A DNA stretch of 63,771 nt, the filler included, from Reclinomonas americana ATCC 50394 (Eukaryota): the NCBI GenBank assembly GCA_048213135.1. It is 15 parts of 15 records of this genome, joined end to end, with 100 filler letters (N's around TTAATTAATTAA, not from the genome) between each part and the next. Parts side by side here need not be neighbours in the genome. Positions count along the whole stretch, not along the records: positions 37,286 to 48,539 come from AFZH01020594.1; positions 48,640 to 56,739 come from AFZH01020595.1; 13 more parts are not named here. One strand, given 5' to 3'. Positions within the stretch are counted from its first letter, which is position 1. Each line of letters opens with the position of its first letter. A model generated the notes under the pieces. It was not told where the DNA came from. It saw nothing but the letters and a program-made list of their open reading frames with translations, and made no database searches. Positions 1-63,771 of the stretch are shown piece after piece. The position numbers and the translations under genes were made by a program.

Positions 1-568
1 ATCTTTTGTGTGTTCCTTTTTTGTAAAGTGTGCTGGAGGAGGGAGGGATGCAAGAGAAGAGCGAGTGGAGAGAAAGAGAGGAGAGGGAGAGAGGGGGAGG
101 GGGGAGGGAGGGAGAGAGGAGAGGGGGACCTCGCGAGGGTCATTATATCTTTGTGTGTTCCTGTGTTTGCTTAACTGTGATAGATGAGGGAGGGATGCAA
201 GAGAAGAGCGAGAGGGAGAGAGAGAGAGAGAGAGCAGCGTGAAGAGCAGCGTGAGGGCCACTGTGAGAATTTGTATTGCTGTGTTTGAAGAATGCAATGT
301 GGAATTGGGAGAGAGTGGTTATGAGACTTGTACTCGTGTTGAGCGTTGAGTCTGTCTCGAGTGTTGGGCGAGGAACTGTGCTCTTTGATTGTGCTTGTTC
401 TATGTGTTACGTTTTGACGGCAATCCTCGAAGGCGGTGGAGAGTGTGTGTCTTTCTCTGTTCTCTTCCGAGAGTGTGATGTTTAGTGAGTTGGTGACTGC
501 GCATCTCCCTTTCTTACTTTGTGAGTCTGACCGCTTCTTGCTACACCTTGCGTGTTGCTGCTGTGCAG

Positions 569-1272
569 TCGACAGGACATCGCAGATGCTGGGCTCGTTC
601 GCACCGCGTGCCGAGCCGTACGTCTTTGATTTCCCGCCGGAGGAGGCGCCGACTGGTTTCTTTGCTCGTGGAAGCTACAAGGCCACCACCCAGGTGTGTA
701 TTGGAGAGCGGAGCAGCGAGAGCGTACAAGCGAAGAGCGTACAAGCGAAGAGCGTACAAGCGAAGAGCGTACAAGCGAAGAGCGTACAAGCGAAGAGCGT
801 ACAAGCGAAGAGCGTACAAGCGAAGAGCGTACAAGCGAAGAGCGTACAAGCGAAGAGCGTACAAGCGAAGAGCGTACAAGCGAAGAGCGTACAAGCGAAG
901 AGCGTACAAGCGAAGAGCGTACAAGCGAAGAGCGTACAAGCGAAGAGCGTACAAGCGAAGAGCGTACAAGCGAAGAGCGTACAAGCGAAGAGCGTACAAG
1001 CGAAGAGCGTACAAGCGAAGAGCGTACAAGCGAAGAGCGTAGAAGCGAAGAGCGTGGAAGCGAAGAGCGTGGCAGCGAAGAGCGTAGCAGCGAGAGCGTT
1101 GCAGTGTGACAGAGAGAAGCTCACCCGCTTTTGGTGCAGTTCGTCGACGATGACAAGCAGACGCATCTCGAGTTCTCGTACAAATTTGGTGAGCCGTGTG
1201 ACGCTTCAGTTGTGCGCTCTTTCTTCTGCGTCTCACTCGTGCGCCGCAGACATTGCAAAGGACTGGGAATAG
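569..1272 (+). CDS. RhoGDI: Rho GDP-dissociation inhibitor, 3' part (exons ~569-693, 1140-1188, 1250-1272)
   Basis: Manual GT-AG splicing gives VDRTSQMLGSFAPRAEPYVFDFPPEEAPTGFFARGSYKATTQ/FVDDDKQTHLEFSYKF/DIAKDWE*. This matches the RhoGDI C-terminus (MxGSxxP...EEAPxGxxARGSY...FxDDD...IxKDW). 5' exons lie outside the window. Confidence 0.92.
718..1097. repeat. 15-bp tandem minisatellite (AGCGTACAAGCGAAG)n inside a RhoGDI intron
   Basis: About 21 perfect copies at 721-1035, then a few degenerate copies. It lies within intron 694-1139 and explains the repetitive ORFs in the track. Confidence 0.97.
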
Positions 1273-1496
1273 AGGCAAGCCAATGGCCCTTCCCCACCAC
1301 AACTTCATATGAGGAATACATGTGCATCCATGTCATGAATGTTTCGTGTCCACGTGCGCGGCAGAATTGAGGCAAAGCTGGCTCTTCCCCTTCCCCTTTC
1401 CCCTCCCCGATTCATGCCAAAAACACCCGCCAGGCGGATTACTAAAGAATTTCCCTTTTTCTCTCCGTTCTTCCTCCCTCTCCTCTTTCCCCCCTC

Positions 1497-3318
1497 TCAT
1501 GCCATGTGCAACAGCTCCTCGAGGAACGCCGGCAGAGTCTCCTTGTTCGTTTCCCTCCAGATAATGTTGGCACGAATCTGCGACCGCGCCTGGGCCAGCA
1601 GCTGATCCTGCCCAGAGGCCACATGCGTCTTGAAAAACGCGTCGGCCTCGGCCAGCTGCTCCTCCGTCGAGAAGTAGCGCAGGCAGCGGAAGGCCAGCTG
1701 GCCAATGCGAGCCGACGTGCCGTAGCTGCGGAGACAGAAAGTGAGCTGACGGAAAGAGAGGTGAGGGGGCGGGCCAACAAATACTCACCGCTCGGCAAAC
1801 CACTTCCAGTTGTTCTTGAAGAACTGCCACACCAGCGGACGGCCGTACGGATTGGCATCGACAAAGTAGAAGACGGAGCGGAAGTCTTGGAGGCGGATGT
1901 AGGGCTGCGGAAGAAGGGCAAGATGAGTGATCTCGAATCACACAAGAGAGAGACAAAGAGAGAGAGAGAAAGAGAGGTAATGGCAAAGAGAGCGAGCGCA
2001 AAGCAAAGAGATAGACAGAGAGAGAGAGAGAGACAGAGAGCGAGCAAAAGGCAACCAGAGCGAGCAAAAAGCAAAGACAGCGAGCAAAAAGCAAAGACAG
2101 CGATCGAAAAGCAGAAAGAGCGAGCGAAAGGCAGAGAGAGCGAGCGGAAGGCAGAGAGAGCGAGCGGAAGGCAGAGAGAGCGAGCGACAAAAGGCAGAGA
2201 GAGCGAGCGACAAAAGGCAGAGAGAGCGAGCGACAAAAGGCAGAGAGAGCGAGCGACAAAAGGCAGAGAGAGCGAGAGGCGAAAGGCAGAGAGAGCGAGA
2301 GGAAAAAGGTAGAGAGAGCGAGCAACAGGCACCGAGAACGAGCAACAGGCACCGAGAGCAACCGAGAGCAAGCAAAAGGCACCAAGAGCGAGCAAAAGGC
2401 AACGAGAGCGAGCAAAAGGCAACGAGAGCGAGCAAAAGCCAACGAGAGCGAGCAAACGGCAAATAAAGAGAGAGCGAGAGCTTGACAATAACAGAGACCA
2501 CATTTCTCTCCCACTTTTCCTCCACGCACTCTTCCCTTCCACCGTCCCACTTTCTCCGTCTATTATTGTTCTATCTCCCTCTCCCAATCCCTTCACCCTT
2601 TGCCCCACTCTTCCCCTTATCCCCCTTATCTTCCCCCACATTCGCACCGTGAAAATAAGATCCAACGTAAAGCTCAACCGATCCAACACCGTCGTCGACG
2701 CCATCGCCCGCAAGCACCTCAACCGCTCATTGGCATTATCCACATTCGCCTTGAATCTACACACCACTTTTTGAGCACCCTCGCCTCTCCCCCTCCTTCC
2801 CCTCATCGCGCACCTCTCGAACATGGCATCGAACGCCGCCCGTCCACCGAGCATCACATACGCCATGTACGCCGGATCACGAATCTCCGCCGACAGCGGA
2901 TTGGCCTGCTCGTCGGCAGCAAAGCTGACGTACAGGTCGGAGAGCGTCTGCGCCAAGCCCGGGTAGTTGAAGGTCAAGCCGGCCATCAGCCCGGCCGGAC
3001 GAATCTGCCTCTCCTCCGGTGTGTCCTCCGGCTTCTCCACCACACCGAGATTGTCCAGCATGTGCGCCAGCAAAATCTGCACAAACTTCTCCAGGTCGCC
3101 CTGCACCGGATCGGCGCCGAGCACGCCCTTCATGTAGTACAGGTTGTTGAGGACGCTGGCCCACACCGGCCACGAATCCTCGTTGATGAGGTTGGAGGCG
3201 ACGGACAGGGCCTGTGTGGACGATGGAAAAAGTCAGGGACTTGGATAGGGGGGTAACATAAAGAAGGGAATGCAAAGCGAGAATGCAAGCACAGACAGAC
3301 ACAAGACAATGATAGCGG

Positions 3319-3360
<42 letters not shown>

Positions 3361-5220
3361 GAGAGNNNNNNNNNNNNNNNNNNNNNNNNNNNNNNNNNNN
3401 NNNNNNNNNTTAATTAATTAANNNNNNNNNNNNNNNNNNNNNNNNNNNNNNNNNNNNNNNNNNNNAGAGAGAGAGAGAGCAAGATAAGCATCTCGTGACA
3501 GCAACCCACCGAGCGTGGTGCGCAGCATGTGCAGCATGGCTCCACCACGGTTGTACGAAATGCTGTCGTACAGGTTGGAGATGTCGGCCAGCGTCTGCAG
3601 CAAAGGAGGCATGAGAAGAGAAAAGATAACTGGCAACAGAGGACTGAAAGACGAAACGTTCACATCCGACAGATGCACGCGGGTAGTCGGCGCAGAATTG
3701 TCGATCAGAGCCGGCATGATCTCGTCAGTGAGGAACGAAGCGTACACCTATTTAGGGAAAAAATGAGTGTGAATCAATAGCAGGAAAGGAGAGAATGGTG
3801 CGCAACGTTCTTGCCCGGAATGACACCCTCGGTGCCGACAAAGGCAAAGTACGTGGCGAAGCCCTGGAGAGAAGAGACGATAAGCCACAGGCTGTGAATA
3901 TGTGTGCGTGAAATTATTTCCTCACCTCCTTCAGCCACAGGTGCTGCCACCATTGCTGCGAGAGGGATGAAGAAGTGTGAGCGAAGAATGGCGACACTCG
4001 CTGAGGAGAGTTGCAACTTACCGGCGTGATGAGATCGCCGAACCACTGCGCCAGTCAACAAAGGAAGTGCGAGTGAGTGATGAGATAGCAGGAACGAGAG
4101 ACAGAGAGCGGGAGAGACAGAGAGCGGGAGCGAGAGAAAGAGAGCGGGAGCGAGAGAAAGAGAGCGGAGCGAGAGAAAGAGAGCGGGAGCGAGAGAAAGA
4201 GAGCGGGAGCGAGAGAAGACGAGCGGGAGCGAGAGACAGCGAGCGGGAGCGAGAGACAGCGAGCGGGAGCGAGAGACAGCGAGCGGGAGCGAGAGACAGC
4301 GAGCGGGAGCGAGAGACAGCGAGCGGGAGCGAGAGAAAGAGAGCGGGAGTGAGAGAAAGAGAGCGGGAGCGAGAGAAAGAGAGCGAGAGCGAGAGAAAGA
4401 GAGCGGGAGCGAGAGAAAGAGAGCGGGAGCAAAAGAAAGAGAGCGGGAGCAAAAGAAAGAGAGTGGGAGCGAAAGAAAAAGAGCGGGAGCGAAAGAGAGC
4501 GGGAGCGACAGAAAGAGAGCGAGAAGAAATAAGAAAAAAACAATCACTCGCATTACAGAATACCAGCTACGTGAAACGGGGTAACGCCTCAAGACTGTGA
4601 GCAAAGATAATCCCACACAGCGCAACATGCACTGCGTGCACACAGCGTCATGCCGCAGAGTACCAAACGTGTGGAGCATTTTAGAAACAACAACAACAAG
4701 ACTGTGAAGAATAACACACTTGGCCACTGTTCGCCCATCCACTCAGGTGCACTTTTCTTTCTTTTCCTCATTTCCGATTTGGCCGTCTGTTCGCCCCTAA
4801 GCGCAGGAGCGCCTTCTTTCTTTCCCTCCTCCCTCCCTCCCTTCTCCTTCCCCTTCCCCTATTTCTCACCTGGTGGGCAATCTCGTGACACACAACGTAC
4901 ACGACGTAATCCTTCTCGGCAATCGTCGCCGTGACATTGTTGGCAAGCAGCGCACGATCGCGGAATGTGAGCAGACCCCAGTTCTCCATGGCACCGGCCT
5001 CGAAACTGCGAGGAGAAAATTTAAAGAAGTAAATTTCCCTTCCCCTGAGGCGACAACACACGCAACTCGGGCAGCGCCACCAAATCCATCTTCGGCATCA
5101 TGGAGCTGTACGGCACACCGAGGAACCTGCCGAGGTTCTCGGTGCACTGGGGCGCCACGGAGAGCGCCAGAGCGGCGTCGTGCACCTTGCCGGGCACGGT
5201 CCACACGTTGTACGGGACGC
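1497..5220 (-). CDS. M1-family zinc aminopeptidase (aminopeptidase N/ERAP-like); multi-exon, 5' incomplete, crosses gap 3366-3465
   Basis: Spliced exons give [24 protein letters not shown]...[32 protein letters not shown], i.e. GAMEN plus HExxH(x18)E. Also present: [16 protein letters not shown] and an ERAP1_C-like end ([16 protein letters not shown]...IRANIIW). Stop at 1497-1499. Confidence 0.93.
2036..2460. repeat. GA-rich ~18-22-bp minisatellite (GCAGAGAGAGCGAGCGACAAAAG-like) in an aminopeptidase intron
   Basis: Visible tandem units with drifting sequence. Confidence 0.85.
3366..3465. other. Artificial scaffold gap spacer, first of 14 (3366, 5724, 6910, 10321, 14313, 17919, 20479, 23303, 28789, 37186, 48540, 56740, 60833, 62604; each 100 bp)
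   Basis: Identical N44-TTAATTAATTAA-N44 blocks carrying stops in all six frames. Several genes continue collinearly across them, so contig order appears real. Confidence 0.98.
4095..4525. repeat. 20-bp minisatellite (GAGCGGGAGCGAGAGAAAGA / ...GACAGC)n in an aminopeptidase intron
   Basis: About 20 tandem units. A related unit occurs at 13970-14312. Confidence 0.9.
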
Positions 5221-5614
5221 CTGGGTATGAGGGGAAGAAGGGAGGGAGAAGAAGGATAAGAAGGGAGAAGGAGAGAGAAGCGAAGAGAAAGAAAGACAGA
5301 CAAACACACACACAAAGAGAGCGCACGCGAGGAGAGATATAAGAGAGCGAAGCGAGAGAGAGAGAGAGAAATGTGAAGAGAGAGAGAAGAGAGGGAGAAG
5401 AGAGGGAGGGAGAAGGAGAGAGAAGCGAAGAGAGAGAGGAAAACAGACAGACAGAGAGAGAGAGAGCATGCGAGAGGTAGAGAGAGCGAGCAAAAGAGAG
5501 AGAAAAGCGAAGAGAGAGAGACAGAAAGAAGAGAAAGGAAGACAGACGGGGACACACATAGCAAGAGAGCGCACGCGAGAGAAAGAAAGACAGACGAAGA
5601 CACACAGCGCACGC

Positions 5615-5646
<32 letters not shown>

Positions 5647-6234
5647 AGAGAAAGGAAGACAGACGAAGACACACACGGAAAGAGAGCACACGAGAGAGGG
5701 AGAGAGAGAGAGAGAGAGAGGAGNNNNNNNNNNNNNNNNNNNNNNNNNNNNNNNNNNNNNNNNNNNNTTAATTAATTAANNNNNNNNNNNNNNNNNNNNN
5801 NNNNNNNNNNNNNNNNNNNNNNNGGCGACTGCTGCACTGAGTGCACACAAAGAAGAAAGAACGAAGAAGAAGAAGAGAGACAAGTGCAATGCATCTGTGT
5901 GAGACAGTTTGGAATGCACAGATATGTGTCTTCTCCTCACAAACTGCCTTCTCTCTCTCTGAGTGTGTGTCTCTGTGTGAGTGTGTCTCTCTGTGTGTGT
6001 CTGTGTGTGTGGAAATGTCGAGTGCGTCATATGTGTCTTTCGCAACTTTGGTGTTTCGGCAACATTATCGTCTGCCAGCACGGCAAAGCCGCCTGAACGC
6101 TCCATCTCTCGTTCTTTTGCGCGTTGAGAGAGAGAGGCAGCTGAGTTTGGAAAACGAAAGTGCGTGTGCAAGTGTGGGACAATCAACGTTCACACGCGAC
6201 GTTCGCTTGCAAAACGCGCTAATTGACTCCTTCA

Positions 6235-6800
6235 ACGTGCGGATTTGCAGTAGGCTTTGTGTGAAGAGAGACTGCTTCGTTTCTGTCTCTTGGTGCATCG
6301 GCACGTGATGTCGCCGTGAACAGCCAAATTGGATTGGATTCGAACACGTCTTTTCTTGCGATTGAGGTTCCATCTTGCGGATCTGCAGTGACACTGTGTG
6401 CAGACAGTGCTTGGCTAGTCTCTCTTGGTGCATCTGCATGCAATGCCGCCGTGAAAAGTGACAGCCAAATTGGATTGCATTCGAACACATTCTCGGCTCT
6501 CCTTGCGATTGAGAGTCCAACCTGCGGATCTGCAGGTTACAATGTGTTCAGACAGTGCTTGGCTTGCCTCCCTTGGTGCACCGGCATGCAACGTTGTGGA
6601 GCAGTGAGTGCCAATTTCGATTGGATTCGAACATAGTCTCGGCTTTCCTCGCGATTGGCGGTGCAACCCGCGTGTCTGCAGCTGGGGCAATTCACAACTA
6701 GTGCTTGGCTTGCCATTCCTTTCCTCGAAACAACGCCCGCCATTGCGTCAAAAGGCATTACTAGGAAACAATTCGAAATCGTTTGAAGTCGAACACACCT
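6235..6800. repeat. Degenerate ~140-147-bp tandem repeat, 3-4 copies
   Basis: Recurrent anchors GCGGATCTGCAG-like (~6240, 6377, 6524, 6672), GTGCTTGGCT and ATTGGATT...TTCGAACA. Confidence 0.75.
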
Positions 6801-7619
6801 TTCTGCCTCTCGTCTCTTCGTCCAGCTCGAGCTCCGCAACCTGCATACTATTGAAACCCATTTCTCGTGACGAGCTTTGGTTGCTCTCGCAGAAACGGCA
6901 GCAGGAGACNNNNNNNNNNNNNNNNNNNNNNNNNNNNNNNNNNNNNNNNNNNNTTAATTAATTAANNNNNNNNNNNNNNNNNNNNNNNNNNNNNNNNNNN
7001 NNNNNNNNNCATCTCGATCATTTTTCTCGTTTCTTCAACAATTCAAACACCAAAGCTATCTCTATGACCGGTTGCCGTCCACCATATCCAAAATACATCA
7101 ACGCAAACATCAGCCTTGAGGGCAGCAGCAGATTTTCTTTCAAGCGTACATCACTTGGAGCCTTGTTGCAATTGAACAAACAAACAAAACAATTCATTCA
7201 CCACATTCCAAATGCGATAAACGCCCAAAGAAACAACATCAACAACAACTTTACTAATCCAAACAGCAACACAGCTGCATGATGATCATCATCTTGAGTG
7301 AGCACCAGAAACTCAGACATCACGGAGAAAACGAGAAAAAGTCGAGATGGCTAATATTGGCGTTTCTACAAGAGAAACCACGGCTCATGACAAGCGTGGA
7401 TTTGACGTGCCTTCGCCCTTTTGTCCCTTGACTCGTGCTTTCCTCTCTTTTTACCCAAATGGCCAGACAAGTGGGGGGGAGAGCATAAGACCAGCGAGGC
7501 ACCTGTCGACATCCGTTCATGGAAACGAAAACCAGACCGCGCCGTATTCAATGCATGGAAAAGAATGTCCCGTCTGAGCGCGCGCACGATTGATTATCCA
7601 CTCACTTCCTCACTCACTC

Positions 7620-8781
7620 ATGCGCGCCTCCTTCCTCCTATTCACCATTGCTCTCTCTTGCGCGCTTCTTGTGGTGCTGGCAACCAGTGAATGTGCGCAG
7701 CAACTGAAGACAGCAGAGAGACCTCTCAGCGTATTCGCGCCTGACGGCGCACAGTTGGCGTTGAAGGTGGGCGGGCGTGATGTCACGCTCTTGGTCTCTG
7801 GCGCCACCAACACACATGACGCAGGTGCGCTTTCATGAGTTTGCATTTTGCAGTGCAGCCTCAATGCAGCTGCATGCGCAGTTGCATCACGAGAGGTGCA
7901 CACTCGTACATGCAGACTCACTGCAAGAGAGAGAGAGTGTGTGTGTGTGCGTGAGAGAGTAAGAAAGAGTTGCATCTTCGCATCTTCTTGCGCATTGGCC
8001 CTTCCGGATCCCTCTCACCCTCCTCCCCCTCACCACACGCGCAGTCCTGGCCTACGGCCACGAGCACGGCCTTCTGCACGACTGCCAGACCCTCACGGAG
8101 ATGCACGATGCAGCGGTGCGCGTGCTGCGTAAGCACGAGCGCGACAAGTACATGGCGCAGCATCCGGCGGTGGTGGACACGCGGCCCGAGTCCGAGCTGT
8201 TCAAATACCCCGCATGGACCGCCTTTGACGGCTTTTACCAGCGCTTCCTGGAGGTGGTGCCTGTGGAGACCACGCAGCGCATTCTGGAGATTGGCACCTC
8301 CGAGGGGCGCACAGCGCTGTTCTTCATGAAGAACTCGCCGCCGACAACCACCCTCGACTGCATCGACGATGGCAACAGTTTCGAGACCTTCAAGGTAGCC
8401 CTCGGCCCCTACATTGAGCAGGGCCGCGTCAACTTTATCCGCTCTGCCAGCTTCCCGGCATTGGGGCGCATGGCTACGGCGCAGCCGCCGGTCGAGCCGT
8501 ACGATTTCATCTACGTCGACGGCTGCCACACGGCGATCCGCACACTGGAGGACCTCGTATTGGCGTTCCGCCTGCTGCGCGTCGGCGGCATCATGGCCAT
8601 GGACGACTACCTGTTGCAGGTGGACAAGCCGGAGGTGGAGGCCTTCCACAAGCCAACGCCGGCCATCGACGCCTTCCTCGCGGTGTACGCGGCGGAGGTG
8701 GAGGTGGTGCACAAGGAGTATCAGGTGTGGGTGCGCAAGCTGGCGCCACCGGAGGGGATTTGTGGGTGTCACGCGCTGTGA
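7620..8781 (+). CDS. Class I SAM-dependent methyltransferase (Methyltransf_24-like) with N-terminal signal peptide/anchor; exons 7620-7824, 8045-8781
   Basis: Motifs ILEIGTSEGRT, YDFIYVDGCH and GGIMAMDDY. Hydrophobic N-terminus MRASFLLFTIALSCALLVVLA. The GT-AG intron keeps the frame. Confidence 0.88.
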
Positions 8782-9300
8782 AGAAGGGGATTGGCAGAGA
8801 AGGTGAATTGGCTTTCTCTTGCAATGGTTGGCCGTTGGCAGAGGTATGCACAGTAATGTAGATGTTGTGCGCAAGCAGGTGTTGTTGCTGGTTATCGATA
8901 GACAGCTGCTGGCTGTGATACGACATCAACATGTAGATCTCTTGCGCTGTCGTGCATGAGGTTCGCAGCATGGGTCACTGGCTGTGATCTGCGCTGTCGT
9001 GTACGATGCTCACGCAGCGACGAGACAGGAGCGCGCGTGGCTGTAGTGTACGTGTGATTGGAGAACTGGGAGCCCATGCATTTGCTGGACAGCCTGCTGG
9101 TACGTCGCTTCTTGCGTGGGGACGCGTGGGGTTCACGCGAAGTGGTTGCGGAGATCGACGTCGATCGCCATTGGACGTCTCTCGCGATATTCATGCAGCG
9201 GTGTGGACATAATTGTGACCTCGTGAGCCAGTGTCCTTCCTGCTCATTCGAAGTCGCTCGCACCTGTATCAAGCAGGACTTGTGTGTCACACTGTTTCTC

Positions 9301-10320
9301 ATGCGCGCACCACGCTTCCCCCTTTGCCTTTCTGCCTTCTGCTTCCTCGTGCTGCTCTCTGTCGCACTCGTGGAGGCCAGTGGGCCATGTCAGCCCACAC
9401 AGTTGAAGGAGTCGCCAGTGAGTGTGCAACATGTGGTCGACTCCGACTCCAACACCGATGTCGGCATGAGACTCGGCAAGTGGGTGATTGCGCTCCCTCT
9501 CGCCGGCGTCTCCACCTCATACGACGCAGGTGCTTGACCACCCTCTCACACACATGCTGCACTGACATGTGCTCTGCATGCATGCATGCATGCATCATGA
9601 TCAATCATATCATTCGTTCTGTCCGACTCTCACTGTTTCTCTCTCTGTCACCCGTTTCTCTCCCGCCCCTCACCCTTTTCTGTCTCTTCCCTCCTCCACG
9701 CAGCCCTCGCCTTCTCACGACAAATCGGCCTGCCCACCGACTGCAACACTCTCGACGAGGTGCACGAGGCGGCGTTGCGTGCGGTGCGCAAGCACACCCG
9801 AGCGGCTCTCGTCGCACAATCACCCGCAGTGCCAACACCGCCCGAGTCGGAGCTGTTTTTCGGGCCCGACTGGACGGTGGAGAGTCGCTTCGATGTGCGC
9901 TTCCTGGAGCTGGTGCCGGTGGAGAGCACGCAGCGCATGCTGGAGGTTGGCACGTACCTCGGCCGCACCGCGCTGTTCATGATGAAGAACTCGCCGCCGA
10001 CGGTCGTCCTCGACTGCATCGAGTTTGCGGCGCCGGTGGAGGTGTTTGAGCGCGCACTCCGCCCATACATGGAGCAGGGCCGTGTCAAGTACATTCGCTC
10101 GAGCAGCTTCCACGCCCTCGCTCGCATGGCCACGGCCGAGCCGCCGGTGGAGCCGTACGATTTCATCTTTGTCGACGCCTGCCACATGGCTACGCGCGTG
10201 CTGGAGGACCTCGTGTTGGCGTTCCGCTTGCTGCGGGTCGGCGGCATCATGGCCATTGACGACTATGATTGGCAGGCGCACCGTCCTCCCCACCAGCGAC
10301 CCCAGGCGGCGGTGGATGGG
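9301..10320 (+). CDS. Tandem paralog of the Methyltransf_24-like methyltransferase; exons 9301-9529, 9704->gap; 3' end lost in gap
   Basis: Motifs MLEVGTYLGRT, YDFIFVDACH and GGIMAIDDY. Signal-like N-terminus, and the intron is at the same position (DA/x) as in copy 1. Confidence 0.87.
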
Positions 10321-10447
10321 NNNNNNNNNNNNNNNNNNNNNNNNNNNNNNNNNNNNNNNNNNNNTTAATTAATTAANNNNNNNNNNNNNNNNNNNNNNNN
10401 NNNNNNNNNNNNNNNNNNNNCCCATCCCATTCCCATTCCCATTCCCT

Positions 10448-13400
10448 TCTCCCTTCTCCCTGACAGGTCACCTGGGCGACTCACCATCACTCATCGCCCT
10501 TCAAGAGGCCGCGGCTGGCGTGTCGGCAACAGAGCCACTGGCACCAACCGTCGCCGCTCTGCTCAGCGGTTTCCTCAGCATTGCCGAGACGCTGCGGCAA
10601 GACGACGCATGTGTGCACTGCCTGCAGCGACGAACGCAGCTGGCTCGGCAGCAAGTGGAGCAACTCGAGCACACCCGCACGCAGTTCAAGGAGGCTCTTG
10701 ATGGTGCGCGCGATCTCCTTCTCCCTCACACTGGTGACATCAGTGACTGACTGGATTCGCAGCCTCCAACGCCAAGCGCGTCATCCTCCAGCCCGACGGT
10801 CTCATGGCGGCGGCCTCGCGCGAGTACTACGATCGAGCCAACGATTTTATCGACGCTCAATACCAGCTGAGCAAGCTGCGACTGAGTGGCGCCTGGGCCA
10901 CGGTGAGATCGTAGTTTTTTCAATTTCACAGCACCAAAAAATGACTCTCTGCTCATTCGATACGCGTGCAGTGCCTGCTCGAGGCGGAGGAAAAGGTGTT
11001 CCACGCGCAGCAGCTGGTGCGACGAGCCGAGGAGCTATTGTTGCCACTGCAGGAGCAACTGGAGACCGGCAACGTCGTCGTTGCGTCCAGTGTCCTTTCT
11101 GCTTTCTCTCTCCCTTCCCCACTCACTTCTCTCCTCGTGCAGACACATTGCCCAGAGATTCAACTCCTGGTGCACGCGCTGACCAAACCCGACGGCAGTG
11201 GCGGCCTGGCTACCGTCATTGCTCCGCACGTACCGCCACTGGTGCGCCGCATGTTGCCGGCCGCGGTGCTGCAGCCGCCCATTTTTGTCGAGCGCTCCAT
11301 TCGCGATTTCCAGCAGGTCCAGACGATTCGAGGTGAGTAGCCACGCGCTTGTTGACCCGTGCCCTGGCTCTCCTCAAATATCCTTTCGCACAGGTGCACT
11401 CCGAGCCTCGCGGGCAACATTCGGTGGCAACTCCGTGGTCGTCAAGGTGTACTCGATTGTCGCCAACGAATCGGACCTGGCCACTGCCGTCAATCAGTTG
11501 TGGTGAGCAAGTTGCCTTGCTGTCGACATATTCCTCCGTCTCACGAGTGCGCGCCTGGCAGGGTCACGCAAAATGTGCACCACCGCAGCATCGCGCGCGT
11601 TGATGCCGTGTTTGTGGAGGGCCAGACGCTGTGCATTCAGTTGCCGTTCTATGATGGCCATCACTTGAGCTCGTGGGTGCGCGAGTGCCGGCCGAAGGGC
11701 GACGAGGTCCGCGCCGTCTTCCGGCAACTGGCCGAGGTGAGTGGCAATATTTCAGAAGCATCGCTTGCGTTGCAGTTGTTGACTGTTGCCATCGTCGCAT
11801 CAGGCTCTGGCGTACTTGCACGAAAATGGCATCGTGCATGCCCACCTGGTGGACGAGAACATGATTGTGTCGCCCGACAACAACCTCACTCTCCTCGGAT
11901 TCTCGAACGCCGTCTCCACTCGGCAGTCACTCATCCTACCACGACGAGGTTTCCTCGAAAGCGGTGAGATGCAAGATGATTGCTCACCACCTCAAGTATC
12001 TCGTTTCTCATCTTTCGGCACAGTGCGAGCGGCATACGAGGACGCCATGCCTCCAGAGGCCATTGACAATGAACTGCAGGCCGCCGGCTCGCTCGATGTG
12101 TGGCGATTCGGCGCCCTCCTGCTCTGGTTTGCGTCATCCTCACCTAAACCTCTCCCCCTCTCCCCACTCACATGCGAGTCGCAGGGCCATGACGGCCGGT
12201 CAAGGCACCATACACTACGTAGAGGGTGACAGCACGCCGTGTTTGGGTGGAGTCGCCTCGCTTCCGCACGAGGCCATTCTGCTGCTGGAGAGCGTGCTCC
12301 GTCGAGAGCCGGCCGAGAGAATATCGGCGGCCGACTGCTGCTCACACGCCTTTTTCTTGATGTCGTCGGAGCGGGCGCTGGAGAGCATTCTACCGTCGCA
12401 GGCCTCCAAGATCTCCATGGTGCAGTCGGCCATTGCGCAAGTGCAGCTGTACTCTTCGTTCTCGGTGCGCATCGGGCCGCAACAGACACTGGTGGACGGC
12501 TTTTTCGAGTCGTTCTGCACGGCCGCGCGTCGCGACCCGGATCTCTGGCTGCGCCGACTGTACGCCTTTACCGGTCCCTCGCACACGGAGCCGCAGCAGT
12601 TTTTCGTCACTCTGTTTGACGCACTCGCTCACCACCGCCTCTTTGAGAGTCGCTCCTCGCGCCAGCATGCGTGTCTGCCAGCGGTCGACGAGCAACTCAC
12701 CGACGCTGATGTGGCGCGCTTTGAGGTGAGTGCGGATAGAGGGAGGGAGGACGAGAAGAGAGGTTGTAGAGCTCATGTGTCGTGCAGGGCATTGGCATGG
12801 CGATTGGGCGATGCCTGCTGGAGGGCAAACCGGTGCACACTCTCGGCGCCCTCTCCAACGTGGTCTACAAGCACATCTGCGCGCCGCCCGGCAGCGACAC
12901 GCCCTTCAATTTCGCCGACATGGAGGCCTTTGACGACACCAATGCGCGACGCATCTCCTCGTGGTTGCAGCACAGCAATGGTGACGCGGCGGCGCTGGAT
13001 TTGTGCTTTTCCGATGTTGGTGAGTGTTTGTGCGAGTGAGTTCAGCAGTTCCTCGGGTTTCTGACTTGCTTTTTTTCGCAGGGGATGCACCGAGACGCGT
13101 GCAAAATCCCACACAGATTCGGCACTACGTGGCGAGGTACATTCGTCGCGAGTTGATTGATCGGCGGCGGGAGGGTCTCGACGCCATTCGCGATGGATTC
13201 TGGCGCCTGATGGACTTGCTGCAGTGCGTTTTCAGTCAAGTGAAGGAAGGTCAAAGGGTTTTGTTGCTGACACACTCTTCTTCGCACACTGCAGGCTGAG
13301 CCACCAGATGCGCATGCTCAACCACTCGGATCTGCTGGCGCTGCTGCTGGGCGTGCCCGAGGCACAGGTGACGCCCGGAGAGAGCTCGGCGGCGGCACGG

Positions 13401-13577
13401 GCGGGCAATCTGATGTCCACGCCGCGTCGCGTGCGTGCCAACACCATCAGCAGTGCGTCGCCGGCTCGCGATGCGGCAGTGGCGGCGGCAGCGGCAGCGG
13501 CGGCGACTGTCGCGCAGTCTACACCGAGCAAACGCCGAGTGCGACCGACGACTGCCAGCGCCGTGGATGCCACGTGA
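10448..13577 (+). CDS. Multi-exon protein: helical N-terminus, pseudokinase domain, then HECT N-lobe-like region lacking the C-lobe; 5' incomplete
   Basis: Kinase scaffold: VVVKVY, HHRSIARVDAVF, ALAYLHENGIVHAHLVDENM, LLGFS, PPE, DVWRFG, RISAADCCSHAFF. HECT-like part: RFEGIGMAIGRCLLEG, VVYKHI, DMEAFD, LDLCFS, GLDAIRDGFW, DLLALLLG. A low-complexity tail follows, then the stop at 13577. Confidence 0.72.
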
Positions 13578-13969
13578 TTCTTTTTTGTTTGTTTTTTGTT
13601 TGTCTTTGTTGTGTTGCCTGTGTTGTAATGTTCCTCGCAGTTGCAAGAGCGCTGCGAAGTGTTGTTGTTGTAAAACGGTTTGTAAACTTTTGTTGAAGAA
13701 TGACGGCGTTCCAGATCGCGATTGCGCACTGGTCGATTGCGGTCCGAGACTCGCTTGGCATCGAGTCCGCCACCGGTTGGCTCCGCAGCTGCCGTCGCCG
13801 CTGCTGCTTCTCTGTCACCATCGCCGGGCTCTCCCAACACGGTCGACGCTGTTGATTGCGGCAAGGCAGTGGTGACCACGGAGAAATCCGAATGGTTGCA
13901 CATCTTGAACGGCTGTTGGATGTGCCACTGAAACCCAAGGTGTGGACAAATAGTAGCGGGAGAGTGAAA

Positions 13970-14312
13970 GAGAATGGGAGCGGGAGAGCGAGAGAAAGGG
14001 AGCGGGGGTGACAGAAAGGGAGCGGCAGGGCGACAGAAAGGGAGAGGGAGAGAGAGAAAGGGAGCGGGAGAGAGAGAATGAGAGCGGCAGCGAGAGTAAG
14101 GGAGAGGGAGCGAGAGAAAGGGAGAGGGAGCGAGAGAAAGGGAGTGGCAGCGTGAGAAAGGGAGTGGCAGCGTGAGAAAGGGAGTGGCAGCGACAGAAAG
14201 GGAGCGGGAGAGAGAAAGGGAGTGACAGCGAAAGGGAAAGGGAGCGGGAGTGAGAGAGAAAGGGAGCGGGAGTGAGAGAAAGGGAGCGGGAGAGAGAGAA
14301 AGGGAGTGGGAG
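13970..14312. repeat. 20-bp GA-rich minisatellite (GGGAGCGGGAGAGAGAGAAA-like)
   Basis: Tandem units running into a gap. Confidence 0.85.
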
Positions 14313-14681
14313 NNNNNNNNNNNNNNNNNNNNNNNNNNNNNNNNNNNNNNNNNNNNTTAATTAATTAANNNNNNNNNNNNNNNNNNNNNNNNNNNNNNNN
14401 NNNNNNNNNNNNGGTGGCAACTGTGTTGCTGCGCGGCCTGTTTGTGTTTCTTGATACCGACGTAAAGAAACGGATCCTTCTCACTCACGACGCTGTCCAT
14501 GACGCACCCGCACGCAGTTGCAGAAATGCTCCATTATTCCCACTCCTGTTCCTGCAGGAGAAGTTTTGTTGCGCACGAGTGGCACACTGTCGCTCCGCGG
14601 CCAGAGAGCGACTGCGCGAGACCGCAGCCTGACGGCTGTGTGAAGGCTGCTTCTGATGGCAAGCCTGTACGTAAGCTACTC

Positions 14682-15045
14682 TCACTTGCCACTCGGATAA
14701 CAGTCACCGCCGTCCATCAGCTTGTCGACCAACGCCTTGGCCAGAGTGCAATTGTGCTGCAACAAGGAAGAAGGATGAGCCTTGTTCGTTTCCTCGTCAA
14801 GACACTCCCAAACTCACCGCCGTGGCAAGTGTGGCAACCTCGCGCGTGCATCTTCGGCGGCCCCACTCAGTTCGCTTTGTCGCGCAGTCCACGAGAGCAG
14901 CGGCTCTGCGGGTGGGGAATAAGGGGGGGAGGAATGAGGGAAAAGGGAGGGAAAGGAGTGAGAAGGTGAGAGAAGAGAGAGAGCGCGCGATTGAGAAAAT
15001 GAGAGAGAGAATGAGAGAATTAGAGAGAGAAAGAATGGGAAAGAA

Positions 15046-15089
<44 letters not shown>

Positions 15090-16336
15090 GGAGAGACAGA
15101 GTGGGAGGAAGAGAGAATGACAGAGGAAGAGAGCGAGAAAGAGAGAGTGAGAAAAACAAGCGAGACAAGAAGACTGACAGTGCGAGAGACAGAACGAGAG
15201 AAAATGTGAACGCACGTGTGATGAGCAGAGAGAGAAGCAATTGTGACAAGCAGACTGAGAGTGAGGGAGCAAGCAAGAAAAACGAGGAAGAGAGAGAAAG
15301 GGAGAGCGCAGGCGAGAGAAAAGGAGAAAGACAGTGAGAGAGCAAGTAAACAAGCAGACTGAGAGAGAGAGAGAGAGCGGAAGGGAGAAAGAGAGCAGGC
15401 GAGAAAAAAAGGAGAAAGAGCGTGAGAGCAAGTAAACAAGCAGACTGAGAGCGAGAGAGAGAAAGAGAGCAGGCGAGAAAGAGCGAAAGTGCGAAAGCGA
15501 GTGACAAGCAAAGAAAGATGGAAGGAGTGCGAGCAAGTGACACAAGCAGAGCGAGAGAGAGAGGGAGAGAGAGAGAGAGGAATTGTGACAAGGCTGAGTG
15601 AGAAATCAAACAAGAGAGAAAGGGAGCAGAGAAAGACGTAAAGTGAGAGAAAGTAAACAAGCAGACTGAGTGTGACAGAGCAGTCGAAAAAGAGAGAAAG
15701 CAAATGAGACAATCAGGGAGAGAATGAGAGAGAGAGAGAGAGAGCAGGCAAGAGGAAGAGAGAGAAGGAGAGAAAGATAGAGCACGGAGAGAAAGCAAGT
15801 GAGACAAACAGAGTGAGAGTGAGAGAGAGTTGTCTGTCGAGTCGCTTCCTGTCTCCGTCTTCCCTCCCTTCACCTTATCTCACTGCAGGCCAACTGCACA
15901 CAATCCTCGCCCATCTTGCTCATGCCGCCCTCGCGCACATCCCACGCATGCACCAGTTCGTGCGCCACACACTCGCCCACCTCACTCGCCCGTCGCAACG
16001 CATCACAGCAGACGACAATGCGATGGTGTGCCACCTCGTAAAAAGCACGCACTCCACTGCCAGGAGAGGCAGAAGAAGCAGAGGAGGAGGCGCAGTTGGC
16101 GCGGCACTCGACAGTTGGTGGCGGTGAGGAGGTGAAGGAGCGGTACTGTGGAAGGGAGGGAAGGGAGGGAGAAGGGAGTGAGGAGAAGGGGAAGGAAGGC
16201 AAGTGAGTGAGAGAGCGAGAGAGTGAAAGGGTGAGTGAGTGAGGGAGTGAGTGAGTGAGTGAGTGAAGGAGGGAGGGAGGGAGAGAGAGTGAGAGAGAGC
16301 GAGAATGAGAGAGATACACAGAGAGTGAGTGAGTGA

Positions 16337-16367
<31 letters not shown>

Positions 16368-16639
16368 ACGAGTGAGATGACGAGGAGACACCGTGGCTTT
16401 CTCTCTCACTCACACGTCTCTCTCTCACACACACACTCTCTCTCTCTCACTCACTGCTTCACTGCATTCACTGCATTCACTGCACTCACTCACTCTCTCT
16501 CTCTCTCTCTCTCCATGCACATGCAGAAGATCATTGTGTCTCTCTTGTGTGCATTATGGCGTACCATGGCAGAGGAGAGTGGATGCGTTCGCAGATGTGT
16601 TTCCACGGCTGCGCGACAGGCGTCTTCGTCGACTCCCAT
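14682..16639 (-). CDS. ATP23: ATP23/KUB3-like metalloprotease (peptidase M76); 4 exons
   Basis: Spliced: MGVDEDACRAAVETHLRTHPLSSAM/YRS...HRIVVCCD...VAHELVHAWD...DCVQLACSEIR/AAALVDC...CTREVATLATA/HNCTLAKALVDKLMDGGDCYPSGK*. HExxH plus ACSEIRA is the family signature. The terminal exons are less certain. Confidence 0.82.
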
Positions 16640-16914
16640 TGCCAATACAACAAGAAAGTGATTGCAATCACGCAGGACAACTCTTGCAAATGCTGAAGGG
16701 TGCACAGAGACAAAGTAACAGTTTGTAGTCTCGCTCGCTCTCTCTCTCTCTCTCTCTTGAGAGAGAAAGTGCAGGAAGCCTTTGAGTGCGATGATACTGC
16801 GATGGACGTCGATGAAAACCGTATTCGAACACGAAAGTTGCAGTGCTATTGAATCACAGCTTTCTGCGTGTGGCACAGGCTAGGTACCACTGCGCAGTGC
16901 CTCCCTTCGACAGA

Positions 16915-17290
16915 GGGAGTGCAGCAAGCCTTCAGGCCCTCAGATGCGATGACAGTGCGACTGGAAGATGAAAACCAATTGCAAGTTCTGTTGAACGAGA
17001 CGAAGAACAAGGGCATGCTGCAGGTTGTGCACGCAAGGCTACTGTGCGAAGTATCTCTCTCTGTTACAGCAAGTGCACCAGACTTTCAGGCACGAGGAAA
17101 CCACGATCGCAAGACGAAAACCGAACACGACAAGCGCTGCTTAACGAGACGAAGAACAAGGGCTTGCTGCATGCGACACAGGCAAAGCAACTGTGTGCAG
17201 TATCTCTCTCTGTTACCGCAAGTGCAGCAAGCCCTCAGGCGCGAGGATACCGCGATCGGAAGTCGAAAACCGAACATGACAAACCGACGA
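16915..17290. repeat. Degenerate ~150-bp tandem repeat (2-3 copies), intergenic
   Basis: AACGAGACGAAGAACAAGGGC at ~16994 and ~17143. GTATCTCTCTCTGTTAC.GCAAGTGCA at ~17051 and ~17200. GCAGCAAGCC.TCAGGC at ~16921 and ~17224. Confidence 0.8.
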
Positions 17291-17564
17291 CGTCGCGATC
17301 GACAGGCCGGCTGTCATCGCTCTCCTCGTGAACGCAAACAGGAGCACCACAGAAGACAAGGTCTCCGCAGAGAAAAAGCGTACATAAGCGAACAGAAAGG
17401 AGCAGCCTCGATCGCGATCGATATCGATATCGTAATAAATTGCAAGTTTCGCAGCGACAGCAGCAATCGCCCTCTCCGCTCTCCTGTCTTCCAGCACACT
17501 CGCGCCACAGTTGTCAACATGCATATGCATGTCCTGCATCCACCACACTGTAATCTATCAAAAA

Positions 17565-17871
17565 ATGCGCGCGGAAAACTTCCACATTCTCCGCGCCTCC
17601 TCCGACGCCACCTCCGACGTGCGCATCTCTCTGGCTGCATCGCAGACAGCATGTGCACTGCAAGTTCGCGCGCTGGGCGGTTCTGTGTGGACCACACATG
17701 CGGAGCGATGCAGTGAGGAGTCGACCTTTCCCGTCGCGCAACGCCCACCTGCGCCGAATGTGGTGTTGTACACGGCGGAGGAGGAGGAGAGAGGAGTGGC
17801 GAAGAGTGTGGTTGGTGGGTGGATATGGGGGGAGGAGAGAGAGGAGAGGGAGAGGGAGCAGGGGAAGGGAG

Positions 17872-17918
<47 letters not shown>

Positions 17919-18658
17919 NNNNNNNNNNNNNNNNNNNNNNNNNNNNNNNNNNNNNNNNNNNNTTAATTAATTAANNNNNNNNNNNNNNNNNNNNNNNNNN
18001 NNNNNNNNNNNNNNNNNNCCCTCTTCCCTCTTCCCTCTTCCCTCTTCCCTCTTCCCTCTTCCCTCTTCCCTCTCCCCTCTTCCCTCTCCCTCTTCCCTCT
18101 TCCCTCTTCCCTCTCCCTCTCCCTCCCCATCGCTCACTCCATTACACCACAGTGGAGGGCGCAATCAACGGACACCCCAGTGCGCCCGGTGAGCAGTGCG
18201 GACTGTGGTTGTACCACTCTGACGACGACTGGATCAAGGTCTCCGCTCTCCACCCGCCCGCTTGCTTCTCTTTTGCTTACTGCTCGCGTGTCGATGCTCA
18301 GCTCTGCTGTGAGAGGTCGCGCAGTGCGCCACTGGCCGCTGTGTTTGCGGTGCAGCAGTGCGGTGAACCGCGAGTCGTGGGTAAGGTCGTGTCGTCCGAG
18401 GTGCAACCGGGTGCGTCGTAACCAGCTCCTCTCATAACCGTGCTCGTTGCTGACTTCTTTTGGGGGGCAGGAATGCCGGTCCACTTGCGACTGACGGCGC
18501 ACGCCGATGGCACGGTGAGCGCAGCGGTCAACGGAGAGGTGCTCAGCACGACGGCGTCGGTGGAGGGCGCCGTGCAATGGACGCCGGCGGTGGCGGCGCA
18601 CGGCGGGAGTGGCGAGAACGTGTTTGCGGTGGAGGATTTCCGTGTGGCGTACGAGTGA
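17565..18658 (+). CDS. DUF1349 / concanavalin-A-like beta-sandwich protein; multi-exon, crosses gap 17919-18018
   Basis: EQCGLWLYHSDDDWIK/LCCERS...VFAVQ...VHLRLT...VSAAVNG...VFAVEDFRV resembles the xQxGLxxxxDxxxWIK motif of DUF1349 proteins. Assignment is by eye only. Confidence 0.55.
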
Positions 18659-18757
18659 GCCACAATGCACAATGTGGGTAGATGGTGAAAGAAACACTCT
18701 GGTGCGACCAGAAACTGGCACTTACTGCGGCGCCCTCTCCTCAGTGCTCTCCATTGA

Positions 18758-19691
18758 TCATCTTTCTTGTACAGCCTCCCCTTCCAACAACAACTGCTTT
18801 TGCTTGAACACCCGCACTCCTGCATCCTCCGCAATGAAGCAATTCAGCACCAGCGCCGGCAGCGGGTAGCCGTCGTCGTCGTCGTCTTCCTCCTCCTCCT
18901 CATGCAGCTCCCGCACAGCCTGCAGCGCTCGTCGTGCCTGGTCATACTCATTCTCCACGGCGACCAGCACGATGCGACGCGCTTCGCCCAGGCGCGCCGG
19001 ATCCAGTGCCCGGCCGAGGAGGTTGTGTCGCAGGGCATGCACAATCATGCGTCGCTCGGCAGTGACTCGGTCTTGCAGCCACGGGTTGGCCACTTCGCGA
19101 TCGGCGCAACCCTCCGATGCTTGCTCCCTCAGTCCATCGACATTGTCGAGAGCCAGGAGGTGCTCGATCTCACGGAGGGCAACGGTGACGGGCCGTGCCG
19201 GATGCCACTCGTCTCGCGACAGCAGTGGCACGTTGTGGCACTTGCAACGAAGAGAGAAGAACACGGCACTCTGATCTTTGCTGTCAGAGAGCCTCGAGCT
19301 CGCGTGGCCATGGAAGTACGGCGACATGAGATCCAGGCCGATGGCCACTTCAGGAGGGCCGAACGGGTAATCCTGCGGCAACGTCATCCTCACCGGCACG
19401 AGAATGCCCGCAAACGGACCCTCTGCGAGAGGAGAAGCGTGAGGACGATGAGTGTATTGCAGCGCAGCGTGTGTGTGTGACGCAACGTGAGGGTCTCACA
19501 AGGAAATCGAGGACCTCCGGCGACCCGGTGGCGCCGCTGCCGATCGGTGGCGGGGCCATTTGCACCGTCTCTTCAGTGGCGATGAAACTCCGCGTGCCGT
19601 CGGCGATCTGTGACGCTTCGGTGACGGGGAGCGGCAGGTCTTGGAGGAAGTCTTTCAGCTCGCGCTGCACTCGCCGCAGTCGAGCAGTCAT
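18758..19691 (-). CDS. Ubiquitin-conjugating (E2/UEV)-like domain protein with a C-terminal extension; intron 19423-19486
   Basis: MTARLRRVQRELKDF...FLVRPS/QGPFAGILVPVRMTLPQDYPFGPPEV...DEWHPA..VTVALREIEHLL follows the UBC fold pattern (RxxxEL, YPFxPP, WxPA). Confidence 0.8.
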
Positions 19692-20404
19692 CCTCGCTCA
19701 GCAGCTTGGGGAGTAAAAACAAACCTGTCATAGAGTTGCCGGAAATCGCATCACGAACATTCGCAATTTCAAGTAGTGGTCCGGACATCACCGCTCTGCA
19801 ATCGACAGCGAGCCAAGGGACAGCCGTCACCACCCTCCTTTCTGCGAGAGACCACCTGCTGCTGAATGATGGGGGATGGCCATGGGGATCCGGATCCCAC
19901 AAAGCCGGCGCCTGTGAAGTCGCGATCGCAACTGCAACGAAAACCCGACCAGTTCCTCTTCGGGTCAACTGGTGTACTCTTTATCCTCTATTCTTGACAC
20001 TTGTGCCTCGTGCTTGACGCTGGGCGTTGCACGTTTGAGACCAAGAAATTGGGATTTGTGGTCATTTGTCGCAGTGTTTTGTGGTTTGATCATGCAGCTG
20101 TGTGGCTGTTTGCATAAGTAAACGTAATTGTGTGCTTTGTACGTTATCGGTGTGCTCAGGCCATTGTAGGCAAGGGATTTGTGGACGTTTCTCACAATAT
20201 TGCAATGTGGTACGTGTTTTGTTGCAAGCCTCTGAATTCTAAGTCGCAACTGCAACGAAAGCCTGACCAGTTCTTCACCTGGCATGTACTCTTTATCCTC
20301 TTTTACACTTGCGCTTCATGCTTAGACCAAGAAAGCCTCCGAAGTCACTCTTCGGGACATCCCTTTGCGATCCTTTGCCTTCATCTCTCCGTCGCGTGAT
20401 CACC

Positions 20405-23016
20405 ATGTCCACCGCCTCCTCCTCTCACTCCGACTCCTCCTCCATCTCCGTCGCCGCCTCTTCCCCTCCTCAACCCCTNNNNNNNNNNNNNNNNNNNNNN
20501 NNNNNNNNNNNNNNNNNNNNNNTTAATTAATTAANNNNNNNNNNNNNNNNNNNNNNNNNNNNNNNNNNNNNNNNNNNNCCAACAACAACCCTCATGGAAC
20601 GTGCACGAGAGCATTGACGAGGCACTCTTCCGCGACGCCATGATCTCGCACACTGCCACACTCATCGACGAGCTGCTCTTTCAAGGCAAGAATGATAAGG
20701 CCGAGGCGTTTGCAAAGTTGGCGGTGGAGGAGGGCATCTTGTGGTGAGTGAGAGAAGAGAGAAGGGAGAGAGAGAGAAAGAGGAGTCACGCTCCTTGTCC
20801 TTCCACACACACACACGCACACACACATACACACACACACACTCACTCACTCACTCACTCTGCCAGAGTGCACCTTCGTCTGCATCTGAGTATCTTTGTC
20901 TGTGCGATTACTCTCGCACTCGACTTCCTCTCCCCTCAATCCTCCTTCTCCTCCCTCCTGCACTCCTTCCTCTCTCTTCCCTCCTGCACTCCTCCCTCTC
21001 TCTTGCCTCTCTCTCACTTCTCTCCCTTCGTCCTCAATGATCGCACTGAGTATCTTTGTGTCTCCTCCTTCGTTCCCCTCTCCCTCTTTCCTCCTTCCTG
21101 CACTCTCCTCCCCCCTCTCCTCCTTCCTTCACTCTCCTCTCTCCCTCTGCCTCTCTGCCTCTCTGTCTCTCACTGCCTCAGATGCGCGCACCTTCTCGCA
21201 TGCACATGCATGAATCCGGACGCTTTAATTATTGTTCCTCACCACCAATCACGCGATACAGGGACGCTGCGCAGCATCCATCGCTGCTCTTGTGGAGGCA
21301 AGTCGACATTGGCAATCATCAACCGTTTCTATTCATCTGCTCACTTCTTCTTCTTGTTTGTGTGGCAGTGGCTCACATGCACCGGTGTATCGCGCGGAGG
21401 AGCTGTCGTTTGTGACGCAACCACTGGAGGCCAACTACGACGACATTCGTGCCGAGTTTGAGGCGTTTGCACAAGCGGAGGCGCCGGGGCTGTTGGATCT
21501 GACGCAGGCGGATTCGGAGGCGGTGAAGAAGCTGCGCACGCCGGATCGGATCTACGATACTGGCAAGGGACGCTGGTCGCAGGTGCCGCTGTACATGTGG
21601 GGCGCGCCGTCGTTCCACACGCCGCGCTTCCCCAAGACCATGGCCGTGGTCGATGCGGTGTTGAAGGAGGCGCACAGGCATATGGGGTATGATGATTCGA
21701 TGTTGCCGCCGGGAGGTGAGCGTGGAAGGGGAATGAGGGAAGGAAGGAAAGGGACAGTCTTCTCTTCCTCGTTCCATTCAGTGCGCTTCCTTTTACTCTA
21801 ATAAGTCAAGAGGAGAGCATGAGAAGTACGATGTGATGATGTCTCGTCTCTCTTCTCTCGTTCATTTTCCCCGTTGGGAATGAGAGAACCTGGGAGGTGA
21901 CATCTCACATCCCTCTTTCGCTTGTCTTCCTTTTTTTCACGAGATCTTCTGTGGTTGACTCTCTCTGTTGGGAGAGCATGAGAACAAGAAGCACGAATGC
22001 TCTCCTCTTTCGTTCACTCGCCTCAACTTCCGTCCTTTGCTTTCCTTGGGGATGAAAGTGTAGCAGCGAGATGCATTTTTGTTCTCCCTCTTCTTCTCTC
22101 TCGTTTCTCATCTTTCTGCCCCGCCCTTCGCCTCGAGAGAAACCATGCGGCTCATCCAATCCCTCTCCCTTCTGGAATGCACGAGAAGCGAACACTTACA
22201 ACGCATTCTTTCCTTCTGCCCTTCCCCTTCTCACCCCCTTTCCCTTCCCCCTCTCGCGGCAGACTTCCCCGGCTTCCTCTACCCCGTCCCCGTGTTTGTC
22301 GGCTTCTCGGTCCTCTACCCCGGCACGGAGATCCGCCCGCACTGCGGCGTCACCAACTCCAAACTCCGCTGCCACCTCGGCGTCATTTGCACCGACAACG
22401 AGGCCGCGGCAGCACGAGGCGACCCACCCGCCTGCCGGCTGCTGTGCGGCGGCGAGGATGTGGTGTGGCGCGAGCGCAAGTGTGTGGTTTTTGATGACTC
22501 GTTTGAGCACGAGGTGTACCACCGCGGAGAGACGGCGCGAGTGGTGCTGATGGTCGACTTCCCGCCGCCGTCGCTCACGCGTCACGAGTCGGATCAGCTC
22601 GGATGGCGATCGGGTGTGATGGGGACTGGTGAGTGGGAGGGGAAGAGGGAGAGGAAGGGAGGGAGGGAGAGGGAGAGGGAGAACGAGACAGACAGACACA
22701 CAGACACACAGACACACGACGAACAGACAGAGAGGGGGCGAAGAAGGAGTGAGACAAAATGAAACTGACACGCTGAGAGAGAGAGAGAGAGAGAGAACGA
22801 CAAGCCGACAGACTGACACACACACACGCACACACATGCCCGCATAGTCATGCAGACAGAGAGACAGAGAAAACGCAGGCAGCCAAAAGACATGCAGACA
22901 GACAGGAACACGCACATTCACACGCTCTCACAAGCAAACAATTGGATAGAGAAACAGACAGACAGGCAATGAGTGACGAAGATGTTGAAAGACAGAAGAA
23001 ACTGGCACACTGAGAA

Positions 23017-23062
<46 letters not shown>

Positions 23063-23194
23063 GGAGAGGGAGAGACAGAAGACGGCAAACAGACAGACAC
23101 ATGACACACAGATTGACAGGAGGCGATGAGGAACAGAGACAGCATGGAACTGACACACTGAAAGTGAGAGAGAGAATGAAAAGCTGCCAGCCAG

Positions 23195-23274
<80 letters not shown>

Positions 23275-23498
23275 CTCTCTCCTCCTCTCTCGTCTACCGT
23301 ACNNNNNNNNNNNNNNNNNNNNNNNNNNNNNNNNNNNNNNNNNNNNTTAATTAATTAANNNNNNNNNNNNNNNNNNNNNNNNNNNNNNNNNNNNNNNNNN
23401 NNAGAGAGGACGAGAGACGAAGACGACGAACAGGAGACGACGTACGACACGACAGTAAGAGAGAAGAAGAGAAGAAGAAGAACGACGACGACGACGAC

Positions 23499-23579
<81 letters not shown>

Positions 23580-23913
23580 CTCTCTCCTTCCCATTCCCCT
23601 TTTCCTCCCCCTCACCCTTCCCCCCTTCCCCCCTTCTCCCCCTCTCCTTTCCCTCATCGCAGGCACCCTCACCGGCCGCTCCATCGCCTACCTCAAGAGC
23701 AACGACTTCGCGGCGGCCGTCCAGCGCGGCACCAACAAGGACGAGTGGTACCTGCACCCAACGGCCCCACTGCGCGACACCATCCAAATGTTCAACGGCG
23801 ACGCCGAGTCCACACGCTTCGCCAGCATGTCGCTGAATCGCAATGCGATGCTGCTGGCCGACACCAAGAGGCACGAGATTGTGTACGTGAGGAGGGAGGC
23901 GTTGACGTTGTGA
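20405..23913 (+). CDS. Aspartyl/asparaginyl beta-hydroxylase-like 2OG-Fe(II) dioxygenase; multi-exon, crosses two gaps
   Basis: Motifs LEANYDDIRAEF, GRWSQVPLY, FPKT, FSVLYPGTEIRPHCGVTNSKLRCHLG and WRERKCVVFDDSFEHEVYH...RVVLMVDF (the Asp_Arg_Hydrox signature). The start and last exon are less certain. Confidence 0.85.
23197..23577. repeat. (CA)n microsatellites flanking gap 23303-23402
   Basis: Two pure CA runs of ~75 bp each. Confidence 0.95.
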
Positions 23914-23960
23914 TGCGGCGCAGCTACAGTGCATGCATGCTACATATATTGTATTGTATT

Positions 23961-26900
23961 TCACACCGCCTCGCTCCCCGTGACTTCAGCAGCCTCCGCT
24001 TTCCTCAACCCCAGCACACTCTCGGCGAGCCAGCGCACAAATGCGGCCGACAGCGCCTTGTGTGATTGCATGCCCGCAGGCTCCGGCACCGGAGCACCCA
24101 GCGGCAGCGCCACACCCACTGCCGAGTCCATCAGTCGACTCATCACGTGCAGGACACGCGCGTCTGCCATCGACCCCGCCTTGGCGGTGAACACCAGTGG
24201 GTATCGCGCCCACCGATCGGCACCGCTGCCTTCTCCACCACCACCAGCTGGAGGCGGCAGCACAATGCCATCTTGCAGGTACGCTTCCGGTGAATCGAAT
24301 TGCAAAATCACTGGGAGGGATGGGAAGGGAAGGAGTGAGTGATGCGCTCGAATCGAGGTCGAGTTTTGACTCGCGTCAAACCATCATCGTCGTCCTCCCG
24401 CCAAAAGTCGCCGCTGACCAGCTTCTTGGTCGTCACCGCCACATTCTGTTCACATACACGTGAGAAGTGGATGCTTCAAGGCAAGTCCTTGATTTGTCGT
24501 GCACACTCACCGGGATCGCCGCGACGGCTGGTGAATCGGCTCCATTGCGCTGCTGCACGGCCACCAGCAGCTTGCGCAATTGCGCGCACAGATCGCTGAC
24601 CAAGAATGCAGGGACGTACTTGAGGCCGACAGTGAGCTGCGCCTCCCTTGTCAGCAATGCAAAGTGACAAGAGGGCGGGGCCAAACAACGCAACATTGTG
24701 TACAGTTTGTGTTCCGGTGCCTGTCGGCAACGGCTTCTGCGCACTCCAATGCAACGAATACAACAGCGCAATGTGTGCGCTGGCTCGCCAGGCGCGCCGC
24801 GTATTCACTAACACACACAAATGAGTCCTTCCATCTTCACCCACTTGGCACGGATAACTCCATACCTGCTGGCACCTCCACGGGCCACTCGCCGTGCGTG
24901 CACAGATCGTCGAGCGACACCCATGACGACACCAAGAATGCATCGCTGAGTCCGGCCATGGTGGTCTGGCCTGTAGGCACCTCGGCCAGCAGGCACTCGG
25001 CGCGGTACGGTGCAAACGACTCGCGCAAGAACGAGTGCACCTGCAACAGCTTGCGCTCCACCACCACCCGCTGCGCCGGCCACAGCGACGCCGACAGCTC
25101 GCCCATCAGCGACACAAAATACAACAGCACGCCCAGGATTGTGAGACACTCGGCCTCCTGCGGCACTGCCGTGGATCCAATGACAGAGCCGCGTGTGCGC
25201 ATCGAATTCTGGTGAGCCTCGATCAGTGCCTCACGGCAAAAGGCCGGCAGTCTGCGACAGAGAGAGAATGAGCTCGACTGGTTGTTTGATGTGCGTGCTT
25301 CGCCGACACTCACGTCTTGAGATCGGCTGGCGCTCGCGCCGCCAAGTCGTGAGTGTACATGGTGAGCCGGTTGTACATTTCGGTGACACTGCAGTAAGTG
25401 TGAGCACAGAGAGCCAGCAAGAGTTGTCAGCAGAATCGAGTCGTACCTCTGTGCAAGCCGCAAAAAGTGCGTGGCGCGCGGCAGGTCTGCCGCACCATAG
25501 TGCAGTGCGAGCTCGCTCAACGCCGTGCGAATCAGCGGATGAGCATGCGCACCATCAACAATGGTCACACCCAGCGCCTGCGCATCACAGTCAGTATCTC
25601 CACCGCTTGCAGCACTGTTGATTATGCGAACGCACCCTCATCAACAGGTGCACCACCGGCGTCTCCGCCAGCGTGTCCATTCCGACCTCAATCGGAGGAG
25701 CCTCTGGCACATCGCCGGCACCAGCTGCCGCCTCATCACCCGGCTTCTTCGCTCCCTTGGCGGCCGCCGCTGGTGCCGGTGGCTTCTTTGGAGCCTTGTC
25801 GGGCTTCGCACCAGCTGCCGGCGCTGCAGCTGCTGCTGCTGCCGCCGCCGCACTGTCAGCACCAGCCGCATCAGCATCGGAAACGGCGCCAGGTCGCGAC
25901 ACAGTGCCACCCCACTGCATCTTCAACACGTCTACCGGCACGAGGCGCTTGCGATAGAGTCGTGCCAGCAGCAGCATGCTCTCTACCACAGTCGCTGGTG
26001 ACAGGCAGGGACACTGCGAATGGAAGGAAATGTCAGACAAAGCGAGAAGGGCTGGGGAGTCCTCGCATGCAACACTTCAGCAGTCATCTTTTTCATCTTT
26101 CTTCTCTCACGTGCACTTCTCTCGCGTTTCACCTACGCGTGTTTTTACTTTCTCTCTTCCCTTTCTTGCTCCAGTTGTCACAGCTCTGCCTTGGTAACCT
26201 TGTTCATCTTCCTCTCCTCTGCACCGCTGCTCTTTTGCCTGACTTGTTCTTGATCCTCGTTTTGTGCTATTCCTCTCAGAATTCCCATGTATCCTTCTCA
26301 TCCTCATCTTTTCCTCCACCCTCTTTTCTCTTTTTCGTCCCTTCCCACCCTTTCTCCCTATCACAACATTTTCTCACTCCTCCTCCATCTCTATCACATC
26401 TTCCACTCCACCTCAGCCCACCCTCCCACTCTTCATATTCTGCACCCTCCTCCTCCTCCTCCACCTTTTTCAACAACATCTTCACGTCATCCTCCACCAC
26501 CATCTTCTTCTTCTTTCTATTTCACATCTTGCGCTCCACCTCGGCCTTCTCCTTATCCCTCTTCTCCCCCTTTCCCCCTTTCCACCTTGCCCCCTTTCCC
26601 CCTTCCCCCCTTTCCCCCTTCCCCTCTTTCCCCCTTCCCCCCTCAAGACTCACCCTCGACACCAATCGCATGGCCGACTCCAACACACCAATGGCCTCCG
26701 GGTGTCGATCGACGCGCACCAATGCCAACGCCAGGCGGTACTTGATGAGCAAAAAGTCGTCCAAGTGCGTCAAGTACCAGTTCCACCGTTGCGGATCCTG
26801 CAGCGCAGATGAGTGTTCCCCCGATCCACAATATGCGTGCGAAGAAACTCCACCAACCAGTTCATCGACATCCAATCCCACGAGGGTCATGTACCGCGCG

Positions 26901-28752
26901 GCAAGTCGCTCTCCCTCGCGCAGCATGTCCGCCACCTGCTGATCCGACATCGTCGACGCAGCCGAATTCTTCACAGCGTGCATATTGATCTCGAGGGCCA
27001 GTGCACCAGTGGCGGCGGCCACGGCACTCGCCGTCGTACCCGACCAATCGGCAGCCGCAGCCTGTGGAATGGCATGTCAGCTGAACCCATCAAAAACAAC
27101 ATTTCATGCACAAAAAAAAAACACGCAACAGCAGCAAAGAGTGGCTGCATTCGCGACATGGCCGCGCCGGCCCCTGCCACGCGAGCGTGCGCCACACACC
27201 AAATGCACTCGAATTCCACCCGGGCAGCCTCGAAGCGAGCCATCTCACACTCCTAACGTACACGTCAGCACAGAAGCACACATGACACACTCCACCTCCT
27301 GCTACTCCCGACGCACCTTCATCACCATGGTGCACAACTCGGCGCACTCACCAAAGCGCTGCTGCGACAGCAGTGCTGTCGTGTACAGACGCATGCAATC
27401 CGCGTACACACCTCCGCCGAGGAACAGCGCACTTTCCTCGGCCGCCACGGACGCAGGCACGTCTTGCTCGCGCCCAGCCGACACCTGCCGCATCGTGTCG
27501 ACGGCTTTCTGCAGCTCGCGCAGAGTCTGCGTGGCGGGAAACAGTCAGCACTCAAATGAGGAAAACATCATGAGACTCAAAGACGATTGCAAACCGCTGA
27601 GTGCTGCCCTTGCGCAAACAACAGTGCGGCACGCAGTCGGGCCGTATGCGCCGCCGTAAACAGGCTCACCGGCGATCCTGCACACCAATTGTCACAATCG
27701 CAGTGCAACCACTCGCGACAATGACTGCCAGCACAAACCTGCCGGATTCATCACACCCAGCTGCACCGCACCGACGCTGTCCAACACGCTGCCGGCAAAT
27801 GTCACCCACTGTGCCACGGCCTTGCGGTCGGCGTCGCGCGAAGGCCATCTGTGACCGCAAAATAACGTCAGCAGGTTGAGGGAAGAAACAAGCACAACAG
27901 AGTGACGCACGTGTCGGGAGAGAGTGCCAGTACAGCAAACGGTCGCATTGCAGACAAGGACAGCTCGGTCAGCGCCACGCGCAGCAGTACGTGACACAGA
28001 GGTGTGAAATCACGCGACACGTCATCCTGTGTGTGCGAGGAATAAACGTCAGCATGCACATCTTCTTTTCCTCCCACATGCACAACACTTGCCTTGTTCC
28101 ACCGATCTCTGATGAATGTCAGGAATCGCTGATTGCCCTCGTGAGCCAGCGAGACACTCGAGTCGAACTGCGGCTCCAGCGCCAAGAATGCAGGCACATT
28201 GTCTGACGTGCACACAGAAAATCAGTGACCGATCGACGGAAACCCCACTCTGACGCACAGCAGCACGACTCACCCTTCCTCAACGCTCCCAGGCGCGGTG
28301 CATCGGAGCCCTGCAGCACCTGCAGCAGCACCCGCGACGCCTCACGCAAGCGACCCAGGCGCGCCAAGGCCATCACTTTCAGCAATCGACATTCGGTCAC
28401 CAGTGTCGCACTGCGGAACACGCGCATGGCGAGGTACTCGAAGATCGCGCACACTGGCGGCGCGTACACAGCCGTCCGCTCGGACTGGCAGAGCACAAAG
28501 CTCGCGTGGCGCACACTGTCCAGAAGGGCACCAGTGTTTATCCTGCAAGGGAAGACGAGTTCAGCGACCGTGCTCACCAAAGAAATGCATCTACATCTGC
28601 CACACTCCAGTACATCAAACACATCTCCAGCATGCACAAGGCATCCATTCTCTCTTTCTCTCTGTTGCATGGATAACTTAACACAGTCCGTATCTGTGCT
28701 CTTCGTCCACTCTTCCTCCCTTCTCACGCACAAATCGCCTGCCTTTCGCGCT

Positions 28753-28788
<36 letters not shown>

Positions 28789-31700
28789 NNNNNNNNNNNN
28801 NNNNNNNNNNNNNNNNNNNNNNNNNNNNNNNNTTAATTAATTAANNNNNNNNNNNNNNNNNNNNNNNNNNNNNNNNNNNNNNNNNNNNCTCTCTCTTCCT
28901 TACTCACATTCTCACACTCCTTTGCCACATCTCTCTCTTCTTTGTCCACGCTACCTGTTATGCGCTGCATTCTTCCTCCTCTCTCTCTCTCACACACATT
29001 TGCTTTCGAACTCACTGTCTCTTTCTCTCTCCCCTGCCTCACGTTCTTACAGAGTTTGTTCTCTGTATTGCATTTTCCGAGTCTCTCTCGCTGCATCCTT
29101 CCCAATTCCTCCTCTCATCTCGAGAGTGTGTCACTCCCCTCCAACTCTACTTCCTCGTCCAGCACATTACACCCCGACAGCAAACATTTTGCACCATCCT
29201 CTCTCACTTTCCCTTCCCCTCTCTCCCTCCATCCTTTCCGCGATTTCTCTTCGTAATCTTTCTTCTATTTCTCATATAGTCTTCCTCTCCTGATCCTCTC
29301 ACTCCGCCGCTCCCTCTTGGTCTCTTCCCCCTTTCCCCCTCTCCTCTCCCCCTTTCCCTCTTTGCCCCCTTTCCCTCATTGCCCCCTTTCCCTTACCCCT
29401 CCCCTTTCCCTCCCTCATTGCCCCCTATCCTTCCCCTTTTCTTTTCTCACCTGGACATGGAATGCACCAAATCATCCGGCACCGTCACCCTCTGCATCAA
29501 CACCCCGCCCGCATCCACCGACCGGAACGGGTGCGTTGAACCGTTGGTCGCCAACAGCGACGAGCACAGCGCCGACTGCAACACGCACAGCGACACGGCT
29601 CGCTGCTGACTCTCCGGACACACGTACTTGGCCAGCTTGCCACACAATACCACGCCACCCACACATCGCTCGGCGCTAATCTTCTCCACCACCGAGTACC
29701 CCACATGACCACTGGACTGGCTCTCGAACTCGGCAAGCAACTGCTGCCAGCTGGCGGGAGCGTCCACGGTCTGGAACACGGCATCGACGGCGTCGGCGTA
29801 CACGGCGCGTGCCTTGTCTGTGATACCGTGCGCCATCAAAAAGTCGCCATACTCGTTCATCAGCGTCGTCAGCAGCGAGAAGTCGCCCTTGTTGCGCACG
29901 AATTCCGAGGCCTCGTCGTAGAGCAGGCACACACTCTGCGAGATGCGAGATAACACACGGTGGGGTGGTGAGCAATGGTCAGTGGTTGTGGTGCATATTG
30001 AGCGAGAACTGCACCTTGAGAGTGGTGTTCACTGGCTCGTCGGCCAGCGGAATGCTGCGATCCACCTTCAACACCTCGGCGTGTTGCAGTAGGAAGCGCG
30101 AGAGCTCGAGACGCGAGCGATCCACCTTCTGAATGACCTTGGGCTGGTCACGGCGAGCGCGCAACAAAATGTCCTCGGCCGCCGTGCAGTCGTCGCCGCG
30201 ATACTGCAGCGCGACCACCACAAAGGGCATGACCGAGGTGGCGAATGCGTGCTCCGTGTGCGAGTCGAACAGAGTGCCGTACTGCACCAGGCGATGGCTG
30301 GAGGGCAGGTGAATCAAGAGGCCTGCAATTTTTGTACACAAATGAGCAACGATAATGGAAACATAGACAGGCTCCTCGTCCTCTCTTACCTGTCATGCAC
30401 AGCACCACCATCTCAGCCAGCCACTCCCCAGTGAGGACGAGCGTATCACGGTTGCCTGCACTCGCCAGCACCTCTGTCAGCGTGCGCAAGATGCGCGCCA
30501 GGATCGGAGCCGCCTCGCCATGTCGCTCCGGATTGCGCACCAGCCAGGTGTCCATCAGATTGCGTGCCAGCACCAAGCCCTGTTGCAGCAGGAGGGGCGC
30601 CGAGGCACGAGCCGCCAACTCCACCGACTGCGCAAAGCGATCGAGAGCCGCCAGCACAGGATTGCCAGTCACCGTGGCCGCCACCGACGACGCACCCGCG
30701 CCAGTGGCCGCCGCGGACGACACCACCGACGCACCCTCGTTCGGCGGCAACTCGGCGACAGGGGCCGGTGAAGGTGCGGCAGCTCGCTTCCGACGCACAT
30801 ACGTCAGCACAGCCTCCGAGTGCACGTACGGAAGCTGCAGAGCTGCACTCCAGAACCAGTTCTTCTGCGCGTCTTCGTAGCCGTCTTGCAGCTCCTGACG
30901 ACGACGCTCCCGCTGTTCAGTCTCCACGCGAATCTCTTCCTCGGACTTGGCTGGCGGCTGAGGAGCCTTCTTTCCACCTGCAGATGGAGAGACATGAGGT
31001 GAGTGACAAAGAAACACACTGGCAAGAACATAAAAGAGCCAAAACCTTTGGCTCCAGCTCCAGCCGCGGCGGCAGCAGCAGCGGCTGCGGCAGCCTCCTG
31101 TTCGGCCTGGAAGGCTGCCTCGGGCGACGGAGGTGGCGCATTCGGCGCCTCGGTGATGCGCAGTTGTGCGCACAATCCGCGAAGTTGCTTGATCTACAAC
31201 AACCCGTATTCGTATGAGACACATACTTGGAGCACGCAGTAGCAACCGACAACGTCTCTCACCAGTGCGCGATACACATTGTCTTGCGCCGCCAGAGCCG
31301 CATTAAACTTGATGTTGGCGCGTCGTTCTGTCAAGGAGCGGAACCACAGCTGCAACTTGCTTGCCGCCTTGCTCTTGGCGGCCGCCTCCAGCGCCTCTGG
31401 CGACTCATCCACCTCGGACACAACCGATGCGGGGCCCTTTTTGCCACCAGCGGCCTTGGCAGGAGCCGCTGGTGCGGCGGCGGCGGCGCCCTTCTTGCCA
31501 CCCTTGACATTGTCGACGGGCGGAGGGGCCTCCTCGCGAGCGGCCGTCAGTGAGACATTGGTGGGACGACGACGAGCCGACATCATGTCCTCAAAGGCCT
31601 GTGCCTGTGTCTCGCACTGCTCCAACTGGCCAGCCATGAGTTGCAGCTCCAGCACAAAGACGGACATGCGCCCAAACACGCGTGCGTCGTTGGCGGCGTT

Positions 31701-34700
31701 GCTGCACTCGGTGATGGCCGCACCCAGATTGCTCTCACTGGACTTGACAAACGTCATGTCGCGCTTGGAGGCAAAGTCGCGCGGGGTGGCGAACTCCACC
31801 CACGCCGCACGTGTTCGCGTATTTGTCAGCAGCGACCACTCCAGATTGATGAGCTCGGGCACGAGACAGGCGCGACGGATGCCCTCAACATCTGGAGATG
31901 AATGGTGGGCTGATGAGCACAGAGAGAAAAAGTGCAGCGGGTGAGAAGTTGTTTGCACGCACCGAGCGCAGGGTCGGCGGTTGGCTTGTTGACGGCGAAA
32001 ATCGCCTGCATCACATGGCAAGCGATTTCCACCGCACGACGAACCATCGCAGTCTGCGAGAGAGAATGCAAGAGCGACAGAGTGAGCGCACAAGGAAGGA
32101 AGGGAGTGAAAGGGAGGAATGAACTCACCTCGCCGATAGAGGCTGCGCTATTCGTGGCATGGAAGAGCAGACTGGCGACGACTTGCTGGGCCGCAGGCGA
32201 CGACAAGCTGGCGCTCTCTGTCACAAACAGAGTCTCGCAAGCAACGTGGCAAAAAGGTTGAGTCAAGGGGAACGAGACGGCGATTGGAGAAAGACAGCAG
32301 ATGGAGCATGTGACAGAAAGGATATCAGAAGCAGTTCGGCCAGCTCGAACGGCGGTGACGGCAGTTGCAGAGTGGGATTGAGCACGTCCAGTAGCAGTCC
32401 CAGTGCTTCGAGATTCAGGTCGTCGTACTCGCCCACGCACGCCAGCTGCGCAGCCATGAACACATGTTCCACAGCTGCCAAGCGCGAAAACTGCTCGCGA
32501 GTGAGGTTGCTCCCAGATGGTCTCTCCAGAAGCCTCTCCTGCACATGACGAGCAGGAGTCGGTTGCGAGCACAAGCAACAAAATGACATCGGTCACTCGC
32601 TGCTCACCGTGAGTGACGCGTACTGCAGACGGGCGCTGCAGAGCAGTGCGTCGGTGACAGTGCGCAACACGGCGCTCGGCACCGTCAAGCAGACGCTCTG
32701 ATCGAGGGCGGTGCGCGTGAGCACCGACGCTTGCCAACCAGGCTGCGAAAAACAACGAGGTGTCAGTCAGCTGATGAGAGCCAAGCGCACACGGATGCCT
32801 CAGCATGCCTTTCGATGTTTCTTTGACAAGAATGGAGCCATGGCATCGCGGAGACAGGCAGTAGTGAAGTCCACGTGGTCCGTCTTGATCCGCGACGCAC
32901 CAGCCTGGTTGACGGGATGCACTCGAGACTGTGCAACAGACAAGGGGAAAGAAAGATGAGTGCGTTGTAGCACAGTGCGTGCACGCATCCGAAGATCACA
33001 CTCACCAGCTGCTGCTGTGGCTGTGAGGTTGCGGCGGCGGCCGACGTCTGCACGCAATTATCAGCGCAAGGCACACAGGGGTGAATACGATGATTTAAGG
33101 AGACAGACGAAACCTCGCCCTTGCCGCGCAGTGGCTGCGCAGCAGTGGATGTGAGGCACAGGGCGTACGCCGTCTGTGCGGCGTATGAATACAGCAGCGG
33201 GAGCGGCAGTGTGTGTGCGCTCAGCAGTGCTGGAGTGGGTGTGCACAACGGGCCCAGTGCGTCGCCTACCATCGATGCGGTGAGTTATAGTAAACGCTCT
33301 CACAAGTCGCCCGCCACTGCTCACCTGCGCCATTCAGCAAGACGCCCGCAAAGATATGTCGCTCGGCGGCAGCCAAACTCGAGGCACGAATCTTGAATGA
33401 AAGACAGTGAGCAACTCAACGTGATGATGCACACGATAGCTGCGCCACGTCGTCTCCCCGACGCAACTGGCTCACTCACGGGCACGGGCGTGCCGGTGCC
33501 CGGCACCAGACGATCGTTCATGGAGATGACATTGCCGAGAGACAGGTTCTTGCCGTAGAGTACCCAATACTTGGCCGCCGGGTCACGAGTGTGAACGCGC
33601 AACGTGACATGACTGGAGCCCTTGGAGACCAGCTGCAACACCAGTGGCGTGCGACCGAGAACCCCGTTTGTCGGTGTTCGGGTCACTGTGAGGTGGAATC
33701 AGCAAATATGTGAGGCATGACGCGCGGTCAGCGTCGGAGGCCACGCAACGCTCGAATACTTCAGCTTCCTCCGCCTCCGCACGCGCAATCGCGGCCACCG
33801 CCTTTTGCAGCAATTGTGCTTGCGCCTCGCCTTGTACGCGGTACTTGGCCATCTCCAGGTACAACAGCGACAGCACGTACGGATTGTTGGCGTGCTCTTG
33901 CTCCAGCCGGACCTCGGTCTGCACGCATGGTCAATACCATAGTTCACATAATGCACTCTTTTTCTTGCGCACGCAACTTGAGTCGGTACAGTTGGTGGTG
34001 ACACTGCCTGCTCTGACAGGTGCGCCTTGGTCTCGTACGGAATCTTGCGAGTGGCATCCGGTTGCGCCATCTTCTCCGCGACGCGTCGCTGGTGCTGTTG
34101 ACGCAACTCCGCCAGTCCTTGTTTCTGCGAGGCGCCGATCACGTCAATTACAGAAAAGGGTAGAGGAACAATGTTAATATCGTCAACACGCGCACCAGCT
34201 CCAAGCGGAACGAGTTGATCCACAAATCAGCGTGCAGACACGCAATATTCTGCGCAAGTCCTGTGCCCGTCAGCGGTGTGTACCTGCGAAAGTGGCAGAG
34301 TGAGTTGCTGCGTTCATCTTTGCTTGCATTGTCACGTCGCAAGATACGCAACAGTTCACGATACTTTGGTTGAAGCGACGGCAGCGCAGTGACAGTGGAC
34401 ACGTTCTGCGTGCACTGCTCGCCCATGCGTTGCGAGAAGCGGTCGCGATAATCATCAACGACAGCTCGAGCTGTGGACACGGCCTGCATGGGACGAGCGA
34501 GGGTTGGGTTGCTGTACACCAACTCCCGCAAAACAACAACAAGTCACGCACCGACAGCGCTTGCTTGAAATCGCCACGCTCCTCCAACAGGAACGCCAGT
34601 TGCAGCGACACCACCGAGATGAGTTCGGGGTCCAGGCGCAGCGAGGCGCTGAGACCCTCCACGGCCGCGCGCAGCAAGCACACACAGGCACCGTGTGCAG

Positions 34701-37131
34701 GCATGTCGGACACCACTGATCCACTAGTGAATCACTTGCGCTCAAGGATCGACACACACAAATACACACCAGCGTATCGACCAGCCTCCATCTCAATGAC
34801 CTTCAGCAGCGCCTTGCCGGTCTCCCAGAACTGCGACGCCAACTCATCAATCACATGCGAGTAGGCCTGCACAAAGACGTCGTCCTTGGTGGCCGACGAC
34901 ATGGCGTCGTAGATGGCCTCGCAAGTGGTGGCCAGCTCGTGCGCTTGATCTGTGGTGATGCGACAAAGTAGTAAGATACTGCAGGGTACGGCGATAAGAC
35001 GGAGAGGGCACACATCGCACCGTCACCCAGCGGACCACGCAGGGAAAATCCACCCACGCGATGCGACAACGAGACGAGGTAGGCGAGTCGTTCCAACACA
35101 GGCTCCGTTCCTGCACCGCACATCCCATGAGTTTAATTTCTACACCGAGGGGAATCACCGCCGTCACCACGCAAATAACCATCGGCCAGTCGAACAAGAC
35201 ACGGATTCTCCAGCACCGCAAACAGCTCCTCCTGACGACTCGCATTTGCCGCCACCAACAGCGCCACATGCACATCCAGCGGAAGCGATGAATACGCAGC
35301 GCGTGCAGCAGCCTCCGCCTCTGTGCGAAATCGAAGCTCGTGAGTGAGTGACGGCACGACAAAAATGAGAAGCCGCGTGCGAGTTTACCTTCCGACGGTG
35401 GAGCGGCACGAGCCTTTTTCAGTCCTTCCACACTCTCGTTAAACTGCGAGATCGGCAACAGGTATGGGACACACGAAAATGTACGTGGACAAGCGTGTGA
35501 AGACAGACCACTGCGGCAATCGCTTGCACAGCATTCGTCAACCGCTCACGCACGGTCGGCGGATGCTCCGTCTCGAGCTGACGCGGCACAACACAAAACG
35601 ACTCCAATCCCTGCAGCAGCGCAAGACAGGCCGAGCCAAGTGAGCATGTGCTGTCCACGATTGTGGCCTTCAGATCGTTGGCCAGCGTCTGCGGATTCTT
35701 GACGGGTTCCGAGGGCGCCCAGAATGCTAATCGCAAGCGGTACTGGCGCAGCAGCGAACGCTGATTGTTGAATGTCTGCAACACGTCGGCTGTCGGCGGC
35801 ACCTCGTCGGCCTGCTCCAGCGACAGCACCATCTGCAGCTGCGCGAGTGCTCGATCGATGCATTTCTGGGAGACGCGCGAGATTTGTTGAGGGGGAGGAA
35901 GGGCGCGCGCGCGCGCAGCACACACGAGCATACGAACCAGTGCCTCACTGTGCACATTCATCTTGGCGTAGCAGCGAGCCAGGGTCATGTACAACTCGTT
36001 GCGCCACGGCAGAAATCTGTCGGCCAACAACACCAGGTGCGCCTCACACGACGCAATGGCGTAGGCGAGAAACGGAACCGCCTGCTGCGCCAGATCGCAC
36101 TCCATGAGCACTCGCGACACATCGTACAGATACATGGCGCCGTTGGAGACGATAAAGTAGTGGTGCTCGTGACGAATGCGGTCCATGTCGACGCGAATGG
36201 CGGTGAGGTGCTCCACGGTGCGCTGGAGGCTCTGATCGGATCCCAACTGCTCGATGTTGTGCGCATATAAGTGATTGGTGGGGGAGGAGAATGAGAGTGT
36301 GGAAGAAGAGGAGACGAAACAGTGGGGTCCTTGTCGAGCAGCTGATACACGGCACAATAGTTCCATCCCATGCGCTGGCGCACACGCAGCGCCTGCGCTT
36401 CGTCGGCGCCCAGCACGCGCTCCAGCTCGGCTTCGTGATCGCCGCTGAACTTTTGCAGACGCTCAAAGCACACCACGTTGGCCAGTACGTGTTGCTGGTG
36501 GGTGTGAAGATGAGCGAAGATGAGGGAAGATGAGGGAGGGAGAGAGGGAGGGAGGGAGGGAGGGAGGGAGGGAGGGAGGGAGGGAGGGGGAGAGGGAGGG
36601 AGAGGTGCATCAAACACACTGAGTGTGGTGATCCAGGAAATCGATTCCTTGTGTGTGTGAGAGAGAGAGAGAGAGAACGGGAGAAGCTCTCCGACAAGCT
36701 GTGTCTGCAGAATCAGTAGACCTTTCTTAATACAGGAGAGACTGACAGGAAGAGGCAGGGCAGAGAGAACAGCGAGAGATGAAGACAGAGCGGATCAAGA
36801 ACTGCACGTCAATCAAGGACGACACACGAATGCTGCAAGTCATAACAGCTTTCTATCTCTCCTCAGGTTGTCTGCTTCGACGAGAAAGATCAACGTATTC
36901 TGCTCTCTTTCTCTCTTGGTCAGCTGCTTGATCCAACGAGGCATATCAGCGTATTCAACAGCTTCGTGTCCTCTTTCTCTCTCTGGTCTTCTGCTTGTCT
37001 CAACGAGGACGATGAGCTTGCTCTGCAGGCTTTACACACACTCTCTCTCTCCCTCCTCACGTCTCCTGCTCCAAGGCGAAAGATCAGCGTATTCTGCAGG
37101 TTTTGTCGTCTTTCTTCTTGCTTGTCACTGC

Positions 37132-37179
<48 letters not shown>

Positions 37180-37395
37180 TCTCTCNNNNNNNNNNNNNNN
37201 NNNNNNNNNNNNNNNNNNNNNNNNNNNNNTTAATTAATTAANNNNNNNNNNNNNNNNNNNNNNNNNNNNNNNNNNNNNNNNNNNNCTCCTCCTACCTCCT
37301 CCTCCGTCCGTCCGTACCGTAACGTAACGTAACGTACGTACGTACGTTACGTTACGTCGTCGTTCGTTCGTTCGTTCGTTCTTCTTCTTCGTCTC

Positions 37396-37448
<53 letters not shown>

Positions 37449-37900
37449 CCTCCCTCCCTCCCTCCCTCCCTCCCTCCCTCCCTCCCTCCCTCCCTCTCTC
37501 TCTCTCTGCAAGACCAACTGATCTTGCATCTACCTTCCCCTCCACTCACCTTATGTCGCACCAACAACTCGCCCGTATCCACCACTCGTCGCACAAAGTT
37601 CGCCACCTCGCACGCATCCGCAAGCCCATCCACCAAGTCCTCCAGTTCTTGAACAAGTGACTGACTGCAAATCACATGAATGATAAGAGAGTGAGAGAGA
37701 GAGAAAGAGAGAAAAGTGCAGTGCTGACCGATCAACAGTCGCTCGTCTTCGTGAGGAGTCTGTGTGCGTGAGTGGAAGAGAGTGAGTGACTGAGAGAGTG
37801 ACTGTGAGCGGGAAACGCGCTGACCTTGATTTCTCAAACGAAATCGAGTCAGACATGCCACCACTCGCGACTGGAAGTTCTCCACGTACTCCTCCTCCAT
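23961..37900 (-). CDS. CFAP54: Cilia- and flagella-associated protein 54-like (central-pair C1d component); many introns, crosses two gaps
   Basis: N-terminal exons read RRVVDTGELLVRHK/QHVLANVVCFER and HYFIVSNGAMYLYDVSRVLM...AVPFLAYAIASCEAHLVLLADRFLPWRNELYMTLARCY. These match the CFAP54 N-terminal (DUF4486) pattern WxxxNGTxYxYxxCRxLM...LxWRxxLY. The protein is very long and helical with KKG-rich linkers. Internal exon boundaries are only partly resolved. Confidence 0.8.
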
Positions 37901-38087
37901 CGCACACACACGCTCGCACCCTTTCTCTCACTCTCGCTGAGTATGAGTGACTAAACGCACCGTGGCCAATGCTCGCGCGATTTCCCGCCATTAATGCGTT
38001 TCTTTCATTCTCACATCACACACACTCTGTCATTCATTCGCGCTCGCACATTGTTCTTCGCCCTTTGTGTGTGCGTGTGTGTGTCGC
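37901..38087. promoter_or_regulatory. Short head-to-head intergenic region (putative bidirectional promoter) between CFAP54 and LRR receptor 1
   Basis: 187 bp between the divergent ATGs. Contains a CCAAT (~37966) and an E2F-consensus TTTCCCGC (37981-37988); motif function is unproven. Confidence 0.45.
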
Positions 38088-41000
38088 ATGCGACCGCATC
38101 GGGCGTTGCTTGTGACGCTGGTGAGCGTGGCGCTCGCGTGCAGTGTGCTTTTCGATGGAGGGTGGTGGCTTGTGCAGCGCGTCTCGGCGCAGGACAGCAC
38201 CACGTTTCAGGGTGTGACCATGTACAGGTGTGTGTGTTCTGATTCTTTTCCTTGCCACGGATGATGATGATGACGAATGACGATGTGTCCGGTAACGCAG
38301 AGTGGAACCCGACTTGTGGAAGAACGGCAGCGTCAGTGAGGCCGGCTGGCAGTTCTGGTACTTTGATGTCACCGATACGTTTATCGATATCACGCTGACC
38401 ACCAGGTGAGTGTAATGAGTCTTTCCGCCTTCCCTCTCCCACTTGCACATCGGAAGGAAAACAAATGAGGCACGGTAGCCTACACAGTGGAAAGCAGAGT
38501 AACACGATATGCGGGGCGAGAAGATGAGGGAGAAGGCGGAGAAGCTCGCTTGTGGTTTCTCTGTTTTGTTGCCCACTCCCACACTTGCACATGGAGCACA
38601 TCGACCACAAGGAAGAGAAGAAGAAGCTCGGAACCCACCAGCATCCACTCCTCCTCTCTCGTTGCACTCTCTAGCAGCACAAGGAAAACAATAAATCCAA
38701 CAGAGTGGAACGCAGAGAATCACAAAGAGAAAAGGGAGAAAGAAGTATACTCTCTCTCTTGTTGCACGAAGCGCAAGGAAAGTAGAAGCTCAGAGCTCGC
38801 CGACTTCCACTTCTCTCTCTCCTTGCACTCTCTCGCACTTGCAACTGAGCACAAGGAAAATAAATGATAGCCTACAGTGTGCGGAGATAGAAGGAGAAAG
38901 AGAAGAAGAGGAAGCCGCTTACGGTGTCTCTCTTGCACGCTTTCGAACTTGTAACTCGGTTGCGCACGTCCACGGAGCTCAAGAAAAGAAGAAGCTCACA
39001 GCTCGCCAACTTACACTCCTCTCTTCTCCCTCTCTCGTGCACACTCTCCCTCTCTGTGATCCTTCCCTCCCTCCTCCTCCCTTTCGTTGATCTTCCCTTC
39101 TTCCTTTCCCAGGTGCAACGGCACCACCAACGCCGGCCTGTACGGCGACCCCGACATCTACATCATGGTCGACGCGTTCCCCGAGGTGGAGACCGTCGCG
39201 AATGTGATGCACCCGACGGCGTGCGTCAATCAGACCAAGTGTCGCTTCAAGTCACGCGCGTACGGCTGCGAGCAACTGATCGTGTTGAACGACGATCCGT
39301 ACCACGCCACCGGCCGTCACATTGTGGGCATGTATGGCCACACGGGCGCCAGTTTCGAGATCACGGTGGATTTGCGCGTCTCGGCTTTCATCTGCGTCGA
39401 CCCCAACAAGGGCATCCGTGACTACGATTGTTGTGTTGCTTCCTGGGGTTTTTCTTGGAGACGTCACGTGCATGCTATTGACGACGGCATGCAGGTAACT
39501 TGCTGCAGGACATGTACATCAACTGTCGCGGTGATCGATGGAAACGACACAATGGGTGGATGCAAGTTGGCAGGGTATGAGCACGAAGACTCTCTCTCGC
39601 TCTCTACTTCGAGGTCACTGAGAGAGCGTGCGCAGAAACCATGCCAGTGGGAGGGCGTCACGTGCAACAAGACTGGCTTTGTCACTCACTTGTTGCGTCA
39701 TGGCTAGTCCGTTTCCCTCACGTCACTTCACCTCACTCGTGCCTCCGACGACGCAGAGACCTGCCGGACAACAACATTGACTGCCGGTTACCCAACGCTC
39801 TGCGCGACATGAATGGCCTAATTCGACTGTTTCGTTCATCCCACCCACGCTTGACACACAGTACCTCACCGAGGCGTCATGTATCTCACGCAGCAACTTG
39901 CGCGACAACCTCTTTTACGGTGACGTGCCGTACCAATTATACGAGTTTTGCAACCACATGTTGCGTTCACTGACCTTCTCCTCCGCATCTCCCTCTCTCT
40001 ATTTGCTTCTCACTTTTCCAGCTCGCACAGTGACCTCTCCAACAACCTCCTGTCGGGCGAGTTGACGGCGGGAGTGAAACCAGCCGTGAATCTCACGCAT
40101 TTGTTGCGTGCGCTCACCTCACCAAACATCGCTCGCGGCTGCCACTCACACTCGATCACGAACGCAGAGCTCTGGGTGGCAACTCTTTCACCTCCTCCAT
40201 CAAGATGGTCGGCTCCACGCCTACGTCCTACATCAAGCCCATCTTCTTTCAGCAGATCGGAATACAACTGGAGTACCTGTGCGTCGGTGGCAGAGGTGAG
40301 CTCCAGTTTTCTCTCACAACTCACCGCGCGCACAACTGCAGAGACTTGGGTCGCAATCGACTGAGCGGACCTCTGCCACCAGCCTTGCAGAACATCACCA
40401 CACTGCAGTACTTGTTGCGTGCATCTCGCGCGTTGTCGCCCTCACCTAACATGACTCACTCGTTTGAGCGCAGAGATTTGAGTTGGAATCAGTTTGTCGA
40501 CACCGTGCCCGTGTGGTTGTACACCAAACTACCGGACCTCCTCGTGCTGTTGCGTGAAGGCGTGAGTGCTGCTGGTCTTGCACATGCATTCTTACTGGCG
40601 AGTGGCACAGAAAACTGCAACGCAATCGACTCACTGGCAAGATACCGGGCTTGCTGTTTCGCATCCCCCTGCTGACGCACATGTTGAGTGCATGTCTCTC
40701 CACTTGAGCAGTAGAGAGGGATCTCTGTATGTGCTGATCAATGTGTCCGCACAGAGACTTGTCGGAGAACAGTTTTTCCGGTCTCATCAACGACTACCCC
40801 GGATCGCAGACGATTGAGTATCTGTGCGCGTGTGAACCGCTGTCGCCCTTTCTCATCTCACCGCACTGCTACTCACCACACCACCTATCACAGAAAACTC
40901 GGCGGCAATCCGCTCATCACCGGCGACATTCCAGTGCAGATCTACAACTCGCTGTCCCTCAAATTCGTGTTGCGTACATGCTTCGCTCAGTCCGCTTCCT

Positions 41001-44000
41001 CCATCTTCACTTCTTCATTCAATGTGTGGTCGGGTCATACGCCAGCAACGTGTCGCGTACTGGTCTTTCCAGTTACTTCAGTGTGCAATGGTCGCGATTG
41101 CAAAAGCTGGAGGTGTTGTCTCTCGAACAAATCAAGTTGATCGAAAGTCCGCTAGGTGGCACTCACCCGGCCACAACACTGCCGAGCGCCATTGGTCAAA
41201 TGGCCGCATTGCAGTATCTGTTGCGCAGCATGGGAGGTGGCGAGTCGTGCCGTTGCCCTCCCCTCTCACCACACTTTTTGTCACAGCAATGTCAGCAATA
41301 CCGGACTGACTGGTGTGCTGCCTTCGTCCATGAGCTCGTTGACAAAAATGCGGGCACTGTTGCGTCGTGCTGAATTCGTCATGGCACTCTTGTGGTAAAG
41401 GAGGGTACTCATTTTCGAGTGGTGGTGCCATGCAGTGACGTGTCCCTCAACTCCTTCACCGGCGGTTTGCCGGCCATGAGCACGTGGACACAACTGACGT
41501 ACTTGTTGCGCATGAACATGAACATGCTGTTACAGCAATGCACACATGCGCATGCACTCACTCTGTACATCTACAGAGATGCACGCTTCAATCAGCTCAC
41601 AGTGGCACCAGCGCCAGCATTTTGGGCGCTGCCGGCACTGATCTACGTGTTGCGTGCTGCCGAGGAGATTAGAACACCTCACTCGTCTCTCACAGCACTC
41701 TGCACGCAGTGACTTGGATGCCAACTTTATAAGTGGCACGCTGCCATCTACTCTTGGGCGAATCGAGTACATGTTGCGTGCCGCCACTGCAGCAGCCAGT
41801 TTCCTCTCTGTCTCCCATCTCATATTGTTTTTTATTGTTGCAGATCATTGCGGTATAACAAGTTCACCGGCACCCTGCCCACAACATACAACATCAATTC
41901 CGTTCATATGTTGCGTTGTTGGCACCGCATTCCGACAGAGAGTGTTGTGTTGACGTTGAGGGTGTTCGCAGAAACTTCGAGCGCAATCTCTTCAGTGGAT
42001 CAATGCCCGCAGCCCTCGGGCAGCTCAGACTCCTTCGCTTCTTGTTTCGTTTCCTTGATGCGCGTGTGGAGGGTTGGGGAGAAGAGCCTAATTGTGTTGC
42101 ATCGCTTATCACCAGGAGTGTGGCCTACAATCGCCTCACTGGCGTCGTGCCCGACTTGAGCAATCTCAATGCGGCTATGTACATGTTGAGTTGGTGTCTC
42201 CTCTCCATCACTCGGTCGCCCTTTCCACCCTCACCCTTCTCTGTCGCAGCGACGTGTCGCACAACGACCTTGTCGGTGCAATCACATGGGAGCGCGACAA
42301 GACATTCCAGCATCCGAGCTTGCGCATTTTGTTGCGTCCTGCAGCACTCACTGTAGAGTGCCAATCATTCACTGATTTGCCTCACTTCTCGCGGTGGCAC
42401 AGCCGCGCCGTGGGCAACATGTTGACGAGTGCACTGCCGTCGTTTGCAACAAGTCCAGATCTGCGTGAACTGTTGCGTTTTGTGTGGTTGTCGCTCCATC
42501 GTTGTGACTTCTCACTCTCCTCTCTTCACACAGTGCCATCACTCGCAATCGGTTCACTGGAGGTTTCCCTGTCGAAGTGTTGTCGTTCAAAAGTGTTGCC
42601 AATCTGTTGCGTTGCACTCACACACGCACAAACTCGCGCATCATCAACTCACCACTGCCACTGAGCAGATATCTCGAGGCCAATGCACTGAGTGGCGGAC
42701 TGCCAACGTTTCCATTACGAACCGTTCTCAGCATCCAGTACCTGTGAGTGGACTGGCTTCTGTGGCGGCGCTTGACGCCATCGTGATACTAACATGTTGC
42801 GCCCACAGAGGACTGGGCAAGAACCGCTTCAGTGGATCCCTGCCAACCACCATTCGACGCCTGCTTGGACTGAAAACATTGTTGAGTGCTCCCACTCACT
42901 CATCCACTGTTCAAGACTCAACATTCAATGTGTCACTGATACACACTCGCAGAACACTGCACGAGAACCAGTTGTCGGGCACGATGCCATCGTTGTCAGC
43001 ACTCGATCAGCTGCAAACTCTGTGCGCAGTGCTCCAGCCTCCTCATTGACCCCACCCTGCCTCATCTGTTTTTCCAATGCAGACTCATTCACGACAATCA
43101 GTTCTCCGGTTCCATTACCTCTGCTGCGCTGCCGGTGTCATGCACTATGATGTTTCGTCGGTGACGAATCGAGCCCCCCTTTCTTGCACCGGACCAACTT
43201 TCTAGATTTGTATATGCACAGTGTGGCTTGCAGCAACTCTTTCTCCGGCAACTTTCCCAGTTTGGCCAATGTCCCGTTCATTCGTCACCTGTTGCGTGCG
43301 AGCAGAGAGAGTGAATGCGCTCACAACCGTCTCCTTACTCACTCCCCTCGACACAGCGATGTCAGCGACAACTCCTTCGCCGGCGACCTGCCGGACATGT
43401 CACCAGTCGGCAGCTCACTGCAGTTTTTCCTGTTGAAGAACAATAGAATCACCTCGTTTGTGCAGGCCGGACGTGCCGGCAGCTTGGTGGAACTGTTGCG
43501 TGCACTCACGCGCGAGAGTGATTGTCATTCTGCGACTAACACGTGAATGTGTGCACAGTGACATGCGCAACAATCCTGTGGCCTCCATCACGCAGCTCGA
43601 GTCGGCTGTGGGCCTCACTTACATGTTGCGCTTCTCTCTCCTCTCCCCATCCAACCACGCTGCCACTCACCCACGATACACAGCGATCTGGTCGGCCTGC
43701 GTGACACATCCTTTTCACCAGTGCTGTCGCAGTTCCGCAAGCTGGAGCACTTGTTGCGTGCTCTCGATGCGTGCTCAGTGTAGACGACGCACTTACTTAC
43801 AGTCTGTCCTCAGTGACATTGGAGGCACACGGTTGCGAGGTGCCATGTTTCCCATTGACGTGTCGTCGGGCCTCGAGTATCTCGACGTCAGCGGCCTCTC
43901 GCTCACTGGCAACTTCAAACCGTGGCAGAATCTCACGTCTTTGATCGAGCTGTTGCGTGATTCTCTGTCCCTCTGCTGTACATTGCTTGCAACTCACATG

Positions 44001-47000
44001 CTAGTGACCAGGCACATGCAAAGCTCGTCCATGGATGGTGCAATCAACCCAGCAGTAAAGATGTTTACTCGCCTGCGCTACTGGTGAGTACTGCTTTGCG
44101 AGCACACACGATGGTGTTCCTTGCCGACACACACACCACCTCTGCACACAGGAACCCGTCGTCGACGCAACTGAGCGGTTCATTTCCTTCGGAAATCAGT
44201 TCACTCCGGTCACTGCGTGTGCTGTTGCGTTGCGAGTCAGGAGCACAGCTCCGGTCTCTCGTAGTACTCATTGTTTGGAGACAATTCACCCCTGCAGACT
44301 GTTGAACAACATGCCAAAGATGAATACTGGACTGCCGGCAGCCTTTCAAAGCCTGACGAGCTTGGCGCACTTGTTTCGTTTTCGCAAGCATCTTCCCTTG
44401 TACCCTGGTACGCACTGACTTTCATACAGAGTAATGTCGAAGATCAGGGTCACTGGTGGCATCACCAACATTGTGTCTCCTTCGCTTGTGGAATTGTTGC
44501 GCCACTGTGATGTCGCTCGCCCTCATCCCTTCATTCATTCATACATATTCATGTTGCACCTGGCAGCTCTGCTCCTGGTCTCGGGTTCACGGGTCAACTG
44601 CCAGCCGTCGCCGCCCCCAAGATGCTGTATCTGTGCGTCAGCAAGCTTGGTGGGAGGATTGTTGTCGCCAGCCACTCACTCTTCTCTCATGCACACAGTG
44701 ATTTGCAAAACAACGCCTTGACAGGCGAGTTCCCGCAATACAGCAATCTGCGCGGAGCATTGTACATGTTGCGCCACGGATGGCCCTCTGTCTCTTGCTT
44801 CTTGTTGGACACTCACAAGTGCGAGCAGAAATGTGGCCGGCAACAAACTCGATTTGCTCTCCGGCTCGACCAAGAAAACCAAATCGGCGACTGCGCCGTC
44901 GGACGGCAGCATCCTCAGCGATCATGGTGGCGGTGAATCGGATCCGCGGTTCGAAGCGCGCTCAGCTTCGTTTGGAACAGCAGAGCGCGCCCGTGGTTTG
45001 CGACATGCGGTATCCAGTCGAGCCTTCAGCTCTGCTTTCGATCAAGTCGTCTATCTGTTGCGCACCGTTCACTATTCTCTCTCTCTCCAAACGAGGCCTC
45101 TCACGCTTCACACTCTGTAGCAACACCGCCCGCAATCCAATCGAAGGCGAGTTGCCAACCGACTTGGCAGTCCTGCGTCGCCTCCGTTGGTGGTGAGCAT
45201 GCACGTGAATATTGCACTGCCACCGTATCGTCATTGAGCCACTGATATTGTGTCGCTCCAATCAGGGACTGTCGCAATAACTCGATGCGTGGCAGTGTTC
45301 CGAAGTCCATCGGTTCCATTGTTCCGCTGTGGTACCTGTGCGTTACCGTCTGTTGTTGTCGCGTTCTTGTCGGGCAACTCACCGCATCGGAGGCAGTGAT
45401 CTCTCCGACAATGATTTCACCGGTCTCATTCCGAACGAGATTGGCCAACTGAAGCAGCTGACGTATCTGTTGCGTGCTGCTGCTGTGCCACAGCCGACAT
45501 GTTGCATTTGACTCACGCATGGTGGGTGGTGTGCCAGAAATCTGTCACGCAATCGTTTCGAGGACGACGTGCCTGCGTTCTTCGCCGATGTCAGCTACAC
45601 AGTCGATGTGACTGGCAACGACTTTGACTGCCCCGTGAACTCTTACAATTCAACCAATCCGACCATTTCCTGCAGTTGCGTGCCGTTGTAGAGTGGAGAG
45701 ACTCAGTAGATGCATCACACGAAAGCGATGCACTTGCAGGCTGCCCTGCCGGATACATCATTGTCAAGTACACATCGCCGTGTCTCGGCTGTCCCAAGGG
45801 CACTGTTGCCGAAAGTCTCACCGCCACCACATGCACCAAGTGCCCCAAGGGCTACTACCAACCCAACACACTGTCGACGTTGCGTCAATGTGTTGCTCTC
45901 TGCTTGCTTGCAATAATCGCTCACTTGTACCCGTTTAGGAAATGCCGCAAGTGCCCGCCCGGTCACTACCAGGACGAGATTGGCATGCCGAGCTGCAAGC
46001 TGTGCCCGCCTGGCTACAACATGAGCACCCCAGCGGCGCCCATCTGCCTGGCATGCGCTGCTGGCCTGTACGCACAGTACTTTGGCACGGTCAACTGCGA
46101 TCCGTGCCCGCCCGGATTCCGATCCAATGTTTCGTGTCACGAGTGTGCGCGTTTCTCCGCGCTTGTTCCCCCCTCAAGAGAAGTGAGAGATGCAGGGCAC
46201 GGCCAAGTTCTGCAATGAGTGTCCGCGTGATTCATACTCGGAGATATATGGCGCCCGTGTGTGCACCAGCTGTCCGCAGAATACTGGATCGGAACAGGCC
46301 GCCGGTATCTCTCGCTCGTTGTGCCAGTGCAATTTTGGTGAGACGCTTGATGATCGCCATCGTTCCCTGCAGTATTCTCATAGCTTGCGTGTATCCTATC
46401 TGCAGGCTACATGGGTCCCGCCGGCGGTCCCTGCGAGCGCTGGTGGATTGTGGCACTCGTGTACATTATCGTTTTGTTGCTTTTTGTTTATCTGCTGGCC
46501 CACCTGATCTCGGCTGGATTCGCGGCACGGGCGCGGCTGTATGTGAAAAAGGTCTGCACTGCAGTCGATCATGTGATTGCTGCTTTTGTTTCACTCACCA
46601 CCCAACACACGCACGCACATGCAGGACGAGCTGGATTATGTGCACAGTTGAGTAGTTCTTTTTACACACAAAGAGAGAGAGAGAGAGAGAGCCACGTGAA
46701 TCTCACTCGATCGACATGCACAGCTTCCCTGGGAACAGCGGTGCCACCAGGACAGCGCTCGGCTCGCTCACACGTGTCGGCCAGATCCGCAGACAAGCGC
46801 AGTGAGCTCACCTTCGAGGAGGAAGTGGCGTTTGATGACGTGCCTGAGGCACCGGCCCTGCGCGACGTCGACGCCAGTGTGCAGCTTCGTCTGACTGGTG
46901 ACGAGGATCAGTATCAAGTACGCGAGCTGCTGCTGAATGCACGACTGCAGGCACAGATCGGTGAGTGCATGTCTGTGGCACACTGCTGCAAACGCGCACT

Positions 47001-48019
47001 GTTGTTCATTTACAGCTGTGTTGCTCGAGTGCAGCTGCTCGTCGTCATGCCGCAGAAGTGGCATTGCTGTCACACACAGAAAACGCGGCGGAGACTGCCG
47101 AGTTGGAGAGACGAACAAAAGCCCGTCTCATCTCCCAGAACTGGAAGGTGTGCGCACTCCCCGTTTCTGTCGCGCCCTTACTCTCTCACTCACCCTTTCC
47201 AACCCATCACGCGCACAGCGTATTGTGGAAGTCACGCACCCCGAAATGCTCATGGAGGAGGCGGAGGATGAGCATGGCATGCGCACCGACCGCAATCCTC
47301 ATACCTCCATGCGCGACGGCTCGTTCACCAATCGCTCTAGCTTCCCAACCTCTCGTCCCGGTACGGCGGCAGCACCACTTACCGCCACCGACATCGGCAC
47401 CTTCCGCAACGCCGAGCCACCAACAGAGCGATACGGTGCCGATCTGCTGCCGGAGTCACCGTCGTCGCCCGACACGGCGAGATCGCCCTCGGCCCGCCAG
47501 CCACTGCTGTCGCCGCCATCCGTGACGACGACCACAACCACCACGACCGTGCCTCCCCCACCGCCAGTATCTGCCATGCAGCCGTCACAGCGGCGGCCTC
47601 CGAGTCGGGAGCCGGCTGCCGGTGGCAAGGTCGCTCGCAAATTCACTCGGCAGCCGGCCAAACCGACGCCTCCTGCACCACAACCACCGCCCAGACCAGC
47701 CGCACCGCCTCCGCCTCCTGCGCCGCACGCAGCACGACCAACGGCATCGTCGCTCCAACGTACGGCCTCGGTCGCCAGCTCGTCCGACCTGCAGCTGTCA
47801 CGACAACCGTCGGGACGCGCCACCACGCCGTCCACGCAGGCGCGTCGTCCGTCCGTGTCTGCCACTGGCGCACGGCAGGGAGCCGCGGAGCAGGAGGCCG
47901 CGAAACGGCGGCCAGCCACCACGGCTGCCGCCGGGTTCGATTTGAACGATGACGACGACGATGGGGAGGAAGAGGAGGACGACGGCGACGAGGAACCGCC
48001 ACCAGAGCACGGTTTGTAA
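38088..48019 (+). CDS. Giant LRR receptor-like protein 1: signal, PPC-like domain, LRRNT, ~40-45 plant-type LRRs with island, Cys-rich repeats, TM, kinase-less cytoplasmic tail; ~52 introns
   Basis: Exon-by-exon manual splicing gives one continuous frame: GDPDIYI (PPC-like), GDRW..NGW...PCQWEGVTC (LRRNT), repeated LxLxxNxLSGxLP units, CxxCPxGxYQ repeats, TM WWIVALVYIIVLLLFVYLLAHLI, and a Pro/Ser-rich tail. TAA at 48017-48019. Confidence 0.9.
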
Positions 48020-48256
48020 CTGCACCACTTGTGTGTTATTCATGTCTGCTTCTCTCTTTCTCTCATTCGTCCTCCGTGCGACAGTGACATTGGCGTTTGT
48101 GAAACGACGCGATGACCGTGGCGACGATGGTGGTGGCGTTGGTCTTTAATTAAAAAAAAAACACCTCGATATCAGCAGTGATGAAGATGATGGACGACTG
48201 CGACACACACTTCGCGCCACAACAACGAAAGAGGCACACAACGCACAAGCCACGCA

Positions 48257-51200
48257 ATGCGGCCGCTGGCGGTTTACACAGCGCAATGTAGACCGCCGCG
48301 ACGTCGACATCGACATCGCACACTGTTTCTCATTCTGCTCTCCGTGGCCCTTTTCACCTGCGTACTCTTCGATGGAGGAGGAGAGCACTCGTGGCTGCAG
48401 TGGCGCCCGCAAGTGCGCGGAGTGGCCGCCGAGGAGTCCACGGTGGTCGGCGGAGTGACCATGTATCGGTTTGTGTGTGTGTGTGTGCATGTGAGATGAG
48501 TTGATGAGAATGTGTCCGGAGGCTGGTGTGACACTCTCGNNNNNNNNNNNNNNNNNNNNNNNNNNNNNNNNNNNNNNNNNNNNTTAATTAATTAANNNNN
48601 NNNNNNNNNNNNNNNNNNNNNNNNNNNNNNNNNNNNNNNTCCCTCTCTCCCTCTCCCTCTCTTTCTCTCTCCCTCTCTCCCTCTCCCGCTGTCGTCGCTT
48701 ACGCTTGCTTGCTGGCGGGTACGCTCGCGCAGAACCCGTGCAGTTGGTATGGCATCACGTGCAACAAGACCGGATTCGTGACAAGCATGTTGCGTTGTCG
48801 CTGCTCCGATCACCGCGTGTCTCAAGTCTCTCACGGGTTCCGCGCACAGCAACATGCCAGACAATAATATCAATTGCCGCCTGCCCAACGCACTCCGCGA
48901 TATGAATGGCCTCATCACTCTGTTGCGTGATTCCAATCACCCGTACGGCAGTTTGCCGCCATCGCACCGCCTTACTTGTGCTGCCGCGGCAGGAATTTGC
49001 GCGGAAACAACTTCTTTGGCGAGGTTCCATACCAACTCTACGAGTTTTGCAGCTACATGTTTCGTGCGATGGTCGACGATCTCCGTCTGCGATGTGTCGT
49101 CGCACCTGACTCTCTCTCTCTCCGTGCAGTGACTTGGCGAACAATCAGCTGACGGGCGAGCTGAAGGCGGGTCCCAAGCCGTCCGCCAACTTGACGCACC
49201 TGTTGCGTGTGCTGCGTGCCGAAGACGCCAGCGTATGTGCCTTATTCTGTTCCTTGTCGCGCGCAGAGCACTTGGCGGCAACTCTTTTACCTCCTCCACG
49301 AAGACTGTTGGCTCCACGGTCACCAACTTTGTCTCTCCGACATTCTTTTCGCAGATCGGCTCGCAACTCACCTACCTGTTGCGTCTTCTGACAGTATCTT
49401 CGGTGTGAGTGAGTTACATGCGTGTTACTCACTCATCTTCTCGCGCAGCGATCTTGGACGGAATCGACTGAGTGGCCCCCTTCCTCCGGCTATCCAGAAC
49501 ATCACCACCCTCGAATATCTGTTGCGCCTCGCTCTCTTGTTCTGCCTCCTCTTTGTCACTGACTCTTCTCTGTGTGAGATAGTGACCTGAGTTGGAATCG
49601 GTTTGTCGATACAATTCCATCGTGGCTGTACACCAAATTGCCGTTATTGCAAGTCATGTTGCGTTTTGCACCGCATTCCATCCCCCTTTTCCATAGCGCC
49701 TTACTCGTTTGCGTGTTCGCAAGCGCAGCAAGTTGCAGAACAATCAACTTTTTGGTTCAATGCCCCAGCAAATCTTTCAGCTTGTCGACCTCTTGCACAT
49801 GTTCCGTCGTCGCCGCGACACGAATGTCGGGAGCAATGTCGTTTCTGTACTCATGGTCCTGTTCGTTCTGCTTGCGCAGCGATTTGTCGGAAAACAGGTT
49901 TTCAGGAATCATTAATTACCGTGCCCAGGCAGTTTCAAAACTGCAGTACCTGTTGCGACCCTGGCCGTGAACTCTGTTTGTCGTCTTTGTTCCTTCTTGT
50001 TCACAGCTTCTCTGCTCAGAAAACTTGGCGGCAATCCACTCGTCACTGGCGACATTCCGGGGTCGGTGTACGATTCACTCAACCTCAAGTTTCTGTGCGT
50101 ACACTAATTTTGTTACACGCCCTGTTTCCCTTTTTCCAATCTCTCTCACTGTGCACTTGCTCGCAGGAATCTATCGCGCACTGGCCTGTCCGGCTTTCTC
50201 AGTCCCGAGCTGAAGAAACTCACGCTACTCGAGGTTCTGTCGCTTGAGCAAATCCAGCTCACCCAGACGCCGTTGCCGAACACGCACCTTGCCGGCACCA
50301 TCCCGACAGAGATTGGGCTAGCGGCCTCTCTCCAGTACTTGTTGCGAAAGACACCGCTATGTGCTTGAGGTCGAGACTCTTCTCGTCTCTCACTCTCCTC
50401 GTTTTTGCCATCATTCTGCAGGAATATTAGCAGCACTGGCATGTCGGGCACGCTACCATCGTCCATGTCGTCGCTCACCAAGATGAGGGCAATGTGAGTA
50501 TTGTTGGCAGAGAACAGTCACGATGTGAAGCGCCGTTCACCTCTGCTCTCCCTTCCAGGGATGTGTCGCTGAACTCATTCACTGGTGCCTTCCCGGACAT
50601 GAGCAATTGGAGATTGCTGACCTATTTGTTGCGTCTCTGCTGCACGTCAGGCTGTGCGCAGACAATGTCGCTCACTTCGCACGAGAGCAGAGATTGTCGA
50701 CAAAATCGCTTCACTGCACCACCAGTAGCCGCGTTTTTCGCCCTTCCCAGTCTGATTTATGTGTTGCGTCGGCGTTCTCCTTTCTACTGACTGTGCATAC
50801 CCTCTGCCTTTGTCTCACACTGTCGCACGTGCCACTGTTGTAGCGACATGGACAACAATTTCATGGCTGGTAGTCTGCCCTCGTCGCTAGGAACAATCCA
50901 ATACTTGTTGCGTACTTTTTCTGCACCCACATACTTTTGCCACACGTCCCACTTGTCCTCTCGTCACAGCTCGATTCGCGGCAACCGGTTCACCGGGTCA
51001 CTGCCGACGGCCTACAACAATAGCGTGTTTCATTTGTTGCGTTCTTCGCATGCTACAGTGTGCCAGCGTTGTCGACGGTGCCGACGCTCACAGTGTCGTG
51101 CGGTGCAGAAATTTCGAGAGGAACTTGCTGTCGGGCACAATGCCGACGCAGCTCGGGCAGCTGACGCTCCTGAAATTCCTGTTGCGTCAGAGCCTGCGTG

Positions 51201-54200
51201 AGAGTGGGTGAGGGGATTTGCTTCTGACGGAAATCTCTGTGTGCAGGAGCGTCGGCTACAATCGACTGACAGGCTCTGTTCCCGATTTCAGTGACTTGGC
51301 CCAACTGTACTATCTGTTGCGTTCATGCTGGCTGGCGCTGCGTTTGCTTGATGGCGGAGACGTGACGTTCGTACGTGTAGTGACTTGTCTTTCAACGATT
51401 TCACCGGCACCGTGACGTGGGAGCGCGACAAGAACTTGTCGAAGCATCCGAATTTGCGCATCTTGTTGCGTCGCCTTTGTTGTTGCCATGGGCGGTGACT
51501 CTGCACGAGGAGGTTGCCATGGTTCTCATTATCGTTGTTCTGCAGTCGAGCGGTCGGCAACATGCTGTCGGGCCAATTGCCACAGTTTGCATCGAGTCCA
51601 GACTTGCGTGAGCTGTTTCGTCTCTCTCTCTCTCTTTGCATGCCTGCATGCGTGTTTTCACTGCGCTTTACATTTGACGACGCGAGTCGCAGTGTGGTGA
51701 CGCGCAATCGATTCAATGGTACCTTTCCTATTGAGGCGGGCGCTGCGAGGAGTCTGCGTGAATTGTTGCGTTGTGTTGTGGGTTTGCGAGAGTCTTCTGT
51801 TTGTTGCTACAGCTGACTGGGCGCTCAATCGCAGGCGCCTCGAGTCCAACGTGCTGAGCGGCACTCTGCCGGTGTTCACCAGTGACAAATTCATTCGTCT
51901 GCAATATTTGTGCGTGTCGCGTCCCGCGTAACTTGTGATATACTGCTTGTCCTGACGCACCGACACACCGACACACAGTGGTCTCGGCAAGAACAAATTC
52001 TCCGGCAGTGTGCCCACCAGCATCCGTGAACTCGACACAGTGATCCAAATGTTGCGCGCGCATTCGCGCAGCTCTGCATACTTCTTCATGCGCAGCGCTC
52101 ACTCTCTCTGTCCATCGAACAGGACTCTGCATGAGAATTCATTTACGGGCAGTATTCCGTCGCTTGGTGCTTTAGACTTTTTGGAAACCATGTGCGTGCA
52201 CCACTCCGTGCACGAGATGTGTATCGCGACTGCTCACTCGCATCGCCGATGCTTGTAGCCTTCTGCATGCCAACCAGTTCACAGGCACTCTCACACCACT
52301 GGTCTCTCTCACCTCTTGCCAGACAATGTGCGGCTGAGTTTGTTTTGCGTGTCGGTGTAATCGACTAATCGCTTCTTACCGTGTTTCTTCATTGTGTGTA
52401 GTGCACTGGCCAGCAACTCCTTGTCGGGCACAATGCCATCGTTTGTTGGCTTGCCGGCACTCAAGTATCTGTTGCGTTGTTGTCACGGTGGAGCTGTGTC
52501 AGTTCTTTGTTCATCAATCTGAACATCTCGTGTACCATCAGCGATCTTTCCGACAACTCGCTGGCGGGAGTGATTCCCGACATGCAGCCGGCGGTGCAGT
52601 TGCGCTTTCTGCTGCTGAAGAACAACAAGTTCACCACATTCCTGCAAGCCGGTCGTGCCACCAGTATGGTGGAACTGTTGCGCATTGAGCCTACTGTGAG
52701 TACTCGCGCGACGAAGGCACCGTTGCTGACTGTGAGACGCAGTGACATGCGCAACAATCCTCTGACCTCCATCACATTGTTGGAGGGTGCCACTGGCCTC
52801 ACGTACATGTTGCGTCGTGGGAGGGAGGAGAAGTGGGAGCGCGAACCAATCACCATCATGTTCTCCTTCCACACTCACGTACACACGCTCTCACGCTCCC
52901 GTCTTTCTCTGCTACTCCCTCGCCTCACACACCCTCATCTGCTGATGTTCACCGGTGTTTCGTGCGTGTGCACAGCGATCTGGTCGGCCTGCGCGACACC
53001 ACATACTCGCCAATCCTCTCCGGTTTCAAAGGGCTGGAGCACTTGTTGCGTGCTCTGCTTCTGTCTGCGTCGCCGCACCGTTCGCCTCGTTGCGCGCTAA
53101 CACCCCTTTTTCTTTTCTCTTGATTCGCAGTGATATCAGTGGCACGAAACTGCGCGGCAGCATGTTCCCCATCGAATTCTTGAATTCGCTCGAGTACCTG
53201 GATGTGAGTGGTCTCTCACTCACTGGCAACTTCAAACCGTGGCAGAATTTGACGTCACTGCTGGAGTTGTTGCGTGCGACTTTCGTGTCCATCCTGCTGG
53301 TGGGAGCCATTGATTGTTGACGTTGTTCGCTTGTGCATCATCTCCAGGCACATGCAAAGCTCCAGTATGGACGGAGCCATTGATCCGACAGTCAATCAGT
53401 TCACACGCTTGCGTTATTGGTGCGACACAACCCGGGATGTCCCTGCAATCCGCAGCTGCACTTACCACACAATTATTGACGCAGGAATCCGTCATCCACA
53501 TCACTCAGCGGCTCGCTCCCAGCAGGCATCAGCTCGCTTCGCAATCTCCGCGTATTGTTGCGTCTCGTTTACTCCTTTGTATCGTTTCAGCTTGCTCACC
53601 CTCGCACAGACTCTTGTCAAGCATGCCCAAGATGAACACTGCGCTCCCGGTTGCCTTCCAAAGTCTCTCCAGCTTATCGCACCTGTGCGTCTGCGACCGG
53701 TCGGCATGCCATTTTTATGTCTTCTCATCCATGTGCTTCTCCCCCACATGGCAGAGTGCTGTCCAAGATCAAATTAACGGGCGGCATTCTCAATGTAGTC
53801 TCGCCTGCACTCTTGGAGTTGTTGCGTTTTGGTGCCACTGTGTTTGCAACGACCGAGATAATAATGCAAGACTGAGCGCATTCGCACCGCAGGTCAGCGC
53901 CAAGTCTCGGGCTCACAGGACAGCTGCCTGCCGTCTCGGCACCCAAGATGTTGTATCTGTGCGTCTCTCCCGTCTGCACTTGCGTCGAGCACAACTGACA
54001 CTCATCGACGCAGAGATCTACACAACAATACGTTTACTGGCGAGTTCCCGCACTACGCAAACCTTCGTGGAGCGCTGTACATGTTGCGTACGGGTGGGGG
54101 TATGTGTGCACGCTCGTTCTGTGCGCTCATGCACACAACCCCAGAAACGTGGCCAACAATCGATTGAATCTGCTGACGGGATCGACGGCAAATGGGAAAA

Positions 54201-56739
54201 AATCGGCGAGCACAGTGGATGAATCACCGTCGCTATCGCTGGCCTCGGTCGGTGAACGGCCTCGGTTCTCGCTGCGAGCCGTGGACTCGCTGCTTGATCA
54301 AGTGGTGTATCTGTTGCGTGCATGGTGCTGGAACTGAAAGAGTGAGTGTGTGCCGAGTATTGACTGGGTATCGCGAATTGCGTGGCGTGTAGCAACACCG
54401 CCGGTAATCCGATTGAAGGGCTGTTGCCGACGGACCTCAGTTTCTTCCGTCGTCTCAGTTGGTGGTGCGTGGACCGGCAGTGTTTGCTGATGATGTGGTT
54501 GGTACTCACTGATCTTTTAACCGGTGCAGGGACGCCCGAAACAATTCGCTTCGAGGATCCCTGCCAAAGACCATTGGAAAAGTCAGCCGCCTGTGGTACC
54601 TGTGCGTCATGCTGAATCTGTGATATATGTAGGCCTCGGTAGCTGACAACGTTCACAGTGACTTGTCCGACAACGACTTCACGGGCCTCATTCCCAACGA
54701 ATTGGGCGACTTGACGCAGATGACGTACTTGTTGCGTGCAGCGAGGATCGCAAGAGAGTGCGCAATGAGCACCGTGGCATCTCATCTATTTCTCTCTCTG
54801 CCAGGAACTTGTCGGGCAATCTCTTCAAAACCAACGTGCCGTCGTTCTTTGCCAAAGTGAATTACACGGTCGATGTCAGTGGCAACGACTTTAGCTGCCC
54901 GATTTCCTCATACAACTCCACCAACCCGACCATCTCCTGCAGTTGTGTACGGAGGGGACGCACTAAGTTTTTACTGTCGCATGTGTACTCAAACAGTGTG
55001 TGCACTTCGTGCAGCGTGTCCGGCTGGCTACATTGTCGTCAAATTCACTTCACCGTGCCTCGGCTGCTCGCCAGGCACAATCGCTGCTACGCTGTCGGCC
55101 AAAGTGTGTACCAAGTGCGCCAAGGGCGAGTATCAACCGAAGAAGCTGGCCACGTTGCGTTTCCTTTTTCACAACGACGTGTGCGTGTTTTTTTGGTGAA
55201 TTCACCCTTAGCTTCTTCTCCGCCAACGCGCAGCAAATGCTTGAAGTGCCCTCCCGGTCAGTACCAGGATACGCTCGGCCAGTCGTCGTGCAAGCTGTGC
55301 CCTCCTGGGCTAAACATGACCAGCAGTGGCGCGCCCGTGTGCCTCCCATGTGCCAGTGGCCTGTACTCGCAGTACTACGGTGCTGTGTACTGTTCTTCGT
55401 GCCCGCCCGGCTTCATTTCGGGTGTACGAGCGCACTACTGCAACGAGTGCCCGCGCAACACGTACACGGAAGTGTACGGAGGCCGCGAGTGTCAGCACTG
55501 TCCCGAGTTCACCAGCTCAGAGCAGTCGGCCAGTTCCTCACGTTCTCTGTGCCAGTGTGATTTCGGTGCGCCGTTCTTTTGTCTTTTTCTTTGTCTGCTC
55601 ACCTCCTCCTGTCGCTAACTTTTACGGCGCGCAGGGTATATGGGACCGCCTGGGGGGCCTTGCGAGCGATGGTGGATTGCCGCCTTAGTGTTCATTGTTT
55701 TTGTGCTCGGCATTGTGTACATTGTGTCGGACGTGGCATCCAACGCCCTGTCCAAGCGGGTGCGCGCCCGGGCAAAGAAGGACGAGTTGGACCACGTGCA
55801 AGGTGGGGGCGTTGTCGACCTTTGCCTCGCACTGCTTTCAGCTAGTTAATCTCACTTTCCCTCGACCTCTCACGATCCGCAGTCGGCATGGGTACGGCAC
55901 CAGGACCGACCGGACCTCGCAGTGCTCGGTCACACGTGTCGGCACGCGAAACCGATCGCCAGAGCGAGCTCACCTACAACGAGGAGGTGGCCTTTGATGA
56001 CTTGCCCGAAGGGCAGGCCGCTCTTGGACTGCGCGGATTCGGTGACGGAGAGCAACTGCGACTCACTGGCGAGGAGGAGCAGTCGGATGTGCGAGAGCTG
56101 CTCCTCAATGTGCGCCGGCAGGCACAGATCGGTGAGTCACGTGTCGTTGCTGCGCGTGACGCGGGCGGTTCTTATATAAGGTGTATGTGCAGCTGCTCGG
56201 CGGCACGTGGCCGAGATTGCACTCAGTGCCCATGTCGACGGCGCGGAGACGGAGGAGCTGGAGCGCCGCACGCGTGCCCGTATCATTTCGCAGAACTGGA
56301 AGGTCTTTCTGTTTCTCCCCGTGCACGTGCCTTGCGCGTCGTGAACTCACTCGAAGCGATTCGTACGTGCGACTCGCAGCGCATTGTGGAAGTGACGCAC
56401 CCAGAAATGCTGATGGAAGAGGCGGAGGATTCACGAGGCATGCCCACAAGCCGCAATCCCTTCTCAGCCATGCAAGACGGTTCGTTCACCAACCGCTCCG
56501 GCTTCCCCACGACAAGACCAAACACCGCCGCTGCTGGCGCCTCCTCCGCCACCACCGCCGCCACCCCGCCCAGCGGGCTGGGACCGACTACCGCTGCTGG
56601 CGGCTCCATTTCTTCGGTGGTGGTTCGGACAACAGTACCTGGTCACGGCGGCCTCGGTGTCGGCGGCAGCTCCGCCACCTCGGCCAGTAACTCGGCTCTC
56701 GCCTCCCCGCACATGCAGACGCCGTCGCCAATCGACAGT
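48257..56739 (+). CDS. Giant LRR receptor-like protein 2, tandem paralog; exons 2-4 fall in gap 48540-48639 and the 3' end in gap 56740
   Basis: Collinear exon for exon with copy 1 (e.g. NMPDNNINCRLPNALRDMNGL, TWERDK, GNFKPWQNLTSL, CERWWIAALVFIVFV, RIVEVTHPEMLMEEAED). The first exon ends in the same GVTMYR. Confidence 0.9.
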
Positions 56740-57021
56740 NNNNNNNNNNNNNNNNNNNNNNNNNNNNNNNNNNNNNNNNNNNNTTAATTAATTAANNNNN
56801 NNNNNNNNNNNNNNNNNNNNNNNNNNNNNNNNNNNNNNNAGAGAGACAGAGAACTAACGAGGAAGTCGGAGGACGACAACAAGATGCTGAGACTGGTTCT
56901 GCGATCGAAAGCGAGAATGCGAGGAAACTGAAAAGACGGAGGATGATGAGAGAAGACAGAGCGAGTGAAGCAATAGAGAGTGGACATGAAACGGAGTGAA
57001 GCTCTCTCTCTCAACCAAGTA

Positions 57022-60000
57022 CCATCCTTGCCAAACGTGACCGCCTTGGACATCGGCAACGCAGTGACCAGCACACGCCGACCCACTGCTGCACTCTCGT
57101 CGATCTCCAGCGTAAAACCATTAGCCTCGAAAATCTCGCGATTCTCCATCATGATCAACTCCTCTGCTGCGGTGAGCTCCATGCGCAGCGGCCTAGTATC
57201 AGCAGTGTCAACACGAAAGGTGCGAATGACATTGACAATAGAGAGAGTTGCACGAAACGAAATGAGCCGCTGCGTGTTGATAATCGTGGAGCGCTGGAGT
57301 GTTTCGAAGCGGTACATCTCGTCGGTGGCATGCTGGTCCACGATAAAGAGGTCCTTGTGCAGACGAGCGACAATGAAGCCGAGGTTGAACTGGCCGACAA
57401 CGTGCATACGTCTGTAAAAGAGAAAGAAAAATGGGGCGAGTGAGTGCCAGAGGACGATTGACACGCAATAACTCTTGATGATCTTGGTCTCTTTGCCCCC
57501 TGTTCATCTCTCTGCCACATCCGAGTCCCACTGCACCTAAAATCATCTTTGGAGATGGTTCGTCGCAGCTCCTCCTCGCAGGCATCATTCGAATCCACCG
57601 CCAACTTGTGGCTGAAGAACGGCGCTGTTGCGGTTCCCGCTGACGACGAAGGCATGGCATTCCGTGCTCCCGGTCGCGGAAACGCGGGTCGCACTTGATC
57701 CAACTCGCCCGTGTGCAAGCCGGAACGTCGGAGTTCGGCAAGATCCAGCTTGACGCGCAGTGCACCTGTTGGTGGTGCGCAAACTACAGCAGACAGTGAG
57801 ACGGGAGAGCACGAAAAATTAGAAACACGCAACACCAGGACGCAACACTCTTCATCTGCCGCAGACGGCATCTCCACAAGCTCGTGATAGCTGGTGGCGC
57901 GAACTGGAGCAATGATGAGCGTTCAGGCTTCACTCGCTCACTTTCAAATACAACTGACCACTCACCTTTCTCTTCCTCGTGGACAGCATCGCCCCCTGAA
58001 TGACCACAACAGCCGCCGCCGCCGCCGCCGCCTGCGTGGTGGTGCGGACGCGAGGGTGATGACATGTCGCCGGCCGACTGCACGAAAAAAAGCAGCCTCG
58101 TGAGAGACTGCGAGGAGCGAACGGAGCAGCGCACAACACACCGACGGCTCATCTGTCATCTCCGCCTCGTCGTCATCACCGTCGTCCACGGCCATTCCTT
58201 CCTCTTCGTCAGGCTCCGCCGCCCGACTGCTGGGTTCAGCAGGCAACGCCGCTGACGACAAGGCATCGTCGCCGTCATTTTGTTTCTGCGCAGACACGTA
58301 CGTGAGTCACCCCGATTTACAACGTGCACACACAGACAAACACACACATACGCAGACCTGTGCCACGCGACGAAAAAAGTCGGGTATCTGAACAGTGCCA
58401 GTCGCGGGCGGGTCCTTTCGTTTGCGTGGCGCCGGTGGAGGAGAACTTAGGTTCTGTGATGGCCATCGTAAACGAGAAAAGTGTTGAGCGACTGTCGCAC
58501 ACAGAGCTGAGAGCGGTGCTGTGCGTACGCAACACCAAGCGCCGGCGGTGATGTCAAGGTCGATGCGGTTACGGGAGAGCGATCCGCAGCGAAACTCAGC
58601 AAATTCCTGCATGTCAGCACGCCAGTACGTCACTTTCCACACCGGCAGCAGTGCACACATCCAGTGAAAAGAGAACGCAACTGCACGCGCAGTACGGGCG
58701 CGACTGATGGTCGCTCCTTGCTCGGCGTGATACTGCGAGACGATGAAGGAGAAGGAGGGGGAGGGGAAAGGGGAGAGGAGGAGGAAAAGAGAAGGAGGGG
58801 GAGGGGGAGGGGGAGGGAGGAGGAGTAGGAGAGACGGTGAAAATCAAACAAATGAAGAAGAAACCCAAAAAGACGAAGAGAAACAAGGGAGAAAGAAGCG
58901 GACAAGAAAAAGAAGAGATAAGCATGAGCACCTCAGATTAAGCAGACGACCGCGAAACGGTGCGACGCAACAACGACATGTCAACATCCGCAATCGGCTT
59001 GTGAGTCGATTTCTTCTCTTCAGATGACAGTTCTCCTCGCTCCACTCTCTCGTCCTGGCGCTGCTCCACAGCTTTTTCCCTCACAGGCGGCTCTCCCTCG
59101 TCCTCATCCTCATCTTCGTCCTCGTCGGTGCTGTCTGAATCGGCGACCGACTGCGAGGCCGACGACTGCGACTGCGAGCGCTGCAACGACGACTGCTGCG
59201 ACGAGAGGAACTCGTGCATGGAGGCCTGTACGGCGAACGACTGCTGCGATGGCTGCAGCAGCTTGGCGAGGTGTTCCTGTTCATGAAAAGTAATGCGGTT
59301 CAGACGGCAAGGTGGGAGAGAGGCATCGACAAGCAACCAGTCTGCACCTTTAGCAGGTCAACCAGCTGCGCTTCGTCTTGCAGCAGAACTTGACGCTTGT
59401 CGGGCGTCAAGTTGACATCAAAGGTGGCTACAAAAGTGGGAATGAGGAGAGCGAGAACGCTGGAGCAGACAGTGTCACGTGCAAATGCATACCTGGCGCC
59501 GCCTGGATACCAATGACAAACACCGGCGGTCTCTTCTCACTCAGTGCGCGGTACGACTCGCGAATCGCTTTGGTGATTCGCGGCATCTCCACAGGCCCTG
59601 TGCGAAACAAGAGTGAGTTAACTGACGGATTGCGCGTGCGGGGGGTGAAAGGGACAGCACGAAACGTCCATTCAGGAACAGATATTGACGCTCTGTCGAG
59701 GTCTTGCTGTCGGCGGATGACGTGAGGTCCGACACGAATCCACTCACGCTGCGGAAGAGAGAAGGGGGGACAGGTGGCAAAAGCCAGTGGGTGGATAATG
59801 TCAAGTAATGCACACACAACGAGACAGGCGAGAGAGAGAAGAATCAATTGAATGTCAGTGCGATAAAGAGGAGATGAGAGGAGGATTGGAACACAGCAAG
59901 AAAGAGAGTGAAGGGCACCACCGAACACACCTCCAATGCGCCGCGGAGAAATCCACCGGCAGCAACGACTGCACATGCTTGCGTCCAAACACCTCACAAA

Positions 60001-60499
60001 TGTTCTCGCGCAGCGTTGGCGACCCCTTGGTGCTCAGCACGCACGTCTTGGCGCCCTTGGCGGTGCTGTTCCACAACGAAATGCGCACGCCAGTGGCCAC
60101 AATAGCGTACGCCTGCACTAGCTGCACAGTGCGCATGTACTCGCGCTTGATGTTCTTCGACAGCTCCCGCAAGCGCACCGGCAGCGTCGAAAACAGGCGC
60201 TCCAGCCGCACCGTCGTGCCCACCTGTGCATCGTCACGTAAACACGACGAACCCAATTACGTGTGCGGGCGAGCGTATGAGAGAGACACCCACCTCTCTC
60301 GCAGTCGGCGTCTGCGACACAATGTCACCCTCGTGATCAAACACCAATCGCGTCGCCACACTGTCGACGGCGGTGCGCGTGACTACCGACAAGGACGAGA
60401 GCGCGCACAGCGATGAGAGTGCCTCGCCACGGAATCCAAACGAGCTGACGCTGGCCAGGTCCTCGAATGCTCGGATCTTGGAGGTGCAGTGCTTGGCGG
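57022..60499 (-). CDS. PMS2: MutL-family mismatch-repair endonuclease PMS2 (yeast PMS1); both ends lost in gaps
   Basis: Motifs KHCTSKI..FEDLASVSSFGFRGEALSSLCALS, GTTVRLERLFSTLPVR, RQYLFLNG/RPV and DVNLTPDKR. C-terminal VVGQFNLGFI...LFIVDQHATDEMYRFE carries the DQHA(X)2E(X)4E motif. Confidence 0.93.
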
Positions 60500-60561
60500 C
60501 TGCAAGCGGGAAGAAGGGGGGAGGGAGGGGAAGGGAAAGGGAAGGGAGGGAGAGAGGGAGT

Positions 60562-60832
60562 GAGGAGGAGGAGGAGGAGGAGGAAGGAGGAGGAGGAGGA
60601 GGGAGGAGGAGGAGGAGGAGGAGGAGGAGGAGGAGGAGGAGGAGGAGGAGGAGGAGGAGGAGGAGGAGGAGGAGGAGGAGGAGGAGGAGGAGGAGGAGGA
60701 GGAGGAGGAGGAGGAGGAGGAGGAGGAGGAGGAGGAGGAGGAGGAGGAGGAGGAGGAGGAGGAGGAGGAGGAGGAGGAGGAGGAGGAGGAGGAGGAGGAG
60801 GAGGAGGAGGAGAGGAGGAGGAGGAGGAGGAG
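60562..60832. repeat. (GGA)n trinucleotide microsatellite in a PMS2 intron
   Basis: About 270 bp of nearly pure repeat running into a gap. Confidence 0.95.
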
Positions 60833-60932
60833 NNNNNNNNNNNNNNNNNNNNNNNNNNNNNNNNNNNNNNNNNNNNTTAATTAATTAANNNNNNNNNNNN
60901 NNNNNNNNNNNNNNNNNNNNNNNNNNNNNNNN

Positions 60933-61150
60933 CTCTCTCCTTGACCATTCTCCTCCTTCGATTGACGACATCAAGCCCACCAACAACACTGCAGCAGGAA
61001 TGTTTATAGTGCTTACAAATAACAAGTGACCTAACGGGGCCATCTTGAGCCAGGAGAACTGCACGAGACAAAGAGAGAGAGAGAGAAGCAGAGAGAGAGA
61101 GAAGCAGAGAGAGAGACAGAGAGAAGTGACACACCGACCCTCCACAGAGC
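60933..61150. repeat. Duplicate of the WD40 gene upstream region (matches 62322-62600 and partly 63550-63640)
   Basis: CTCTCTCCTTGACCATTCTCCTCCTTCGATTGACGACATCAAGCCCACCA is identical in the first two copies. GGGGCCATC.TGAGC.AGGAGAA occurs in all three. Confidence 0.85.
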
Positions 61151-61160
61151 CTTCAGTTTT

Positions 61161-62249
61161 CTACAATCGCAGATCTAGACGATCGTCGATAGAGCATCGA
61201 TGAACAACGACCTCGGCATCCTCGACCAAGAAGCAGCGCACCACGATCTCCATCAGACACCGTGTACTCTCTTCGCCCTCTTCTTGCATCTCGTGCACCG
61301 CGTGCAAAGCCAACCGTGTGGCATCGAGTTCCTGGCGGGCGAGGCCAAGCGGCGTGGACCACACACGCACTGTTCTGTCGCCTGCACTCACAATATGCTG
61401 ACCATCGGGAGTGATGGCGACAGACAGCACTGTGTCAGTGTGTCCCTCCAACCGTAGCACTTCTTCGCCAGTCTCCAACGACCACACTCGCACCGTCCTG
61501 TCGTCGCCCCCACTGACCACGCGCTGTCCATTGGGGGTGACGGCAACTGAATACACCGTCTTCGTGTGACCCACAATACGGCGCACCTCTTCTCCACTCG
61601 CCAGTGACCACACGCGCACGGTCTTGTCCCAACTCCCACTCACCACATGCAGACAATCGGGCGTGACGACAACAGAGCTCACTCCTCCGCGGTGACCCTT
61701 AAGCCGTCGCACTTCTTCTCCTGTCGCCATCGACCACACACGCACTGTGAAGTCCTGGAAGAGGCCGCTGCCACTCACAACATGGTAACCATCGGGTGTG
61801 ATGGCGACAGACAGCACCGTGCCTGCATGACCCTCAAACCGTCCCACCTCTCCCGTCACCAGCGACCACACACGCACTGTCGTATCACCGCTGCCGCTGA
61901 CGATGCGCTGTCCGTCGGGAGTGACGGCAACAGACCACACACCGTCAGTGTGTCCCTTCAATCGTCGCACTTCTTCTCCACTCGCCAGTGACCACACACG
62001 CATTGTGCAGTCATCACTTCCACTCACCACAAACTGACCATTAGGAGTGACGGCAACCGATCGCACCACGTCTGTGTGTCCCTCCAAACGCCGCACTTCC
62101 TGTCCACTCCTCATGCACCACACACGCACAGTGTTGTCACGACTGCCACTCACCACGTGCTGGCCGTCGGGAGTGATGGCGACAGACTGTACCCACGAGG
62201 TGTGTCCGCTCCAGCACCTACACACGAAAGACGGGCGAGGCGAGGACAT
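61161..62249 (-). CDS. Intronless 7-bladed WD40 protein with highly similar repeats and a C-terminal ~55-aa module
   Basis: Seven GHTxxVxSVAVTPDGQxxVSGSxDxTVRVW units. Probable start is MSSPRP at 62249, shared with the paralog. Confidence 0.92.
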   Translation of the reverse strand: MSSPRPSFVCRCWSGHTSWVQSVAITPDGQHVVSGSRDNTVRVWCMRSGQEVRRLEGHTDVVRSVAVTPNGQFVVSGSDDCTMRVWSLASGEEVRRLKGHTDGVWSVAVTPDGQRIVSGSGDTTVRVWSLVTGEVGRFEGHAGTVLSVAITPDGYHVVSGSGLFQDFTVRVWSMATGEEVRRLKGHRGGVSSVVVTPDCLHVVSGSWDKTVRVWSLASGEEVRRIVGHTKTVYSVAVTPNGQRVVSGGDDRTVRVWSLETGEEVLRLEGHTDTVLSVAITPDGQHIVSAGDRTVRVWSTPLGLARQELDATRLALHAVHEMQEEGEESTRCLMEIVVRCFLVEDAEVVVHRCSIDDRLDLRL

Positions 62250-62522
62250 GGTGTTTGAGTGCGCGTGCGAAGAGAAGAGGAAAGTGTAAGTTTGGCACAA
62301 AAATTCATCATGGCTGCCTTTGTCTCTCTCCTTGACCATTCTCCTCCTTCGATTGACGACATCAAGCCCACCATCAACGCTGCTGCGTGACTATTTATTG
62401 CTTACAAATAACAGGTGACCTCAAGGGGCCATCCTGAGCCAGGAGAACGGTGCGAGACAAAATAGAGACGGAGAGAAGCAGAGAGGGAAGGAGGGAGGGA
62501 AGGAGGGAGAGAGACGGAGGGA

Positions 62523-62562
<40 letters not shown>

Positions 62563-62703
62563 AGAGACAAGAGGAGAAGCGACACACCGACCCTACAAAC
62601 AAANNNNNNNNNNNNNNNNNNNNNNNNNNNNNNNNNNNNNNNNNNNNTTAATTAATTAANNNNNNNNNNNNNNNNNNNNNNNNNNNNNNNNNNNNNNNNN
62701 NNN

Positions 62704-63434
62704 TGTCGACCATCAGGGGTGACGGCGACAGAGTTCACGCACGAACTGTGACCCACGAACCGTCGCACCTCTTCTCCCGTCAGCAGTGACCACACCCGAA
62801 CAGTCATGTCGTTGCTTCCACTCACCACATGCTGACCATCGGACGTGACGGCAACAGTGTTCACTCCACCGCGGTGACCCTTCACCCGCCGCACTTCTTC
62901 TCCAGTCCCCATCGACCACACACGCACTGTGTCGTCTGTGAAGACGCCGCCGCCACTCACAGCATGCAGACAGTCGGGAGTGACAGCAACACACAGCACC
63001 GTGTCCGTGTGTCCCTCCAGCCGATGCACCTCCTCTCCACTCTCCACTGACCACACTCGCACGGTCCTGTCAGCACTCCCGCTGACAATGCGTTGTCCGT
63101 CGAGAGTGACAGCGACAGAAATCACCCCATAAGTGTGACCCTCCAATCGTCCCACCTCCTCTCCCGTCACCAGCGACCACACACGCACTGTCGTATCAGC
63201 ACTGCCGCTGACGATGTGTTGTGCATCAGGAGTGACAGCGACAGAGACCACCACGTCTGTGTGTCCCCCCAACCGTCGCACCTCCTCCCCACTCCTCATG
63301 CACCACACACGTACAGTCATATCTTCACTGGCACTCACAATGACGTGGCCATCTGGTGTGACGGCGACAGAATTCACCTTGTCGGTGTGTCCATGCAAGC
63401 ACTTGCACACGAAAGGCGGGCGAGGTGAGGACAT
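62704..63434 (-). CDS. Tandem paralogous WD40 protein, 3' end lost in gap
   Basis: MSSPRPPFVCKCLHGHT followed by five or more WD40 repeats of the same type, with no introns. Confidence 0.9.
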
Positions 63435-63673
63435 GGTGGTTGCATGCGCGTGCGAAGAGAAGAAGAGGGTGTGGATTTGGCAAATTTCAAATTCATCATC
63501 ATCTCCGCCTCGCCGTGCCACGGCATGAAACCCAGCAACAAGACTGCTGCATGCAGGAATGTTTACAGTTAACGAGTGAACTCACGGGGCCATCTTGAGC
63601 AAGGAGAATGACACGAGACAAGATAGAGTGAGAGAGACGAAAGAGACAAGATACTGAGAGAGAGAGAGGGAGG

Positions 63674-63677
<4 letters not shown>

Positions 63678-63765
<88 letters not shown>
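63678..63765. repeat. (GA)n microsatellite
   Basis: Pure dinucleotide run at the window end. Confidence 0.95.
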
Positions 63766-63766
<1 letters not shown>

Positions 63767-63771
63767 GACGA

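Follow-up and report, generated by a model that had tools for sequence, protein, structure and literature searches.

Can the conserved G of a donor stand one base further into the intron not as an exception but in a large share of introns? Few features of spliceosomal introns are as constant as the G at +5 and its pairing to C4 of U1 and to the ACAGAGA box of U6. Two LRR receptor-like genes of Reclinomonas americana ATCC 50394, contained in a stretch of 63,771 nucleotides, filler included (the window, cf. Table 1), carry many donors of the GTTGCGT type, i.e., the usual GTGCGT plus one T, in which this G is shifted from position 5 to position 6. Such donors were selected by a T at +3 together with a G at +6 but none at +5 (T3/+6G), and those with G at +5 are referred to as ordinary (+5G). 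The two genes are paralogues, with 64.5% amino-acid identity over paired LRR exons, and in both of them each LRR exon is trailed by a phase-2 intron of about 65 nt, located behind the T of a hydrophobic codon. Gene 1 is composed of an N-terminal domain, a CxWxGVxC cap, about 40 plant-type LRR exons, Ephrin_rec_like Cys-rich repeats, a TM segment, and a tail; its 105-aa N-terminal domain, searched among longer proteins, gave no match. The tail of gene 2 (55385 to 56592) comes from the first rough parse only. The window also holds an intronless WD40 ORF, for which only generic WD40 matches were obtained.

Table 1. Genes and introns referred to in the text. A slash marks the exon-intron boundary.
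Feature	Position	Strand	Description
LRR receptor-like gene 1	39117..47551	+	model with 51 introns, 34 with T3/+6G donors
LRR receptor-like gene 2	48709..56592	+	splice-informed model to 55385 with 43 introns, 31 with T3/+6G donors
Example intron 1	39692..39756	+	GTTGCGT...CAG, 65 nt, after ...FVTHL; orthologous to gene 2 intron 48789-48849
Example intron 2	39829..39893	+	GTTTCGT...CAG, 65 nt, phase 2; sole in-frame option with LxxLxLxxN spacing
Class switch between paralogues	40279..40341	+	gene 1 cct/GTGCGTCGG, gene 2 cct/GTTGCGTCT at 49378; both exons 37 codons
LRR junction with exon-final G	44084..44151	+	W codon TG/G; donor is ordinary GTGAGT
M1 aminopeptidase intron	5006..5066	-	61 nt, donor cga/GTTGCGTGT; split codon GA/T = D
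Aminopeptidase intron	3748..3806	-	59 nt, donor aac/GTTGCGCAC, phase 0; located through open frames and M1 motifs, not residue-exact by homology
Aminopeptidase intron	3595..3657	-	63 nt, donor aac/GTTTCGTCT, phase 0; not residue-exact by homology
PMS1-like mismatch-repair gene intron	57193..57258	-	66 nt, donor ttc/GTTTCGTGC
PMS1-like gene (N-terminal part) intron	59598..59665	-	68 nt, donor gac/GTTTCGTGC; spliced product ...YLFLNG-R-PVEMPRIT...

Exon starts and phase 2 were fixed by 73 acceptors of the form cag/ followed by one base and xLxxNxL, which remained after four of the 77 listed (39708, 43312, 46280, 47016) had been removed by eye as non-LRR. A donor-blind rule, in which hydrophobic residues were scored at LRR positions -5, -8, and -11, while ties were settled by GT before GC and then by intron length, assigned T3/+6G donors to 44 of 67 junctions, +5G donors to 11, GC donors to 9, and others to 3, several of the GC and other picks being evident errors. 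With a two-class donor matrix added, T3/+6G was found at 49 of the 67 junctions. Whole-gene models based on acceptor and donor matrices contained 65 T3/+6G donors among 94, with a few errors (real-looking donors at 39692, 45057, and 52677 were missed, and a spurious 42-nt intron was placed at 53204). The same class comprised 36 of the 1014 non-donor GT sites in 39430-55160 (about 4%). An earlier note on this DNA had reported such donors as the majority in both genes, counting about 37 of 52 in gene 1 and about 32 of about 47 in gene 2, and these counts proved about right when compared with the models (cf. Table 1), as did its coordinates: GTTGCGT lies at 39692-39698 and GTTTCGT at 39829-39835, the CAG ends at 39756 and 39893, and the exon 39757-39828 measures 72 nt. 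Since gene 2 is a paralogue of gene 1, the counts from the two cannot be taken as independent. Donor-blind dynamic-programming parses skipped exons and often chose a GT 5 nt downstream together with an AG 2 nt downstream, and LRR-anchored enumeration was used instead.

The motif GTTGCGT occurs 62 times in the window versus 11.5 +/- 3.4 expected from 100 dinucleotide shuffles, none of which reached 62; the + strand holds 46 of these copies, with 41 lying in the 40-55 kb interval. Beyond the criteria used for their selection, the 65 T3/+6G donors had G at +4 in 57 cases, C at +5 in 60, and T at +7 in 56. Removal of the modelled introns left 8202 nt of coding sequence with zero stops; that all 94 start with GT and end with AG is built in, since the models admit only such introns. 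These data characterize the predicted T3/+6G introns as genuine GT-AG introns of about 55-85 nt that are rich in pyrimidines in their 3' part and end in a CAG acceptor. As had been claimed before, their predicted donor is the ordinary GUGCGU or GUGAGU with an extra U after GU (GUU-GCGU), a real GT donor whose conserved G and U are found at +6 and +7. U12-type introns were rejected, as no modelled donor 7-mer resembles RTATCCTT. An Rfam search of the 64-kb window gave 0 matches, and thus none to U11, U12, U4atac, or U6atac.

The class is also met outside the LRR genes. A rough two-class parse, performed with an imperfect gene finder whose donor matrices were trained largely on LRR junctions and used equal class priors, indicated T3/+6G in about 10 of 34 donors, while an earlier donor-blind parse of these genes often picked other GTs a few bases away. 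Two junctions could be placed to the residue with the help of solved homologues. For the M1 aminopeptidase intron with a GTTGCGT donor, chain 4wz9_A aligns with residues 263-308 to the upstream exon and with 310-354 to the downstream exon, and for the PMS1-like intron at 57193..57258, with a GTTTCGT donor, yeast Pms1 chain 4e4w_B aligns with residues 39-92 and 94-142 to the flanking exons. Collinearity across both introns is gapless, with exactly one chain residue per split codon. Support for the PMS1-like intron at 59598..59665 is weaker than in these two cases: its downstream exon matches, from the first residue, positions 50-83 of Pfam DNA_mis_repair, and, as read from the sequence, no other GT within 6 nt downstream of its donor has the phase that is needed. 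With regard to the aminopeptidase junctions at 3806 and 3657, a PDB search of the read-through gave 0 matches, Pfam matched the downstream exon only, and no relatives of the C-terminal exon were confirmed in metagenome contigs. In the aminopeptidase, CFAP54-like, and PMS1-like genes together, the motif set occurs 29 times in sense and 4 times in antisense orientation (our own count from the listing). The earlier description of the shifted register as a main splicing code holds for the two LRR genes (65/94) and not for the other genes of the window (10/34 in the rough parse).

The use of the two classes depended on the last exon base. T3/+6G donors made up 0 of 8 donors after a G at -1 and 65 of 80 after other bases in the LRR genes (Fisher p 7.6e-6), and 1 of 14 versus 9 of 20 in the other genes (p 0.024), with paralogous junctions counted as independent in these tests. 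All eight donors with a G at -1 in the two LRR models belong to the ordinary class. In the aminopeptidase core, three GTT-type donors follow a, c, and c, and three ordinary donors follow g, g, and g. The predicted T3/+6G form is thus present in unrelated genes and almost never used after an exonic G.

Comparison of the paralogues revealed 31 junction pairs, of which 21 were T3/+6G in both genes, 6 were +5G in both, and 4 had switched class, with equal exon length in three of the four switches. Such interconversion of the two classes at the same predicted boundary between paralogues indicates that the cleavage boundary is unchanged, and the predicted cleavage site of T3/+6G donors is identical to that of ordinary donors. 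Class was kept in 27 of 31 pairs, whereas class frequencies alone would predict a share of 0.61 (binomial p 0.0026). By contrast with the donors, the intron interiors were no more similar in orthologous than in random pairs (0.54 versus 0.54), and an all-against-all blastn-short comparison of 93 interiors yielded nine directional matches of 12-13 nt (E 0.002-0.009), corresponding to six distinct intron pairs, three of them seen both ways, which is at chance level. Because the interiors lack similarity, the 7-mer is maintained rather than recently copied. Introner elements (transposon-born introns) were rejected, there being no similarity along the introns beyond these 12-13-nt matches.

Two further readings of the data had to be weighed. 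The earlier note held that frame and LRR period fix the exon ends, but the frame does not settle the donor: at every GTTGCGT site, an in-frame alternative exists, GTT/GCGT, in which the boundaries would be misplaced, the introns being GC-AG introns that start 3 nt downstream and the exons one codon longer. It is other evidence that excludes it. The GC reading fitted the LRR hydrophobic pattern better at 3 of 41 junctions (41910, 44768, 54083) and equally well at 6, but worse at 32, and the LxxLxLxxN spacing obtained with GT donors is likewise found at intron-free LRR joints of the same genes, as read from exon translations. Where GTTTCGT, GTTGAGT, GTTCCGT, or GTTGTGT stands at the same position or an orthologous one, a TC, GA, CC, or GT donor would be required, which makes a GC-AG identity impossible for the first three. 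The GC reading would also make paralogous exons unequal in length at 3 of the 4 class switches (the fourth pair already differs, with 23 versus 24 codons), and the products would be a residue longer at this point than yeast Pms1 and the solved M1 aminopeptidase. We therefore rejected the GC-AG identity, and misplaced boundaries are very improbable. Still further from being credible, indeed nearly negligible, is a sequencing or assembly artefact in which T is over-called after GT. Nothing was found in its favour: the modelled exons hold 359 TT dinucleotides and yet stay in frame, the T is present in both paralogues at 21 of 31 orthologous junctions and in neither at 6, and its presence correlates with the -1 base.

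As a whole, the following explanation is probably correct, and its scope is 64 kb of one genome, considered at the level of sequence only: genuine GT-AG introns would carry donors that are read with an offset, and their dominance in the LRR genes would result from intron phase and position together with old duplications. The 5' splice site would be read one nucleotide out of register. Either U+2 or U+3 would bulge out, or the entire helix would shift so that G+1 would take the place of the missing exonic G-1. GUUGCGU would then be the functional equivalent of G/GUGCGU for exons unable to end in G. T3/+6G donors dominate in the LRR genes, probably because each phase-2 intron comes directly after the T of a hydrophobic codon and because the exon-plus-intron unit, and later the whole gene, would have been multiplied by old duplications, after which class could be changed only by 1-nt indels. 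It counts against this explanation that, by hand pairing with the standard U1 5' end, bulged GUUGCGU is no stronger than GUGCGU. The preference after non-G is thus unexplained by simple thermodynamics and for that reason points to an altered snRNA.

Such a change of the machinery itself is possible, though unlikely. The earlier note had suggested an altered or second U1 or U6, or modified proofreading factors. The standard counterparts are the U1 5' end ACUUACCUG and the U6 ACAGAGA box; here U1, a second U1 variant, or U6 would be remodelled, e.g., to offer seven bases complementary to GUUGCGU. GUU-GCGU would then be the best-paired form, while the pairing of GUGCGU would have a bulge in the snRNA and would depend on support from the exonic G. 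After non-G, T3/+6G donors are indeed at least as frequent as ordinary ones (65 versus 15 in the LRR genes, 9 versus 11 for all other classes elsewhere), which is not what a pure bulge penalty predicts, and they are stricter: 60 of 65 have C at +5, whereas 14 of 23 ordinary donors have C at +4. There is also precedent, with a U1 of AACAAAC in Entamoeba and of ACGUAC in Mastigamoeba; on the other hand, two lineages with C at +4, Thecamonas and Mamiellales, keep a standard U1, so odd donors need not imply an odd U1 (bioRxiv 10.1101/2022.06.08.495308, as far as its accessible part goes). In Entamoeba, a single atypical donor is near-universal, whereas two donor classes are found side by side here. 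We grant only a tentative standing to the idea that two 5' splice-site registers operate in parallel as a regular part of splicing in this lineage, set by the last exon base (G/GUGCGU versus N/GUUGCGU), via a U1 5' end that would be longer by one base or would pair with GUUGCGU in some other way, or via a second U1 or U6 variant. Less likely again, and improbable, is a neutral relic that is not read in any special way. GT, length, and 3' signals would do most to define short introns, and the extra T, already carried by the ancestral LRR exon-intron unit, would have been spread by tandem and gene duplication. Position and phase common to all LRR introns, the same class in 27 of 31 paralogous pairs, and a class share far higher in the LRR genes than elsewhere are in line with it. 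However, the 7-mer was retained though the intron interiors were randomised, homology-checked junctions place the class in at least three unrelated genes, a G at -1 is avoided both inside and outside the LRR genes, and GTTGCGT is sense-strand enriched in the aminopeptidase, CFAP54-like, and PMS1-like genes.

If the idea of two parallel registers is true, this would be the first organism in which +6G donors form a major class under selection instead of a rare exception. Offset registers are known, from the accessible part of the human data, only as about 1.5% of human sites. A large share of introns with an offset form whose use follows the last exon base would amount to a natural experiment on how U1 binding, the hand-over to U6, and the choice of the cleaved bond are uncoupled. 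Gene finders with a single donor matrix will misplace T3/+6G donors by 3 or 5 bases, like the donor-blind parses here, and a misplaced donor would mean one residue gained or lost per LRR in large receptor families. A literature search by motif (GUUGCG/GTTGCGT) returned only primers or unrelated sequences among the matches listed. None of the literature searched described +6G donors as a majority or as a major class, which does not prove absence, above all as regards a genome paper of this organism.

Several known systems resemble the present one in part. Parker and colleagues, in eLife in 2022, reportedly distinguished two complementary 5' splice-site classes, AG//GU and //GURAG. Common to both is the idea that sites without an exonic G rely on the intronic part of the donor, but AG//GU and //GURAG differ in strength within one register, whereas the classes described here differ by a one-base offset. 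Shifted and bulged (+2/+3) registers between the 5' splice site and U1 are said to have been described in human by Roca and Krainer in 2009 and by Roca and colleagues in 2012. Like these, the T3/+6G sites are GT donors with U at +3, the G and U that pair with C4 and A3 of U1 lie one position further in, and the cleavage site is the same; unlike them, their exon side has no U1 complementarity and avoids G at -1, and the class is predicted here from sequence. Validated non-canonical registers account for about 1.5% of 201,541 human 5' splice sites according to the accessible part of Tan et al. 2016 (PMC4856993), in contrast to about 69% of donors in the two LRR genes and to some 30%, by the rough parse, in the remaining genes. 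In Thecamonas trahens and Mamiellales (GYGCGY), C at +4 is preferred and U1 is standard (bioRxiv 10.1101/2022.06.08.495308). Our ordinary class (GTGCGT/GTGCGC) resembles their donors, no extra-T +6G class is reported for those lineages in the accessible part of that source, and the accessible part of the Thecamonas trahens donor literature gave no description of T3/+6G. According to the same preprint (Roy and Bowser, bioRxiv 10.1101/2022.06.08.495308, accessible part), Mastigamoeba combines GUGCGC donors with a U1 of ACGUAC, and the lineage-wide GUUUGU(U) donor of Entamoeba, with U at +3, is explained by its U1 5' end AACAAAC. Thus, the ordinary class is like the donor of Mastigamoeba, and the T3/+6G class shares U at +3 with that of Entamoeba. 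A near-universal single donor was not found here, as the LRR genes hold 65 T3/+6G and 23 +5G donors among 94 and the other genes 10 and 16 among 34. Within the limits of that source, Entamoeba has G at +5, one near-universal donor, and an intron-poor genome, whereas the present genes are intron-rich and use two classes, one of them with G at +6.

Most donors in two LRR (leucine-rich repeat) genes of the window have a +3 T and a +6 G in place of the ordinary +5 G, and this T3/+6G class (GTTGCGT and variants) is real and functional-looking, judging from the DNA, protein homology and the internal logic of the repeats, on which the whole analysis is based. The two genes are tandem paralogues (64.5% protein identity over paired LRR exons) encoding large receptor-like proteins, each composed of a plant-like cap (CxWxG[VI]TC), about 40 plant-type 24-residue LRRs, Cys-rich Ephrin_rec_like repeats, a transmembrane segment and a tail. 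The tail is conserved and contains RIVEVTHPEMLMEEAED, and no kinase domain was detected in either gene. For the N-terminal domain of gene 1 (105 residues; 39114-39428, +), no relative was found among the longer proteins (185-2000 aa) of a large protein collection, and Pfam gave no family for the ORF 39060-39704 that includes it.

All LRR introns are in phase 2 and occupy the identical repeat position, after T, the second base of a hydrophobic codon. Since exon starts are marked by the pattern cag/ (the slash denotes a splice boundary), one base and xLxxNxL, the acceptor position and the phase were set without regard to the donors. Seventy-seven acceptors were listed by the cag/ pattern and four dropped as non-LRR; the remaining 73 (39757-54805, +) have an unusually specific consensus (CGCAG/ or CACAG/): 66 of them carry C at -3, 42 carry G at -4 and 40 carry C at -5. 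By eye, without a count, CTCAC-like motifs are seen upstream of them, the reverse complement of which raises antisense GTGAG counts. We then considered the 67 junctions at which successive acceptors enclose just one intron, enumerated all in-frame GT or GC donors and chose among them donor-blind, ranking first by hydrophobic residues at LRR positions -5, -8 and -11, with GT preferred to GC as the second criterion and intron length as the last. This crude rule, which clearly erred in several of its GC and "other" choices, returned 44 T3/+6G, 11 ordinary +5G, 9 GC and 3 other donors. With two-class donor matrices added, T3/+6G rose to 49/67, and whole-gene models placed it at 34/51 donors in gene 1 and 31/43 in gene 2, compared with 36/1014 non-donor GT sites of the same region. 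GTTGCGT itself occurs 62 times in the window versus 11.5 +/- 3.4 in shuffles, and 41 of these copies lie on the + strand at 40-55 kb. The coordinates in the earlier note were exact and its donor counts about right; it overlooked that the reading frame alone does not settle the donor, because GTT is three bases and GTT/GCGT is in frame at every such site.

The frame therefore permits GC donors, with each intron starting 3 nt further downstream and each exon one codon longer. This reading fitted the LRR pattern worse at 32 of the 41 sites allowing both, better at 3 and equally at 6, and in exon translations the intron-free LRR joints have the same LxxLxLxxN spacing as the GT/T reading. It would also need TC, GA, CC or GT donors where GTTTCGT, GTTGAGT, GTTCCGT and GTTGTGT stand at the same or orthologous positions. 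Moreover, 4 of 31 paralogous junction pairs switch class (GTGCGT versus GTTGCGT etc.), with equal codon number in 3 of the 4, and homology across non-LRR junctions (PMS1-like, M1 aminopeptidase) likewise speaks against it. Early donor-blind parses often took yet another boundary, GTTGC/GTGC..., plus an AG two bases downstream. Both readings are excluded for the bulk of sites by four lines of evidence. At 41910, 44768 and 54083 (+), a GC donor 3 nt downstream (GTT/GCG...) beats GT on the LRR pattern (...GALYML/DL with GC, ...GALYI/DL with GT); the last two are paralogous junctions. Candidate explanations for these three are genuine GC-AG introns, donors in tandem at a 3-nt spacing, and noise.

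The GT/T class is no LRR peculiarity. When exon, 66-nt intron and exon of the PMS1-like gene were read through against yeast Pms1 (4e4w_B), two blocks were obtained, chain 39-92 and 94-142, and exactly one chain residue remains for the codon split at the donor ttc/GTTTCGTGC. A second intron of this gene (59665-59598, donor gac/GTTTCGT) gives the product ...LNG-R-PVEMPRIT, its downstream exon matching Pfam DNA_mis_repair from the first residue on. In the M1 aminopeptidase, the exons flanking the 61-nt intron with donor cga/GTTGCGTGT (5066) align to 4wz9_A 263-308 and 310-354, and the split codon GA/T encodes D; frame and motif indicate GTT-type donors at 3806 and 3657 too, though not placed to the residue. 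Counted from a listing, copies of the motif set in the aminopeptidase, CFAP54-like and PMS1-like genes number 29 sense versus 4 antisense. For the remaining genes, a rough parse with equal class priors, which splits genes into fragments and uses largely LRR-derived donor matrices, assigned 34 introns as 10 T3/+6G, 16 +5G and 8 other. The "majority donor type" of the earlier note thus describes the LRR genes and fails elsewhere in the window; a genome-wide majority is improbable, and "a major class" in this one window is a fair reading. The aminopeptidase also has a 30-nt micro-exon (3926-3955, -; donor gag/GTGAGG) in the zinc-site region, skipped by every automatic parse and found only via the M1 motif.

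Genes of the window, listed from Pfam on long open frames
Gene	Position	Strand	Basis or remark
M1 aminopeptidase	about 1.4-5.6 kb	-	Pfam
Methyltransferase			Pfam
M76 peptidase			Pfam
UBC-like			Pfam
Asp/Asn hydroxylase			Pfam
CFAP54-like	about 29.6-36.8 kb	-	Pfam
LRR gene 1, Ephrin_rec_like repeats	39117-47551	+	Pfam
LRR gene 2, Ephrin_rec_like repeats	48709-56592	+	Pfam
PMS1-like mismatch repair	56.9-60.2 kb	-	
WD40	61164-62390	-	intronless; 409 codons

The window is eukaryotic, with a G+C content of 51-62%. Its WD40 frame lacks introns amid otherwise intron-rich neighbours and best matches generic WD40-repeat proteins (<=64% identity over ~70% of the query), several of them named from cyanobacteria; it is possibly a retrogene or a transferred gene. 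Low-complexity DNA is plentiful (20-25 kb, -; 60603-60809; several intergenic stretches) and includes 96 copies of GTGTGT on the - strand at 20-25 kb, CT/GA-rich tracts that many open frames translate as SLSLSL, and one codon repeated 69 times in a row, Leu when read on the - strand. At 14 places (3366-62703), one of them between the LRR genes, paired 44-N blocks with 12 bases between them (e.g. 3366-3409 with 3422-3465, 48540-48583 with 48596-48639) resemble masking rather than assembly gaps.

Use of the two donor classes depends on the base that ends the exon. Wherever an exon of the LRR gene models ends in G (8 sites, including W codons split TG/G and three sites outside LRR junctions), the donor is ordinary, and T3/+6G accounts for 65/80 donors after non-G versus 0/8 after G (Fisher 7.6e-6, with paralogous sites not independent). 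In the other genes the figures are 9/20 and 1/14, respectively (p 0.024), and six consecutive donors of the aminopeptidase core read cga/GTTGCGT, cag/GTGAGA, ccg/GTAAGT, gag/GTGAGG, aac/GTTGCGC and aac/GTTTCGT. The LRR genes are pushed towards T3/+6G because their introns sit after the T of a hydrophobic codon. Intron interiors of orthologous pairs are no more similar than random pairs (0.54 each), and 93 interiors share only 12-13-nt chance matches, which disfavours recent duplication, gene conversion and an introner family. Despite these dissimilar interiors, donor class is identical in 27/31 paralogous pairs (expected 0.61; p 0.0026), some persistence being expected anyway since class conversion needs a 1-nt indel, and T3/+6G donors keep G at +4 in 57/65, C at +5 in 60/65 and T at +7 in 56/65. 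The donor 7-mer is therefore under constraint.

T3/+6G introns are GT-AG and keep the ordinary cleavage point; they contain an additional U, their G and U stand at +6/+7, and they avoid G at -1. GC-AG, U12-type and introner-derived origins were all rejected for them. Their donors are probably recognized with a one-base offset. When paired by hand to the standard U1 5' end, ACUUACCUG, GUUGCGU yields the same pairs as GUGCGU if either U+2 or U+3 is bulged out, or if the helix is shifted, with G+1 in the pairing place of exonic G-1. The shift would fit the avoidance of -1 G because GUUGCGU and G/GUGCGU differ by one base. The earlier note had proposed a main splicing code with an altered or second U1/U6; the class stands, its majority being limited to the LRR genes. 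As for the snRNAs, pairing of GUUGCGU is no stronger than that of GUGCGU, yet T3/+6G is used equally or more after non-G and its consensus is stricter, which keeps a changed U1 or U6 a realistic alternative. An Rfam search of the window gave 0 matches.

A literature search by motif and topic found no description of such a +6G class. A preprint (bioRxiv 10.1101/2022.06.08.495308) reports co-evolution of U1 AACAAAC with GUUUGU(U) donors in Entamoeba and of U1 ACGUAC with GUGCGC donors in Mastigamoeba, as well as +4C donors alongside standard U1 in Thecamonas and Mamiellales. The coexistence of two classes, together with a G at +6 instead of +5, excludes T3/+6G from the Entamoeba type. In human, validated non-canonical registers make up ~1.5% of 5' splice sites, according to PMC4856993. 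T3/+6G donors work in the manner of mammalian donors with a shifted or bulged register, but differ from them in a frequency one to two orders of magnitude higher in this window, in lacking exon-side complementarity and in their dependence on the -1 base.

Follow-up and report, generated by a model that had tools for sequence, protein, structure and literature searches.

A one-base-longer 5' splice-site form associated with the last exon base in predicted introns of Reclinomonas americana

The LUC7 study reportedly divides 5' splice sites into 'left-handed' and 'right-handed' ones, and Roca and Krainer are said to have described, in 2009, a shifted (+1) register of U1 on human 5' splice sites; the U6 ACAGA box is the complement of the classical intron-side class. 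Compensation between the last exon base (-1) and intron position +5, with AG//GUNNN and NN//GURAG as the two classes, is established in animals and plants according to the cited portion of PMC11732430. Bulge (+2/+3) registers of U1 were described in human by Roca et al. 2012 and Tan et al. 2016, with 68 predicted sites, as recounted in the cited part of PMC4856993. Among lineages with transformed donors, the sections cited here list Entamoeba, with GUUUGU donors and a co-evolved U1 (ACAAAC), Mastigamoeba, with GUGCGC donors and U1 ACGUAC, and Thecamonas and the Mamiellales, in which C at +4 accompanies a standard U1 (10.1101/2022.06.08.495308); a large share of 'non-canonical' introns is attributed to T. 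trahens and others in the cited part of PMC11347168.

We analyzed a window of 63,771 nt (filler included) that joins 15 parts of the R. americana ATCC 50394 assembly GCA_048213135.1 and contains a tandem pair of LRR-receptor genes on the plus strand. Gene A (38088..48019) has 52 GT-AG introns, and its predicted spliced model is a 5808-nt CDS for 1935 aa with a terminal stop only, in which a signal peptide is followed by an N-terminal domain, ~32 LRR units (32 LRR-like motif matches, spaced by ~24 aa), Cys-rich repeats, a TM segment, and a tail. In its paralog, gene B (48257..56739), the 5' part is missing because of the N gap at 48540-48639 and the 3' end enters a gap at 56740, leaving 46 introns downstream of the N gap plus the donor at 48469 upstream of it. 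The two proteins are identical at 1004 of 1550 aligned residues (64.8%), with no junction-linked gaps, and the gene B exon 55235-55564 matches Pfam Ephrin_rec_like (1.5e-19). As in major U2-type introns, all 98 complete introns of the pair are GT...AG, and splicing them out restores an open frame in gene A.

All 99 predicted donors of the two genes were classified as shifted, with G at +6 (GTT(G/T)NG or GTT..G), or unshifted, with G at +5. After an exon-final G, none of the 15 donors is shifted, 14 being unshifted and one, 56303 (aag/GTCTTT; the slash marks the exon end), belonging to neither class, compared with 69 of 84 shifted and 15 of 84 unshifted after A, C, or T (Fisher p=2.4e-9); the first-pass annotation had estimated 0 of ~16 and ~69 of ~83. 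Most of the LRR introns are not independent, because they lie inside a Leu/Ile codon and the -1 T is inherited: 76 of the 84 phase-2 introns leave an exon-final T, since they split an xTN codon and are copies made with the repeat. Within phase 2, all six donors with -1 G are unshifted, and those with -1 T comprise 62 shifted and 14 unshifted. One of the former belongs to an LRR-position intron that splits a Trp codon (44084..44151, plus strand; ctg/GTGAGT), and the donor table has further unshifted donors with -1 G at LRR positions at 45193 (plus strand; gtg/GTGAGC) and, as gene B homologs, at 53420 and 54465. The introns in phases 0 and 1, which are not of the LRR type, include eight unshifted donors and the one of neither class after G, and five shifted and one unshifted after A or T. 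The donor of the intron at 39566..39635 (plus strand) is ambiguous between 39566 (caa/GTTGGCAGG) and 39575 (agg/GTATGAGC), which are 9 nt apart and in the same frame; because of the gap, this intron has no counterpart in gene B.

Outside the pair, 89 introns of ~8 genes in the same 64-kb window were taken from a self-trained predictor, without individual curation; it used donor signals but not position -1. In this predicted set, 34 donors are unshifted and two shifted after G, and 14 are unshifted and 23 shifted after other bases (p=2.4e-7); filtering to 68 introns gives 23/2 and 10/18, respectively (p=3.9e-5). Thus, within the window, the association extends to genes unrelated to the LRR pair. 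The shifted form follows G at 2 of 51 donors (0/15 in the LRR genes and 2/36 of the shifted or unshifted donors elsewhere), both predicted, at 24009 and at 33113. The latter, an exception that had already been pointed out, is confirmed as a predicted donor (gag/GTTTCGT) of a 66-nt intron (33048..33113, minus strand) in a CFAP54-like gene, of which exon 35938-36246 matches Pfam CFAP54_N (7.6e-17). Predicted shifted donors after other bases include act/GTTGCGT in the same gene (34284..34352, minus strand), with an ACTCAC branch motif, and gca/GTTGCGT (58607..58681, minus strand) in a MutL/PMS-like gene, the exon 57087-57410 of which matches Pfam MutL_C (5.5e-13). The heptamer GTTGCGT occurs 62 times on the two strands of the window and is preceded by G once, at a site that is not a donor.

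Could the coupling lack a functional basis and be a by-product of the descent of LRR exon-intron units, duplicated along with their T/GTTGCGT, of coding constraint, and of prediction bias? The xTN-splitting repeat copies with exon-final T and the use of donor signals in predicting the non-LRR introns are what such an account would expect. Against it stand the association in unrelated genes and in the phase 0/1 introns of the LRR genes, the place of position -1 outside the predictor, and the LRR-position introns that split Trp codons, all of which, with their -1 G, are unshifted (6 of 6 in phase 2). Moreover, 44 false introns called antisense by the same predictor show no association between the -1 base and class (p=1.0), nor do the other GT sites of the window, where the shifted share is 11.3% if G precedes and 8.7% if another base does. 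We therefore regard an account without functional coupling as very improbable.

The donor classes interconvert between paralogous introns, as the first-pass annotation had claimed: the class differs at 7 of the 46 positions compared between genes A and B (all coordinates on the plus strand), and all three pairs that it had quoted carry the donor sequences given. The unshifted cct/GTGCGT of the gene A intron 40279..40341 differs by a single T from its shifted gene B homolog, cct/GTTGCGT (49378..49448), and conversely, the shifted cgt/GTTGCGT of gene A (40969..41045) corresponds to the unshifted tct/GTGCGT of gene B (50095-50166). Six of the seven switched pairs retain the -1 T. The remaining pair, the phase-1 intron 46647..46723 of gene A (aca/GTTGAGT, shifted) and its homolog 55803..55882 of gene B (aag/GTGGGG, unshifted), is the only one with different -1 bases, and here the class changes along with them, A going with the shifted and G with the unshifted form, as proposed. 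Two introns are present in gene A only: 46129..46195 (aat/GTTTCGT, shifted, -1 T), where gene B is exonic throughout, and 46552..46624 (aag/GTCTGC, unshifted, -1 G).

Apart from the donor, the two classes look alike. The commonest branch core is CTCAC in both, in LRR and other genes; the medians of the branch-to-acceptor distance are 16-19.5 nt and those of intron length 68-69 nt; and CAG acceptors account for 63/69, 26/28, 21/25, and 42/48 introns in the sets by class and gene group. A uniform branch motif close to a YAG acceptor is a feature of U2-type introns, seen here as sequence motifs alone. U12-type (minor) introns are marked by an extended, conserved /RTATCCTT-like donor and a branch site to match. 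They were rejected as an identity for the shifted class, as the donor tables show only GTTGCGT and GTGNGT and CTCAC is common to the ordinary introns. An introner or other mobile-element family was likewise rejected: comparing all 187 intron interiors with one another (blastn-short) gave no non-self hits at E<=1e-3, and the paralogous introns of genes A and B do not align with each other. The shared branch motif, spacing, length, and acceptor, together with the switches at 7 of 46 positions, thus support, from predicted introns, a single spliceosome that processes both donor classes and argue against an introner family.

The position of the cut is constrained by the reading frame. With AG acceptors, the frame of both paralogs survives only if the cut is placed before GT. 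Furthermore, after exon ends in TT, where a purine preserves Leu, the downstream exon has one as its first base in 15 of 21 cases, versus 9 of 23 after CT (p=0.04), indicating that this first base is read as the third base of the codon. Frame, paralog alignment, and codon bias thus agree, for the predicted junctions, with the earlier proposal that cleavage stays before GT. If the catalytic U6 helix were instead positioned by the GCGU core, cleavage would be predicted one base further 3', with G exonic, the intron starting with UU, and the 3' end moved to match; at a few junctions both models yield identical mRNA. However, about half of the introns would then need non-GT/non-AG ends, and a separate 3' rule would be required despite identical 3' signals in both classes and despite the frame and AG acceptors that shifted and unshifted paralogs share. 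The downstream cut would also turn 15 LRR core positions, read as 14 Ile and one Met under the GT-AG model, into Met throughout, and it conflicts with the purine bias after TT. We consider it most improbable.

The reading we favor, with moderate confidence, is a lineage-specific, almost categorical 'seesaw' compensation between -1 and +5 at the donors of one major-type spliceosome, with two interconvertible forms. A single spliceosome of the major type (GT-AG, CTCAC branch, CAG acceptor) would excise all introns, and a donor could be defined either from the exon side, by an exon-final G followed by a loose intron side, G/GTG(A/C)G(T/C), or from the intron side, by a long, near-invariant motif after another exon-final base, mostly a pyrimidine. 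In the predicted donors, this motif is usually GTTGCGT and less often the one-base-shorter GTGCGT; the intron-side class mostly carries an extra U at +3. By virtue of that U, the seven-letter sequence G-(G/U)-U-G-(C/A)-G-U is common to both forms, its first G being exonic in the exon-side form and intronic in the intron-side form, and the cut would always fall 5' of GU. The intron-side form would make introns possible after codon positions barred to G, such as position two of the Leu/Ile codons in every LRR unit. Selection for recognition may be what couples the -1 base to the class, and the register in which the seven letters are read may be offset by one base or bulged.

The composition of the donors matches a seesaw in one respect, in that -1 G anticorrelates with the intron-side consensus, the core being loose after G and tight after non-G. 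The intron-side class is not GURAG, complementary to U1 and the U6 ACAGA box, the complementarity to ACAGA having been judged by eye. The seesaw leaves unexplained why the longer form outnumbers the shorter after non-G (69:15 in the LRR genes and 23:14 elsewhere) and why the core prefers C, in that the variable base of GNGT in shifted sites is C in 82 and A, the U1-pairing base, in 5 of 94, and classical intron-side sites favor A. C also prevails at unshifted sites after non-G (C 19/29, A 5/29), and after an exon-final G the counts are A 22/48 and C 16/48.

The first-pass annotation had further suggested that the intron's first G restores the pairing to U1 otherwise provided by exonic -1 G. 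Duplexes were folded in free register with the canonical 11-nt U1 5' end, AUACUUACCUG, which may differ from the organism's own. The mean over 92 shifted sites, in any register, is -0.6 kcal/mol, hardly any pairing, compared with -3.1 kcal/mol for 29 unshifted sites after non-G and -7.9 kcal/mol for 48 G/GT (G/GTGNGT) sites; removing the +3 T in silico stabilizes 87 of the 92 shifted sites, so that with canonical U1 the shift costs pairing rather than compensating for it. The clearly better +1-register pairing that marks the sites of Roca and Krainer was not found with this end, from which the organism's own U1 may depart. Pairing to the canonical U1 5' end therefore cannot be what favors the longer form; on a non-canonical U1, a shifted register may still apply. 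Of the earlier interpretation, the single spliceosome, the interconversion, and the lack of an introner burst are supported, the cut before GT is supported indirectly, and the restored U1 pairing is not supported as worded.

In keeping with these energies, we consider unlikely that canonical U1 binds in a +1 shifted register with G+1 pairing to C9 in place of exonic -1 G. The equivalence of the seven letters, G(G/U)UG(C/A)GU, holds; experiments in human cells have established shifted and bulge registers, as stated in the cited parts of PMC4856993 and PMC9311317; and, in base composition, position -1 of shifted sites cannot be told apart from position -2 of G/GT sites (p=0.29, at low power), although the comparison is uninformative, since the unshifted alignment fits as well (p=0.35). 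The core C, however, mismatches U1 position 5 in 82 of 94 sites, and purines at -1, able to pair or wobble with U10 in the shifted register, are under-represented at the shifted sites outside the LRR genes (6/25).

A U1 of the organism's own, sole or as a second variant, with a 5' end complementary to GUUGCGU (predicted ACGCAAC), is also rather doubtful, as is the attendant scheme in which GTTGCGT would be perfectly paired and G/GTGNGT recognized through a helix offset by one base or by canonical U1. Each of the seven positions of the shifted motif is very highly informative (+5 C 78-91%, +4 G 83-88%), as would result from a Watson-Crick partner, sites lacking -1 G favor C over A, and the Entamoeba and Mastigamoeba U1 sequences, as given in the cited sections, offer precedents (10.1101/2022.06.08.495308). 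Such a U1 alone would nevertheless give no reason for the avoidance of G before GTTGCGT, an Rfam gathering search of the window returned 0 hits to U1 or other snRNA genes, and other lineages with +4 C, Thecamonas trahens and Mamiellales, have standard U1 pairing regions in the same sections of that source. More broadly, it is possible, and we offer it only tentatively, that GUUGCGU, far from being a rare exception, is the standard mark of every intron lacking an exon-final G before it, read by either a complementary U1, sole or second, or a displaced or bulged helix tolerated by the catalytic core throughout the genome.

These donors bear on two open questions: does U1 pairing select 5' splice sites, or do U5/U6 contacts made later, and to what extent can the helix shift its register while the cut stays in place? 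They seem to constitute a natural experiment, in which an extra base separates GU from the core in roughly one-third to two-thirds of donors, according to a simple rule that depends on the base ending the exon, and the forms switch freely between young paralogs. If the junctions hold, snRNA sequences would separate U1 co-evolution from a tolerated bulge; and if the GUUGCGU reading is true, this would be the first known lineage with a non-canonical 5' splice-site register as a major, rule-governed mode of splicing. Standard donor matrices would score such sites as non-canonical, so that intron-rich genes, such as 50-intron LRR receptors, would be mis-annotated.

With the lineages that have transformed donors, as portrayed in the sources cited above, R. 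americana shares a G+C-rich core of the GUGCGU type, in which the unshifted form has C as its fourth base, and the question of U1 co-evolution applies to both; the cited portions describe for those lineages neither a second, one-base-longer donor nor an exclusion after exon-final G. As at human shifted and bulge sites, the familiar intron-side letters come one base late after GU, cleavage is predicted to stay at GU, and the first intronic G can fill the slot of exonic -1 G. In human, however, such sites are described in the cited parts as rare and chosen for better odd-register pairing to U1, whereas here they are the majority after non-G exon ends and have ~0 kcal/mol with canonical U1 in any register. 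With the seesaw systems, the donors share the strong negative link between -1 G and a full intron-side consensus, a single spliceosome, and the mixing of classes within genes. They differ in that the intron-side class is GU(U)GCGU rather than GURAG, mostly one base longer and bearing C in place of the classical A, and in that the exclusion, a statistical tendency in the classical systems, is near-absolute here, the shifted form being almost confined to exons that do not end in G.

Across all 99 donors of the two tandem LRR-receptor paralogs on the plus strand, gene A (38088-48019) and gene B (48257-56739), the class of the donor is coupled to the last exon base (-1). Donors with G at +5 (GTGNGT type) were scored as unshifted and those of the form GTT..G that have G at +6 but lack it at +5 (GTTGCGT type) as shifted; all introns are predicted, and donors are written as exon/intron. 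Exons ending in G are followed by 14 unshifted donors, no shifted donors and one donor of neither class, and the corresponding counts are 14, 64 and 0 after T, 1, 3 and 0 after A, and 0, 2 and 0 after C. The first-pass annotation had put the shifted donors at 0 of ~16 after G and ~69 of ~83 after other bases, which the computed tally reproduces (0/15 vs 69/84, Fisher p=2.4e-9), and the three paralogous donor pairs that it quoted read exactly as claimed. One donor of gene A is ambiguous, lying either at 39566 (caa/GTTGGCAGG), which fits neither class well, or, 9 nt on in the same frame, at 39575 (agg/GTATGAGC), which would obey the rule by joining a final G to an unshifted donor.

The models of both paralogs come from a self-trained splice-aware parser with signals and were subsequently corrected by hand against the genomic alignment of A with B. 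The spliced predicted model of gene A contains 52 GT-AG introns and a CDS of 5808 nt, in which the terminal codon is the sole stop; the predicted model of gene B begins at 48257, lacks the part that follows, which is missing in the N gap 48540-48639, and then continues with 46 introns. The two protein sequences align with 1004 of 1550 residues identical and no gap tied to a junction, and display ~32 LRR-like units with a spacing of ~24 residues, Cys-rich repeats (one exon matching Pfam Ephrin_rec_like at 1.5e-19) and a hydrophobic stretch in the translation that, judged by eye, looks like a membrane segment. Exons mostly measure 66-75 nt, corresponding to one LRR unit per exon, and phase 2 accounts for 84 of the 98 complete introns, the codon they split being that of a core hydrophobic residue. 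A protein search with the Cys-rich exon returned 15 matches, the top one at 42% identity and none a close relative; a metagenome scan with the N-terminal-domain exon as the query gave 65 pattern matches, none of which was confirmed, and a protein atlas look-up yielded bacterial clusters only and was uninformative. Intron 2 of gene A (38406-39112, plus strand), at 707 nt, is tenfold the usual length, and several similar units discernible by eye (…ctctcttgcac…caaggaaa…) suggest a tandem-like internal repeat. The window, nuclear DNA from a eukaryote rich in introns, is interrupted by 14 gaps spanning 3366-62703 (e.g., 37186-37285, 48540-48639 and 56740-56839), each consisting of 44 N, TTAATTAATTAA and 44 N, which amounts to a linker between contigs with stops in all frames; it therefore represents ~15 joined pieces, and the gaps swallow a 5' part of gene B along with the 3' end of its final exon.

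The LRR introns are not independent observations, because a phase-2 intron here follows the middle base of an xTN codon, so that the T at -1 is dictated by the protein sequence and passed on as each repeat unit was copied (62 shifted and 14 unshifted phase-2 donors after T), and independent evidence was therefore sought. Introns at LRR positions that split a Trp codon (tg/g) have G at -1 and are unshifted; this applies to each of the 6 phase-2 donors with G at -1. The phase-0/1 introns of both genes are not repeat copies; those that follow G comprise 8 unshifted donors and one of neither class, and those that follow A or T comprise 5 shifted donors and a single unshifted one, namely, the ambiguous 39566/39575 donor.

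Outside the LRR genes, the parser, whose donor model draws on intron positions +3 to +10 alone and ignores the exon, predicted 102 introns, which were reduced to 89 by the removal of two dubious chains, one antisense to a CFAP54-like gene and the other of low complexity. Among these 89 introns, taken from one 64-kb window as output by the parser (hand correction being confined to the LRR genes), 34 donors are unshifted and 2 are shifted after G vs 14 and 23, respectively, after other bases (p=2.4e-7). The association also holds for all 102 predicted introns (p=7.4e-6) and for a stricter set of 68 (unshifted/shifted, 23/2 after G vs 10/18 after non-G, p=3.9e-5). G precedes a shifted donor twice, at 33113 (gag/GTTTCGT), already quoted as an exception in the first-pass annotation, and at 24009 (ggg/GTTGAGG), a weak site. 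Thus, the coupling, which would have been undermined by a lack of association beyond the LRR genes, is confirmed on predicted introns and extends to other genes, so that it looks like a property of the donors of this genome generally.

The heptamer GTTGCGT itself occurs in 62 copies on the two strands, preceded by T in 48, A in 7, C in 6 and G in only 1 (binomial p=1e-5). Thirteen of the 18 copies outside the LRR genes are predicted donors, and the sole one that follows G, at 21421 (minus strand), is not a donor; taken separately, these 18 copies do not reach significance (1/18 after G, p=0.09). When the antisense strands of six genes were run through the same parser as a control, the 44 false introns showed no association (4/1 vs 25/4, p=1.0), and among all remaining GT sites of the window the shifted pattern tends, if at all, to be slightly more frequent after G (11.3% vs 8.7% after non-G, p=0.10).

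The non-LRR portion of the window contains several further genes. An M1-aminopeptidase-like gene (1133-5716, minus strand; ERAP1_C 1.6e-16, with the GAMENWG motif in one exon) is broken by lengthy low-complexity stretches of the (CT)n/(CCCT)n type that the parser misread as coding, and its predicted introns rank as the least reliable in the non-LRR set. Two long exons on the plus strand (8047-8730 and 9706-10263) resemble each other and methyltransferases (the first matches Methyltransf_24 at 1.6e-11) and are probably another tandem gene pair that the parser merged into one chain. Also present are a kinase-like gene, an E2-like gene (weak match), an Asp/Asn hydroxylase gene (Pfam 6.4e-27), a MutL/PMS-like gene (MutL_C 5.5e-13), for which a protein search with the MutL-like exon found no relatives, and the large CFAP54-like gene (CFAP54_N 7.6e-17). 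The open chain antisense to the latter (23644-27747, plus strand) contains 10 "introns," none of them shifted or preceded by G (each is unshifted or unclassifiable); it was treated as a false gene and represents an informal negative control.

Introns of both classes are alike in branch core, spacing, length and acceptor. In the LRR genes and the other genes, CTCAC is the commonest branch core in both classes, the median branch-acceptor distance is 16-19.5 nt, the median length is 68-69 nt, and the acceptor is CAG. The 46 paralogous intron positions of A and B include 30 that are shifted in both genes, 8 unshifted in both, 7 of mixed class and one that combines an unshifted donor with one of neither class. 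Six of the 7 mixed pairs retain T at -1, and in the 40279/49378 pair, a single T accounts for the whole difference between the donor motifs; in the only pair that differs at -1 (A at 46647, G at 55803), the class differs too. Two introns are confined to gene A (46129-46195, plus strand, aat/GTTTCGT, and 46552-46624, plus strand, aag/GTCTGC), both obeying the rule, and gene B reads in frame through their positions, indicating intron gain or loss after the duplication. An introner family was considered and rejected: the 187 intron interiors compared share no common sequence, with no non-self match at E<=1e-3.

Unless GTTGCGT is cut ahead of its first G, the 52 introns of gene A do not stay in one frame with AG acceptors, nor do the mixed paralogous pairs stay aligned. 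With the GT-AG cut, the split LRR core codons specify L in 38 cases, I in 14, F in 6, V in 3 and M in 1; a cut displaced by one base downstream at both ends would yield 15 Met at these codons. After TT, the downstream exon opens with a purine, preserving Leu, in 15/21 cases, compared with 9/23 after CT (p=0.04). The reading frame, paralog alignment and codon content lend indirect support to the predicted cleavage before this G. A single spliceosome, interconversion of the donor classes and, indirectly, an unchanged cut site, all put forward in the first-pass annotation, are supported; its proposal of compensation through U1 is not supported for canonical U1.

Aligned on the core, both donor forms display one seven-letter string, G-(G/U)-U-G-(C/A)-G-U, whose initial G belongs to the exon in G/GUGNGU and to the intron in H/GUUGCGU (H, non-G); in the proposed compensation, U1 would read the two alike. 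We computed duplex energies in any register, with bulges allowed, for the canonical U1 5' end as printed in PMC4856993, which may differ from that of this organism. The mean was -7.9 kcal/mol for G/GU sites (n=48), -3.1 kcal/mol for non-G unshifted sites (n=29) and -0.6 kcal/mol for shifted sites (n=92), the weakest of the three; the U at +3 costs pairing, and its removal in silico made 87 of the 92 shifted sites more stable. Which base occupies the variable position of the GNGT core likewise goes with -1 (A 22 and C 16 of 48 after G; A 5 and C 19 of 29 at non-G unshifted sites; A 5 and C 82 of 94 at shifted sites), in the direction opposite to that of selection by canonical U1. Thus, sites lacking the exonic G, being rich in C, depart from U1 complementarity; the coupling is real, but, given the duplex energies and the core base, compensation via canonical U1 fails to explain it.

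Two alternatives remain. The snRNA partner might be non-canonical, in which case the complement of the motif would be ACGCAAC; co-evolved U1 5' ends are on record for Entamoeba and Mastigamoeba, a standard U1 persists in further lineages that have C at +4 (bioRxiv 10.1101/2022.06.08.495308), and an Rfam gathering search of the window gave no matches, so that it contains no recognised snRNA gene. Or the motif might be read by something else, with the extra U bulged. Shifted and +2/+3-bulge registers of U1 are proven at rare human sites (PMC4856993; reviewed in PMC9311317). A comparison of exon-side composition between the classes had no power to discriminate between the shifted and bulged registers, and the non-LRR shifted donors prefer a pyrimidine at -1 (T 11, C 8, A 4, G 2), which neither simple register predicts.

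Full-text literature searches found no description of GTTGCGT/GUUGCG as a donor motif, the matches being primers and unrelated uses, and nothing on the longer donor form in the literature on Thecamonas splice sites and introns. Many "non-canonical" donors are reported for a few protists (PMC11347168) and may be related. It has long been established that G at -1 is negatively linked to the donor's intron side (5'/3' compensation, or seesaw linkage), a relation now framed as AG//GUNNN vs NN//GURAG classes, which are attributed to loop 1 of U5 and the ACAGA box of U6 (PMC11732430). On balance, we lean slightly toward the view that the donors described here follow a seesaw rule that is near-categorical, particular to this lineage and marked by an intron-side donor one base longer. 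Compared with the classical classes, the intron-side class of the window is one base longer and carries C in its core, and its exclusion after G is near-absolute.
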